Assembly (NCBI GenBank): GCA_964247055.1
Contig: OZ176054.1
Location: 4,712,001 to 4,776,000, forward strand
Reading direction: 5' to 3'
Length of the DNA stretch: 64,000 nucleotides
From: Paragordius varius
Taxonomy: Eukaryota; Animalia; Nematomorpha
In this document: in pieces, positions 1 to 64,000 of the stretch
How positions within the stretch are numbered: position 1 is the first letter of the stretch
How the letters are laid out: every line of letters begins with the position of its first letter
Translations under genes and position numbers: made by a program
Notes under the pieces: model-generated
Told to the model about the DNA's origin: nothing
The model's database searches: none
The model's input: only the letters and a program-made list of their open reading frames with translations

Positions 1-3000
1 GGGTTATATAAATTGATTGTTGAAAGTGATGGTTGATTGTTGGATATTCTAATATTAGCTTGGGTAATATGAATTGATTGTTGAAAAGTGATGGTTTATT
101 GTTGGATATTCTAATATTAGCAGTGATGGTTGATTGTTGGATATTCTAATATTAGCATGGGTAAAATAAATTTATTGTTGAAAGTGATGGTTGATTGTTG
201 GATATTCTAATATTAGCATGGGTAATATAAATTTAGTGTGTAAAAGTGATGGTTGATTGTTGGATATTCTAATATTAGCATGGGTAATATAAATTTATTG
301 TTGAAAAGTGATGGTTGATTGTTGGATTATCTAATATTAGCATGGGTAATATAAATTGATTGTTGAAAGTGATGGTTGATTGTTGGATATTCTAATATTA
401 GCATGGTTAAAATTAATTTACTGTTGAAAAGTGATGGTTGATTGGATGTTCTATTAGCATGGGTAATATAAATTTATTGTTGAAAAGTGATGGTCGATTG
501 TTGGATATTCAAATATTAGCATGGGTTATATAAATTGATTGTTGAAAGTGATGGTTGATTGTTGGATATTCTAATATTAGCTTGGGTAATATGAATTGAT
601 TGTTGAAAAGTGATGGTTGATTGTTGGATATTCTAATATTAGCATGGGTAAAATAAATTTATTGTTGAAAGTGATGGTTGATTGTTGGATATTCTAATAT
701 TAGCATGGGTAATATAAATTTAGTGTGTAAAAGTGGTGGTTGATTGTTGGATATTCTAATATTAGCATGGGTAATATAAATTGATTGTTGAAAAGTGATG
801 GTTGATTGTTGGATATTCTAATATTAGCATGGGTAATATAAATTGATTGTTGAAAGTGATGGTTGATTGTTGGATATTCTAATATTAGCATGGTTAAAAT
901 TAATTTACTGTTGAAAAGTGATGGTTGATTGGATGTTCTATTAGCATGGGTAATATAAATTGATTGTTGAAAAGTGATGGTCGATTGTTGGATATTCAAA
1001 TATTAGCATGGGTTATATGAATTGATTGTTGAAAAGTGATGGTTGATTGTTGGATATTCTAATATTAGCATGGGTTATATAAATTGATTGTTGAAAAGTG
1101 ATGGTTGATTGTTGGATATCCCAATATTAGCATGGGTAATATAAATTGATTGTTGAAAGTGATGGTTTATTGTTGGATATTCTAATATTAGCATGGTTAA
1201 AATAAATTTATTGTTTAAAGTGATGGTTGATTGTTGGATATTCTAATATTAGGAATGGTTAAAATAAATTTATTGTTGAAAGTGATGGTTGATTGTTGGA
1301 TATTGTAATATTAGCATGGTTAAAATTAATTTACTGTTGAAAAGTGATGGTTGATTGGATGTTCTATTAGCATGGGTAATATAAATTGATTGTTGAAAAG
1401 TGATGGTCGATTGTTGGATATTCAAATATTAGCATGGGTTATATAAATTGATTGTTGAAAGTGATGGTTGATTGTTGGATATTCTAATATTAGCTTGGGT
1501 AATATGAATTGATTGTTGAAAAGTGATGGTTGATTGTTGGATATTCTAATATTAGCATGGGTAATATAAATTGATTGTTGAAAGTGATGGTTGATTGTTG
1601 GATATTCTAATATTAGCATGGGTAATATAAATTTAGTGTGTAAAAGTGATGGTTGATTGTTGGATATTCTAATATTAGCATGGGTAATATAAATTGATTG
1701 TTGAAAGTGATGGTTGATTTTTGGATATTCTAATATTAGCATGGTTAAAATTAATTTACTGTTGAAAGGTGATGGTTGATTGGATGTTCTATTAGCATGG
1801 GTAATATAAATTGATTGTTGAAAAGTGATGGTCGATTGTTGGATATTCAAATATTAGCATGGGTTATTTAAATTGATTGTTGAAAGTGATGGTTGATTGT
1901 TGGATATTCTAATATTAGCTTGGGTAATATGAATTGATTGTTGAAAAGTGATGGTTGATTGTTGGATATTCTAATATTAGCATGGGTAATATAAATTGAT
2001 TGTTGAAAGTGATGGTTGATTGTTGGATATTCTAATATTAGCATGGGTAATATAAATTTAGTGTCTAAAAGTGATGGTTGATTGTTGGATATTCTAATAT
2101 TAGCTTGGGTAATATAAATTGATTGTTGAAAGTGATGGTTGATTTTTGGATATTCTAATATTAGCATGGTTAAAATTAATTTACTGTTGAAAAGTGATGG
2201 TTGATTGGATGTTCTATTAGCATGGGTAATATAAATTGATTGTTGAAAAGTGATGGTCGATTGTTGGATATTCAAATATTAGCATGGGTTATATAAATTG
2301 ATTGTTGAAAGTGATGGTTGATTGTTGGATATTCAAATATTAGCTTGGGTTATATAAATTGATTGTTGAAAAGTGATGGTTGATTGTTGGATATTCTAAT
2401 ATTAGCATGGGTAATATAAATTTAGTGTGTAAAAGTGATGGTTGATTGTTGGATATTCTAATATTAGCATGGGTAATATAAATTTATTGTTGAAAAGTGA
2501 TGGTTGATTGTTGGATTATCTAATATTAGCATGGGTAATATAAATTGATTGTTGAAAGTGATGGTTGATTGTTGGATATTCTAATATTAGCATGGTTAAA
2601 ATTAATTTACTGTTGAAAAGTGATGGTTGATTGGATGTTCTATTAGCATGGGTAATATAAATTGATTGTTGAAAAGTGATGGTCGATTGTTGGATATTCA
2701 AATATTAGCATGGGTTATATAAATTGATTGTTGAAAGTGATGGTTGATTGTTGGATATTCTAATATTAGCTTGGGTAATATGAATTGATTGTTGAAAAGT
2801 GATGGTTGATTGTTGGATATTCTAATATTAGCATGGGTAAAATAAATTTATTGTTGAAAGTGATGGTTGATTGTTGGATATTCTAATATTAGCATGGTTA
2901 AAATAAATTTATTGTTGAAAGTGATGGTTTATTGTTGGATATTCTAATATTAGCATGGGTTATATAAATTGATTGTTGAAAGTGATGGTTGATTGTTGGA

Positions 3001-5265
3001 TATTCTAATATTAGCTTGGGTAATATGAATTGATTGTTGAAAAGTGATGGTTTATTGTTGGATATTCTAATATTAGCAGTGATGGTTGATTGTTGGATAT
3101 TCTAATATTAGCATGGGTAAAATAAATTTATTGTTGAAAGTGATGGTTGATTGTTGGATATTCTAATATTAGCATGGGTAATATAAATTTAGTGTGTAAA
3201 AGTGATGGTTGATTGTTGGATATTCTAATATTAGCATGGGTAATATAAATTTATTGTTGAAAAGTGATGGTTGATTGTTGGATTATCTAATATTAGCATG
3301 GGTAATATAAATTGATTGTTGAAAGTGATGGTTGATTGTTGGATATTCTAATATTAGCATGGTTAAAATTAATTTACTGTTGAAAAGTGATGGTTGATTG
3401 GATGTTCTATTAGCATGGGTAATATAAATTGATTGTTGAAAAGTGATGGTCGATTGTTGGATATTCAAATATTAGCATGGGTTATATAAATTGATTGTTG
3501 AAAGTGATGGTTGATTGTTGGATATTCTAATATTAGCTTGGGTAATATGAATTGATTGTTGAAAAGTGATGGTTGATTGTTGGATATTCTAATATTAGCA
3601 TGGGTAAAATAAATTTATTGTTGAAAGTGATGGTTGATTGTTGGATATTCTAATATTAGCATGGGTAATATAAATTTAGTGTGTAAAAGTGGTGGTTGAT
3701 TGTTGGATATTCTAATATTAGCATGGGTAATATAAATTGATTGTTGAAAAGTGATGGTTGATTGTTGGATATTCTAATATTAGCATGGGTAATATAAATT
3801 GATTGTTGAAAGTGATGGTTGATTGTTGGATATTCTAATATTAGCATGGTTAAAATTAATTTACTGTTGAAAAGTGATGGTTGATTGGATGTTCTATTAG
3901 CATGGGTAATATAAATTGATTGTTGAAAAGTGATGGTCGATTGTTGGATATTCAAATATTAGCATGGGTTATATGAATTGATTGTTGAAAAGTGATGGTT
4001 GATTGTTGGATATTCTAATATTAGCATGGGTTATATAAATTGATTGTTGAAAAGTGATGGTTGATTGTTGGATATCCCAATATTAGCATGGGTAATATAA
4101 ATTGATTGTTGAAAGTGATGGTTTATTGTTGGATATTCTAATATTAGCATGGTTAAAATAAATTTATTGTTTAAAGTGATGGTTGATTGTTGGATATTCT
4201 AATATTAGCATGGTTAAAATAAATTTATTGTTGAAAGTGATGGTTGATTGTTGGATATTCTAATATTAGCATGGTTAAAATTAATTTACTGTTGAAAAGT
4301 GATGGTTGATTGGATGTTCTATTAGCATGGGTAATATAAATTGATTGTTGAAAAGTGATGGTCGATTGTTGGATATTCAAATATTAGCATGGGTTATATA
4401 AATTGATTGTTGAAAGTGATGGTTGATTGTTGGATATTCTAATATTAGCTTGGGTAATATGAATTGATTGTTGAAAAGTGATGGTTGATTGTTGGATATT
4501 CTAATATTAGCATGGGTAATATAAATTGATTGTTGAAAGTGATGGTTGATTGTTGGATATTCTAATATTAGCATGGGTAATATAAATTTAGTGTGTAAAA
4601 GTGATGGTTGATTGTTGGATATTCTAATATTAGCATGGGTAATATAAATTGATTGTTGAAAGTGATGGTTGATTTTTGGATATTCTAATATTAGCATGGT
4701 TAAAATTAATTTACTGTTGAAAGGTGATGGTTGATTGGATGTTCTATTAGCATGGGTAATATAAATTGATTGTTGAAAAGTGATGGTCGATTGTTGGATA
4801 TTCAAATATTAGCATGGGTTATTTAAATTGATTGTTGAAAGTGATGGTTGATTGTTGGATATTCTAATATTAGCTTGGGTAATATGAATTGATTGTTGAA
4901 AAGTGATGGTTGATTGTTGGATATTCTAATATTAGCATGGGTAATATAAATTGATTGTTGAAAGTGATGGTTGATTGTTGGATATTCTAATATTAGCATG
5001 GGTAATATAAATTTAGTGTCTAAAAGTGATGGTTGATTGTTGGATATTCTAATATTAGCTTGGGTAATATAAATTGATTGTTGAAAGTGATGGTTGATTT
5101 TTGGATATTCTAATATTAGCATGGTTAAAATTAATTTACTGTTGAAAAGTGATGGTTGATTGGATGTTCTATTAGCATGGGTAATATAAATTGATTGTTG
5201 AAAAGTGATGGTCGATTGTTGGATATTCAAATATTAGCATGGGTTATATAAATTGATTGTTGAAA
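1..5265. repeat. 2,955/2,956-bp higher-order duplication (1-2310 matches 2957-5265), repeated within the 13.2-kb copy
   Basis: ORF offsets 700/3656, 1422/4377 and 1868/4823; identical order of variant monomers. Confidence 0.88.
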
Positions 5266-7779
5266 AGTGATGGTTGATTGTTGGATATCCCAATATTAGC
5301 ATGGGTAATATAAATTGATTGTTGAAAAGTGATGGTTGATTGTTGGATATTCTAATATTAGCATGGGTAATATAAATTGATTGTTGAAAAGTGATGGTTG
5401 ATTGTTGGATATTCAAATATTAGCATGGGTTATATAAATTGATTGTTGAAAAGTGATGGTTGATTGTTGGATATCCCAATATTAGCATGGGTAATATATA
5501 TTGATTGTTGAAAAGTCATGGTTGATTGTTGGATATTCTAATATTAGCATTGGTAATATAAATTGATTGTTGAAAAGTGATGGTTGATTGTTGGATATTC
5601 TAATATTAGCATGAATAATATAAATTGATTGTTGAAAAGTCATGGTTGATTGTTGGATAATCTAATATTAGCATGGGTAATATAAATTGATTGTTGAAAA
5701 GTTATGGTTGATTGTTGGATAATCTAATATTAGCATGGTTAATATAAATTAATTGTTGAAAAGTGATGGTTGATTGTTGGATATTCAAATATTAGCATGG
5801 ATAATATAAATTGATTGTTGAAAAGTTATGGTTGATTGTTGGATATTCTAATATTAGCATGGGTAATATAAATTAATTGTTGAAAAATCATGGTTGATTG
5901 TTGGATATTCTAATATTAGCATGGGTAATATAAATTAATTGTTGAAAAGTGATGGTTGATTGTTGGATATTCTAATATTAGCATGGGTATGAAAGTGATG
6001 GTTGACTGTTGGATATTCTAATATTAGCATGGTTAAAATAAATTTATTGTTGAAAGTGATGGTTTATTGTTGGATATTCTAATATTAGCATGGGTTAAAA
6101 TTGATTGTTGAAAGTGATGGTTGATTGTTGGATATTCTAATATTAGCTTGGGTAATATGAATTGATTGTTGAAAAGTGATGGTTTATTGTTGGATATTCT
6201 AATATTAGCAGTGATGGTTGATTGTTGGATATTCTAATATTAGCATGGGTAAAATAAATTTATTGTTGAAAGTGATGGTTGATTGTTGGATATTCTAATA
6301 TTAGCATGGTTAAAATTAATTTACTGTTGAAAAGTGATGGTTGATTGGATGTTCTATTAGCATGGGTAATATAAATTGATTGTTGAAAAGTGATGGTCGA
6401 TTGTTGGATATTCTAATATTAGCATGGTTAAAATTAATTTACTGTTGAAAAGTGATGGTTGATTGGATGTTCTATTAGCATGGGTAATATAAATTGATTG
6501 TTGAAAAGTGATGGTCGATTGTTGGATATTCAAATATTAGCATGGGTTATATAAATTGATTGTTGAAAGTGATGGTTGATTGTTGGATATTCTAATATTA
6601 GCTTGGGTAATATGAATTGATTGTTGAAAAGTGATGGTTGATTGTTGGATATTCTAATATTAGCATGGTTAAAATTAATTTACTGTTGAAAAGTGATGGT
6701 TGATTGGATGTTCTATTAGCATGGGTAATATAAATTGATTGTTGAAAAGTGATGGTCGATTGTTGGATATTCAAATATTAGCATGGGTTATATAAATTAA
6801 TTGTTGAAAAATCATGGTTGATTGTTGGATATTCTAATATTAGCATGGGTAATATAAATTAATTGTTGAAAAGTGATGGTTGATTGTTGGATATTCTAAT
6901 ATTAGCATGGGTATGAAAGTGATGGTTGATTGTTGGATATTCTAATATTAGCATGGTTAAAATAAATTTATTGTTGAAAATGATGGTTTATTGTTGGATA
7001 TTCTAATATTAGCATGCGTATGAAAGTGATGGTTGATTGTTGGATATTCTAATATTAGCATGGTTAAAATAAATTTATTGTTGAAAGTGATGGTTTATTG
7101 TTGGATATTCTAATATTAGCATGGGTTATATAAATTGATTGTTGAAAGTGATGGTTGATTGTTGGATATTCTAATATTAGCATGGGTTATATAAATTTAT
7201 TGTTGAAAAGTGATGGTTGATTGTTGGATATTCTAATATTAGCATGGGTAATATAAATTGATTGTTGAAAGTGATGGTTGATTGTTGGATATTCTAATAT
7301 TAGCATGGGTAATATAAATTTAGTGTGTAAAAGTGATGGTTGATTGTTGGATATTCTAATATTAGCATGGGTAATATAAATTGATTGTTGAAAGTGATGG
7401 TTGATTGTTGGATATTCTAATATTAGCATGGTTAAAATTAATTTACTGTTGAAAAGTGATGGTTGATTGGATGTTCTATTAGCATGGGTAATATAAATTG
7501 ATTGTTGAAAAGTGATGGTCGATTGTTGGATATTCAAATATTAGCATGGGCTATATGAATTGATTGTTGAAAAGTGATGGTTGATTGTTGGATATTCTAA
7601 TATTAGCATGGGTTATATAAATTGATTGTTGAAAAGTGATGGTTCATTGTTGGATATCCCAATATTAGCATGGGTAATATAAATTGATTGTTGAAAGTGA
7701 TGGTTTATTGTTGGATATTCTAATATTAGCATGGTTAAAATAAATTTATTGTTTAAAGTGATGGTTGATTGTTGGATAT

Positions 7780-9362
7780 TCTAATATTAGCATGGGTAAT
7801 ATAAATTGATTGTTGAAAGTGATGGTTGATTTTTGGATATTCTAATATTAGCATATTTACTGTTGAAAGGTGATGGTTGATTGGATGTTCTATTAGCATG
7901 GGTAATATAAATTGATTGTTGAAAAGTGATGGTCGATTGTTGGATATTCAAATATTAGCATGGGTTATTTAAATTGATTGTTGAAAGTGATGGTTGATTG
8001 TTGGATATTCTAATATTAGCTTGGGTAATATGAATTGATTGTTGAAAAGTGATGGTTGATTGTTAGATATTCTAATATTAGCATGGGTAATATAAATTGA
8101 TTGTTGAAAGTGATGGTTGATTGTTGGATATTCTAATATTAGCATGGGTAATATAAATTTAGAGTCTAAAAGTGATGGTTGATTGTTGGATATTCTAATA
8201 TTAGCTTGGGTAATATAAATTGATTGTTGAAAGTGATGGTTGATTTTTGGATATTCTAATATTAGCATGGTTAAAATTAATTTACTGTTGAAAAGTGATG
8301 GTTGATTGGATGTTCTATTAGCATGGGTAATATAAATTGATTGTTGAAAAGTGATGGTCGATTGTTGGATATTCAAATATTAGCATGGGTTATATAAATT
8401 GATTGTTGAAAGTGATGGTTGATTGTTGGATATTCAAATATTAGCTTGGGTTATATAAATTGATTGTTGAAAAGTGATGGTTGATTGTTGGATATTCTAA
8501 TATTAGCATGGGTAATATAAATTGATTGTTGAAAGTGATGGTTGATTGTTGGATATTCTAATATTAGCATGGGTAATATAAATTTAGTGTGTAAAAGTGA
8601 TGGTTGATTGTTGGATATTCTAATATTAGCATGGGTAATATAAATTGATTGTTGAAAGTGATGGTTGATTTTTGGATATTCTAATATTAGCATATTTACT
8701 GTTGAAAGGTGATGGTTGATTGGATGTTCTATTAGCATGGGTAATATAAATTGATTGTTGAAAAGTGATGGTCGATTGTTGGATATTCAAATATTAGCAT
8801 GGGTTATTTAAATTGATTGTTGAAAGTGATGGTTGATTGTTGGATATTCTAATATTAGCTTGGGTAATATGAATTGATTGTTGAAAAGTGATGGTTGATT
8901 GTTGGATATTCTAATATTAGCATGGGTAATATAAATTGATTGTTGAAAGTGATGGTTGATTGTTGGATATTCTAATATTAGCATGGGTAATATAAATTTA
9001 GAGTCTAAAAGTGATGGTTGATTGTTGGATATTCTAATATTAGCTTGGGTAATATAAATTGATTGTTGAAAGTGATGGTTGATTTTTGGATATTCTAATA
9101 TTAGCATGGTTAAAATTAATTTACTGTTGAAAAGTGATGGTTGATTGGATGTTCTATTAGCATGGGTAATATAAATTGATTGTTGAAAAGTGATGGTCGA
9201 TTGTTGGATATTCAAATATTAGCATGGGTTATATAAATTGATTGTTGAAAGTGATGGTTGATTGTTGGATATTCAAATATTAGCTTGGGTTATATAAATT
9301 GATTGTTGAAAAGTGATGGTTGATTGTTGGATATTCTAATATTAGCATGGGTAATATAAATT
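7780..9362. repeat. 839-bp tandem duplication
   Basis: ORFs 7969/8808; the GCATATTTAC marker occurs at about 7851 and 8690. Confidence 0.82.
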
Positions 9363-12159
9363 TAGTGTGTAAAAGTGATGGTTGATTGTTGGATATTCTA
9401 ATATTAGCATGGGTTATATAAATTGATTGTTGAAAAGTGATGGTTGATTGTTGGATATCCCAATATTAGCATGGGTAATATAAATTGATTGTTGAAAAGT
9501 GATGGTTGATTGTTGGATATTCTAATATTAGCATGGGTAATATAAATTGATTGTTGAAAAGTGATGGTTGATTGTTGGATATTCAAATATTAGCATGGGT
9601 TATATAAATTGATTGTTGAAAAGTGATGGTTGATTGTTGGATATCCCAATATTAGCATGGGTAATATATATTGATTGTTGAAAAGTCATGGTTGATTGTT
9701 GGATATTCTAATATTAGCATTAGTAATATAAATTGATTGTTGAAAAGTGATGGTTGATTGTTGGATATTCTAATATTAGCATGAATAATATAAATTGATT
9801 GTTGAAAAGTCATGGTTGATTGTTGGATAATCTAATATTAGCATGGGTAATATAAATTGATTGTTGAAAAGTTATGGTTGATTGTTGGATAATCTAATAT
9901 TAGCATGGGTGATATAAATTAATTGTTGAAAAGTGATGGTTGATTGTTGGATATTCAAATATTAGCATGGGTAATATAAATTGATTGTTGAAAAATCATG
10001 GTTGATTGTTGGATATTCTAATATTAGCATGGGTAATATAAATTGATTGTTGAAAAGTCATAATTGATTGTTGGATATTCTTATATTAACATGGGTAATA
10101 TAAATTAATTGTTGAAAAGTGATGGTTGATTGTTGGATATTCTAATATTAGCATGGGTAATATAAATTGATTGTTGAAAAGTTATGGTTGATTGTTGGAT
10201 AATCTAATATTAGCATGGTTAATATAAATTAATTGTTGAAAAGTGATGGTTGATTGTTGGATATTCAAATATTAGCATGGATAATATAAATTGATTGTTG
10301 AAAAGTTATGGTTGATTGTTGGATATTCTAATATTAGCATGGGTAATATAAATTAATTGTTGAAAAATCATGGTTGATTGTTGGATATTCTAATATTAGC
10401 ATGGGTAATATAAATTAATTGTTGAAAAGTGATGGTTGATTGTTGGATATTCTAATATTAGCATGGGTATGAAAGTGATGGTTGATTGTTGGATATTCTA
10501 ATATTAGCATGGTTAAAATAAATTTATTGTTGAAAGTGATGGTTTATTGTTGGATATTCTAATATTAGCATGGGTTATATAAATTGATTGTTGAAAGTGA
10601 TGGTTGATTGTTGGATATTCTAATATTAGCTTGGGTAATATGAATTGATTGTTGAAAAGTGATGGTTTATTGTTGGATATTCTAATATTAGCAGTGATGG
10701 TTGATTGTTGGATATTCTAATATTAGCATGGGTAAAATAAATTTATTGTTGAAAGTGATGGTTGATTGTTGGATATTCTAATATTAACATGGGTAATATA
10801 AATTTAGTGTGTAAAAGTGATGGTTGATTGTTGGATATTCTAATATTAGCATGGGTAATATAAATTGATTGTTGAAAGTGATGGTTGATTTTTGGATATT
10901 CTAATATTAGCATATTTACTGTTGAAAGGTGATGGTTGATTGGATGTTCTATTAGCATGGGTAATATAAATTGATTGTTGAAAAGTGATGGTCGATTGTT
11001 GGATATTCAAATATTAGCATGGGTTATTTAAATTGATTGTTGAAAGTGATGGTTGATTGTTGGATATTCTAATATTAGCTTGGGTAATATGAATTGATTG
11101 TTGAAAAGTGATGGTTGATTGTTGGATATTCTAATATTAGCATGGGTAATATAAATTGATTGTTGAAAGTGATGGTTGATTGTTGGATATTCTAATATTA
11201 GCATGGGTAATATAAATTTAGAGTCTAAAAGTGATGGTTGATTGTTGGATATTCTAATATTAGCTTGGGTAATATAAATTGATTGTTGAAAGTGATGGTT
11301 GATTTTTGGATATTCTAATATTAGCATGGTTAAAATTAATTTACTGTTGAAAAGTGATGGTTGATTGGATGTTCTATTAGCATGGGTAATATAAATTGAT
11401 TGTTGAAAAGTGATGGTCGATTGTTGGATATTCAAATATTAGCATGGGTTATATAAATTGATTGTTGAAAGTGATGGTTGATTGTTGGATATTCAAATAT
11501 TAGCTTGGGTTATATAAATTGATTGTTGAAAAGTGATGGTTGATTGTTGGATATTCTAATATTAGCATGGGTAATATAAATTTAGTGTGTAAAAGTGATG
11601 GTTGATTGTTGGATATTCTAATATTAGCATGGGTTATATAAATTGGTTGTTGAAAAGTGATGGTTGATTGTTGGATATCCCAATATTAGCATGGGTAATA
11701 TAAATTGATTGTTGAAAAGTGATGGTTGATTGTTGGATATTCTAATATTAGCATGGGTAATATAAATTGATTGTTGAAAAGTGATGGTTGATTGTTGGAT
11801 ATTCTAATATTAGCATTGGTAATATAAATTGATTGTTGAAAAGTGATGGTTGATTGTTGGATATCCCAATATTAGCATGGGTAATATATATTGATTGTTG
11901 AAAAGTCATGGTTGATTGTTGGATATTCTAATATTAGCTTGGGTAATATGAATTGATTGTTGAAAAGTGATGGTTGATTGTTGGATATTCTAATATTAGC
12001 ATGGGTAAAATAAATTTATTGTTGAAAGTGATGGTTGATTGTTGGATATTCTAATATTAGCATGGGTAATATAAATTTAGTGTGTAAAAGTCATGGTTGA
12101 TTGTTGGATATTCTAATATTAGCATGGGTAATATAAATTGATTGTTGAAAAGTGATGGT

Positions 12160-13673
12160 TGATTGTTGGATATTCAAATATTAGCATGGGTTATATAAAT
12201 TGATTGTTGAAAAGTGATGGTTGATTGTTGGATATCCAAATATTAGCATGGGTAATATAAATTGATTGCTGAAAGTGATGGTTTATTGTTGGATATTCTA
12301 ATATTAGCATGGTTAAAATAAATTTATTGTTTAAAGTGATGGTTGATTGTTGGATATTCTAATATTAGCATGGTTAAAATAAATTTATTGTTGAAAGTGA
12401 TGGTTTATTGTTGGATATTCTAATATTAGCATGGGTTATATAAATTGATTGTTGAAAGTGATGGTTGATTGTTGGATATTCTAATATTAGCTTGGGTAAT
12501 ATGAATTGATTGTTGAAAAGTGATGGTTTATTGTTGGATATTCTAATATTAGCAGTGATGGTTGATTGTTGGATATTCTAATATTAGCATGGGTAAAATA
12601 AATTTATTGTTGAAAGTGATGGTTGATTGTTGGATATTCTAATATTAGCATGGGTAATATAAATTTAGTGTGTAAAAGTGATGGTTGATTGTTGGATATT
12701 CTAATATTAGCATGGGTAATATAAATTTATTGTTGAAAAGTGATGGTTGATTGTTGGATTATCTAATATTAGCATGGGTAATATAAATTGATTGTTGAAA
12801 GTGATGGTTGATTGTTGGATATTCTAATATTAGCATGGTTAAAATTAATTTACTGTTGAAAAGTGATGGTTGATTGGATGTTCTATTAGCATGGGTAATA
12901 TAAATTGATTGTTGAAAAGTGATGGTTGATTGTTGGATATTCAAATATTAGCATGGGTTATATAAATTGATTGTTGAAAAGTGATGGTTGATTGTTGGAT
13001 ATCCAAATATTAGCATGGGTAATATAAATTGATTGCTGAAAGTGATGGTTTATTGTTGGATATTCTAATATTAGCATGGTTAAAATAAATTTATTGTTTA
13101 AAGTGATGGTTGATTGTTGGATATTCTAATATTAGCATGGTTAAAATAAATTTATTGTTGAAAGTGATGGTTTATTGTTGGATATTCTAATATTAGCATG
13201 GGTTATATAAATTGATTGTTGAAAGTGATGGTTGATTGTTGGATATTCTAATATTAGCTTGGGTAATATGAATTGATTGTTGAAAAGTGATGGTTTATTG
13301 TTGGATATTCTAATATTAGCAGTGATGGTTGATTGTTGGATATTCTAATATTAGCATGGGTAAAATAAATTTATTGTTGAAAGTGATGGTTGATTGTTGG
13401 ATATTCTAATATTAGCATGGGTAATATAAATTTAGTGTGTAAAAGTGATGGTTGATTGTTGGATATTCTAATATTAGCATGGGTAATATAAATTTATTGT
13501 TGAAAAGTGATGGTTGATTGTTGGATTATCTAATATTAGCATGGGTAATATAAATTGATTGTTGAAAGTGATGGTTGATTGTTGGATATTCTAATATTAG
13601 CATGGTTAAAATTAATTTACTGTTGAAAAGTGATGGTTGATTGGATGTTCTATTAGCATGGGTAATATAAATT
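12160..13673. repeat. 767-bp tandem duplication
   Basis: Private variants GATTGCTGAA (C12269/C13036) and ATCCAAAT (12236/13003) recur at +767; the same period is seen at ORFs 2516/3283. Confidence 0.82.
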
Positions 13674-16600
13674 TATTGTTGAAAAGTGATGGTCGATTGT
13701 TGGATATTCAAATATTAGCATGGGTTATATAAATTGATTGTTGAAAGTGATGGTTGATTGTTGGATATTCTAATATTAGCTTGGGTAATATGAATTGATT
13801 GTTGAAAAGTGATGGTTGATTGTTGGATATTCTAATATTAGCATGGGTAAAATAAATTTATTGTTGAAAGTGATGGTTGATTGTTGGATATTCTAATATT
13901 AGCATGGGTAATATAAATTTAGTGTGTAAAAGTGGTGGTTGATTGTTGGATATTCTAATATTAGCATGGGTAATATAAATTGATTGTTGAAAAGTGATGG
14001 TTGATTGTTGGATATTCTAATATTAGCATGGGTAATATAAATTGATTGTTGAAAGTGATGGTTGATTGTTGGATATTCTAATATTAGCATGGTTAAAATT
14101 AATTTACTGTTGAAAAGTGATGGTTGATTGGATGTTCTATTAGCATGGGTAATATAAATTGATTGTTGAAAAGTGATGGTCGATTGTTGGATATTCAAAT
14201 ATTAGCATGGGTTATATGAATTGATTGTTGAAAAGTGATGGTTGATTGTTGGATATTCTAATATTAGCATGGGTTATATAAATTGATTGTTGAAAAGTGA
14301 TGGTTGATTGTTGGATATCCCAATATTAGCATGGGTAATATAAATTGATTGTTGAAAGTGATGGTTTATTGTTGGATATTCTAATATTAGCATGGTTAAA
14401 ATAAATTTATTGTTTAAAGTGATGGTTGATTGTTGGATATTCTAATATTAGGAATGGTTAAAATAAATTTATTGTTGAAAGTGATGGTTGATTGTTGGAT
14501 ATTGTAATATTAGCATGGTTAAAATTAATTTACTGTTGAAAAGTGATGGTTGATTGGATGTTCTATTAGCATGGGTAATATAAATTGATTGTTGAAAAGT
14601 GATGGTCGATTGTTGGATATTCAAATATTAGCATGGGTTATATAAATTGATTGTTGAAAGTGATGGTTGATTGTTGGATATTCTAATATTAGCTTGGGTA
14701 ATATGAATTGATTGTTGAAAAGTGATGGTTGATTGTTGGATATTCTAATATTAGCATGGGTAATATAAATTGATTGTTGAAAGTGATGGTTGATTGTTGG
14801 ATATTCTAATATTAGCATGGGTAATATAAATTTAGTGTGTAAAAGTGATGGTTGATTGTTGGATATTCTAATATTAGCATGGGTAATATAAATTGATTGT
14901 TGAAAGTGATGGTTGATTTTTGGATATTCTAATATTAGCATGGTTAAAATTAATTTACTGTTGAAAGGTGATGGTTGATTGGATGTTCTATTAGCATGGG
15001 TAATATAAATTGATTGTTGAAAAGTGATGGTCGATTGTTGGATATTCAAATATTAGCATGGGTTATTTAAATTGATTGTTGAAAGTGATGGTTGATTGTT
15101 GGATATTCTAATATTAGCTTGGGTAATATGAATTGATTGTTGAAAAGTGATGGTTGATTGTTGGATATTCTAATATTAGCATGGGTAATATAAATTGATT
15201 GTTGAAAGTGATGGTTGATTGTTGGATATTCTAATATTAGCATGGGTAATATAAATTTAGTGTCTAAAAGTGATGGTTGATTGTTGGATATTCTAATATT
15301 AGCTTGGGTAATATAAATTGATTGTTGAAAGTGATGGTTGATTTTTGGATATTCTAATATTAGCATGGTTAAAATTAATTTACTGTTGAAAAGTGATGGT
15401 TGATTGGATGTTCTATTAGCATGGGTAATATAAATTGATTGTTGAAAAGTGATGGTCGATTGTTGGATATTCAAATATTAGCATGGGTTATATAAATTGA
15501 TTGTTGAAAGTGATGGTTGATTGTTGGATATTCAAATATTAGCTTGGGTTATATAAATTGATTGTTGAAAAGTGATGGTTGATTGTTGGATATTCTAATA
15601 TTAGCATGGGTAATATAAATTTAGTGTGTAAAAGTGATGGTTGATTGTTGGATATTCTAATATTAGCATGGGTAATATAAATTTATTGTTGAAAAGTGAT
15701 GGTTGATTGTTGGATTATCTAATATTAGCATGGGTAATATAAATTGATTGTTGAAAGTGATGGTTGATTGTTGGATATTCTAATATTAGCATGGTTAAAA
15801 TTAATTTACTGTTGAAAAGTGATGGTTGATTGGATGTTCTATTAGCATGGGTAATATAAATTGATTGTTGAAAAGTGATGGTCGATTGTTGGATATTCAA
15901 ATATTAGCATGGGTTATATAAATTGATTGTTGAAAGTGATGGTTGATTGTTGGATATTCTAATATTAGCTTGGGTAATATGAATTGATTGTTGAAAAGTG
16001 ATGGTTGATTGTTGGATATTCTAATATTAGCATGGGTAAAATAAATTTATTGTTGAAAGTGATGGTTGATTGTTGGATATTCTAATATTAGCATGGTTAA
16101 AATAAATTTATTGTTGAAAGTGATGGTTTATTGTTGGATATTCTAATATTAGCATGGGTTATATAAATTGATTGTTGAAAGTGATGGTTGATTGTTGGAT
16201 ATTCTAATATTAGCTTGGGTAATATGAATTGATTGTTGAAAAGTGATGGTTTATTGTTGGATATTCTAATATTAGCAGTGATGGTTGATTGTTGGATATT
16301 CTAATATTAGCATGGGTAAAATAAATTTATTGTTGAAAGTGATGGTTGATTGTTGGATATTCTAATATTAGCATGGGTAATATAAATTTAGTGTGTAAAA
16401 GTGATGGTTGATTGTTGGATATTCTAATATTAGCATGGGTAATATAAATTTATTGTTGAAAAGTGATGGTTGATTGTTGGATTATCTAATATTAGCATGG
16501 GTAATATAAATTGATTGTTGAAAGTGATGGTTGATTGTTGGATATTCTAATATTAGCATGGTTAAAATTAATTTACTGTTGAAAAGTGATGGTTGATTGG

Positions 16601-19600
16601 ATGTTCTATTAGCATGGGTAATATAAATTGATTGTTGAAAAGTGATGGTCGATTGTTGGATATTCAAATATTAGCATGGGTTATATAAATTGATTGTTGA
16701 AAGTGATGGTTGATTGTTGGATATTCTAATATTAGCTTGGGTAATATGAATTGATTGTTGAAAAGTGATGGTTGATTGTTGGATATTCTAATATTAGCAT
16801 GGGTAAAATAAATTTATTGTTGAAAGTGATGGTTGATTGTTGGATATTCTAATATTAGCATGGGTAATATAAATTTAGTGTGTAAAAGTGGTGGTTGATT
16901 GTTGGATATTCTAATATTAGCATGGGTAATATAAATTGATTGTTGAAAAGTGATGGTTGATTGTTGGATATTCTAATATTAGCATGGGTAATATAAATTG
17001 ATTGTTGAAAGTGATGGTTGATTGTTGGATATTCTAATATTAGCATGGTTAAAATTAATTTACTGTTGAAAAGTGATGGTTGATTGGATGTTCTATTAGC
17101 ATGGGTAATATAAATTGATTGTTGAAAAGTGATGGTCGATTGTTGGATATTCAAATATTAGCATGGGTTATATGAATTGATTGTTGAAAAGTGATGGTTG
17201 ATTGTTGGATATTCTAATATTAGCATGGGTTATATAAATTGATTGTTGAAAAGTGATGGTTGATTGTTGGATATCCCAATATTAGCATGGGTAATATAAA
17301 TTGATTGTTGAAAGTGATGGTTTATTGTTGGATATTCTAATATTAGCATGGTTAAAATAAATTTATTGTTTAAAGTGATGGTTGATTGTTGGATATTCTA
17401 ATATTAGCATGGTTAAAATAAATTTATTGTTGAAAGTGATGGTTGATTGTTGGATATTCTAATATTAGCATGGTTAAAATTAATTTACTGTTGAAAAGTG
17501 ATGGTTGATTGGATGTTCTATTAGCATGGGTAATATAAATTGATTGTTGAAAAGTGATGGTCGATTGTTGGATATTCAAATATTAGCATGGGTTATATAA
17601 ATTGATTGTTGAAAGTGATGGTTGATTGTTGGATATTCTAATATTAGCTTGGGTAATATGAATTGATTGTTGAAAAGTGATGGTTGATTGTTGGATATTC
17701 TAATATTAGCATGGGTAATATAAATTGATTGTTGAAAGTGATGGTTGATTGTTGGATATTCTAATATTAGCATGGGTAATATAAATTTAGTGTGTAAAAG
17801 TGATGGTTGATTGTTGGATATTCTAATATTAGCATGGGTAATATAAATTGATTGTTGAAAGTGATGGTTGATTTTTGGATATTCTAATATTAGCATGGTT
17901 AAAATTAATTTACTGTTGAAAGGTGATGGTTGATTGGATGTTCTATTAGCATGGGTAATATAAATTGATTGTTGAAAAGTGATGGTCGATTGTTGGATAT
18001 TCAAATATTAGCATGGGTTATTTAAATTGATTGTTGAAAGTGATGGTTGATTGTTGGATATTCTAATATTAGCTTGGGTAATATGAATTGATTGTTGAAA
18101 AGTGATGGTTGATTGTTGGATATTCTAATATTAGCATGGGTAATATAAATTGATTGTTGAAAGTGATGGTTGATTGTTGGATATTCTAATATTAGCATGG
18201 GTAATATAAATTTAGTGTCTAAAAGTGATGGTTGATTGTTGGATATTCTAATATTAGCTTGGGTAATATAAATTGATTGTTGAAAGTGATGGTTGATTTT
18301 TGGATATTCTAATATTAGCATGGTTAAAATTAATTTACTGTTGAAAAGTGATGGTTGATTGGATGTTCTATTAGCATGGGTAATATAAATTGATTGTTGA
18401 AAAGTGATGGTCGATTGTTGGATATTCAAATATTAGCATGGGTTATATAAATTGATTGTTGAAAAGTGATGGTTGATTGTTGGATATCCCAATATTAGCA
18501 TGGGTAATATAAATTGATTGTTGAAAAGTGATGGTTGATTGTTGGATATTCTAATATTAGCATGGGTAATATAAATTGATTGTTGAAAAGTGATGGTTGA
18601 TTGTTGGATATTCAAATATTAGCATGGGTTATATAAATTGATTGTTGAAAAGTGATGGTTGATTGTTGGATATCCCAATATTAGCATGGGTAATATATAT
18701 TGATTGTTGAAAAGTCATGGTTGATTGTTGGATATTCTAATATTAGCATTGGTAATATAAATTGATTGTTGAAAAGTGATGGTTGATTGTTGGATATTCT
18801 AATATTAGCATGAATAATATAAATTGATTGTTGAAAAGTCATGGTTGATTGTTGGATAATCTAATATTAGCATGGGTAATATAAATTGATTGTTGAAAAG
18901 TTATGGTTGATTGTTGGATAATCTAATATTAGCATGGTTAATATAAATTAATTGTTGAAAAGTGATGGTTGATTGTTGGATATTCAAATATTAGCATGGA
19001 TAATATAAATTGATTGTTGAAAAGTTATGGTTGATTGTTGGATATTCTAATATTAGCATGGGTAATATAAATTAATTGTTGAAAAATCATGGTTGATTGT
19101 TGGATATTCTAATATTAGCATGGGTAATATAAATTAATTGTTGAAAAGTGATGGTTGATTGTTGGATATTCTAATATTAGCATGGGTATGAAAGTGATGG
19201 TTGACTGTTGGATATTCTAATATTAGCATGGTTAAAATAAATTTATTGTTGAAAGTGATGGTTTATTGTTGGATATTCTAATATTAGCATGGGTTAAAAT
19301 TGATTGTTGAAAGTGATGGTTGATTGTTGGATATTCTAATATTAGCTTGGGTAATATGAATTGATTGTTGAAAAGTGATGGTTTATTGTTGGATATTCTA
19401 ATATTAGCAGTGATGGTTGATTGTTGGATATTCTAATATTAGCATGGGTAAAATAAATTTATTGTTGAAAGTGATGGTTGATTGTTGGATATTCTAATAT
19501 TAGCATGGTTAAAATTAATTTACTGTTGAAAAGTGATGGTTGATTGGATGTTCTATTAGCATGGGTAATATAAATTGATTGTTGAAAAGTGATGGTCGAT

Positions 19601-21766
19601 TGTTGGATATTCTAATATTAGCATGGTTAAAATTAATTTACTGTTGAAAAGTGATGGTTGATTGGATGTTCTATTAGCATGGGTAATATAAATTGATTGT
19701 TGAAAAGTGATGGTCGATTGTTGGATATTCAAATATTAGCATGGGTTATATAAATTGATTGTTGAAAGTGATGGTTGATTGTTGGATATTCTAATATTAG
19801 CTTGGGTAATATGAATTGATTGTTGAAAAGTGATGGTTGATTGTTGGATATTCTAATATTAGCATGGTTAAAATTAATTTACTGTTGAAAAGTGATGGTT
19901 GATTGGATGTTCTATTAGCATGGGTAATATAAATTGATTGTTGAAAAGTGATGGTCGATTGTTGGATATTCAAATATTAGCATGGGTTATATAAATTAAT
20001 TGTTGAAAAATCATGGTTGATTGTTGGATATTCTAATATTAGCATGGGTAATATAAATTAATTGTTGAAAAGTGATGGTTGATTGTTGGATATTCTAATA
20101 TTAGCATGGGTATGAAAGTGATGGTTGATTGTTGGATATTCTAATATTAGCATGGTTAAAATAAATTTATTGTTGAAAATGATGGTTTATTGTTGGATAT
20201 TCTAATATTAGCATGCGTATGAAAGTGATGGTTGATTGTTGGATATTCTAATATTAGCATGGTTAAAATAAATTTATTGTTGAAAGTGATGGTTTATTGT
20301 TGGATATTCTAATATTAGCATGGGTTATATAAATTGATTGTTGAAAGTGATGGTTGATTGTTGGATATTCTAATATTAGCATGGGTTATATAAATTTATT
20401 GTTGAAAAGTGATGGTTGATTGTTGGATATTCTAATATTAGCATGGGTAATATAAATTGATTGTTGAAAGTGATGGTTGATTGTTGGATATTCTAATATT
20501 AGCATGGGTAATATAAATTTAGTGTGTAAAAGTGATGGTTGATTGTTGGATATTCTAATATTAGCATGGGTAATATAAATTGATTGTTGAAAGTGATGGT
20601 TGATTGTTGGATATTCTAATATTAGCATGGTTAAAATTAATTTACTGTTGAAAAGTGATGGTTGATTGGATGTTCTATTAGCATGGGTAATATAAATTGA
20701 TTGTTGAAAAGTGATGGTCGATTGTTGGATATTCAAATATTAGCATGGGCTATATGAATTGATTGTTGAAAAGTGATGGTTGATTGTTGGATATTCTAAT
20801 ATTAGCATGGGTTATATAAATTGATTGTTGAAAAGTGATGGTTCATTGTTGGATATCCCAATATTAGCATGGGTAATATAAATTGATTGTTGAAAGTGAT
20901 GGTTTATTGTTGGATATTCTAATATTAGCATGGTTAAAATAAATTTATTGTTTAAAGTGATGGTTGATTGTTGGATATTCTAATATTAGCATGGGTAATA
21001 TAAATTGATTGTTGAAAGTGATGGTTGATTTTTGGATATTCTAATATTAGCATATTTACTGTTGAAAGGTGATGGTTGATTGGATGTTCTATTAGCATGG
21101 GTAATATAAATTGATTGTTGAAAAGTGATGGTCGATTGTTGGATATTCAAATATTAGCATGGGTTATTTAAATTGATTGTTGAAAGTGATGGTTGATTGT
21201 TGGATATTCTAATATTAGCTTGGGTAATATGAATTGATTGTTGAAAAGTGATGGTTGATTGTTAGATATTCTAATATTAGCATGGGTAATATAAATTGAT
21301 TGTTGAAAGTGATGGTTGATTGTTGGATATTCTAATATTAGCATGGGTAATATAAATTTAGAGTCTAAAAGTGATGGTTGATTGTTGGATATTCTAATAT
21401 TAGCTTGGGTAATATAAATTGATTGTTGAAAGTGATGGTTGATTTTTGGATATTCTAATATTAGCATGGTTAAAATTAATTTACTGTTGAAAAGTGATGG
21501 TTGATTGGATGTTCTATTAGCATGGGTAATATAAATTGATTGTTGAAAAGTGATGGTCGATTGTTGGATATTCAAATATTAGCATGGGTTATATAAATTG
21601 ATTGTTGAAAGTGATGGTTGATTGTTGGATATTCAAATATTAGCTTGGGTTATATAAATTGATTGTTGAAAAGTGATGGTTGATTGTTGGATATTCTAAT
21701 ATTAGCATGGGTAATATAAATTGATTGTTGAAAGTGATGGTTGATTGTTGGATATTCTAATATTAG

Positions 21767-24700
21767 CATGGGTAATATAAATTTAGTGTGTAAAAGTGAT
21801 GGTTGATTGTTGGATATTCTAATATTAGCATGGGTAATATAAATTGATTGTTGAAAGTGATGGTTGATTTTTGGATATTCTAATATTAGCATATTTACTG
21901 TTGAAAGGTGATGGTTGATTGGATGTTCTATTAGCATGGGTAATATAAATTGATTGTTGAAAAGTGATGGTCGATTGTTGGATATTCAAATATTAGCATG
22001 GGTTATTTAAATTGATTGTTGAAAGTGATGGTTGATTGTTGGATATTCTAATATTAGCTTGGGTAATATGAATTGATTGTTGAAAAGTGATGGTTGATTG
22101 TTGGATATTCTAATATTAGCATGGGTAATATAAATTGATTGTTGAAAGTGATGGTTGATTGTTGGATATTCTAATATTAGCATGGGTAATATAAATTTAG
22201 AGTCTAAAAGTGATGGTTGATTGTTGGATATTCTAATATTAGCTTGGGTAATATAAATTGATTGTTGAAAGTGATGGTTGATTTTTGGATATTCTAATAT
22301 TAGCATGGTTAAAATTAATTTACTGTTGAAAAGTGATGGTTGATTGGATGTTCTATTAGCATGGGTAATATAAATTGATTGTTGAAAAGTGATGGTCGAT
22401 TGTTGGATATTCAAATATTAGCATGGGTTATATAAATTGATTGTTGAAAGTGATGGTTGATTGTTGGATATTCAAATATTAGCTTGGGTTATATAAATTG
22501 ATTGTTGAAAAGTGATGGTTGATTGTTGGATATTCTAATATTAGCATGGGTAATATAAATTTAGTGTGTAAAAGTGATGGTTGATTGTTGGATATTCTAA
22601 TATTAGCATGGGTTATATAAATTGATTGTTGAAAAGTGATGGTTGATTGTTGGATATCCCAATATTAGCATGGGTAATATAAATTGATTGTTGAAAAGTG
22701 ATGGTTGATTGTTGGATATTCTAATATTAGCATGGGTAATATAAATTGATTGTTGAAAAGTGATGGTTGATTGTTGGATATTCAAATATTAGCATGGGTT
22801 ATATAAATTGATTGTTGAAAAGTGATGGTTGATTGTTGGATATCCCAATATTAGCATGGGTAATATATATTGATTGTTGAAAAGTCATGGTTGATTGTTG
22901 GATATTCTAATATTAGCATTAGTAATATAAATTGATTGTTGAAAAGTGATGGTTGATTGTTGGATATTCTAATATTAGCATGAATAATATAAATTGATTG
23001 TTGAAAAGTCATGGTTGATTGTTGGATAATCTAATATTAGCATGGGTAATATAAATTGATTGTTGAAAAGTTATGGTTGATTGTTGGATAATCTAATATT
23101 AGCATGGGTGATATAAATTAATTGTTGAAAAGTGATGGTTGATTGTTGGATATTCAAATATTAGCATGGGTAATATAAATTGATTGTTGAAAAATCATGG
23201 TTGATTGTTGGATATTCTAATATTAGCATGGGTAATATAAATTGATTGTTGAAAAGTCATAATTGATTGTTGGATATTCTTATATTAACATGGGTAATAT
23301 AAATTAATTGTTGAAAAGTGATGGTTGATTGTTGGATATTCTAATATTAGCATGGGTAATATAAATTGATTGTTGAAAAGTTATGGTTGATTGTTGGATA
23401 ATCTAATATTAGCATGGTTAATATAAATTAATTGTTGAAAAGTGATGGTTGATTGTTGGATATTCAAATATTAGCATGGATAATATAAATTGATTGTTGA
23501 AAAGTTATGGTTGATTGTTGGATATTCTAATATTAGCATGGGTAATATAAATTAATTGTTGAAAAATCATGGTTGATTGTTGGATATTCTAATATTAGCA
23601 TGGGTAATATAAATTAATTGTTGAAAAGTGATGGTTGATTGTTGGATATTCTAATATTAGCATGGGTATGAAAGTGATGGTTGATTGTTGGATATTCTAA
23701 TATTAGCATGGTTAAAATAAATTTATTGTTGAAAGTGATGGTTTATTGTTGGATATTCTAATATTAGCATGGGTTATATAAATTGATTGTTGAAAGTGAT
23801 GGTTGATTGTTGGATATTCTAATATTAGCTTGGGTAATATGAATTGATTGTTGAAAAGTGATGGTTTATTGTTGGATATTCTAATATTAGCAGTGATGGT
23901 TGATTGTTGGATATTCTAATATTAGCATGGGTAAAATAAATTTATTGTTGAAAGTGATGGTTGATTGTTGGATATTCTAATATTAACATGGGTAATATAA
24001 ATTTAGTGTGTAAAAGTGATGGTTGATTGTTGGATATTCTAATATTAGCATGGGTAATATAAATTGATTGTTGAAAGTGATGGTTGATTTTTGGATATTC
24101 TAATATTAGCATATTTACTGTTGAAAGGTGATGGTTGATTGGATGTTCTATTAGCATGGGTAATATAAATTGATTGTTGAAAAGTGATGGTCGATTGTTG
24201 GATATTCAAATATTAGCATGGGTTATTTAAATTGATTGTTGAAAGTGATGGTTGATTGTTGGATATTCTAATATTAGCTTGGGTAATATGAATTGATTGT
24301 TGAAAAGTGATGGTTGATTGTTGGATATTCTAATATTAGCATGGGTAATATAAATTGATTGTTGAAAGTGATGGTTGATTGTTGGATATTCTAATATTAG
24401 CATGGGTAATATAAATTTAGAGTCTAAAAGTGATGGTTGATTGTTGGATATTCTAATATTAGCTTGGGTAATATAAATTGATTGTTGAAAGTGATGGTTG
24501 ATTTTTGGATATTCTAATATTAGCATGGTTAAAATTAATTTACTGTTGAAAAGTGATGGTTGATTGGATGTTCTATTAGCATGGGTAATATAAATTGATT
24601 GTTGAAAAGTGATGGTCGATTGTTGGATATTCAAATATTAGCATGGGTTATATAAATTGATTGTTGAAAGTGATGGTTGATTGTTGGATATTCAAATATT

Positions 24701-27700
24701 AGCTTGGGTTATATAAATTGATTGTTGAAAAGTGATGGTTGATTGTTGGATATTCTAATATTAGCATGGGTAATATAAATTTAGTGTGTAAAAGTGATGG
24801 TTGATTGTTGGATATTCTAATATTAGCATGGGTTATATAAATTGGTTGTTGAAAAGTGATGGTTGATTGTTGGATATCCCAATATTAGCATGGGTAATAT
24901 AAATTGATTGTTGAAAAGTGATGGTTGATTGTTGGATATTCTAATATTAGCATGGGTAATATAAATTGATTGTTGAAAAGTGATGGTTGATTGTTGGATA
25001 TTCAAATATTAGCATGGGTTATATAAATTGATTGTTGAAAAGTGATGGTTGATTGTTGGATATCCCAATATTAGCATGGGTAATATATATTGATTGTTGA
25101 AAAGTCATGGTTGATTGTTGGATATTCTAATATTAGCATTGGTAATATAAATTGATTGTTGAAAAGTGATGGTTGATTGTTGGATATTCTAATATTAGCA
25201 TGAATAATATAAATTGATTGTTGAAAAGTCATGGTTGATTGTTGGATAATCTAATATTAGCATGGGTAATATAAATTGATTGTTGAAAAGTTATGGTTGA
25301 TTGTTGGATAATCTAATATTAGCATGGGTGATATAAATTAATTGTTGAAAAGTGATGGTTGATTGTTGGATATTCAAATATTAGCATGGGTAATATAAAT
25401 TGATTGTTGAAAAATCATGGTTGATTGTTGGATATTCTAATATTAGCATGGGTAATATAAATTGATTGTTGAAAAGTCATAATTGATTGTTGGATATTCT
25501 TATATTAACATGGGTAATATAAATTAATTGTTGAAAAGTGATGGTTGATTGTTGGATATTCTAATATTAGCATGGGTAATATAAATTGATTGTTGAAAAG
25601 TTATGGTTGATTGTTGGATAATCTAATATTAGCATGGTTAATATAAATTAATTGTTGAAAAGTGATGGTTGATTGTTGGATATTCAAATATTAGCATGGA
25701 TAATATAAATTGATTGTTGAAAAGTTATGGTTGATTGTTGGATATTCTAATATTAGCATGGGTAATATAAATTAATTGTTGAAAAATCATGGTTGATTGT
25801 TGGATATTCTAATATTAGCATGGGTAATATAAATTAATTGTTGAAAAGTGATGGTTGATTGTTGGATATTCTAATATTAGCATGGGTATGAAAGTGATGG
25901 TTGATTGTTGGATATTCTAATATTAGCATGGTTAAAATAAATTTATTGTTGAAAGTGATGGTTTATTGTTGGATATTCTAATATTAGCATGGGTTATATA
26001 AATTGATTGTTGAAAGTGATGGTTGATTGTTGGATATTCTAATATTAGCTTGGGTAATATGAATTGATTGTTGAAAAGTGATGGTTTATTGTTGGATATT
26101 CTAATATTAGCAGTGATGGTTGATTGTTGGATATTCTAATATTAGCATGGGTAAAATAAATTTATTGTTGAAAGTGATGGTTGATTGTTGGATATTCTAA
26201 TATTAACATGGGTAATATAAATTTAGTGTGTAAAAGTGATGGTTGATTGTTGGATATTCTAATATTAGCATGGGTAATATAAATTGATTGTTGAAAGTGA
26301 TGGTTGATTTTTGGATATTCTAATATTAGCATATTTACTGTTGAAAGGTGATGGTTGATTGGATGTTCTATTAGCATGGGTAATATAAATTGATTGTTGA
26401 AAAGTGATGGTCGATTGTTGGATATTCAAATATTAGCATGGGTTATTTAAATTGATTGTTGAAAGTGATGGTTGATTGTTGGATATTCTAATATTAGCTT
26501 GGGTAATATGAATTGATTGTTGAAAAGTGATGGTTGATTGTTGGATATTCTAATATTAGCATGGGTAATATAAATTGATTGTTGAAAGTGATGGTTGATT
26601 GTTGGATATTCTAATATTAGCATGGGTAATATAAATTTAGAGTCTAAAAGTGATGGTTGATTGTTGGATATTCTAATATTAGCTTGGGTAATATAAATTG
26701 ATTGTTGAAAGTGATGGTTGATTTTTGGATATTCTAATATTAGCATGGTTAAAATTAATTTACTGTTGAAAAGTGATGGTTGATTGGATGTTCTATTAGC
26801 ATGGGTAATATAAATTGATTGTTGAAAAGTGATGGTCGATTGTTGGATATTCAAATATTAGCATGGGTTATATAAATTGATTGTTGAAAGTGATGGTTGA
26901 TTGTTGGATATTCAAATATTAGCTTGGGTTATATAAATTGATTGTTGAAAAGTGATGGTTGATTGTTGGATATTCTAATATTAGCATGGGTAATATAAAT
27001 TTAGTGTGTAAAAGTGATGGTTGATTGTTGGATATTCTAATATTAGCATGGGTTATATAAATTGATTGTTGAAAAGTGATGGTTGATTGTTGGATATCCC
27101 AATATTAGCATGGGTAATATAAATTGATTGTTGAAAAGTGATGGTTGATTGTTGGATATTCTAATATTAGCATGGGTAATATAAATTGATTGTTGAAAAG
27201 TGATGGTTGATTGTTGGATATTCAAATATTAGCATGGGTTATATAAATTGATTGTTGAAAAGTGATGGTTGATTGTTGGATATCCCAATATTAGCATGGG
27301 TAATATATATTGATTGTTGAAAAGTCATGGTTGATTGTTGGATATTCTAATATTAGCATTGGTAATATAAATTGATTGTTGAAAAGTGATGGTTGATTGT
27401 TGGATATTCTAATATTAGCATGAATAATATAAATTGATTGTTGAAAAGTCATGGTTGATTGTTGGATAATCTAATATTAGCATGGGTAATATAAATTGAT
27501 TGTTGAAAAGTTATGGTTGATTGTTGGATAATCTAATATTAGCATGGGTGATATAAATTAATTGTTGAAAAGTGATGGTTGATTGTTGGATATTCAAATA
27601 TTAGCATGGGTAATATAAATTGATTGTTGAAAAATCATGGTTGATTGTTGGATATTCTAATATTAGCATGGGTAATATAAATTGATTGTTGAAAAGTCAT

Positions 27701-28490
27701 AATTGATTGTTGGATATTCTTATATTAACATGGGTAATATAAATTAATTGTTGAAAAGTGATGGTTGATTGTTGGATATTCTAATATTAGCATGGGTAAT
27801 ATAAATTGATTGTTGAAAAGTTATGGTTGATTGTTGGATAATCTAATATTAGCATGGTTAATATAAATTAATTGTTGAAAGGGATGGTTGATTGTTGGAT
27901 ATTCAAATATTAGCATGGATAATATAAATTGATTGTTGAAAAGTTATGGTTGATTGTTGGATATTCTAATATTAGCATGGGTAATATAAATTAATTGTTG
28001 AAAAATCATGGTTGATTGTTGGATATTCTAATATTAGCATGGGTAATATAAATTAATTGTTGAAAAGTGATGGTTGATTGTTGGATATTCTAATATTAGC
28101 ATGGGTATGAAAGTGATGGTTGATTGTTGGATATTCTAATATTAGCATGGTTAAAATAAATTTATTGTTGAAAGTGATGGTTTATTGTTGGATATTCTAA
28201 TATTAGCATGGGTTATATAAATTGATTGTTGAAAGTGATGGTTGATTGTTGGATATTCTAATATTAGCTTGGGTAATATGAATTGATTGTTGAAAAGTGA
28301 TGGTTTATTGTTGGATATTCTAATATTAGCAGTGATGGTTGATTGTTGGATATTCTAATATTAGCATGGGTAAAATAAATTTATTGTTGAAAGTGATGGT
28401 TGATTGTTGGATATTCTAATATTAACATGGGTAATATAAATTTAGTGTGTAAAAGTGATGGTTGATTGTTGGATATTCTAATATTAGCAT
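21767..28490. repeat. 2,220-bp higher-order repeat, about 3 tandem copies (about 1.5 copies also at 8568-11804)
   Basis: ORF offsets 22007/24227/26447 and 22603/24823/27043; the deletion marker GCATATTTACTG recurs at about 21889, 24109 and 26329; the offset drops to 2,219 after an indel near 27880. Confidence 0.9.
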
Positions 28491-31400
28491 GGTTAAAATT
28501 AATTTACTGTTGAAAAGTGATGGTTGATTGGATGTTCTATTAGCATGGGTAATATAAATTGATTGTTGAAAAGTGATGGTCGATTGTTGGATTTTCAAAT
28601 ACTAGCATGGGTTATATAAATTGATTGTTGAAAGTGATGGTTGATTGTTGGATATTCTAATATTAGCTTGGGTAATATGAATTGATTGTTGAAAAGTGAT
28701 GGTTGATTGTTAGATAGCATGGGTAAAATAAATTTATTGTTGAAACCGATGGTTGATTGTTGGATATTCTAATATTAGTATGGGTAATATATATTTAGTG
28801 TGTAAAAGTGATGGTTGATTGTTGGATATTCTAATATTAGCATGGGTAATATAAATTGATTGTTGAAAAGTGAGTGTTGTTTGTTGGATATTCTAATATT
28901 AGCATGGGTAATATAAATTGATTGTTGAAAGTGATGGTTGATTGTTGGATATTCTAATATTAGCATGGTTAAAATTAATTTACTGTTGAAAAGTGATGGT
29001 TGATTGGATGTTCTATTAGCATGGGTAATATAAATTGATTGTTGAAAAGTGATGGTCGATTGTTGGATATTCAAATATTAGCATGGGTTATATAAATTGA
29101 TTGTTGAAAGTGATGGTTGATTGTTGGATATTCTAATATTAGCTTGGGTAATATGAATTGATTGTTGAAAAGTGATGGTTGATTGTTGGATATTCTAATA
29201 TTAGCATGGGTAAAATAAATTTATTGTTGAAAGTGATGGTTGATTGTTGGATATTCTAATATTAGCATGGGTAATATAAATTTAGTGTGTAAAAGTGGTG
29301 GTTGATTGTTGGATATTCTAATATTAGCATGGGTAATATAAATTGATTGTTGAAAAGTGATGGTTGATTGTTGGATATTCTAATATTAGCATGGGTAATA
29401 TAAATTGATTGTTGAAAGTGATGGTTGATTGTTGGATATTCTAATATTAGCATGGTTAAAATTAATTTACTGTTGAAAAGTGATGGTTGATTGGATGTTC
29501 TATTAGCATGGGTAATATAAATTGATTGTTGAAAAGTGATGGTCGATTGTTGGATATTCAAATATTAGCATGGGTTATATAAATTGATTGTTGAAAGTGA
29601 TGGTTGATTGTTGGATATTCTAATATTAGCTTGGGTAATATGAATTGATTGTTGAAAAGTGATCGTTGATTGTTGGATATTCTAAAATTAGCATGGGTAA
29701 TATAAATTGATTGTTGAAAGTGATGGTTGATTGTTGGATATTCTAATATTAGCATGGGTAATATAAATTTAGTGTGTAAAAGTGATGGTTGATTGTTGGA
29801 TATTCTAATATTAGCATGGGTAATATAAATTGATTGTTGAAAGTGATGGTTGATTTTTGGATATTCTAATATTAGCATGGTTAAAATTAATTTACTGTTG
29901 AAAAGTGATGGTTGATTGGATGTTCTATTAGCATGGGTAATATAAATTGATTGTTGAAAAGTGATGGTCGATTGTTGGATATTCAAATATTAGCATGGGT
30001 TATATAAATTGATTGTTGAAAGTGATGGTTGATTGTTGGATATTCAAATATTAGCTTGGGTTATATAAATTGATTGTTGAAAAGTGATGGTTGATTGTTG
30101 GATATTCTAATATTAGCATGGGTAATATAAATTTAGTGTGTAAAAGTGATGGTTGATTGTTGGATATTCTAATATTAGCATGGGTTATATAAATTGATTG
30201 TTGAAAAGTGATGGTTGATTGTTGGATATCCCAATATTAGCATGGGTAATATAAATTGATTGTTGAAAGTGATGGTTTATTGTTGGATATTCTAATATTA
30301 GCATGGTTAAAATAAATTTATTGTTTAAAGTGATGGTTGATTGTTGGATATTCTAATATTAGCATGGTTAAAATAAATTTATTGTTGAAAGTGATGGTTG
30401 ATTGTTGGATATTCTAATATTAGCATGGTTAAAATTAATTTACTGTTGAAAAGTGATGGTTGATTGGATGTTCTATTAGCATGGGTAATATAAATTGATT
30501 GTTGAAAAGTGATGGTCGATTGTTGGATATTCAAATATTAGCATGGGTTATATAAATTGATTGTTGAAAGTGATGGTTGATTGTTGGATATTCTAATATT
30601 AGCTTGGGTAATATGAATTGATTGTTGAAAAGTGATGGTTGATTGTTGGATATTCTAATATTAGCATGGGTAATATAAATTGATTGTTGAAAGTGATGGT
30701 TGATTGTTGGATATTCTAATATTAGCATGGGTAATATAAATTTAGTGTGTAAAAGTGATGGTTGATTGTTGGATATTCTAATATTAGCATGGGTAATATA
30801 AATTGATTGTTGAAAGTGATGGTTGATTTTTGGATATTCTAATATTAGCATGGTTAAAATTAATTTACTGTTGAAAGGTGATGGTTGATTGGATGTTCTA
30901 TTAGCATGGGTAATATAAATTGATTGTTGAAAAGTGATGGTCGATTGTTGGATATTCAAATATTAGCATGGGTTATTTAAATTGATTGTTGAAAGTGATG
31001 GTTGATTGTTGGATATTCTAATATTAGCTTGGGTAATATGAATTGATTGTTGAAAAGTGATGGTTGATTGTTGGATATTCTAATATTAGCATGGGTAATA
31101 TAAATTGATTGTTGAAAGTGATGGTTGATTGTTGGATATTCTAATATTAGCATGGGTAATATAAATTTAGTGTCTAAAAGTGATGGTTGATTGTTGGATA
31201 TTCTAATATTAGCTTGGGTAATATAAATTGATTGTTGAAAGTGATGGTTGATTTTTGGATATTCTAATATTAGCATGGTTAAAATTAATTTACTGTTGAA
31301 AAGTGATGGTTGATTGGATGTTCTATTAGCATGGGTAATATAAATTGATTGTTGAAAAGTGATGGTCGATTGTTGGATATTCAAATATTAGCATGGGTTA

Positions 31401-34400
31401 TATAAATTGATTGTTGAAAGTGATGGTTGATTGTTGGATATTCAAATATTAGCTTGGGTTATATAAATTGATTGTTGAAAAGTGATGGTTGATTGTTGGA
31501 TATTCTAATATTAGCATGGGTAATATAAATTTAGTGTGTAAAAGTGATGGTTGATTGTTGGATATTCTAATATTAGCATGGGTTATATAAATTGATTGTT
31601 GAAAAGTGATGGTTGATTGTTGGATATTCTAATATTAGCATGGGTAATATAAATTGATTGTTGAAAAGTGATGGTTGATTGTTGGATATTCAAATATTAG
31701 CATGGGTTATATAAATTGATTGTTGAAAAGTGATGGTTGATTGTTGGATATCCCAATATTAGCATGGGTAATATAAATTGATTGTTGAAAGTGATGGTTT
31801 ATTGTTGGATATTCTAATATTAGAATGGTTAAAATAAATTTATTGTTTAAAGTGATGGTTGATTGTTGGATATTCTAATATTAGCATGGTTAAAATAAAT
31901 TTATTGTTGAAAGTGATGGTTTATTGTTGGATATTCTAATATTAGCATGGGTTATATAAATTGATTGTTGAAAGTGATGGTTGATTGTTGGATATTCTAA
32001 TATTAGCATGGTTAAAATTAATTTACTGTTGAAAAGTGATGGTTGATTGGATGTTCTATTAGCATGGGTAATATAAATTGATTGTTGAAAAGTGATGGTC
32101 GATTGTTGGATATTCAAATATTAGCATGGGTTATTTAAATTGATTGTTGAAAGTGATGGTTGATTGTTGGATATTCTAATATTAGCTTGGGTAATATGAA
32201 TTGATTGTTGAAAAGTGATGGTTGATTGTTGGATATTCTAATATTAGCATGGGTAATATAAATTGATTGTTGAAAGTGATGGTTGATTGTTGGATATTCT
32301 AATATTAGCAGTGATGGTTGATTGTTGGATATTCTAATATTAGCATGGGTAAAATAAATTTATTGTTGAAAGTGATGGTTGATTGTTGGATATTCTAATA
32401 TTAGCATGGGTAATATAAATTTAGTGTGTAAAAGTGATGGTTGATTGTTGGATATTCTAATATTAGCATGGGTAATATAAATTTATTGTTGAAAAGTGAT
32501 GGTTGATTGTTGGATATTCTAATATTAGCATGGGTAATATAAATTAATTGTTGAAAGTGATGGTTGATTGTTGGATATTCTAATATTAGCATGGTTAAAA
32601 TTAATTTACTGTTGAAAAGTGATGGTTGATTGGATGTTCTATTAGCATGGGTAATATAAATTGATTGTTGAAAAGTGATGGTCGATTGTTGGATATTCAA
32701 ATATTAGCATGGGTTATTTAAATTGATTGTTGAAAGTGATGGTTGATTGTTGGATATTCTAATATTAGCTTGGGTAATATGAATTGATTGTTGAAAAGTG
32801 ATGGTTGATTGTTGGATATTCTAATATTAGCATGGGTAATATAAATTGATTGTTGAAAGTGATGGTTGATTGTTGGATATTCTAATATTAGCATGGGTAA
32901 TATAAATTTAGTGTCTAAAAGTGATGGTTGATTGTTGGATATTCTAATATTAGCTTGGGTAATATAAATTGATTGTTGAAAGTGATGGTTGATTTTTGGA
33001 TATTCTAATATTAGCATGGTTAAAATTAATTTACTGTTGAAAAGTGATGGTTGATTGGATGTTCTATTAGCATGGGTAATATAAATTGATTGTTGAAAAG
33101 TGATGGTCGATTGTTGGATATTCAAATATTAGCATGGGTTATATAAATTGATTGTTGAAAGTGATGGTTGATTGTTGGATATTCAAATATTAGCTTGGGT
33201 TATATAAATTGATTGTTGAAAAGTGATGGTTGATTGTTGGATATTCTAATATTAGCATGGGTAATATAAATTTAGTGTGTAAAAGTGATGGTTGATTGTT
33301 GGATATTCTAATATTAGCATGGGTTATATAAATTGATTGTTGAAAAGTGATGGTTGATTGTTGGATATTCTAATATTAGCATGGGTAATATAAATTGATT
33401 GTTGAAAAGTGATGGTTGATTGTTGGATATTCAAATATTAGCATGGGTTATATAAATTGATTGTTGAAAAGTGATGGTTGATTGTTGGATATCCCAATAT
33501 TAGCATGGGTAATATAAATTGATTGTTGAAAGTGATGGTTTATTGTTGGATATTCTAATATTAGCATGGTTAAAATAAATTTATTGTTTAAAGTGATGGT
33601 TGATTGTTGGATATTCTAATATTAGCATGGTTAAAATAAATTTATTGTTGAAAGTGATGGTTTATTGTTGGATATTCTAATATTAGCATGGGTTATATAA
33701 ATTGATTGTTGAAAGTGATGGTTGATTGTTGGATATTCTAATATTAGCTTGGGTAATATGAATTGATTGTTGAAAAGTGATGGTTTATTGTTGGATATTC
33801 TAATATTAGCAGTGATGGTTGATTGTTGGATATTCTAATATTAGCATGGGTAAAATAAATTTATTGTTGAAAGTGATGGTTGATTGTTGGATATTCTAAT
33901 ATTAGCATGGGTAATATAAATTTAGTGTGTAAAAGTGATGGTTGATTGTTGGATATTCTAATATTAGCATGGGTAATATAAATTTATTGTTGAAAAGTGA
34001 TGGTTGATTGTTGGATATTCTAATATTAGCATGGGTAATATAAATTGATTGTTGAAAGTGATGGTTGATTGTTGGATATTCTAATATTAGCATGGTTAAA
34101 ATTAATTTACTGTTGAAAAGTGATGGTTGATTGGATGTTCTATTAGCATGGGTAATATAAATTGATTGTTGAAAAGTGATGGTCGATTGTTGGATATTCA
34201 AATATTAGCATGGGTTATATAAATTGATTGTTGAAAGTGATGGTTGATTGTTGGATATCCCAATATTAGCATGGGTAATATAAATTGATTGTTGAAAAGT
34301 GATGGTTGATTGTTGGATATTCTAATATTAGCATGGGTAAAATAAATTTATTGTTGAAAGTGATGGTTGATTGTTGGATATTCTAATATTAGCATGGGTA

Positions 34401-36414
34401 ATATATATTTAGTGTGTAAAAGTGATGGTTGATTGTTGGATATTCTAATATTAGCATGGGTAATATAAATTGATTGTTGAAAAGTGATGGTTGATTGTTG
34501 GATATTCTAATATTAGCATGGATATAAATTGATTGTTGAAAGTGATGGTTGATTGTTGGATATTCTAATATTAGCATGGTTAAAATTAATTTACTGTTGA
34601 AAAGTGATGGTTGATTGGATGTTCTATTAGCATGGGTAATATAAATTGATTGTTGAAAAGTGATGGTCGATTGTTGGATATTCAAATATTAGCATGGGTT
34701 ATATAAATTGATTGTTGAAAGTGATGGTTGATTGTTGGATATTCTAATATTAGCTTGGGTAATATGAATTGATTGTTGAAAAGTGATGGTTGATTGTTGG
34801 ATATTCTAATATTAGCATGGGTAAAATAAATTTATTGTTGAAAGTGATGGTTGATTGTTGGATATTCTAATATTAGCATGGGTAATATAAATTTAGTGTG
34901 TAAAAGTGATGGTTGATTGTTGGATATTCTAATATTAGCATGGGTAATATAAATTGATTGTTGAAAAGTGATGGTTGATTGTTGGATATTCTAATATTAG
35001 CATGGGTAATATAAATTGATTGTTGAAAGTGATGGTTGATTGTTGGATATTCTAATATTAGCATGGTTAAAATTAATTTACTGTTGAAAAGTGATGGTTG
35101 ATTGGATGTTCTATTAGCATGGGTAATATAAATTGATTGTTGAAAAGTGTTGGTCGATTGTTGGATATTCAAATATTAGCATGGGTTATATAAATTGATT
35201 GTTGAAAGTGATGGTTGATTGTTGGATATTCTAATATTAGCTTGGGTAATATGAATTGATTGTTGAAAAGTGATGGTTGATTGTTGGATATTCTAATATT
35301 AGCATGGGTAATATAAATTGATTGTTGAAAGTGATGGTTGATTGTTGGATATTCTAATATTAGCATGGGTAATATAAATTTAGTGTGTAAAAGTGATGGT
35401 TGATTGTTGGATATTCTAATATTAGCATGGGTAATATAAATTGATTGTTGAAGGTGATGGTTGATTTTTGGATATTCTAATATTAGCATGGTTAAAATTA
35501 ATTAACTGTTGAAAAGTGATGGTTGATTGGATGTTCTATTAGCATGGGTAATATAAATTGATTGTTGAAAAGTGATGGTCGATTGTTGGATATTCAAATA
35601 TTAGCATGGGTTATATAAATTGATTGTTGAAAGTGATGGTTGATTGTTGGATATTCAAATATTAGCTTGGGTTATATAAATTGATTGTTGAAAAGTGATG
35701 GTTGATTGTTGGATATTCTAATATTAGCATGGGTAATATAAATTTAGTGTGTAAAAGTGATGGTTGATTGTTGGATATTCTAATATTAGCATGGGTTATA
35801 TAAATTGATTGTTGAAAAGTGATGGTTGTTTGTTGGATATTCTAATATTAGCATGGGTAATATAAATTGATTGTTGAAAGTGATGGTTCAATATTAGCAT
35901 GGGTAATATAAATTGATTGTTGAAAAGTGATGGTTGATTGTTGGATATTCTAATATTAGCATGGGTAATATAAATTGATTGTTGAAAGTGATGGTTGATT
36001 GTTGGATATTCTAATATTACCATGGGTAATATAAATTTAGTGTGTAAAAGTGATGGTTGATTGTTGGATATTCTAATATTAGCATGGGTAATATAAATTG
36101 ATTGTTGAAAGTGATGGTTGATTTTTGGATATTCTAATATTAGCATGGTTAAAATTAATTTACTGTTGAAAAGTGATGGTTGATTGGATGTCCTATTAGC
36201 ATGGGTAATATAAATTGATTGTTGAAAAGTGATGGTCGATTGTTGGATATTCAAATATTAGCATGGGTTATATAAATTGATTGTTGAAAGTGATGGTTGA
36301 TTGTTGGATATTCAAATATTAGCTTGGGTTATATAAATTGATTGTTGAAAAGTGATGGTTGATTGTTGGATATTCTAATATTAGCATGGGTAATATAAAT
36401 TTAGTGTGTAAAAG

Positions 36415-38510
36415 TGATGGTCGATTGTTGGATATTCAAATATTAGCATGGGTTATATAAATTGATTGTTGAAAGTGATGGTTGATTGTTGGATATTCAA
36501 ATATTAGCTTGGGTTATATAAATTGATTGTTGAAAAGTGATGGTTGATTGTTGGATATTCTAATACAAGCATGGGTGATATAAATTTAGTGTGTAAAAGT
36601 GATGGTTGATTGTTGGATATTCTAATATTAGCATGGGTTACATAAATTGATTGTTGAAAAGTCATGGTTGTTTGTTGGATATTCTAATATTAGCATAGGT
36701 AATATAAATTGATTGTTGAAAGTGATGGTTGATTGTTGGATATCCCAATATTAGCATGGGTAATATAAATTGATTGTTGAAAAGTGATGGTTGATTGTTG
36801 GATATTCTAATATTAGCATGGGTAATATAAATTTAGTGTGTAAAAGTGATGGTCGATTGTTGGATATTCAAATATTAGCATGGGTTATATAAATTGATTG
36901 TTGAAAGTGATGGTTGATTGTTGGATATTCAAATATTAGCTTGGGTTATATAAATTGATTGTTGAAAAGTGATGGTCGATTGTTGGATATTCAAATATTA
37001 CCATGGGTTATATAAATTGATTGTTGAAAGTGATGGTTGATTGTTGGATATTCAAATATTAGCTTGGGTTATTAAAAATTGATTGTTGAAAAGTGATGGT
37101 TGATTGTTGGATATTCTAATATTAGCATGGGTAATATAAATTTAGTGTGTAAAAGTGATGGTCGATTGTTGGATATTCAAATATTAGCATGGGTTATATA
37201 AATTGATTGTTGAAAGTGATGGTTGATTGTTGGATATTCAAATATTAGCTTGGGTTATATAAATTGATTGTTGAAAAGTGATGGTCGATTGTTGGATATT
37301 CAAATATTAGCATGGGTTATATAAATTGATTGTTGAAAGTGATGGTTGATTGTTGGATATTCAAATATTAGCTTGGGTTATATAAATTGATTGTTGAAAA
37401 GTGATGGTTGATTGTTGGATATTCTAATACAAGCATGGGTGATATAAATTTAGTGTGTAAAAGTGATGGTTGATTGTTGGATATTCTAATATTAGCATGG
37501 GTTACATAAATTGATTGTTGAAAAGTCATGGTTGTTTGTTGGATATTCTAATATTAGCATAGGTAATATAAATTGATTGTTGAAAGTGATGGTTGATTGT
37601 TGGATATCCCAATATTAGCATGGGTAATATAAATTGATTGTTGAAAAGTGATGGTTGATTGTTGGATATTCTAATATTAGCATGGGTAATATAAATTTAG
37701 TGTGTAAAAGTGATGGTCGATTGTTGGATATTCAAATATTAGCATGGGTTATATAAATTGATTGTTGAAAGTGATGGTTGATTGTTGGATATTCAAATAT
37801 TAGCTTGGGTTATATAAATTGATTGTTGAAAAGTGATGGTCGATTGTTGGATATTCAAATATTACCATGGGTTATATAAATTGATTGTTGAAAGTGATGG
37901 TTGATTGTTGGATATTCAAATATTAGCTTGGGTTATATAAATTGATTGTTGAAAAGTGATGGTTGATTGTTGGATATTCTAATATTAGCATGGGTAATAT
38001 AAATTTAGTGTGTAAAAGTGATGGTCGATTGTTGGATATTCAAATATTAGCATGGGTTATATAAATTGATTGTTGAAAGTGATGGTTGATTGTTGGATAT
38101 TCAAATATTAGCTTGGGTTATATAAATTGATTGTTGAAAAGTGATGGTCGATTGTTGGATATTCAAATATTAGCATGGGTTATATAAATTGATTGTTGAA
38201 AGTGATGGTTGATTGTTGGATATTCAAATATTAGCTTGGGTTATATAAATTGATTGTTGAAAAGTGATGGTTGATTGTTGGATATTCTAATACAAGCATG
38301 GGTGATATAAATTTAGTGTGTAAAAGTGATGGTTGATTGTTGGATATTCTAATATTAGCATGGGTTACATAAATTGATTGTTGAAAAGTCATGGTTGTTT
38401 GTTGGATATTCTAATATTAGCATAGGTAATATAAATTGATTGTTGAAAGTGATGGTTGATTGTTGGATATCCCAATATTAGCATGGGTAATATAAATTGA
38501 TTGTTGAAAA
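36415..38510. repeat. About 864-bp higher-order repeat (14 monomers), about 2.5 copies
   Basis: TAATACAAGC at 36561, 37425 and 38288; ATTACCATGG at C37001 and C37865. Confidence 0.8.
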
Positions 38511-38659
38511 GGGATGGTTGATTGTTGGATATTCTAATATTAGCATGGGTAAAATAAATTTATTGTTGAAAGTGATGGTTGATTGTTGGATATTCTAATA
38601 TTAGCATGGGTAATATAAATTTAGTGTGTAAAAGTGATGGTTGATTGTTGGATATTCAA

Positions 38660-41600
38660 ATATTAGCATGGGTTATATAAATTGATTGTTGAAAGTGATG
38701 GGATTTTTGGATATTCTAATATTAGCATGGTTAAAATTAATTTACTGTTGAAAAGTGATGGTTGATTGGATGTTCTATTAGCATGGGTAATATAAATTGA
38801 TTGTTGAAAAGTGATGGTCGATTGTTGGATATTCAAATATTAGCATGGGTTATATAAATTGATTGTTGAAAGTGATGGTTGATTGTTGGATATTCAAATA
38901 TTAGCTTGGGTTATATAAATTGATTGTTGAAAAGTGATGGTTGATTGTTGGATATTCTAATATTAGCATGGGTAATATAAATTTAGTGTGTAAAAGTGAT
39001 GGTTGATTGTTGGATATTCTAATATTAGCATGGGTTATATAAATTGATTGTTGAAAGTGATGGGATTTTTGGATATTCTAATATTAGCATGGTTAAAATT
39101 AATTTACTGTTGAAAAGTGATGGTTGATTGGATGTTCTATTAGCATGGGTAATATAAATTGATTGTTGAAAAGTGATGGTCGATTGTTGGATATTCAAAT
39201 ATTAGCATGGGTTATATAAATTGATTGTTGAAAGTGATGGTTGATTGTTGGATATTCAAATATTAGCTTGGGTTATATAAATTGATTGTTGAAAAGTGAT
39301 GGTTGATTGTTGGATATTCTAATATTAGCATGGGTAATATAAATTTAGTGTGTAAAAGTGATGGTTGATTGTTGGATATTCTAATATTAGCATGGATTAT
39401 ATAAATTGATTGTTGAAAAGTGATGGTTGTTTGTTGGATATTCTAATATTAGCATGGGTAATATATTTTGATTGTTGAAAGTGATGGTTGATTGTTGGAT
39501 ATCCCAATATTAGCATGGGTAATATAAATTGATTGTTGAAAAGTGATGGTTGATTGTTGGATATTCTAATATTAGCATGGGTAATATAAATTGATTGTTG
39601 AAAGTGATGGTTGATTGTTGGATATTCTAATATTAGCATGGGTAATATAAATTTAGTGTGTAAAAGTGATGGTTGATTGTTGGATATTCAAATATTAGCT
39701 TGGGTTATATAAATTGATTGTTGAAAAGTGATGGTTGATTGTTGGATATTCTAATACAAGCATGGGTGATATAAATTTTGTGTGTAAAAGTGATGGTTGA
39801 TTGTTGGATATTCTAATATTAGCATGGGTTACATAAATTGATTGTTGAAAAGTGATGGTTGTTTGTTGGATATTCTAATATTAGCATGGGTAATATAAAT
39901 TGATTGTTGAAAGTGATGGTTCAATATTAGCATGAGTAATATAAATTGATTGTTGAAAAGTGATGGTTGATTGTTGGATATTCTAATATTAGCATGGGTA
40001 ATATAAATTGATTGTTGAAAGTGATGGTTGATTGTTGGATATTCTAATATTACCATGGGTAATATAAATTTAGTGTGTAAAAGTGATGGTTGATTGTTGG
40101 ATATTCTAATATTAGCATGGGTAATATAAATTGATTGTTGAAAGTGATGGTTGATTTTTGGATATTCTAATATTAGCATGGTTAAAATTAATTTACTGTT
40201 GAAAAGTGATGGTTGATTGGATGTCCTATTAGCATGGGTAATATAAATTGATTGTTGAAAAGTGATGGTCGATTGTTGGATATTCAAATATTAGCATGGG
40301 TTATATAAATTGATTGTTGAAAGTGATGGTTGATTGTTGGATATTCAAATATTAGCTTGGGTTATATAAATTGATTGTTGAAAAGTGATGGTCGATTGCT
40401 GGATATTCAAATATTAGCATGGGTTATATAAATTGATTGTTGAAAGTGATGGTTGATTGTTGGATATTCAAATATTAGCTTGGGTTATATAAATTGATTG
40501 TTGAAAAGTGATGGTTGATTGTTGGATATTCTAATACAAGCATGGGTGATATAAATTTAGTGTGTAAAAGTGATGGTTGATTGTTGGATATTCTAATATT
40601 AGCATGGGTTACATAAATTGATTGTTGAAAAGTCATGGTTGTTTGTTGGATATTCTAATATTAGCATAGGTAATATAAATTGATTGTTGAAAGTGATGGT
40701 TGATTGTTGGATATCCCAATATTAGCATGGGTAATATAAATTGATTGTTGAAAAGTGATGGTTGATTGTTGGATATTCTAATATTAGCATGGGTAATATA
40801 AATTTAGTGTGTAAAAGTGATGGTCGATTGTTGGATATTCAAATATTAGCATGGGTTATATAAATTGATTGTTGAAAGTGATGGGATTTTTGGATATTCT
40901 AATATTAGCATGGTTAAAATTAATTTACTGTTGAAAAGTGATGGTTGATTGGATGTTCTATTAGCATGGGTAATATAAATTGATTGTTGAAAAGTGATGG
41001 TCGATTGTTGGATATTCAAATATTAGCATGGGTTATATAAATTGATTGTTGAAAGTGATGGTTGATTGTTGGATATTCAAATATTAGCTTGGGTTATATA
41101 AATTGATTGTTGAAAAGTGATGGTTGATTGTTGGATATTCTAATATTAGCATGGGTAATATAAATTTAGTGTGTAAAAGTGATGGTTGATTGTTGGATAT
41201 TCTAATATTAGCATGGGTTATATAAATTGATTGTTGAAAGTGATGGGATTTTTGGATATTCTAATATTAGCATGGTTAAAATTAATTTACTGTTGAAAAG
41301 TGATGGTTGATTGGATGTTCTATTAGCATGGGTAATATAAATTGATTGTTGAAAAGTGATGGTCGATTGTTGGATATTCAAATATTAGCATGGGTTATAT
41401 AAATTGATTGTTGAAAGTGATGGTTGATTGTTGGATATTCAAATATTAGCTTGGGTTATATAAATTGATTGTTGAAAAGTGATGGTTGATTGTTGGATAT
41501 TCTAATATTAGCATGGGTAATATAAATTTAGTGTGTAAAAGTGATGGTTGATTGTTGGATATTCTAATATTAGCATGGATTATATAAATTGATTGTTGAA

Positions 41601-43680
41601 AAGTGATGGTTGTTTGTTGGATATTCTAATATTAGCATGGGTAATATATTTTGATTGTTGAAAGTGATGGTTGATTGTTGGATATCCCAATATTAGCATG
41701 GGTAATATAAATTGATTGTTGAAAAGTGATGGTTGATTGTTGGATATTCTAATATTAGCATGGGTAATATAAATTGATTGTTGAAAGTGATGGTTGATTG
41801 TTGGATATTCTAATATTAGCATGGGTAATATAAATTTAGTGTGTAAAAGTGATGGTTGATTGTTGGATATTCAAATATTAGCTTGGGTTATATAAATTGA
41901 TTGTTGAAAAGTGATGGTTGATTGTTGGATATTCTAATACAAGCATGGGTGATATAAATTTTGTGTGTAAAAGTGATGGTTGATTGTTGGATATTCTAAT
42001 ATTAGCATGGGTTACATAAATTGATTGTTGAAAAGTGATGGTTGTTTGTTGGATATTCTAATATTAGCATGGGTAATATAAATTGATTGTTGAAAGTGAT
42101 GGTTCAATATTAGCATGGGTAATATAAATTGATTGTTGAAAAGTGATGGTTGATTGTTGGATATTCTAATATTAGCATGGGTAATATAAATTGATTGTTG
42201 AAAGTGATGGTTGATTGTTGGATATTCTAATATTACCATGGGTAATATAAATTTAGTGTGTAAAAGTGATGGTTGATTGCTGGATATTCTAATATTAGCA
42301 TGGGTAATATAAATTGATTGTTGAAAGTGATGGTTGATTTTTGGATATTCTAATATTAGCATGGTTAAAATTAATTTACTGTTGAAAAGTGATGGTTGAT
42401 TGGATGTCCTATTAGCATGGGTAATATAAATTGATTGTTGAAAAGTGATGGTCGATTGTTGGATATTCAAATATTAGCATGGGTTATATAAATTGATTGT
42501 TGAAAGTGATGGTTGATTGTTGGATATTCAAATATTAGCTTGGGTTATATAAATTGATTGTTGAAAAGTGATGGTCGATTGTTGGATATTCAAATATTAG
42601 CATGGGTTATATAAATTGATTGTTGAAAGTGATGGTTGATTGTTGGATATTTAAATATTAGCTTGGGTTATATAAATTGATTGTTGAAAAGTGATGGTTG
42701 ATTGTTGGATATTCTAATACAAGCATGGGTGATATAAATTTAGTGTGTAAAAGTGATGGTTGATTGTTGGATATTCTAATATTAGCATGGGTTACATAAA
42801 TTGATTGTTGAAAAGTCATGGTTGTTTGTTGGATATTCTAATATTAGCATAGGTAATATAAATTGATTGTTGAAAGTGATGGTTGATTGTTGGATATCCC
42901 AATATTAGCATGGGTAATATAAATTGATTGTTGAAAGTGATGGTTGATTGTTGGATATTCTAATATTAGCATGGGTAATATAAATTTAGTGTGTAAAAGT
43001 GATGGTCGATTTTTGGATATTCAAATATTAGCATGGGTTATATAAATTGATTGTTGAAAGTGATGGGATTTTTGGATATTCTAATATTAGCATGGTTAAA
43101 ATTAATTTACTGTTGAAAAGTGATGGTTGATTGGATGTTCTATTAGCATGGGTAATATAAATTGATTGTTGAAAAGTGATGGTCGATTGTTGGATATTCA
43201 AATATTAGCATGGGTTATATAAATTGATTGTTGAAAGTGATGGTTGATTGTTGGATATTCAAATATTAGCTTGGGTTATATAAATTGATTGTTGAAAAGT
43301 GATGGTTGATTGTTGGATATTCTAATATTAGCATGGGTAATATAAATTTAGTGTGTAAAAGTGATGGTTGATTGTTGGATATTCTAATATTAGCATGGAT
43401 TATATAAATTGATTGTTGAAAAGTGATGGTTGTTTGTTGGATATTCTAATATTAGCATGGGTAATATATTTTGATTGTTGAAAGTGATGGTTGATTGTTG
43501 GATATCCCAATATTAGCATGGGTAATATAAATTGATTGTTGAAAAGTGATGGTTGATTGTTGGATATTCTAATATTAGCATGGGTAATATAAATTGATTG
43601 TTGAAAGTGATGGTTGATTGTTGGATATTCTAATATTAGCATGGGTAATATAAATTTAGTGTGTAAAAGTGATGGTTGAT
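38660..43680. repeat. About 2,183-bp higher-order repeat with internal 362-bp duplication
   Basis: GGGATTTTTGG marker at 38700, 39062, 40883, 41245 and 43065; ORF offsets 39397/41580 and 39829/42012. Confidence 0.82.
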
Positions 43681-46600
43681 TGTTGGATATTCTAATATTA
43701 GCATGGGTAATATAAATTGATTGTTGAAAGTGATGGTTGATTTTTGGATATTCTAATATTAGCATGGTTAAAATTAATTTACTGTTGAAAAGTGATGGTT
43801 GATTGGATGTTCTATTAGCATGGGTTATATAAATTGATTGTTGAAAAGTGATGGTCGATTGTTGGATATTCAAATATTAGCATGGGTTATATAAATTGAT
43901 TGTTGAAAGTGATGGTTGATTGTTGGATATTCAAATATTAGCTTGGGTTATATAAATTGATTGTTGAAAAGTGATGGTTGATTGTTGGATATTCTAATAT
44001 TAGCATGGGTAATTTAAATGTAGTGTGTAAAAGTGATGGTCGATTGTTGGATATTTAAATATTAGCATGGGTTATATAAATTGATTGTTGAAAGTGATGG
44101 TTGATTGTTGGATATTCAAATATTAGCTTGGGTTATATAAATTGATTGTTGAAAAGTGATCGTCGATTGTTGGATATTCAAATATTAGCATGGGTTATAT
44201 AAAGTGATTGTTGAAAGTGATGGTTGATTGTTGGATATTCAAATATTAGCTTGGGTTATATAAATTGATTGTTGAAAAGTGATGGTTGATTGTTGGATAT
44301 TCTAATATTAGCATGGGTGATATAAATTTAGTGTGTAAATGATGGTTGATTGTTGGATATTCTAATATTAGCATGGGTTATATAAATTGATTGTTGAAAA
44401 GTGATGGTTGTTTGTTGGATATTCTAATATTAGCATGGGTAATATAAATTGATTGTTGAAATTATGGTTGATTGTTGGATATCCCAATATTAGCATGGGT
44501 AATATAAATTGATTTTTGAAAAGTGATGGTTGATTGTTGGATATTCTAATATTAGCATAGGTAATATAAATTTAGTGTGTAAAAGTGATGGTCGATTGTT
44601 GGATATTCAAATATTAGCATGGGTTATATAAATTGATTGTTGAAAGTGATGGGATTGTTGGATATTCTAATATTAGCATGGGTAATATAAATTAATTGTT
44701 GAAAAGTGATGGTTGATTGTGGGATAGTCTAATATTAGCATGGGTAATATAAATTAATTGTTGAAAAGTGATGGTTGATTGTTGGATATTCTAATATTAG
44801 CATGGATAATATAAATTGATTGTTGAAAAGTCATGGTTGATTGTTGGATATTCAAATATTAGCATGAATAATATAAATTAATTGTTGAAAAGTGATGGTT
44901 GATTGTTGGATATTCTAATATTATCATGGGTAATATAAATTGATTGTTGAAAAGTCATAATTGATTGTTGGATATTCTAATATTAACATGGGTAATATAA
45001 ATTGATTGTTGAAAAGTGATGGTTGATTGTTGGATATTCTAATATTAGCATGGGTAATATAAATTAATTGTTGAAAAGTGATGGTTGATTGTTGGATATT
45101 CTAATATTAGCATGGGTAATATAAATTGATTGTTGAAAAGTGATGGTTGATTGTTGGATATCCCAATATTAGCATGGGTAATATAAATTGATTGTTGAAA
45201 AGTGATGGTTGATTGTTGGATATTCTAATATTAGCATGGTTAAAATAAATTTATTGTTGAAAGTGATGGTTGATTGTTGGATATTCTAATATTAGCATGG
45301 TTAAAATAAATTTATTGTTGAAAGTGATGGTTGATTGTTGGATATTCTAATATTAGCATGGTTAAAATAAATTGATTGTTGAAAAGTTATAGTTGATTGT
45401 TGGATATTCTAATATTAGCATGGGTAATATAAATTGATTGTTGAAAAGTGATGGTTGATTGTTGGATATTCTAATATTAGCATGGGTAATATAAATTGAT
45501 TGTTGAAAGTGATGGTTGATTGTTGGATATTCTAATATTAGCATGGTTAAAATTAATTTACTGTTGAAAAGTGATGGTTGATTGGATGTTCTATTAGCAT
45601 GGGTAATATAAATTGATTGTTGAAAAGTGATGGTCGATTGTTGGATATTCAAATATTAGCATGGGTTATATAAATTGATTGTTGAAAGTGATGGTTGATT
45701 GTTGGATATTCAAATATTAGCCTGGGTTATATAAATTGATTGTTGAAAAGTGATGGTTGATTGTTGGATATTCTAATATTAGCATGGGTAATATAAATTG
45801 ATTGTTGAAAGTGATGGTCGATTGTTGGATATTCAAATATTAGCATGGGTAATATAAATTGATTGTTGAAAGTGATGGTTTATTGTTGGATATTCTAATA
45901 TTAGCACGGTTAAAATAAAATTATTGTTGAAAGTGATGGTTGATTGTTGGATATTCTAATATTAGCATGGTTAAAATAAATTTATTGTTGAAAGTGATGG
46001 TTGATTGTTGGATATTCTAATATTAGCATGGTTAAAATAAATTTATTGTTGAAAGTGATGGTTGATTGTTGGATATTCTAATATTAGCATGGTTAAAATA
46101 AATTGATTGTTGAAAAGTTATAGTTGATTGTTGGATATTCTAATATTAGCATGGGTAATATAAATTGAATGTTGAAAGTGATGGTCGATTGTTGGATATT
46201 CAAATATTAGCATGGGTAATATAAATTTATTGTTGAAAGTGATGGTTGATTGTTGGATATTCAAATATTAGCATAGGTTATATAAATTGATTGTTGAAAA
46301 GTGATGGTTGATTGTTGAATATTCTAATATTAGCATGGGTAATATAAATTAATTGTTGAAAGGTGATGGTTGATTGTTGGATATTCTAATATTAGCATGG
46401 GTAATATAAATTGATTGTTGAAAGTGATGGTTGATTGTTGGATATTCTAATATTAGCATGGTTAAAATTAATTTACTGTTGAAAAGTGATGGTTGATTGG
46501 ATGTTCTATTAGCATGGGTAATATAAATTGATTGTTGAAAAGTGATGGTCGATTGTTGGATATTCAAATATTAGCATGGGTTATATAAATTGATTGTTGA

Positions 46601-46792
46601 AAGTGATGGTTGATTGTTTGATATTCTAATATTAGCTTGGGTAATATGAATTGATTGTTGAAAAGTGATGGTTGATTGTTGGATATTCTAATATTAGCAT
46701 GGGTAATATAAATTGATTGTTGAAAGTGATGGTTGATTGTTGGATATCCCAATATTAGCATGGGTAATATAAATTGATTGTTGAAAAGTTAT

Positions 46793-46797
46793 GGTTG
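46793..46797 (+). other. Target-site duplication GGTTG (left copy)
   Basis: The satellite reads ...AAAGTTATGGTTG then element. The empty-site monomer is ...GTTATGGTTGATTGTTGGATAATCT, so GGTTG is present once in the target and twice after insertion. Confidence 0.93.
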
Positions 46798-46815
46798 TGT
46801 TAAAAGGGTTATCAT
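46798..46815 (+). repeat. Terminal inverted repeat, 18 bp (element 3' end)
   Basis: TGTTAAAAGGGTTATCAT at 46798-46815 is the reverse complement of 50882-50899; the match breaks at the 19th base (T46816 vs G50881). Confidence 0.97.
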
Positions 46816-46888
46816 TGTTGTTTAAGTTGTTGGTTAAGTTTTTAGTCTTTTCGTTATTATCATTGTTGTTTAAGTTTTTAGTCTTTTC
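46809..46888. repeat. Short direct duplication at element 3' end (20+12 bp motif, two copies)
   Basis: TTATCATTGTTGTTTAAGTT at 46809-46828 and 46857-46876, each followed by TTTAGTCTTTTC (46841-46852 after a 12-bp insert, and 46877-46888). Confidence 0.9.
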
Positions 46889-46935
46889 CTCACTTCTCCC
46901 TTCTTCTCCTTCGGCCGACCAATCCATGCGATTCC

Positions 46936-48048
46936 TTAATTGATCAGCATGTTTGCGGATGATTTTGCCATTGTCGTTGACATTGTACGATAACCATCCC
47001 GTTCTGTCGACGATTTGTCCCTCCCTCCAACCAGAACACAATTCATTCTTGATCTATTTTGCCCCTTTTCAAACTCCTGCGGAATGTCGGGAGTATCCAT
47101 GAATTCGTTGGGTTTCGTTTTCATCCATGTTAATGGGCTTTGCATAGTTCTTTTTAAAAACAAATGCGCGGGAGTCTCCTTCGTAGAACTGTGATGCGTG
47201 TTTCGGTAAGCCCATAAGATTTGGTTTAATCTTCGTACTGGGTCTGCGGAAAGGTCTGCGGAAAGTGGGGTTGACATTGAATAATGATTTTTTAGAGTGT
47301 AAATTACCCTCTCTACCAACCCATTTGTTCGGGGGTGGTAGGGAGCTGATGTTACGTGTTTTATATTAGAGGAAGCTAAAGTTCTCTCAAACTCCCCCGA
47401 TTTAAAATAAGAGCCGTTATCAGTAACCACCACTTTTGGGTACCCATACCGGCAAAAACAGGTTTCTAAAAACTTAAGGATATTACCGGTATTCACAGAA
47501 CGTAACGTTTCTACCTCCACCCAGCGGGTGCAATGATCAATTAGTACCACCCAGTATAAATTGTCAATGGGTCCAGCGATATCTAGGTGGAGCCGTTCCC
47601 ATATGGTTGTATTCCCGTTCCATTGATAGGTGGGATTTTCGGGTACATTTGGGCGCAGCCTTTGACAATTTTGGCAACTACGCACCCATTTATCGATATC
47701 TTGGCTCAACCCGGGCCAATAAACCTTTTCACGGCCTAATAGTTTCATGGCTTGTATTCCCGGATGGCCACTATGCAGGTATCTTAAAATATCTGGCTTA
47801 ATTTTGTTCGGGATTATTACCCGATCTCCCACAAATAATAGACCGTATGCATCCTCAATTTCATTTTTTATTGCTATGAAAGGCTTGACCAGGGGGTCCG
47901 TCCAATTATTAGATCTTAGGGCTACTTTTAACTTTGCTATAGTAGGATCCTTCATAGACTCTTGATAGATAATTTCTCTATTTAAATTTAATTCGTTGGA
48001 CCAAATCAAATGAACATTGCTACTTTCATCGTCTTTCTCAAACGCCAT
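46936..48048 (-). CDS. pol: Retroviral-type integrase (HHCC zinc finger plus D,D35E core), fragment of pol; last ~38 codons are out of frame
   Basis: HSGH...CQNC zinc finger; catalytic D 47581-47583 (LHLDIAGP), D 47419-47421 (TDNG) and E 47311-47313 (NGLVER), with 35 residues between the last two; YHPRTNG motif. Confidence 0.94.
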   Translation of the reverse strand: MAFEKDDESSNVHLIWSNELNLNREIIYQESMKDPTIAKLKVALRSNNWTDPLVKPFIAIKNEIEDAYGLLFVGDRVIIPNKIKPDILRYLHSGHPGIQAMKLLGREKVYWPGLSQDIDKWVRSCQNCQRLRPNVPENPTYQWNGNTTIWERLHLDIAGPIDNLYWVVLIDHCTRWVEVETLRSVNTGNILKFLETCFCRYGYPKVVVTDNGSYFKSGEFERTLASSNIKHVTSAPYHPRTNGLVERVIYTLKNHYSMSTPLSADLSADPVRRLNQILWAYRNTHHSSTKETPAHLFLKRTMQSPLTWMKTKPNEFMDTPDIPQEFEKGQNRSRMNCVLVGGRDKSSTERDGYRTMSTTMAKSSANMLIN

Positions 48049-48158
48049 CGGCTCCTGGTTTTCAATGGGGAGTCTCGATAGGCAGTCAGCTATGTTTTCT
48101 GTACCAGGGTGATATTCTATGTTAAAATCGAATACCGATGTTCTAGTTATCCAGCGTA

Positions 48159-48953
48159 CTAGCTTACAATTATTAATTTTAGATCTCTTTGAGGCCCAAA
48201 TAGTTTCACTAAAGGTTTGTGGTCCGTTTGTATTATAAATTTCCTGCCATACAAAAAGGTTTTAAACTTCTCTAACGCTATTAGGATAGATTTTGCTTCT
48301 CGCTCAATTACTGAATAGTTTCCTTCAGCCTGAGAGCATTTTTTTGACGTGTAGGCGATCGGGCGATTACCCGCTGTTGTTCTATGTGATAAAATAGCAC
48401 CGTATCCCGACATTGACGCGTCGGTTTCCAAGACTATAGGTAGTTTGGGATTATACGGATGCAAGGAACTACTCTGGCAGATCAAGTCTTTAGCTTTTTT
48501 GAATATCGAATCATGCGTTAGCGTCCAACACCATTTTTGTTTGTTACCTGCTAATTTATGTAGTTCTCCCATTAAAATGCTTAGGGAAGGGATGAATTTT
48601 GCATGAAAATTAAGTAAACCCAAAAATGATCTAAGAGTGGTTTTGTTGGTCGGGGTCGGGCACTCTTGGATGGCTTTAATTTTGTTTGGGGAGGGCTTAA
48701 TGCAATTTTCAGAAATAATGTGACCAAGATATTCTACAGATGGTTGAAAAAGTTTTATTTTATCTTTGCGCAATTTTAATCCCATTGTCTCCAATTTGGT
48801 AAATACCTTTATTAGGTTGTCCTTGTGCTTTGTCTCGGTTTCTCCTGTCACGATAACGTCATCTAAATAAACGGCTGTACCTGCGCAATCTTTTAATAAC
48901 TCGTCCATTATTTGTTGAAAGAAACTTGGGGCGCAATTCAACCCGAAAGGCAA
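48159..48953 (-). CDS. pol: Reverse transcriptase core and RNase H (frameshift-bounded fragment of pol)
   Basis: LPFGLNCAPSFFQ, YLDD (48858-48869), YLGH, LRSFLGL, RNase H LETDAS, NYSVIEREA, TDHKPL. The track's start is a TTG (Leu) codon, not a true initiation site. Confidence 0.93.
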   Translation of the reverse strand: MPFGLNCAPSFFQQIMDELLKDCAGTAVYLDDVIVTGETETKHKDNLIKVFTKLETMGLKLRKDKIKLFQPSVEYLGHIISENCIKPSPNKIKAIQECPTPTNKTTLRSFLGLLNFHAKFIPSLSILMGELHKLAGNKQKWCWTLTHDSIFKKAKDLICQSSSLHPYNPKLPIVLETDASMSGYGAILSHRTTAGNRPIAYTSKKCSQAEGNYSVIEREAKSILIALEKFKTFLYGRKFIIQTDHKPLVKLFGPQRDLKLIIVS

Positions 48954-48975
48954 TCGTTTATACTTATAAAACCCC

Positions 48976-50580
48976 TTATGTGTCGAAATTGTTAGTAAGT
49001 GCTGTATCTGGGTCTACTGGAATTTGAAAATAGGCGTCTTTCAAATCTAGTGTCGAGAAAGATTTGCCGAAGGAAATTTTTGAGATGAGGTCGTCAAAGG
49101 TTGGGATTATGTATTGCGGCGGTTTTATGTGTGGATTTATACTTATTTTAAAATCCGCGCATATTCTAAGCTCTTTATTAGGTTTTATAATATTTACAGT
49201 AGGGCTGGACCAAACGATTCTAGTCTTTTTTGGATCAACAGGCTCAATTATATCCAGTTTTACCAATCTATTTATCTCATCCTCCACTTTGCTTTGTAAT
49301 GATAGTGGCACCCTTCTACTTGGAAAAATTCTACCACAATTATTATTACTTAAAAACACTTTAATCGGGTCGCCCTTCCAGCAACCAAGGCCCTCAGAAA
49401 ATAACTTGCTAAATTTGTTATATATATCATATGAAGATAAGTTATTTATTATTACATGATTGGGTAATTTTAAATTAAATTGTTTTATCCAGTCCATTCC
49501 AAATATTGATGGTAAGTTGTTGTTTATAATAAAGCACTCTAGAATGTGCGTTCTTTTATCTAATTCAACCTGTAATTTGCATTTACCTAATGTTTTTATA
49601 CGATTATTATTGTATGCATGTATGAAAATATTATTGTTATCAAAATCTAGTGCTGGCTTGCCGAGACGGCACCAGTTTTTATAATTTATGATTGAAATAT
49701 CGGCACCCGTATCAAAAATCATTTCAATAGGAATATTATTTATTTTAGGAACAATTTGGGGTTTTTTTGTCTTATTAAAAAGGGAATATGCTTTAAACAC
49801 TACCTTACAACATCGAGCAAAGTGGTTTGAACGATGGCATCTATAACATTCTTTCCCATAGGCAGGGCAATGTCCCAACGTATGAGTCGTCCCACATTTT
49901 GTGCAGGTTCGTCGGTTATTATTACTATGGCTGCTCTTTGATTGGTGAAGTGTGGCTATTTCGTTTATTTCACCATTACTACTGTGGTTCTTATTATTGT
50001 TACTTTTATTATCATTATCAATATTGATGGACAGCACTTCTGTATTCGTTAGTCCATCTCGTGCCTTCTCATGTGATAAAGCAATATTTACCACCGTATT
50101 TAGAGAAACGGGAGCCCCGTTTTCTAAAGCTTCTGGGAACCGTGTGAATAGTTCCATTTCCACGGCTTGCTCGTCTAACCCGGCGATGAATACATCTCTG
50201 ATGTGCTCGTCAATGTTTGACGAGAACCGGCAGTGGATGGCCATTTGTTTAACTCTTAACAGGAATTCTGTGAACGTTTCCGTTCTCCCCCTCTTCATTT
50301 TAATTAAATCAAAACGCGACGAAAAAATATTCCTTGAGGGGGAGAAGATTTTTATGCCGGCGTTTAAAAGATCTGGGAATGGTGTGTCGTCTATTGCTTG
50401 TGGATAGAAATAATTTTCAATTTTATTAATATTTTCGATTCCTCCGAAAGCCAACAAACATGCTTTCATATTTTCATCGGTGGCTGCGACGTTCTTGACC
50501 TCTAAATTGCGTTTAATATATGTAATATAATTTGTAAACTCAACATTTGGATTAAAACATGATAAATTAATTTTTTCCAT
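48976..50580 (-). CDS. gag-pol: Gag (two zinc knuckles) - aspartic protease - N-terminal reverse transcriptase, ends at frameshift
   Basis: Gag core IRDVFIAGL. Knuckles CTKCGTTHTLGHC-PAYGKE-CYRCHRSNHFARC (49807-49905). Protease IFDTGADISII (DTG 49705-49713). RT motifs WSSPTV, LRICADFK, FSTLDLKDAYFQIP. Confidence 0.93.
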   Translation of the reverse strand: MEKINLSCFNPNVEFTNYITYIKRNLEVKNVAATDENMKACLLAFGGIENINKIENYFYPQAIDDTPFPDLLNAGIKIFSPSRNIFSSRFDLIKMKRGRTETFTEFLLRVKQMAIHCRFSSNIDEHIRDVFIAGLDEQAVEMELFTRFPEALENGAPVSLNTVVNIALSHEKARDGLTNTEVLSINIDNDNKSNNNKNHSSNGEINEIATLHQSKSSHSNNNRRTCTKCGTTHTLGHCPAYGKECYRCHRSNHFARCCKVVFKAYSLFNKTKKPQIVPKINNIPIEMIFDTGADISIINYKNWCRLGKPALDFDNNNIFIHAYNNNRIKTLGKCKLQVELDKRTHILECFIINNNLPSIFGMDWIKQFNLKLPNHVIINNLSSYDIYNKFSKLFSEGLGCWKGDPIKVFLSNNNCGRIFPSRRVPLSLQSKVEDEINRLVKLDIIEPVDPKKTRIVWSSPTVNIIKPNKELRICADFKISINPHIKPPQYIIPTFDDLISKISFGKSFSTLDLKDAYFQIPVDPDTALTNNFDT

Positions 50581-50591
50581 AGACCGCGCCA
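50581..50591 (-). promoter_or_regulatory. Primer-binding site TGGCGCGGTCT (probably tRNA-Ser type)
   Basis: TGG lies 2 nt after the CA end of the LTR-like segment. TGGCGCGGTC resembles the tRNA-Ser-type PBS TGGCGCAGTC with one G:U wobble. The tRNA identity was not verified. Confidence 0.75.
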
Positions 50592-50627
50592 GTTGACAAA
50601 TAGTTAATATAAATTATAAAGGATATA

Positions 50628-50638
50628 TTTATTTATTT
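50628..50638 (-). terminator. Candidate poly(A) signal (overlapping AATAAA) in LTR-like R/U5
   Basis: Minus strand reads CTAAATAAATAAATA about 35-45 nt before the LTR-like end, a typical position for an LTR polyadenylation signal. Confidence 0.45.
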
Positions 50639-50697
50639 AGTATAACATCAAAACTGAATAATATAATATAATGTGTTCTGTGCGTTACAATGATTCC

Positions 50698-50704
50698 TTA
50701 TATA
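50698..50704 (-). promoter_or_regulatory. Candidate TATA box (TATATAA) in LTR-like segment
   Basis: Minus strand reads GTATATAAGG at 50705-50696. An Inr-like TCAGTT lies at 50657-50652, about 50 nt downstream, further than the usual 25-30 nt. The AT-rich context makes chance matches plausible. Confidence 0.4.
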
Positions 50705-50881
50705 CATTAGGAAATTTGGTTATTGCATTCACAAGGATAAAGTTGTGTGGTTTAAACGTTGTTAAAGATAATAAGTATAAATAAAATAATTTGCATTCAC
50801 AACCAAGGTAATATATATTTTTAACGTAACAAGGACCAAAGTGTATTATGCACTAAAAAAGAGAAGGATAATTTGCGTATG

Positions 50882-50899
50882 ATGATAACCCTTTTAACA
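50882..50899 (-). repeat. Terminal inverted repeat, 18 bp (element 5' end)
   Basis: ATGATAACCCTTTTAACA on +, which reads TGTTAAAAGGGTTATCAT on the element strand. Confidence 0.97.
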
Positions 50900-50904
50900 G
50901 GTTG
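50900..50904 (+). other. Target-site duplication GGTTG (right copy)
   Basis: The element ends ...TTTTAACA and is immediately followed by GGTTGATTGTTGGATAATCT. Confidence 0.93.
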
Positions 50905-51027
50905 ATTGTTGGATAATCTAATATTAGCATGGGTAATATAAATTAATTGTTGAAAAGTGATGGTTGATTGTTGGATATTCTAATATTAGCATGGGTAATA
51001 TAAAATGATTGTTGAAAGTGATGGTTT

Positions 51028-53810
51028 ATTGTTGGATATTCTAATATTAGCACGGTTAAAATAAAATTATTGTTGAAAGTGATGGTTGATTGTTGGATAT
51101 TCAAATATTAACATGGGTTATATAAATTGATTGTTGAAAGTGATGGTTTATTGTTGGATATTCTAATATCAGCAGTGATGGTTGATTGTTGGATATTCTA
51201 ATATTAGCATGGTTAAAATAAATTTATTGTTGAAAGTGATGGTTGATTGTTGGATATTCTAATATTAGCATGGTTAAAATAAATTTATTGTTGAAAGTGA
51301 TGATTGATTGTTGGATATTCTAATATTAGCATGGTTAAAATAAATTGATTGTTGAAAGGTTATAGTTGATTGTTGGATATTCTAATATTAGCATGGGTAA
51401 TATAAATTGATTGTTGAAAAGTGATGGTTGATTGTTGGATATTCTAATGTTAGCATGGGTAATATAAATTGATTGTTGAAAGTGATGGTTGATTGTTGGA
51501 TATTCTAATATTAGCATGGTTAAAATTAATTTACTGTTGAAAAGTGATGGTTGATTGGATGTTCTATTAGCATGGGTAATATAAATTGATTGTTGAAAGT
51601 GATGGTTGATTGTTGGATATTCAAATATTAGCCTGGGTTATATAAATTGATTGTTGAAAAGTGATGGTTGATTGTTGGATATTCTAATATTAGCATGGGT
51701 AATATAAATTGATTGTTGAAAGTGATGGTCGATTGTTGGATTTTCAAATATTAGCATAGGTAATATAAATTGATTGTTGAAAAGTGATGGTCGATTGTTG
51801 GATATTCAAATATTAGCATGGGTAATATAAATTGATTGTTGAAAGTGATGGTTGATTGTTGGATATTCAAATATTAGCATGGGTTATATAAATTGATTGT
51901 TGAAAAGTGATGGTTGATTGTTGGATATTCTAATATTAGCATGGGTAATATAAAATGATTGTTGAAAGTGATGGTTTATTGTTGGATATTCTAATATTAG
52001 CACGGTTAAAATAAAATTATTGTTGAAAGTGATGGTTGATTGTTGGATATTCTAATATTAGCATGGTTAAAATAAATTTATTGTTGAAAGTGATGGTTGA
52101 TTGTTGGATATTCTAATATTAGCATGGTTAAAATAAATTTATTGTTGAAAGTGATGGTTGATTGTTGGATATTCTAATATTAGCATGGTTAAAATAAATT
52201 GATTGTTGAAAAGTTATAGTTGATTGTTGGATATTCTAATATTAGCATGGGTAATATAAATTGATTGTTGAAAGTGATGGTCGATTGTTGGATATTCAAA
52301 TATTAGCATGGGTAATATAAATTTATTTTTGAAAGTGATGGTTGATTGTTGGATATTCAAATATTAGCATGGTTTATATAAATTGATTGTTGAAAAGTGA
52401 TGGTTGATTGTTGGATATTCTAATATTAGCACGGTTAAAATAAAATTATTGTTGAAAGTGATGGTTGATTGTTGGATATTCAAATATTAACATGGGTTAT
52501 ATAAATTGATTGTTGAAAGTGATGGTTTATTGTTGGATATTCTAATATCAGCAGTGATGGTTGATTGTTGGATATTCTAATATTAGCATGGTTAAAATAA
52601 ATTTATTGTTGAAAGTGATGGTTGATTGTTGGATATTCTAATATTAGCATGGTTAAAATAAATTTATTGTTGAAAGTGATGATTGATTGTTGGATATTCT
52701 AATATTAGCATGGTTAAAATAAATTGATTGTTGAAAGGTTATAGTTGATTGTTGGATATTCTAATATTAGCATGGGTAATATAAATTGATTGTTGAAAAG
52801 TGATGGTTGATTGTTGGATATTCTAATGTTAGCATGGGTAATATAAATTGATTGTTGAAAGTGATGGTTGATTGTTGGATATTCTAATATTAGCATGGTT
52901 AAAATTAATTTACTGTTGAAAAGTGATGGTTGATTGGATGTTCTATTAGCATGGGTAATATAAATTGATTGTTGAAAGTGATGGTTGATTGTTGGATATT
53001 CAAATATTAGCCTGGGTTATATAAATTGATTGTTGAAAAGTGATGGTTGATTGTTGGATATTCTAATATTAGCATGGGTAATATAAATTGATTGTTGAAA
53101 GTGATGGTCGATTGTTGGATTTTCAAATATTAGCATGGGTAATATAAATTGATTGTTGAAAAGTGATGGTCGATTGTTGGATATTCAAATATTAGCATGG
53201 GTAATATAAATTGATTGTTGAAAGTGATGGTTGATTGTTGGATATTCAAATATTAGCATGGGTTATATAAATTGATTGTTGAAAAGTGATGGTTGATTGT
53301 TGGATATTCTAATATTAGCATGGGTAATATAAAATGATTGTTGAAAGTGATGGTTTATTGTTGGATATTCTAATATTAGCACGGTTAAAATAAAATTATT
53401 GTTGAAAGTGATGGTTGATTGTTGGATATTCTAATATTAGCATGGTTAAAATAAATTTATTGTTGAAAGTGATGGTTGATTGTTGGATATTCTAATATTA
53501 GCATGGTTAAAATAAATTTATTGTTGAAAGTGATGGTTGATTGTTGGATATTCTAATATTAGCATGGTTAAAATAAATTGATTGTTGAAAAGTTATAGTT
53601 GATTGTTGGATATTCTAATATTAGCATGGGTAATATAAATTGATTGTTGAAAGTGATGGTCGATTGTTGGATATTCAAATATTAGCATGGGTAATATAAA
53701 TTTATTGTTGAAAGTGATGGTTGATTGTTGGATATTCAAATATTAGCATGGTTTATATAAATTGATTGTTGAAAAGTGATGGTTGATTGTTGGATATTCT
53801 AATATTAGCA
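51028..53810. repeat. 1,379-bp tandem duplication
   Basis: ORFs 51335/52714; ATCAGCAGTG marker at C51170 and C52549. Confidence 0.85.
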
Positions 53811-54724
53811 TGGGTAATATAAATTGATTGTTGAAAGTGATGGTTGATTGTTGGATATTCAAATATTAGCATGGGTTATATAAATTGATTGTTGAAAAGT
53901 GATGGTTGATTGTTGGATATTCTAATATTAGCATGGGTTATATAAATTGATTGTTAAAAGTGATGGTTGATTGTTGGATATTCTAATATTAGCATGGGTA
54001 ATATAAAATGATTGTTGAAAGTGATGGTTTATTGTTGGATATTCTAATATTAGCACGGTTAAAATAAATTTATTGTTGAAAGTGATGGTTGATTGTTGGA
54101 TATTCTAATATTAGCATGGTTAAAATAAATTTATTGTTGAAAGTGATGGTTGATTGTTGGATATTCTAATAATAGCATGGTTAAAATAAATTTATTGTTG
54201 AAAGTGATGGTTGATTGTTGGATATTCTATATTAGCATGGGTAAAATAAATTGATTGTTGAAAAGTTATAGTTGATTGTTGGATATTCTAATATTAGCAT
54301 GGGTAATATAAATTGATTGTTGAAAGTGATGGTCGATTGTTGGATATTCTAATATTAGCATGGGTAATATAAATTTATTGTTGAAAGTGATGGTTGATTG
54401 TTGGATATTCAAATATTAGCATGGGTTATATAAATTGATTGTTGAAAAGTGATAGTTGATTGTTGGATATTCTAATATTAGCATGGGTAATATAAATTGA
54501 TTGTTGAAAGTGATGGTTGATTGTTGGATATCCCAATATTAGCATGGGTAATATAAATTGATTGTTGAAAAGTGATGGTTGATTGTTGGATATCCCAATA
54601 TTAGCATGGGTAATATAAATTGATTGTTGAAAAGTGATGGTTGATTGTTGGATATTCTAATATTAGCATGGGTAATACAAATTGATTGTTGAAAGTGATG
54701 GTTGATTGTTGGATATTCTAATAT

Positions 54725-57700
54725 TAGCATGGTTAAAATAAATTTATTGTTGAAAGTGATGGTTGATTGTTGGATATTCTAATAATAGCATGGTTAAAAT
54801 AAATTTATTGTTGAAAGTGATGGTTGATTGTTGGATATTCTAATATTAGCATGGTTAAAATAAATTGATTGTTGAAAAGTTATAGTTGATTGTTGGATAT
54901 TCTAATATTAGCATGGGTAATATAAATTGATTGTTGAAAGTGATGGTCGATTGTTGGATATTTAAATATTAGCATGGGTAATATAATTTTATTGTTGAAA
55001 GTGATGGTTGATTGTTGGATATTCAAATATTAGCATGGGTTATATAAATTGATTGTTGAAAAGTGATGGTTGATTGTTGGATATTCTAATATTAGCATGG
55101 GTAATATAAATTGATTGTTGAAAGTGATGGTTGATTGTTGGATATCCCAATATTAGCATGGGTAATATAAATTGATTGTTGAAAAGTGATGGTTGATTGT
55201 TGGATATTCTAATTTTAGCATGGGTAATATAAAGTGATTGTTGAAAAGTAATGGTTGATTATTGGATATTCTAATATTAGCTTGGGTAAAATAAATTGAG
55301 TGTTGTAAAGTGATGGTTGATTGTTGGATATTCTAATATTAGCAATATAAATTGATTATTGAAAAGTGATGGTTGATTGTTGTATATTCTAATATTAGTA
55401 TGGGTAACATATATTGATTGTTGAAAAGTGATGGTTGATTATTGGATATTCTAATATTAGCATGGAAATAAATTGATAGTTGAAAAGTGATGGTTGATTG
55501 TTGGCTATTCTTATATAAGCATGGAAATAAAGTGATTGTTGAAAAGTTATGGTTGATTGTTGGATATTCTAATATTAGCATGGTTATAATAAATTGAGTG
55601 TTGTAAAGTGATGGTTGATTGTTGGATATTCTAATATTAGCATGGGTGATATAAACTAATTGTTGAAAAGTGATGGTTGATTGTTGGGTATTCCAATATT
55701 AGCATGGAAATAAAGTGATTGTTGAAAAGTGATGGTTGATTATTGGATATTCTAATATTAGCATGGAAATAAATTGATAGTTGAAAAGTGATGGTTGATT
55801 GTTGGCTATTCTTATATAAGCATGGAAATAAAGTGATTGTTGAAAAGTTATGGTTGATTGTTGGATATTCTAATATTAGCATGGTTATAATAAATTGAGT
55901 GTTGTAAAGTGATGGTTGATTGTTGGATATTCTAATATTAGCATGGGTAATATAAATTGATTATTGAAAAGTGATGGTTGATTGTTGTATATTCTAATAT
56001 TAGCATGGGTAACATATATTGATTGTTGAAAAGTGATGGTTGATTGTTGGATATTCCAATATTAGCATGGAAATAAAGTGATTGTTGAAAAGTGATGGTT
56101 GATTATTGGATATTCTAATATTAGCATGGAAATAAATTGATAGTTGAAAAGTGATGGTTGATTGTTGTATATTCTAATATTAGTATGGGTAACATATATT
56201 GATTGTTGAAAAGTGATGGTTGATTATTGGATATTCTAATATTAGCATGGGTAATATAAATTGATTGTTGAAAAGTGATGGTTGATTGTTGTATATTCTA
56301 ATATTAGCATGGGTAACATATATTGAGTGTTGAAAAGGATGGTTGATTATTGGATATTCTAATATTAGCGTGGATAATATAAATTAATTGTTGAAAAGTG
56401 ATGGTTGATTATTGGATATTCTAATATTAGCATGGAAATAAATTGATAGTTAAAAAGTGATGGCTGATTGTTGGCTATTCTAATATAAGCATGGAAATAA
56501 AGTGATTGTTGAAAAGTTATGGTTGATTGTTGGATATTCTAATATAAGCATGGAAATAAAGTGATTGTTGAAAAGTTATGGTTGATTGTTGGATATTCTA
56601 ATATTAGCATGGGTAAAATAAATTGAGTGTTGTAAAGTGATGGTTGATTGTTGGATATTCTAATATTAGCATGGGTAATATAAATTGATTATTGAAAAGT
56701 GATGGTTGATTGTTGTATATTCTAATATTAGTATGGGGTAAATTAATTGATTGTTGAAAAGTGATGGTTGATTGTTGGATATTCAAATATTAGCATGGGT
56801 TATATAAATTGATTGTTGAAAAGTGATGGTTGATTGTTGGATATTCTAATATTAGCATGGGTAATATAAAATGATTGTTGAAAAGTGATGGTTGATTGTT
56901 GGATATCCCAATATTAGCATGGGGAAAATTAATTAACTGTTGAAAAGTGATGGTTGATTGTTGGATATTCTAGTATTAGCATGGGTAATATAAATTGATT
57001 ATTGAAAAGTGATGGTTGATTGTTGTATATTCTAATATTAGTATGGGGTAAATTAATTGATTGTTGAAAAGTGATGGTCGATTGTTGGATATTCAAATTT
57101 AGCATGGGTTATATAAATTGATTGTTGAAAGTGATGGTTGATTGTTGGATATTCTAATATTAGCATGGGTAATATATATTTAGTGTGTAAAAGTGATGGT
57201 TGATTGTTGGATATTCTAGTATTAGCATGGGTAATATAAATTGATTGTTGAAAGTGATGGTTTATTGTTGGATATTCTAATATTAGCAGTGATGGTTGAT
57301 TGTTGGATATTCTAATATTAGCATGGGTAAAATAAATTTATTGTTGAAAGTGATGGTTGATTGTTGGATATTCTAATATTAGCATGGTTAAAATTAATTT
57401 ATTGTTGAAAGTGATGGTTGATTGTTGGATATTCTAATATTAGCATGGTTAAAATAAATTGATTGTTGAAAAGTTATAGTTGATTGTTGGATATTCTAAT
57501 ATTAGCATGGGTAATATAAATTGATTGTTGAAAGTGATGGTCGATTGTTGGATATTCAAATATTAGCATGGGTAATATAAATTTATTGTTGAAAGTGATG
57601 GTTGATTGTTGGATATTCAAATATTAGCATGGGTTATATAAATTGATTGTTGAAAAGTGATGGTTGATTGTTGGATATTCTAATATTAGCATGGGTAATA

Positions 57701-60700
57701 TAAATTGATTGTTGAAAGTGATGGTTGATTGTTGGATATCCCAATATTAGCATGGGTTATATAAATTGATTGTTAAAAGTGATGGTTGATTGTTGGATAT
57801 TCTAATATTAGCATGGGTAATATAAAATGATTGTTGAAAGTGATGGTTTATTGTTGGATATTCTAATATTAGCACGGTTAAAATAAATTTATTGTTGAAA
57901 GTGATGGTTGATTGTTGGATATTCTAATATTAGCATGGTTAAAATAAATTTATTGTTGAAAGTGATGGTTGATTGTTGGATATTCTAATAATAGCATGGT
58001 TAAAATTAATTTATTGTTGAAAGTGATGGTTGATTGTTGGATATTCTAATATTAGCATGGTTAAAATAAATTGATTGTTGAAAAGTTATAGTTGATTGTT
58101 GGATATTCTAATATTAGCATGGGTAATATAAATTGATTGTTGAAAGTGATGGTCGATTGTTGGATATTTAAATATTAGCATGGGTAATATAAATTTATTG
58201 TTGAAAGTGATGGTTTATTGTTGGATATTCTAATATTAGCAGTGATGGTTGATTGTTGGATATTCTAATATTAGCATGGGTTATATAAATTGATTGTTGA
58301 AAAGTGATGGTTGATTGTTGGATATTCTAATATTAGCATGGGTAATATAAATTGATTGTTGAAAGTGATGGTTTATTGTTGGATATTCTAATATTAGCAG
58401 TGATGGTTGATTGTTGGATATTCTAATATTAGCATGGGTAAAATAAATTTATTGTTGAAAGTGATGGTTGATTGTTGGATATTCTAATATTAGCATGGTT
58501 AAAATAAATTGATTGTTGAAAAGTTATAGTTGATTGTTGGATATTCTAATATTAGCATGGGTAATATAAATTGATTGTTGAAAGTGATGGTCGATTGTTG
58601 GATATTTAAATATTAGCATGGGTAATATAATTTTATTGTTGAAAGTGATGGTTGATTGTTGGATATTCAAATATTAGCATGGGTTATATAAATTGATTGT
58701 TGAAAAGTGATGGTTGATTGTTGGATATTCTAATATTAGCATGGGTAATATAAATTGATTGTTGAAAGTGATGGTTGATTGTTGGATATCCCAATATTAG
58801 CATGGGTAATATAAATTGATTGTTGAAAAGTGATGGTTGATTGTTGGATATTCTAATTTTAGCATGGGTAATATAAAGTGATTGTTGAAAAGTAATGGTT
58901 GATTTTTGGATATTCTAATATTAGCTTGGGTAAAATAAATTGAGTGTTGTAAAGTGATGGTTGATTGTTGGATATTCTAATAATAGCATGGTTAAAATAA
59001 ATTTATTGTTGAAAGTGATGGTTGATTGTTGGATATTCTAATAATAGCATGGTTAAAATAAATTTATTGTTGAAAGTGATGGTTGATTGTTGGATATTCT
59101 AATATTAGCATGGTTAAAATAAATTGATTGTTGAAAAGTTATAGTTGATTGTTGGATATTCTAATATTAGCATGGGTAATATAAATTGATTGTTGAAAGT
59201 GATGGTCGATTGTTGGATATTTAAATATTAGCATGGGTAATATAATTTTATTGTTGAAAGTGATGGTTGATTGTTGGATATTCAAATATTAGCATGGGTT
59301 ATATAAATTGATTGTTGAAAAGTGATGGTTGATTGTTGGATATTCTAATATTAGCATGGGTAATATAAATTGATTGTTGAAAGTGATGGTTGATTGTTGG
59401 ATATCCCAATATTAGCATGGGTAATATAAATTGATTGTTGAAAAGTGATGGTTGATTGTTGGATATTCTAATTTTAGCATGGGTAATATAAAGTGATTGT
59501 TGAAAAGTAATGGTTGATTTTTGGATATTCTAATATTAGCTTGGGTAAAATAAATTGAGTGTTGTAAAGTGATGGTTGATTGTTGGATATTCTAATATTA
59601 GCAATATAAATTGATTATTGAAAAGTGATGGTTGATTGTTGTATATTCTAATATTAGTATGGGTAACATATATTGATTGTTGAAAAGTGATGGTTGATTA
59701 TTGGATATTCTAATATTAGCATGGAAATAAATTGATAGTTGAAAAGTGATGGTTGATTGTTGGCTATTCTTATATAAGCATGGAAATAAAGTGATTGTTG
59801 AAAAGTTATGGTTGATTGTTGGATATTCTAATATTAGCATGGTTATAATAAATTGAGTGTTGTAAAGTGATGGTTGATTGTTGGATATTCTAATATTAGC
59901 ATGGGTGATATAAACTAATTGTTGAAAAGTGATGGTTGATTGTTGGGTATTCCAATATTAGCATGGAAATAAAGTGATTGTTGAAAAGTGATGGTTGATT
60001 ATTGGATATTCTAATATTAGCATGGAAATAAATTGATAGTTGAAAAGTGATGGTTGATTGTTGGCTATTCTTATATAAGCATGGAAATAAAGTGATTGTT
60101 GAAAAGTTATGGTTGATTGTTGGATATTCTAATATTAGCATGGTTATAATAAATTGAGTGTTGTAAAGTGATGGTTGATTGTTGGATATTCTAATATTAG
60201 CATGGGTAATATAAATTGATTATTGAAAAGTGATGGTTGATTGTTGTATATTCTAATATTAGCATGGGTAACATATATTGATTGTTGAAAAGTGATGGTT
60301 GATTGTTGGAAATTCCAATATTAGCATGGAAATAAAGTGATTGTTGAAAAGTGATGGTTGATTATTGGATATTCTAATATTAGCATGGAAATAAATTGAT
60401 AGTTGAAAAGTGATGGTTGATTGTTGTATATTCTAATATTAGTATGGGTAACATATATTGATTGTTGAAAAGTGATGGTTGATTATTGGATATTCTAATA
60501 TTAGCATGGGTAATATAAATTGATTGTTGAAAAGTGATGGTTGATTGTTGTATATTCTAATATTAGCATGGGTAACATATATTGATTGTTGAAAAGGATG
60601 GTTGATTATTGGATATTCTAATATTAGCGTGGATAATATAAATTAATTGTTGAAAAGTGATGGTTGATTATTGGATATTCTAATATTAGCATGGAAATAA

Positions 60701-62762
60701 ATTGATAGTTAAAAAGTGATGGCTGATTGTTGGCTATTCTAATATAAGCATGGAAATAAAGTGATTGTTGAAAAGTTATGGTTGATTGTTGGATATTCTA
60801 ATATAAGCATGGAAATAAAGTGATTGTTGAAAAGTTATGGTTGATTGTTGGATATTCTAATATTAGCATGGGTAAAATAAATTGAGTGTTGTAAAGTGAT
60901 GGTTGATTGTTGGATATTCTAATATTAGCATGGGTAATATAAATTGATTATTGAAAAGTGATGGTTGATTGTTGTATATTCTAATATTAGTATGGGGTAA
61001 ATTAATTGATTGTTGAAAAGTGATGGTTGATTGTTGGATATTCAAATATTAGCATGGGTTATATAAATTGATTGTTGAAAAGTGATGGTTGATTGTTGGA
61101 TATTCTAATATTAGCATGGGTAATATAAAATGATTGTTGAAAAGTGATGGTTGATTGTTGGATATCCCAATATTAGCATGGGGAAAATTAATTAACTGTT
61201 GAAAAATGATGGTTGATTGTTGGATATTCTAGTATTAGCATGGGTAATATAAATTGATTATTGAAAAGTGATGGTTGATTGTTGTATATTCTAATATTAG
61301 TATGGGGTAAATTAATTGATTGTTGAAAAGTGATGGTCGATTGTTGGATATTCAAATTTAGCATGGGTTATATAAATTGATTGTTGAAAGTGATGGTTGA
61401 TTGTTGGATATTCTAATATTAGCATGGGTAATATATATTTAGTGTGTAAAAGTGATGGTTGATTGTTGGATATTCTAGTATTAGCATGGGTAATATAAAT
61501 TGATTGTTGAAAGTGATGGTTTATTGTTGGATATTCTAATATTAGCAGTGATGGTTGATTGTTGGATATTCTAATATTAGCATGGGTAAAATAAATTTAT
61601 TGTTGAAAGTGATGGTTGATTGTTGGATATTCTAATATTAGCATGGTTAAAATTAATTTATTGTTGAAAGTGATGGTTGATTGTTGGATATTCTAATATT
61701 AGCATGGTTAAAATAAATTGATTGTTGAAAAGTTATAGTTGATTGTTGGATATTCTAATATTAGCATGGGTAATATAAATTGATTGTTGAAAGTGATGGT
61801 CGATTGTTGGATATTCAAATATTAGCATGGGTAATATAAATTTATTGTTGAAAGTGATGGTTGATTGTTGGATATTCAAATATTAGCATGGGTTATATAA
61901 ATTGATTGTTGAAAAGTGATGGTTGATTGTTGGATATTCTAATATTAGCATGGGTAATATAAATTGATTGTTGAAAGTGATGGTTGATTGTTGGATATCC
62001 CAATATTAGCATGGGTTATATAAATTGATTGTTAAAAGTGATGGTTGATTGTTGGATATTCTAATATTAGCATGGGTAATATAAAATGATTGTTGAAAGT
62101 GATGGTTTATTGTTGGATATTCTAATATTAGCACGGTTAAAATAAATTTATTGTTGAAAGTGATGGTTGATTGTTGGATATTCTAATATTAGCATGGTTA
62201 AAATAAATTTATTGTTGAAAGTGATGGTTGATTGTTGGATATTCTAATAATAGCATGGTTAAAATTAATTTATTGTTGAAAGTGATGGTTGATTGTTGGA
62301 TATTCTAATATTAGCATGGTTAAAATAAATTGATTGTTGAAAAGTTATAGTTGATTGTTGGATATTCTAATATTAGCATGGGTAATATAAATTGATTGTT
62401 GAAAGTGATGGTCGATTGTTGGATATTTAAATATTAGCATGGGTAATATAAATTTATTGTTGAAAGTGATGGTTTATTGTTGGATATTCTAATATTAGCA
62501 GTGATGGTTGATTGTTGGATATTCTAATATTAGCATGGGTTATATAAATTGATTGTTGAAAAGTGATGGTTGATTGTTGGATATTCTAATATTAGCATGG
62601 GTAATATAAATTGATTGTTGAAAGTGATGGTTTATTGTTGGATATTCTAATATTAGCAGTGATGGTTGATTGTTGGATATTCTAATATTAGCATGGGTAA
62701 AATAAATTTATTGTTGAAAGTGATGGTTGATTGTTGGATATTCTAATATTAGCATGGTTAAA
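54725..62762. repeat. 4,259-bp higher-order duplication carrying a block of diverged monomers
   Basis: ORF offsets 55339/59598, 55637/59896 and 56604/60863; at least four substitutions between copies were seen by eye; a third, altered copy begins near 63760. Confidence 0.87.
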
Positions 62763-64000
62763 ATTAATTTATTGTTGAAAGTGATGGTTGATTGTTGGAT
62801 ATTCTAATATTAGCATGGTTAAAATAAATTGATTGTTGAAAAGTTATAGTTGATTGTTGGATATTCTAATATTAGCATGGGTAATATAAATTGATTGTTG
62901 AAAGTGATGGTCGATTGTTGGATATTCAAATATTAGCATGGGTAATATAAATTTATTGTTGAAAGTGATGGTTGATTGTTGGATATTCAAATATTAGCAT
63001 GGGTTATATAAATTGATTGTTGAAAAGTGATGGTTGATTGTTGGATATTCTAATATTAGCAGTGATGGTTGATTGTTGGATATTCTAATATTAGCATGGG
63101 TAAAATAAATTTATTGTTGAAAGTGATGGTTGATTGTTGGATATTCTAATATTAGCATGGTTAAAATTAATTTATTGTTGAAAGTGATGGTTGATTGTTG
63201 GATATTCTAATATTAGCATGGTTAAAATAAATTGATTGTTGAAAAGTTATAGTTGATTGTTGGATATTCTAATATTAGCATGGGTAATATAAATTGATTG
63301 TTGAAAGTGATGGTCGATTGTTGGATATTTAAATATTAGCATGGGTAATATAAATTTATTGTTGAAAGTGATGGTTGATTGTTGGATATTCAAATATTAG
63401 CATGGGTTATATAAATTGATTGTTGAAAAGTGATGGTTTATTGTTGGATATTCTAATATTAGCACGGTTAAAATAAATTTATTGTTGAAAGTGATGGTTG
63501 ATTGTTGGATATTCTAATATTAGCATGGTTAAAATAAATTTATTGTTGAAAGTGATGGTTGATTGTTGGATATTCTAATAATAGCATGGTTAAAATAAAT
63601 TTATTGTTGAAAGTGATGGTTGATTGTTGGATATTCTATATTAGCATGGGTAAAATAAATTGATTGTTGAAAAGTTATAGTTGATTGTTGGATATTCTAA
63701 TATTAGCATGGGTAATATAAATTGATTGTTGAAAGTGATGGTCGATTGTTGGATATTCTAATATTAGCTTGGGTAAAATAAATTGAGTGTTGTAAAGTGA
63801 TGGTTGATTGTTGGATATTCTAATATTAGCAATATAATTGATTATTGAAAAGTGATGGTTGATTGTTGTATATTCTAATATTAGCATGGGTAACATATAT
63901 TGATTGTTGAAAAGTGATGGTTGATTGTTGGATATTCCAATATTAGCATGGAAATAAAGTGATTGTTGAAAAGTGATGGTTGATTATTGGATATTCTAAT

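What the first reader, a model, noticed from the sequence alone, without database searches (positions are those of the whole stretch)
46793..50904. Gypsy gag-pol element with one LTR but DNA-transposon-like 18-bp terminal inverted repeats and a clean 5-bp TSD
Seen: a full Gag-PR-RT-RH-IN coding region bounded by perfect 18-bp TIRs beginning TGTTA, with a GGTTG TSD. The 306-bp 5' segment has no copy at the 3' end, and its own inner end (TTTGTCA-AC-PBS) differs from the element's 3' terminus (CCCTTTTAACA), so this is not the ordinary short inverted edge of paired LTRs. Established: Ty3/Gypsy replication needs two direct LTRs, whereas Ginger DNA transposons have a Gypsy-like DDE integrase with TGT-starting TIRs but no Gag or RT, and have been proposed to be related to LTR elements by gain or loss of these parts. 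Inference: this is either a member of an unrecognised TIR-bounded gag-pol family or a one-off snapshot of an LTR retrotransposon converting to a two-identical-end substrate that its integrase could still insert. Either way the TSD shows this exact structure was the integration substrate, not the result of a later deletion.
Basis: partly seen in the sequence, partly recalled or inferred. Interest (0 to 1): 0.92.

Follow-up and report, generated by a model that had tools for sequence, protein, structure and literature searches.

The report
Miscopied Gypsy element with inverted cap
An ordinary gypsy-type jumping gene was miscopied so that its far end was cut short and capped with an 11-letter backwards copy of its own first letters, yet it was still inserted in the normal way; it is a dead-end accident, one of several from a sloppy but otherwise normal family, not a new kind of element.

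Summary
Window 46798-50899 (minus strand) is a gag-PR-RT-RH-IN Ty3/Gypsy copy. It has one 306-bp LTR, a perfect 18-bp terminal inverted repeat and a GGTTG target-site duplication in register with a 61-bp satellite.

The TIR-family reading fails. About 15 sister copies in the same genome have two normal direct LTRs, a PBS, a PPT and 5-bp TSDs. The window copy follows them up to about 195 bp before the PPT. It then carries 11 nt, CCCTTTTAACA, the reverse complement of U3 nt 1-11. The join lies at a 7-nt microhomology, ATGATAA (chance about 0.001). This junction is unique in the assembly.

My reading is an aberrant reverse-transcription product. A polymerase primed on the microhomology and ran off a plus-sense strand whose 5' end is the PPT-defined U3 terminus. 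That gave a cDNA with two U3-type ends, which integrase inserted normally.

- four end in an inverted U3 terminus;
- two of those four carry a poly(A)-derived T-run at the inverted junction.

Read-level validation was not possible. Another note of this scan (s1-285172) flagged the same microhomology on this same stretch.

The parts
46793..46797 (.). Left copy of the 5-bp target-site duplication GGTTG, part of the satellite monomer
46798..46808 (-). 11-nt cap. It reads CCCTTTTAACA on the element's sense strand and is the reverse complement of U3 nt 1-11. Sister copies lack it at this position.
   Evidence: collinearity with sisters ends here
46809..46815 (-). 7-nt microhomology ATGATAA. It is pol sequence shared with the sisters and also the complement of U3 nt 12-18. 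With the cap it forms the 18-bp right TIR arm.
46936..48048 (-). Integrase ORF piece (H2C2 zinc finger and rve core). The sisters' C-terminal part of pol (about 65 aa), the PPT and the 3' LTR are missing downstream.
48159..48953 (-). ORF piece with the C-terminal part of RT and RNase H
48976..50580 (-). ORF piece with gag-like region (zinc knuckle), aspartic protease and the start of RT. It ends at a stop inside RT.
50582..50593 (-). AC dinucleotide plus primer-binding site TGGCGCGGTC directly after the LTR
   Evidence: a longer tRNA copy is seen in L045
50594..50899 (-). The only LTR (306 bp, U3-R-U5). A TATA-like motif lies at about nt 195 and AATAAA at nt 262/266. The inferred poly(A) site is at nt 280-282. 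Its first 18 nt (50882-50899) form the left TIR arm.
50900..50904 (.). Right copy of the TSD GGTTG
40000..46797 (.). 61/62-bp satellite array, the insertion target. It continues at 50900 to at least 57999.

Best explanation
This is a dead-end, aberrantly reverse-transcribed copy of an ordinary, recently active Ty3/Gypsy family. During cDNA synthesis in the virus-like particle, a polymerase (most likely the element's RT) paired 7 nt (ATGATAA in pol with TTATCAT at U3 nt 12-18). It then copied to the very 5' end of a plus-sense U3 strand. That 5' end is created at the PPT/U3 border, either on PPT-primed plus-strand DNA or on the RNase H-cut RNA. My preferred version: a short plus-sense oligonucleotide covering U3 nt 1-18 misprimed minus-strand synthesis on a genomic RNA about 195 nt upstream of the PPT, and the plus strand later ran off this primer. 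The result is a blunt linear cDNA that lacks the pol C-terminus, the PPT and the 3' LTR but carries a U3-type end on both sides. Integrase bound the two U3 ends and made a normal concerted insertion with a 5-bp stagger into the satellite. Lacking a 3' R and a PPT, the copy cannot replicate further. Shown: collinearity break, 11-nt inverted cap, 7-nt microhomology, TSD, uniqueness, normal sisters. Inferred: which strand switched, that RT rather than a host polymerase made the join, and that integrase used a U3/U3 pair.
For: - Sisters L002-L013 have two LTRs, a PBS, a PPT (AAGGAAGAAGG, then TA, then TGTT...) and 5-bp TSDs.
- The window copy aligns to L002 over reference nt 1-4127 at 98.7% and then diverges. 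Its last 11 nt equal the reverse complement of LTR nt 1-11.
- Microhomology of 7 nt or more is expected in about 0.1% of random joins in this sequence. This matches the microsimilarity-dependent template switches described for LTR elements, median 6 bp (PMC5131818).
- The cap ends exactly at U3 nt 1, as run-off copying predicts.
- The TSD is in satellite register and has the same length as in 12 normal copies and 4 solo LTRs.
- The junction 20-mer is unique in the assembly.
- The same family left other abnormal integrants with TSDs. L014, L020, L041 and L042 end in an inverted U3 terminus. L014 and L020 have an A/T-run exactly at the predicted poly(A) site, 14-19 nt after AATAAA, so an RNA 3' end took part.
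- L042 has an 8-nt microhomology at a sense/antisense join.
- L019 of the same family captured an Argonaute L1-PAZ-L2 mRNA piece, which independently shows frequent template switching.
Against:
- The order of events and the identity of the primer or template cannot be read from one end product.
- A plus-strand fold-back onto its own 5' end fits the sequence equally well. It leaves open how both ends became duplex.
- Integrase use of two U3 ends is inferred from the TSD, not tested.
- Only 40 of 291 candidate family matches were scored, so a second copy with a similar but diverged junction could have been missed.
Confidence: 0.85

Rival explanations
1. It is a member of a self-propagating, TIR-bounded gag-pol family, a Ginger-like intermediate between LTR retrotransposons and DNA transposons.
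For: It has a perfect 18-bp TIR starting TGT, a 5-bp TSD and a DDE integrase. Several other integrants of the family also have inverted U3 ends.
Against: The junction is unique. Every other inverted-end integrant has a different internal structure, so none has been copied. Short-cap patterns occur at or below control frequency genome-wide. The copy lacks a PPT and a 3' R, so it cannot be reverse-transcribed again. No excision activity is known for LTR-element integrases (own knowledge). The frame is broken in three pieces.
Confidence: 0.02
2. It was a normal two-LTR insertion that later lost its 3' part through deletion, recombination or a nested inverted insertion.
For: Deletions and nested insertions are common in LTR elements. 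This family has complex clusters such as L043 and L024.
Against: A deletion that removed the 3' LTR would also remove the right TSD copy. Here GGTTG is intact on both sides and the satellite register is preserved to the base. The 11-nt cap comes neither from the adjacent pol sequence nor from the satellite. End joining at a microhomology would keep the internal part of an LTR and discard its terminal 11 nt, the opposite of what is seen.
Confidence: 0.05
3. It is an assembly or library artefact, for example a fold-back chimera in long reads.
For: The insertion lies in a long satellite array, which is hard to assemble. No reads could be examined.
Against: An artefact would not create a 5-bp duplication in satellite register together with an 11-nt cap that stops exactly at the LTR terminus. 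Five analogous loci lie in unrelated flanks, each with its own TSD.
Confidence: 0.04
4. It is a product of autointegration, or of host-mediated capture of cDNA fragments at a chromosome break.
For: Integrase can attack its own cDNA, and cDNA fragments can be captured at breaks (own knowledge).
Against: Strand transfer would place the CA-3' end upstream of the target sequence, not downstream of pol as here. It would also yield circles without free ends. Capture at a break gives no regular 5-bp TSD. Neither process explains the 7-nt microhomology.
Confidence: 0.02

Closest known systems
Canonical Ty3/Gypsy LTR retrotransposons (the sister copies in this genome, e.g. L002-L013)
   Same: Same sequence family at 93-99% identity. 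Same gag-PR-RT-RH-IN order, 5' LTR, PBS and 5-bp TSD.
   Different: This copy lacks the last ~195 bp of pol, the PPT and the 3' LTR. It ends in an 11-nt inverted copy of the U3 start.
Template-switch chimeras made by LTR retrotransposons (LTR-mediated retroposition; Tan et al. 2016, PMC5131818)
   Same: A junction at short microsimilarity (median 6 bp there, 7 bp here). The product was integrated with element ends and a TSD. The same family also made a host-mRNA chimera, L019.
   Different: The switch here went to the element's own U3 terminus in the opposite polarity, not to a host mRNA. It replaced the 3' LTR instead of lying between two LTRs.
Ginger1/Ginger2 DNA transposons (PMC2836005)
   Same: A Gypsy-like DDE integrase, TIRs beginning TGT and a short TSD.
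   Different: This locus has gag and RT and is a single copy derived from a normal LTR family.
DIRS-type retrotransposons with inverted terminal repeats (PMC7192593)
   Same: A retroelement bounded by inverted repeats.
   Different: DIRS elements use a tyrosine recombinase (abstract of PMC3950715). They make no TSD (own knowledge). Here there is an rve DDE integrase and a 5-bp TSD.
L1 5' inversions by twin priming, and retroviral self-priming or aberrant strand transfer (own knowledge; PMC12657518 for HIV-1 deletions)
   Same: Polarity-switching or misplaced priming during reverse transcription, which leaves rearranged defective copies.
   Different: Here the rearrangement recreates an integrase recognition end, so the product still integrates by the integrase route.

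Membership tests
Ty3/Gypsy LTR retrotransposon | pol domain order PR-RT-RNaseH-IN, with gag upstream | tested here: met
   Pfam hits in that order in the window copy and in the 1327-aa sister ORF. A gag zinc knuckle is present.
Ty3/Gypsy LTR retrotransposon | Two direct long terminal repeats | tested here: not met
   This copy has one LTR only. The sisters have two. So it is a defective derivative of a family that meets the feature.
Ty3/Gypsy LTR retrotransposon | PBS next to the 5' LTR and a polypurine tract before the 3' LTR | tested here: inconclusive
   The PBS is present. The sisters' PPT (AAGGAAGAAGG before TA and TGTT) is deleted in this copy.
Ty3/Gypsy LTR retrotransposon | Short TSD of fixed length made by integrase | tested here: met
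   GGTTG here. 5-bp TSDs in 12 full copies, 4 solo LTRs and 6 other abnormal copies.
Ginger DNA transposons | No gag and no reverse transcriptase | tested here: not met
   Gag knuckle, RVT_1 and RT_RNaseH are present.
Ginger DNA transposons, or any TIR family | Several copies sharing the same two termini at different sites | tested here: not met
   The 3' junction is unique. Short-cap patterns are at control level. Caveat: only part of the candidate matches was scored.
DIRS-like retrotransposons | Tyrosine recombinase instead of a DDE integrase, and no TSD | tested here: not met
   rve and Integrase_H2C2 are found and no recombinase hit. A TSD is present.
Microsimilarity-dependent template-switch products of LTR elements | Microhomology at the breakpoint beyond chance | tested here: met
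   7 nt. P(7 or more) is about 0.001 in 200,000 simulated joins.
   No reference sequences were at hand. The clade does not affect the verdict.

The most novel reading that the evidence does not exclude
This family habitually makes cDNAs whose ends are regenerated by run-off copying on PPT- or primer-defined termini, and its integrase accepts U3/U3 pairs, and even TA-3' ends. If so, TIR-bounded gag-pol or LTR-only DNAs enter the genome repeatedly: 6 abnormal among roughly 30 examined insertions. That would be a natural, observable route by which an LTR retrotransposon could yield integrase-recognised TIR elements, the step proposed for the origin of Ginger-like transposons.
Probability: 0.08. 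Interest if true: 0.7.

Novelty: new variant of a known kind. Interest (0 to 1): 0.38.

Why it matters
The locus itself is a defective, single-copy insertion with no likely function. Its value is as a natural experiment. It suggests that at most 18 bp of U3 terminal sequence on both ends is enough for a normal 5-bp concerted integration in vivo. It marks the PPT/U3 cleavage site as the source of the new end. Together with its sister accidents it maps the poly(A) site, the tRNA primer and the template-switch habits of a recently active animal Gypsy family. That same family also captured a host Argonaute fragment. For annotation, it warns that TIR plus TSD around gag-pol need not mean a new element class.

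Tried and rejected
- Search for further short inverted caps: TGTTAAAAGGG followed by a non-LTR base gave 18 and 81 hits against 33 and 121 for the reversed control. Only the known L014 site coincides with family sequence.
- Literature: six full-text searches found no description of U3/U3-bounded LTR-element integrants. They gave only the general template-switch mechanism (PMC5131818), DIRS inverted LTRs, and HIV-1 aberrant strand transfers that make deletions (PMC12657518, no inversions mentioned).
- Rejected on the evidence: post-insertion deletion, microhomology-mediated end joining, autointegration and assembly artefact (see rivals).
- Not attempted: RT/IN trees with Mag and Ginger references, and organism identification. 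Neither would change the verdict.
Full report
**What is there**

Window 46798-50899 holds a 4102-bp element on the minus strand, inside a 61/62-bp satellite array that runs from at least 40000 to 57999. The repeat finder gives one perfect 18-nt inverted pair at the exact ends, 46798-46815 and 50882-50899.

GGTTG stands on both sides. The flanking satellite copies lie 4169 bp apart. That is the element plus one GGTTG plus one 62-bp period, so removing the insertion restores the array in register.

On the minus strand the order is as follows:
- a 306-bp LTR, then AC and a PBS-like TGGCGCGGTC;
- a gag-like region with a CX2CX4HX4C knuckle and a DTG protease;
- RT, RNase H, and an integrase with H2C2 finger and rve core.

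The frame is broken into three ORF pieces.

**What the relatives show**

A search of the window's own genome (110.6 Mb, 44 contigs) found the family at many sites. Twelve full-length copies (L002-L013) are 4.6 kb long with two direct LTRs of 294-306 bp. Three more have paired LTRs with internal changes. All twelve full copies and four solo LTRs have 5-bp TSDs.

At least one sister has identical LTRs and an uninterrupted 1327-aa gag-pol frame with the Ty3/Gypsy domain order. The family was therefore active very recently.

Aligning the window's 3' end with three sisters shows collinearity up to ...AACAATGATAA. The sisters then continue for about 195 bp of pol, the PPT (AAGGAAGAAGG, then TA) and a normal LTR starting TGTTAAAAGGG. 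The window copy instead has CCCTTTTAACA followed directly by the flank.

Those 11 nt are the reverse complement of LTR nt 1-11. The preceding ATGATAA is pol sequence that is also the complement of LTR nt 12-18. So the 18-bp TIR is an 11-nt inverted cap plus a 7-nt microhomology.

In 200,000 simulated joins between this pol sequence and the inverted LTR, microhomology of 7 nt or more occurred in about 0.1%. The 20-mer across the junction occurs once in the assembly. All other near-matches are ordinary LTR starts.

**How it most likely arose**

The join keeps the terminal 11 nt of U3 and stops exactly at U3 nt 1. That is what primer extension to the 5' end of a template gives. It is the opposite of what end joining at a microhomology gives, since end joining discards the terminal flap.

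A plus-sense strand with its 5' end at U3 nt 1 exists only because of the specific cut at the PPT/U3 border. It is either PPT-primed plus-strand DNA or the RNA 3' fragment.

I therefore read the locus as an error of reverse transcription at a 7-nt microhomology. This is the kind of switch documented for LTR elements, with a median microsimilarity of 6 bp (PMC5131818).

Two versions fit the sequence:
- A short U3 nt 1-18 oligonucleotide misprimed minus-strand synthesis on a genomic RNA at the pol ATGATAA. This gives a fully duplex end after plus-strand run-off, and I prefer it.
- A growing plus strand switched onto a plus-strand 5' end.

Either way the product has U3-type ends on both sides. 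The 5-bp TSD, the same length as for normal copies, indicates concerted integration by the element's integrase. That step is inferred, not shown.

Without a PPT and a 3' R the copy cannot replicate again.

**The same family made other such accidents**

BLAST of a natural full copy against the fetched loci, followed by inspection of the junctions, gave these five abnormal integrants. Coordinates are in G000.

| Locus | Coordinates | Structure | TSD |
|---|---|---|---|
| L014 | C10:2578750-2582882 | 11-12 nt of the U3 start fused to the PBS, full body, PPT, TGTT, a T-run, then an inverted LTR from nt 280 to 1 | ATAAG |
| L020 | C1:1832435-1835279 | 17 nt of inverted U5 end, pol from reference nt 1901, PPT, LTR nt 1 to about 120, 23 T, then an inverted LTR from nt 285 to 1 | ATGAT |
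| L041 | C1:14936004-14936623 | LTR plus PBS, followed at once by an inverted LTR | GACAC |
| L042 | C1:9459769-9461911 | A scrambled body between LTR nt 1-45 and an inverted LTR nt 66-1, with an 8-nt microhomology at the first sense/antisense join | GCCGT |
| L045 | C1:8284787-8286283 | Starts at LTR nt 290, then a 32-nt copy of the primer tRNA, then pol | ACAGC |

The T-runs in L014 and L020 sit at LTR nt 280-282, which is 14-19 nt after AATAAA. The inverted pieces are therefore copies of U3-R-poly(A), the RNA 3' end. This places the errors in reverse transcription rather than in the chromosome.

L019 of the same family carries an Argonaute L1-PAZ-L2 piece between the PBS and pol, with TSD CCTGT.

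Divergence of these abnormal copies from a young sister ranges from under 1% to about 10%. The habit is therefore long-standing.

Each abnormal copy has its own structure. None has been copied.

**Comparison with known kinds**

The locus is a defective member of an ordinary Ty3/Gypsy family.
- It fails the Ginger definition: it has gag and RT, and it is a single copy.
- It fails the DIRS definition: it has a DDE integrase and a TSD.
- It resembles template-switch chimeras of LTR elements. The difference is that the switch went to the element's own terminus in inverted polarity and so recreated an integrase end.

Six searches of the paper library found no report of such U3/U3-bounded integrants. 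That is not proof that none exists.

**Limits**

- No reads could be examined.
- Only part of the candidate matches was scored.
- No further genome stretches could be fetched.
- The clade and the host species were not determined.

**Verdict**

The sober alternative is right and can now be stated mechanistically. Interest is modest. It is raised somewhat by the recurrent inverted-end integrants, which would repay a genome-wide tabulation.

Noticed in passing
L019:3737-4522 (G000:C2, minus strand): A copy of the same family has 785 bp of intron-free host Argonaute (ArgoL1-PAZ-ArgoL2) between the PBS and pol reference nt ~1890. Its TSD is CCTGT.
   Followed up: partly
L045:1488-2984 (G000:C1:8284787-8286283): An integrant that starts at LTR nt 290. 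It continues through AC into a 32-nt copy of the primer tRNA (T-arm-like GGATCCGAACC), beyond the usual stop, then jumps to pol nt 2441. Its TSD is ACAGC.
   Followed up: partly
L008, L010, L046, L048, L049 (right ends): Some copies and solo LTRs end 11 nt earlier, at ...TATATTA, than the usual ...TTTGTCA, still with 5-bp TSDs. L008 and L010 keep the extra 11 nt in their 5' LTR. Older copies end ...TATATCA. The integrase seems to use two alternative right ends, one with TA-3'.
   Followed up: partly
L015, L028, L043, L044: Older copies with internal inverted duplications (for example nt 1516-1028 inverted, then 544 onward) and a head-to-head cluster on C8. No clear TSDs. It is unresolved whether these are nested insertions or multi-switch cDNAs.
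   Followed up: partly
L024:1480-3500 and L003 (G000:C4:9929802-9936406): The host flank plus the LTR and the first 1.3 kb of an element are duplicated in tandem just upstream of a full copy, with the same flank sequence before both LTR starts. This is a segmental duplication or an assembly issue, not a transposition product.
   Followed up: no
window 40000-57999: A long 61/62-bp satellite array (84-91% matches) with higher-order 96-, 123-, 157- and 184-bp variants. The element is the only interruption seen in this stretch.
   Followed up: no
window 46816-46890 versus L002/L003/L006: The pol C-terminal region just before the breakpoint is a variable 36-48-nt tandem repeat. Its copy number differs among sisters, and ATGATAA occurs in two of the repeat units (reference nt 4067 and 4121).
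   Followed up: partly

Follow-up and report, generated by a model that had tools for sequence, protein, structure and literature searches.

The locus analysed here raises the question of how a retrotransposon of the Ty3/gypsy type comes to end in an inverted copy of its own start. The window, by which the whole 64-kb stretch of Paragordius varius DNA under analysis is meant, consists of a satellite array with higher-order periods of 123 and 184 bp. The sole break in this array, at approximately 46.8–50.9 kb, is a Ty3/gypsy-type element on the minus strand (46798–50899). Its domains were assigned with Pfam, follow the order gag, protease, reverse transcriptase, RNase H and integrase, are ordinary for a Ty3/gypsy element and are distributed over three open frames; the coding frame of this copy has two interruptions. 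The internal region is not flanked by a direct pair of long terminal repeats (LTRs; TG...CA): one LTR only is present, with 99.3% identity to the LTRs of one full-length relative, and the polypurine tract and 3′ LTR are missing. The main features are as follows.

1–46797 and 50900–64000: host array, a continuous, AT-rich satellite of 61–62 bp with a GC skew near 0.7
46936–48048, minus strand: integrase open frame (H2C2 zinc finger and rve core; PF17921, 7.5e-17; PF00665, 3.6e-14)
48159–48953, minus strand: open frame for the C-terminal part of the reverse transcriptase and RNase H (PF00078, PF17917, PF17919)
48976–50580, minus strand: open frame for gag (zinc knuckle), protease and the N-terminal part of the reverse transcriptase (Pfam aspartyl protease families)
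50594–50899, minus strand: single LTR of 306 nt, running from TGTTAAAAGGG to TATTTGTCA, boundaries verified

The termini of the element and its flanks contain the features that need to be explained.

50882–50899, minus strand: 5′ terminal inverted repeat, LTR nt 1–18, TGTTAAAAGGGTTATCAT; the element starts at 50899
46798–46815, minus strand: 3′ terminal inverted repeat of 18 nt, ATGATAACCCTTTTAACA, the perfect reverse complement of 50882–50899
46798–46808, minus strand: foreign 11 nt, CCCTTTTAACA, CA-ended (integrase-type), the reverse complement of 50889–50899 (LTR nt 1–11)
46809–46815, minus strand: 7-nt microhomology ATGATAA, the crossover zone; codons native to the integrase tail and complementary to LTR nt 12–18
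46857–46863, minus strand: inner ATGATAA, in the first unit of a tandemly duplicated tail motif; not used by the crossover
46793–46797, no strand: target-site duplication on the 3′ side of the element, GGTTG on the plus strand (CAACC on the element strand)
50900–50904, no strand: target-site duplication on the 5′ side of the element, GGTTG on the plus strand, an exact 5-bp match with none longer

The inverted repeat extends over 18 nt without a mismatch and lies at the exact ends of the element. The duplicated tail motif described in the earlier note was located as claimed within 46798–46888, with AACAACA-ATGATAA-TAACG as the inner copy and AACAACA-ATGATAA-CCCTTTTAACA as the terminal copy; the duplication is common to the younger copies of the family and absent from the older ones. 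There are only three ATGATAA sites in a full-length element, and the crossover used the one nearest to the polypurine tract. At a random junction between internal sequence and inverted U3, a microhomology of at least 7 nt would be expected with a chance of approximately 1.1e-4.

Relatives of the element were searched for in the 110-Mb assembly. The family comprises dozens of copies; 40 of 291 candidates were scored, and the counts given below are a partial census. Twelve full-length relatives were recognized. They are 4.5–4.6 kb in length, with two direct LTRs of 276–306 nt, a primer-binding site located 2 nt downstream of the 5′ LTR and, in every case, a 5-bp target duplication. The window copy is by descent a defective Ty3/gypsy-type member, at 99.66% identity to its nearest full-length relative (nine private substitutions in 4,091 nt). 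Because six of the 12 full-length copies carry identical LTR pairs, the family was active recently; one long open frame is intact in three of them.

All 12 relatives match the window copy up to the second ATGATAA only (element nt 1–4091). Beyond this point they continue with TAACCTCCG..., approximately 196 nt more of the integrase tail, a stop, the polypurine tract AAGGAAGAAGG followed by TA, and a 3′ LTR that begins TGTTAAAAGGG, which is the continuation that the earlier note had predicted for them. The same note had taken ATGATAA to be native coding sequence that is complementary to LTR nt 12–18, with only the last 11 nt newly copied. Both statements hold: the terminal ATGATAA is kept in every relative, including those of the older subfamily, and CCCTTTTAACA is absent from that position in all 12. 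Since the 12 relatives diverge after the second ATGATAA, only the last 11 nt of the window copy are foreign.

These comparisons bear directly on the reading in which terminal inverted repeats (TIRs) are native to the family, or in which CCCTTTTAACA is native tail sequence. Each of the 12 full-length copies is bounded by two direct LTRs and continues differently after ATGATAA, and the 19-mer that spans the junction is unique in the genome, with no second occurrence in the 110-Mb assembly. On these two grounds both versions were refuted, and we attach practically no probability to either. Neither CCCTTTTAACA as a continuation of the tail nor longer TIRs that had degraded in the window copy, the two outcomes that the earlier note had set against its own reading, were found among the 12 full-length relatives, and the family has ordinary LTRs.

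The flanks indicate how the element came to lie in the satellite. When the element and one duplicate are removed, successive satellite units measure 61, 62 and 62 bp, as opposed to 61, 67 and 62 bp with the duplicate kept. A normal full-length insertion might instead have been cut later by a chromosomal deletion or rearrangement, with the 5-bp match of the flanks due to chance, and in a repetitive satellite short flanking matches are indeed easier to obtain. However, the duplication has the exact length that is usual in the family, its removal restores an in-phase 62-bp unit and the terminus is a perfect att-type CA; moreover, four other insertions with two U3 ends have 5-bp duplications at unrelated, non-satellite sites. 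Deletion after insertion was rejected on the in-phase 5-bp duplication, and this history as a whole is considered to be highly improbable.

The junction could also be an artefact of assembly within a long satellite array. Satellites are hard to assemble, no independent read spanned the junction, and its sequence is that of the assembly. Logan contigs with the satellite and the element family come from runs of seven studies. In three runs satellite and element family are both present and the contigs end before the junction; one contig has uninterrupted satellite and one has a normal LTR start. An assembly error would not, however, give an 11-nt inverted copy that ends at LTR nt 1, a 7-nt microhomology and an in-phase duplication, and analogous structures are found at five other loci. 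An artefact is thus judged to have very little chance of being the explanation.

A further irregularity of the window copy lies next to its LTR, in the region of the primer-binding site.

50582–50591 (anomalous stretch 50570–50593), minus strand: primer-binding-site region, TGGCGCGGTC, with two extra tRNA-Ser-templated bases and an 11-nt deletion

The primer of the family is tRNA-Ser(AGA), whose genes are present in this assembly. The primer-binding site, TGGCGCGG, which precedes CTATTCGAGGC in normal copies, corresponds to the 3′ end of this tRNA; when copied, that end reads TGGCGCGGTCGATAGG. The variant in the window copy was found nowhere else in the genome and is therefore private to it. 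We interpret this anomaly as the trace of a second strand-transfer error, and together with the inverted U3 end it implies at least two such errors in one replication cycle.

In all likelihood, judging from its sequence and that of its relatives, the window element is a mis-copied cDNA that was inserted by the integrase of its own family. With the same confidence, we consider that it lost its last approximately 500 bases during reverse transcription and came to end in the 11-nt inverted copy of its own start. There is good support for a strand switch onto the U3 terminus that was mediated by microhomology and gave a molecule with two U3 ends, which integrase then inserted. Two other routes to such a molecule were rejected. 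Autointegration yields circles or CA-joined inversions, and not an 11-nt terminal copy followed by host flank; the end-joining of two cDNAs would add a whole inverted element rather than 11 nt.

The family contains other rearranged copies. At least four insertions besides the window copy have two U3 ends (L031, L014, L033 and L049), each with a 5-bp duplication; three further copies document other kinds of error.

L031:1501–2120 (G000:C1:14936004–14936623): 620-bp palindromic insertion, duplication GACAC
L014:1484–5605 (G000:C10): 5′ end of 11–12 nt of U3 joined to the primer-binding site, duplication ATAAG
L033: LTR nt 1–45 at one end and inverted nt 66–3 at the other, duplication GCCGT
L049:301–945 (G000:C2:10299752–10300396): 645-bp palindromic insertion, duplication ACAAC
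L020:896–3745 (G000:C1:1832435–1835284): inverted 17-nt U5 stub at one end, duplication ATGAT
L032:1501–2999 (G000:C1:8284787–8286285): 32 nt copied from the tRNA-Ser(AGA) primer, duplication ACAGC
L019:1003–4840 (G000:C2:12603423–12607260): two LTRs, duplication CCTGT

L031 consists of the LTR, AC, 14 nt of a copy of the primer tRNA-Ser and then the LTR in inverted orientation, nt 296 to nt 1, and is an integrated, self-primed plus-strand strong-stop DNA. The 3′ end of L014 comprises the polypurine tract, TGTT, a run of T and inverted R-U3; the position of the T run places the poly(A) site of the LTR near nt 281–285. The four internal junctions of L033 show microhomologies of 8, 0, 8 and approximately 6 nt. 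In L049, U3 nt 1–24 are joined to antisense integrase tail at the tail motif of the window copy; approximately 380 nt further on there is a 7-nt filler, TGGCGCG, identical to a copied tRNA 3′ end, followed by a fold-back in which the strand is copied as far as its own 5′ end. In the older subfamily to which L049 belongs, U3 nt 10–21 (GGTTATTATCAT) and the tail motif ATGATAATAACC are complementary over 12 nt, and the crossover lies 3 nt beyond this 12-nt homology, on the strand of the stub.

The other end of L020 is inverted R-U3 preceded by 22 T, a 22-nt T/A run that was copied from poly(A) and lies at the R end, and its internal region is inverted relative to its termini. The tRNA copy of L032 extends well beyond the normal stop and leads directly into internal sequence at nt 2441; on its left side this element terminates in TA, not CA. 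Altogether, copies of 13–32 nt of the tRNA-Ser(AGA) primer were found in L031, L015 and L032, and runs of T or A at the end of R that are copies of the poly(A) tail were found in L014 and L020. In L019 a fragment of Argonaute, covering the L1, PAZ and L2 regions (PF08699, PF02170 and PF16488), replaces gag, the protease and the front of the reverse transcriptase. This fragment is intron-free and matches eight exon blocks of the host gene at C1:12330294–12332881.

Since copies of a tRNA, of poly(A) and of a spliced mRNA can be made only by a reverse transcriptase, the errors of the family date from reverse transcription rather than from subsequent rearrangement of the chromosome, and the 5-bp duplications indicate that integrase inserted the aberrant products, including the five with two U3 ends. 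The same copies weigh against a host repair polymerase as the source of the window junction. In that case a cDNA broken or stalled at ...ATGATAA would have been lengthened prior to its insertion by integrase, either by fold-back or by synthesis that the other cDNA end templated across a microhomology. The product would look identical, and in yeast fold-back at DNA ends makes short templated inverted insertions (PMC11724301). The sister copies nevertheless require RNA templates, hence reverse transcriptase, and positive evidence for host repair was not found, such that we regard it as improbable.

How the strands moved during the switch is a separate question. The earlier note had proposed a fold-back, and the part of this proposal that stands is the microhomology-mediated switch; its choreography is less secure, as a short plus-strand primer gives the same junction and the geometry of L049 fits the latter. 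In the fold-back, which would occur late, a near-complete plus strand ending in ...ATGATAA leaves its minus-strand template and anneals to TTATCAT (nt 12–18) at the 5′ end of plus-strand DNA, either its own or that of a strong-stop molecule, and the last 11 nt are copied to run-off. As known from retroviral reverse transcription, the replication intermediate is circular, and the growing 3′ end of the plus strand is only approximately 200 nt from its own 5′ end. A late fold-back yields exactly the junction that is seen. It also has a counterpart in L031, where a strong-stop DNA with 14 tRNA-templated nt at the turn copied the LTR to U3 nt 1 and acquired a 5-bp duplication; by its sequence, L031 indicates that this family does use such a route, in which a plus strand reverses direction on plus-sense LTR DNA and reaches run-off at U3 nt 1. 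Strong-stop DNA has also been documented to prime itself in vitro (PMC6088434).

The insertion step, on the other hand, is difficult to reconcile with a late fold-back. A panhandle formed in cis pairs the 5′ end of the plus strand with the 3′ end of either the minus strand or the plus strand, never with both, and two duplex att ends are therefore not simultaneously available. The panhandle with two U3 att ends that the earlier note envisaged does not survive this consideration: it offers one duplex U3 end at a time and leaves a two-ended insertion unexplained. Otherwise, the right end would consist of an unpaired tail of 11 nt that faces approximately 500 nt of minus-strand overhang. In addition, the crossover geometry of L049 at the shared motif is unfit for a strand that arrives from upstream. 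Overall, a late fold-back seems to us a possible but rather doubtful course of events.

We put at about even the chance that the switch was made instead by a short primer, in which abortive plus-strand DNA re-primes on the tail motif. Plus-strand DNA synthesis would start normally at the polypurine tract and abort after approximately 18 nt, giving 5′-TGTTAAAAGGGTTATCAT (a range of 12–24 nt when L049 is considered as well). In HIV-1, plus-strand synthesis is known from enzymology to pause approximately 12 nt past the polypurine tract. The TTATCAT at the 3′ end of the released oligonucleotide would then re-anneal to ATGATAA in a plus-sense template, 196 nt upstream of the LTR; this template would most likely be the co-packaged RNA. 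The oligonucleotide would be extended as a minus strand to the primer-binding site. A normal plus-strand strong-stop DNA would make the second jump, which in the window copy may have been misaligned to leave the tRNA-templated bases and the 11-nt deletion, and would then be elongated until it reached the 5′ end of the aberrant minus strand. A blunt duplex with a U3 att site at both ends would result, which integrase could join to positions 5 bp apart in the satellite.

Two of the sister copies point in the direction of such a primer. A crossover 3 nt past the homology, as in L049, agrees with a 24-nt primer that is anchored over 12 bp but not with a long strand from upstream, and the 12-nt U3 stub with which the sense strand of L014 starts at its 5′ end favours the same course. 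It speaks against the short-primer course that plus-strand synthesis must initiate twice and that a plus-sense template must be free. From the window sequence alone the two choreographies give an identical product, in which the 3′ end that was extended is not readable. If the acceptor of the fold-back was itself a short oligonucleotide, the two merge into mutual priming.

The window copy fits the description of an aberrant reverse-transcription product in its colinearity up to a microhomology breakpoint, its att-type termini and a duplication of the length usual in its family. In plants, template-switch products have been described that were inserted as single events with duplications (PMC1950507). 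The shared features are an aberrant cDNA, one integrase event and identification by the flanking 5-bp duplication. The plant elements are, however, direct LTR-internal-LTR-internal-LTR fusions with normal U3 and U5 ends, whereas the window copy has lost its 3′ LTR and has an inverted U3 terminus instead, so that both of its ends are U3. With retroviral strong-stop self-priming (PMC6088434) the family shares a nascent DNA that takes the wrong template by short complementarity, and L031 and L049 can be read as its integrated equivalents. The difference is that here the plus-strand (U3) end is involved and that the products are integrated in the genome. In vitro, short duplexes that mimic either a U3 or a U5 end serve as donors for integrase (PMC11054761), and two like ends are thus acceptable to integrase there as they are here. 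Those reactions are reconstituted with oligonucleotides, whereas the present cases are natural chromosomal U3/U3 insertions with the correct 5-bp stagger. A limited literature search found no account of natural two-U3-end insertions or of a tail-to-U3 hotspot, which is a weak negative result.

Two further systems invite comparison. The 5′ inversions of L1 elements, attributed to twin priming, are inverted segments generated by second priming at a microhomology during reverse transcription, and the window copy shares with them this second priming; L1 is a non-LTR element that is target-primed at a chromosomal nick and acts without an integrase, whereas the window copy is an LTR element inserted by integrase. 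Ginger-type DNA transposons are TIR elements with a gypsy-like integrase, inverted TG...CA termini and a short target duplication; they lack gag and reverse transcriptase and form multi-copy cut-and-paste families. The perfect 18-nt TIR and the 5-bp duplication of the window copy resemble theirs, but gag, protease, reverse transcriptase, RNase H and a 306-nt LTR are present, the structure is single-copy and there is no sign of excision. The likeness to Ginger-type elements is formal only.

Errors of reverse transcription are known mostly from test-tube reactions and from single-cycle vector experiments. This genome preserves a series of them as insertions, in which a clean target duplication marks each as a single event: the inverted U3 end in the window, the fold-backs of a strong-stop DNA in L031 and of a short U3 stub in L049, the copies of tRNA and poly(A), and a spliced host mRNA. 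The structure in the window belongs to a recurrent class of at least five mis-copied insertions with two U3 ends and is not a one-off. Taken as a set, the copies show that the family integrase accepts two U3 ends in vivo and that the short complementarity of the integrase tail to the LTR start has misdirected strand transfer at least twice. The accepted view of LTR element replication is unchanged by these copies, which provide testable natural substrates for studies of strand-transfer fidelity and of the choice of ends by integrase.

A more far-reaching reading is that the family habitually makes DNAs with two U3 ends, with the complementarity of the tail to U3 nt 10–21 (12 nt in the older and 7 nt in the younger subfamily) as a built-in hotspot, and that these DNAs are a possible first step toward a Ginger-type TIR element. 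If this were true, two-U3 molecules would be a natural first step from an LTR retrotransposon to a TIR-bounded DNA element mobilized by integrase. We hold it to be most unlikely. The de novo birth of TIRs as an evolutionary route, which the earlier note had suggested, is not borne out by this copy: as the junction is unique in the genome, the aberrant form has not been propagated and is not a propagating TIR element, and without a polypurine tract and a 3′ LTR it cannot replicate in the manner of a retrotransposon and is a dead end.

Among the full-length copies, L008 and L010 each have a right-end LTR that is without its last 11 nt and ends in ...TATATTA (TA, not CA); 5-bp duplications are nevertheless present at both.
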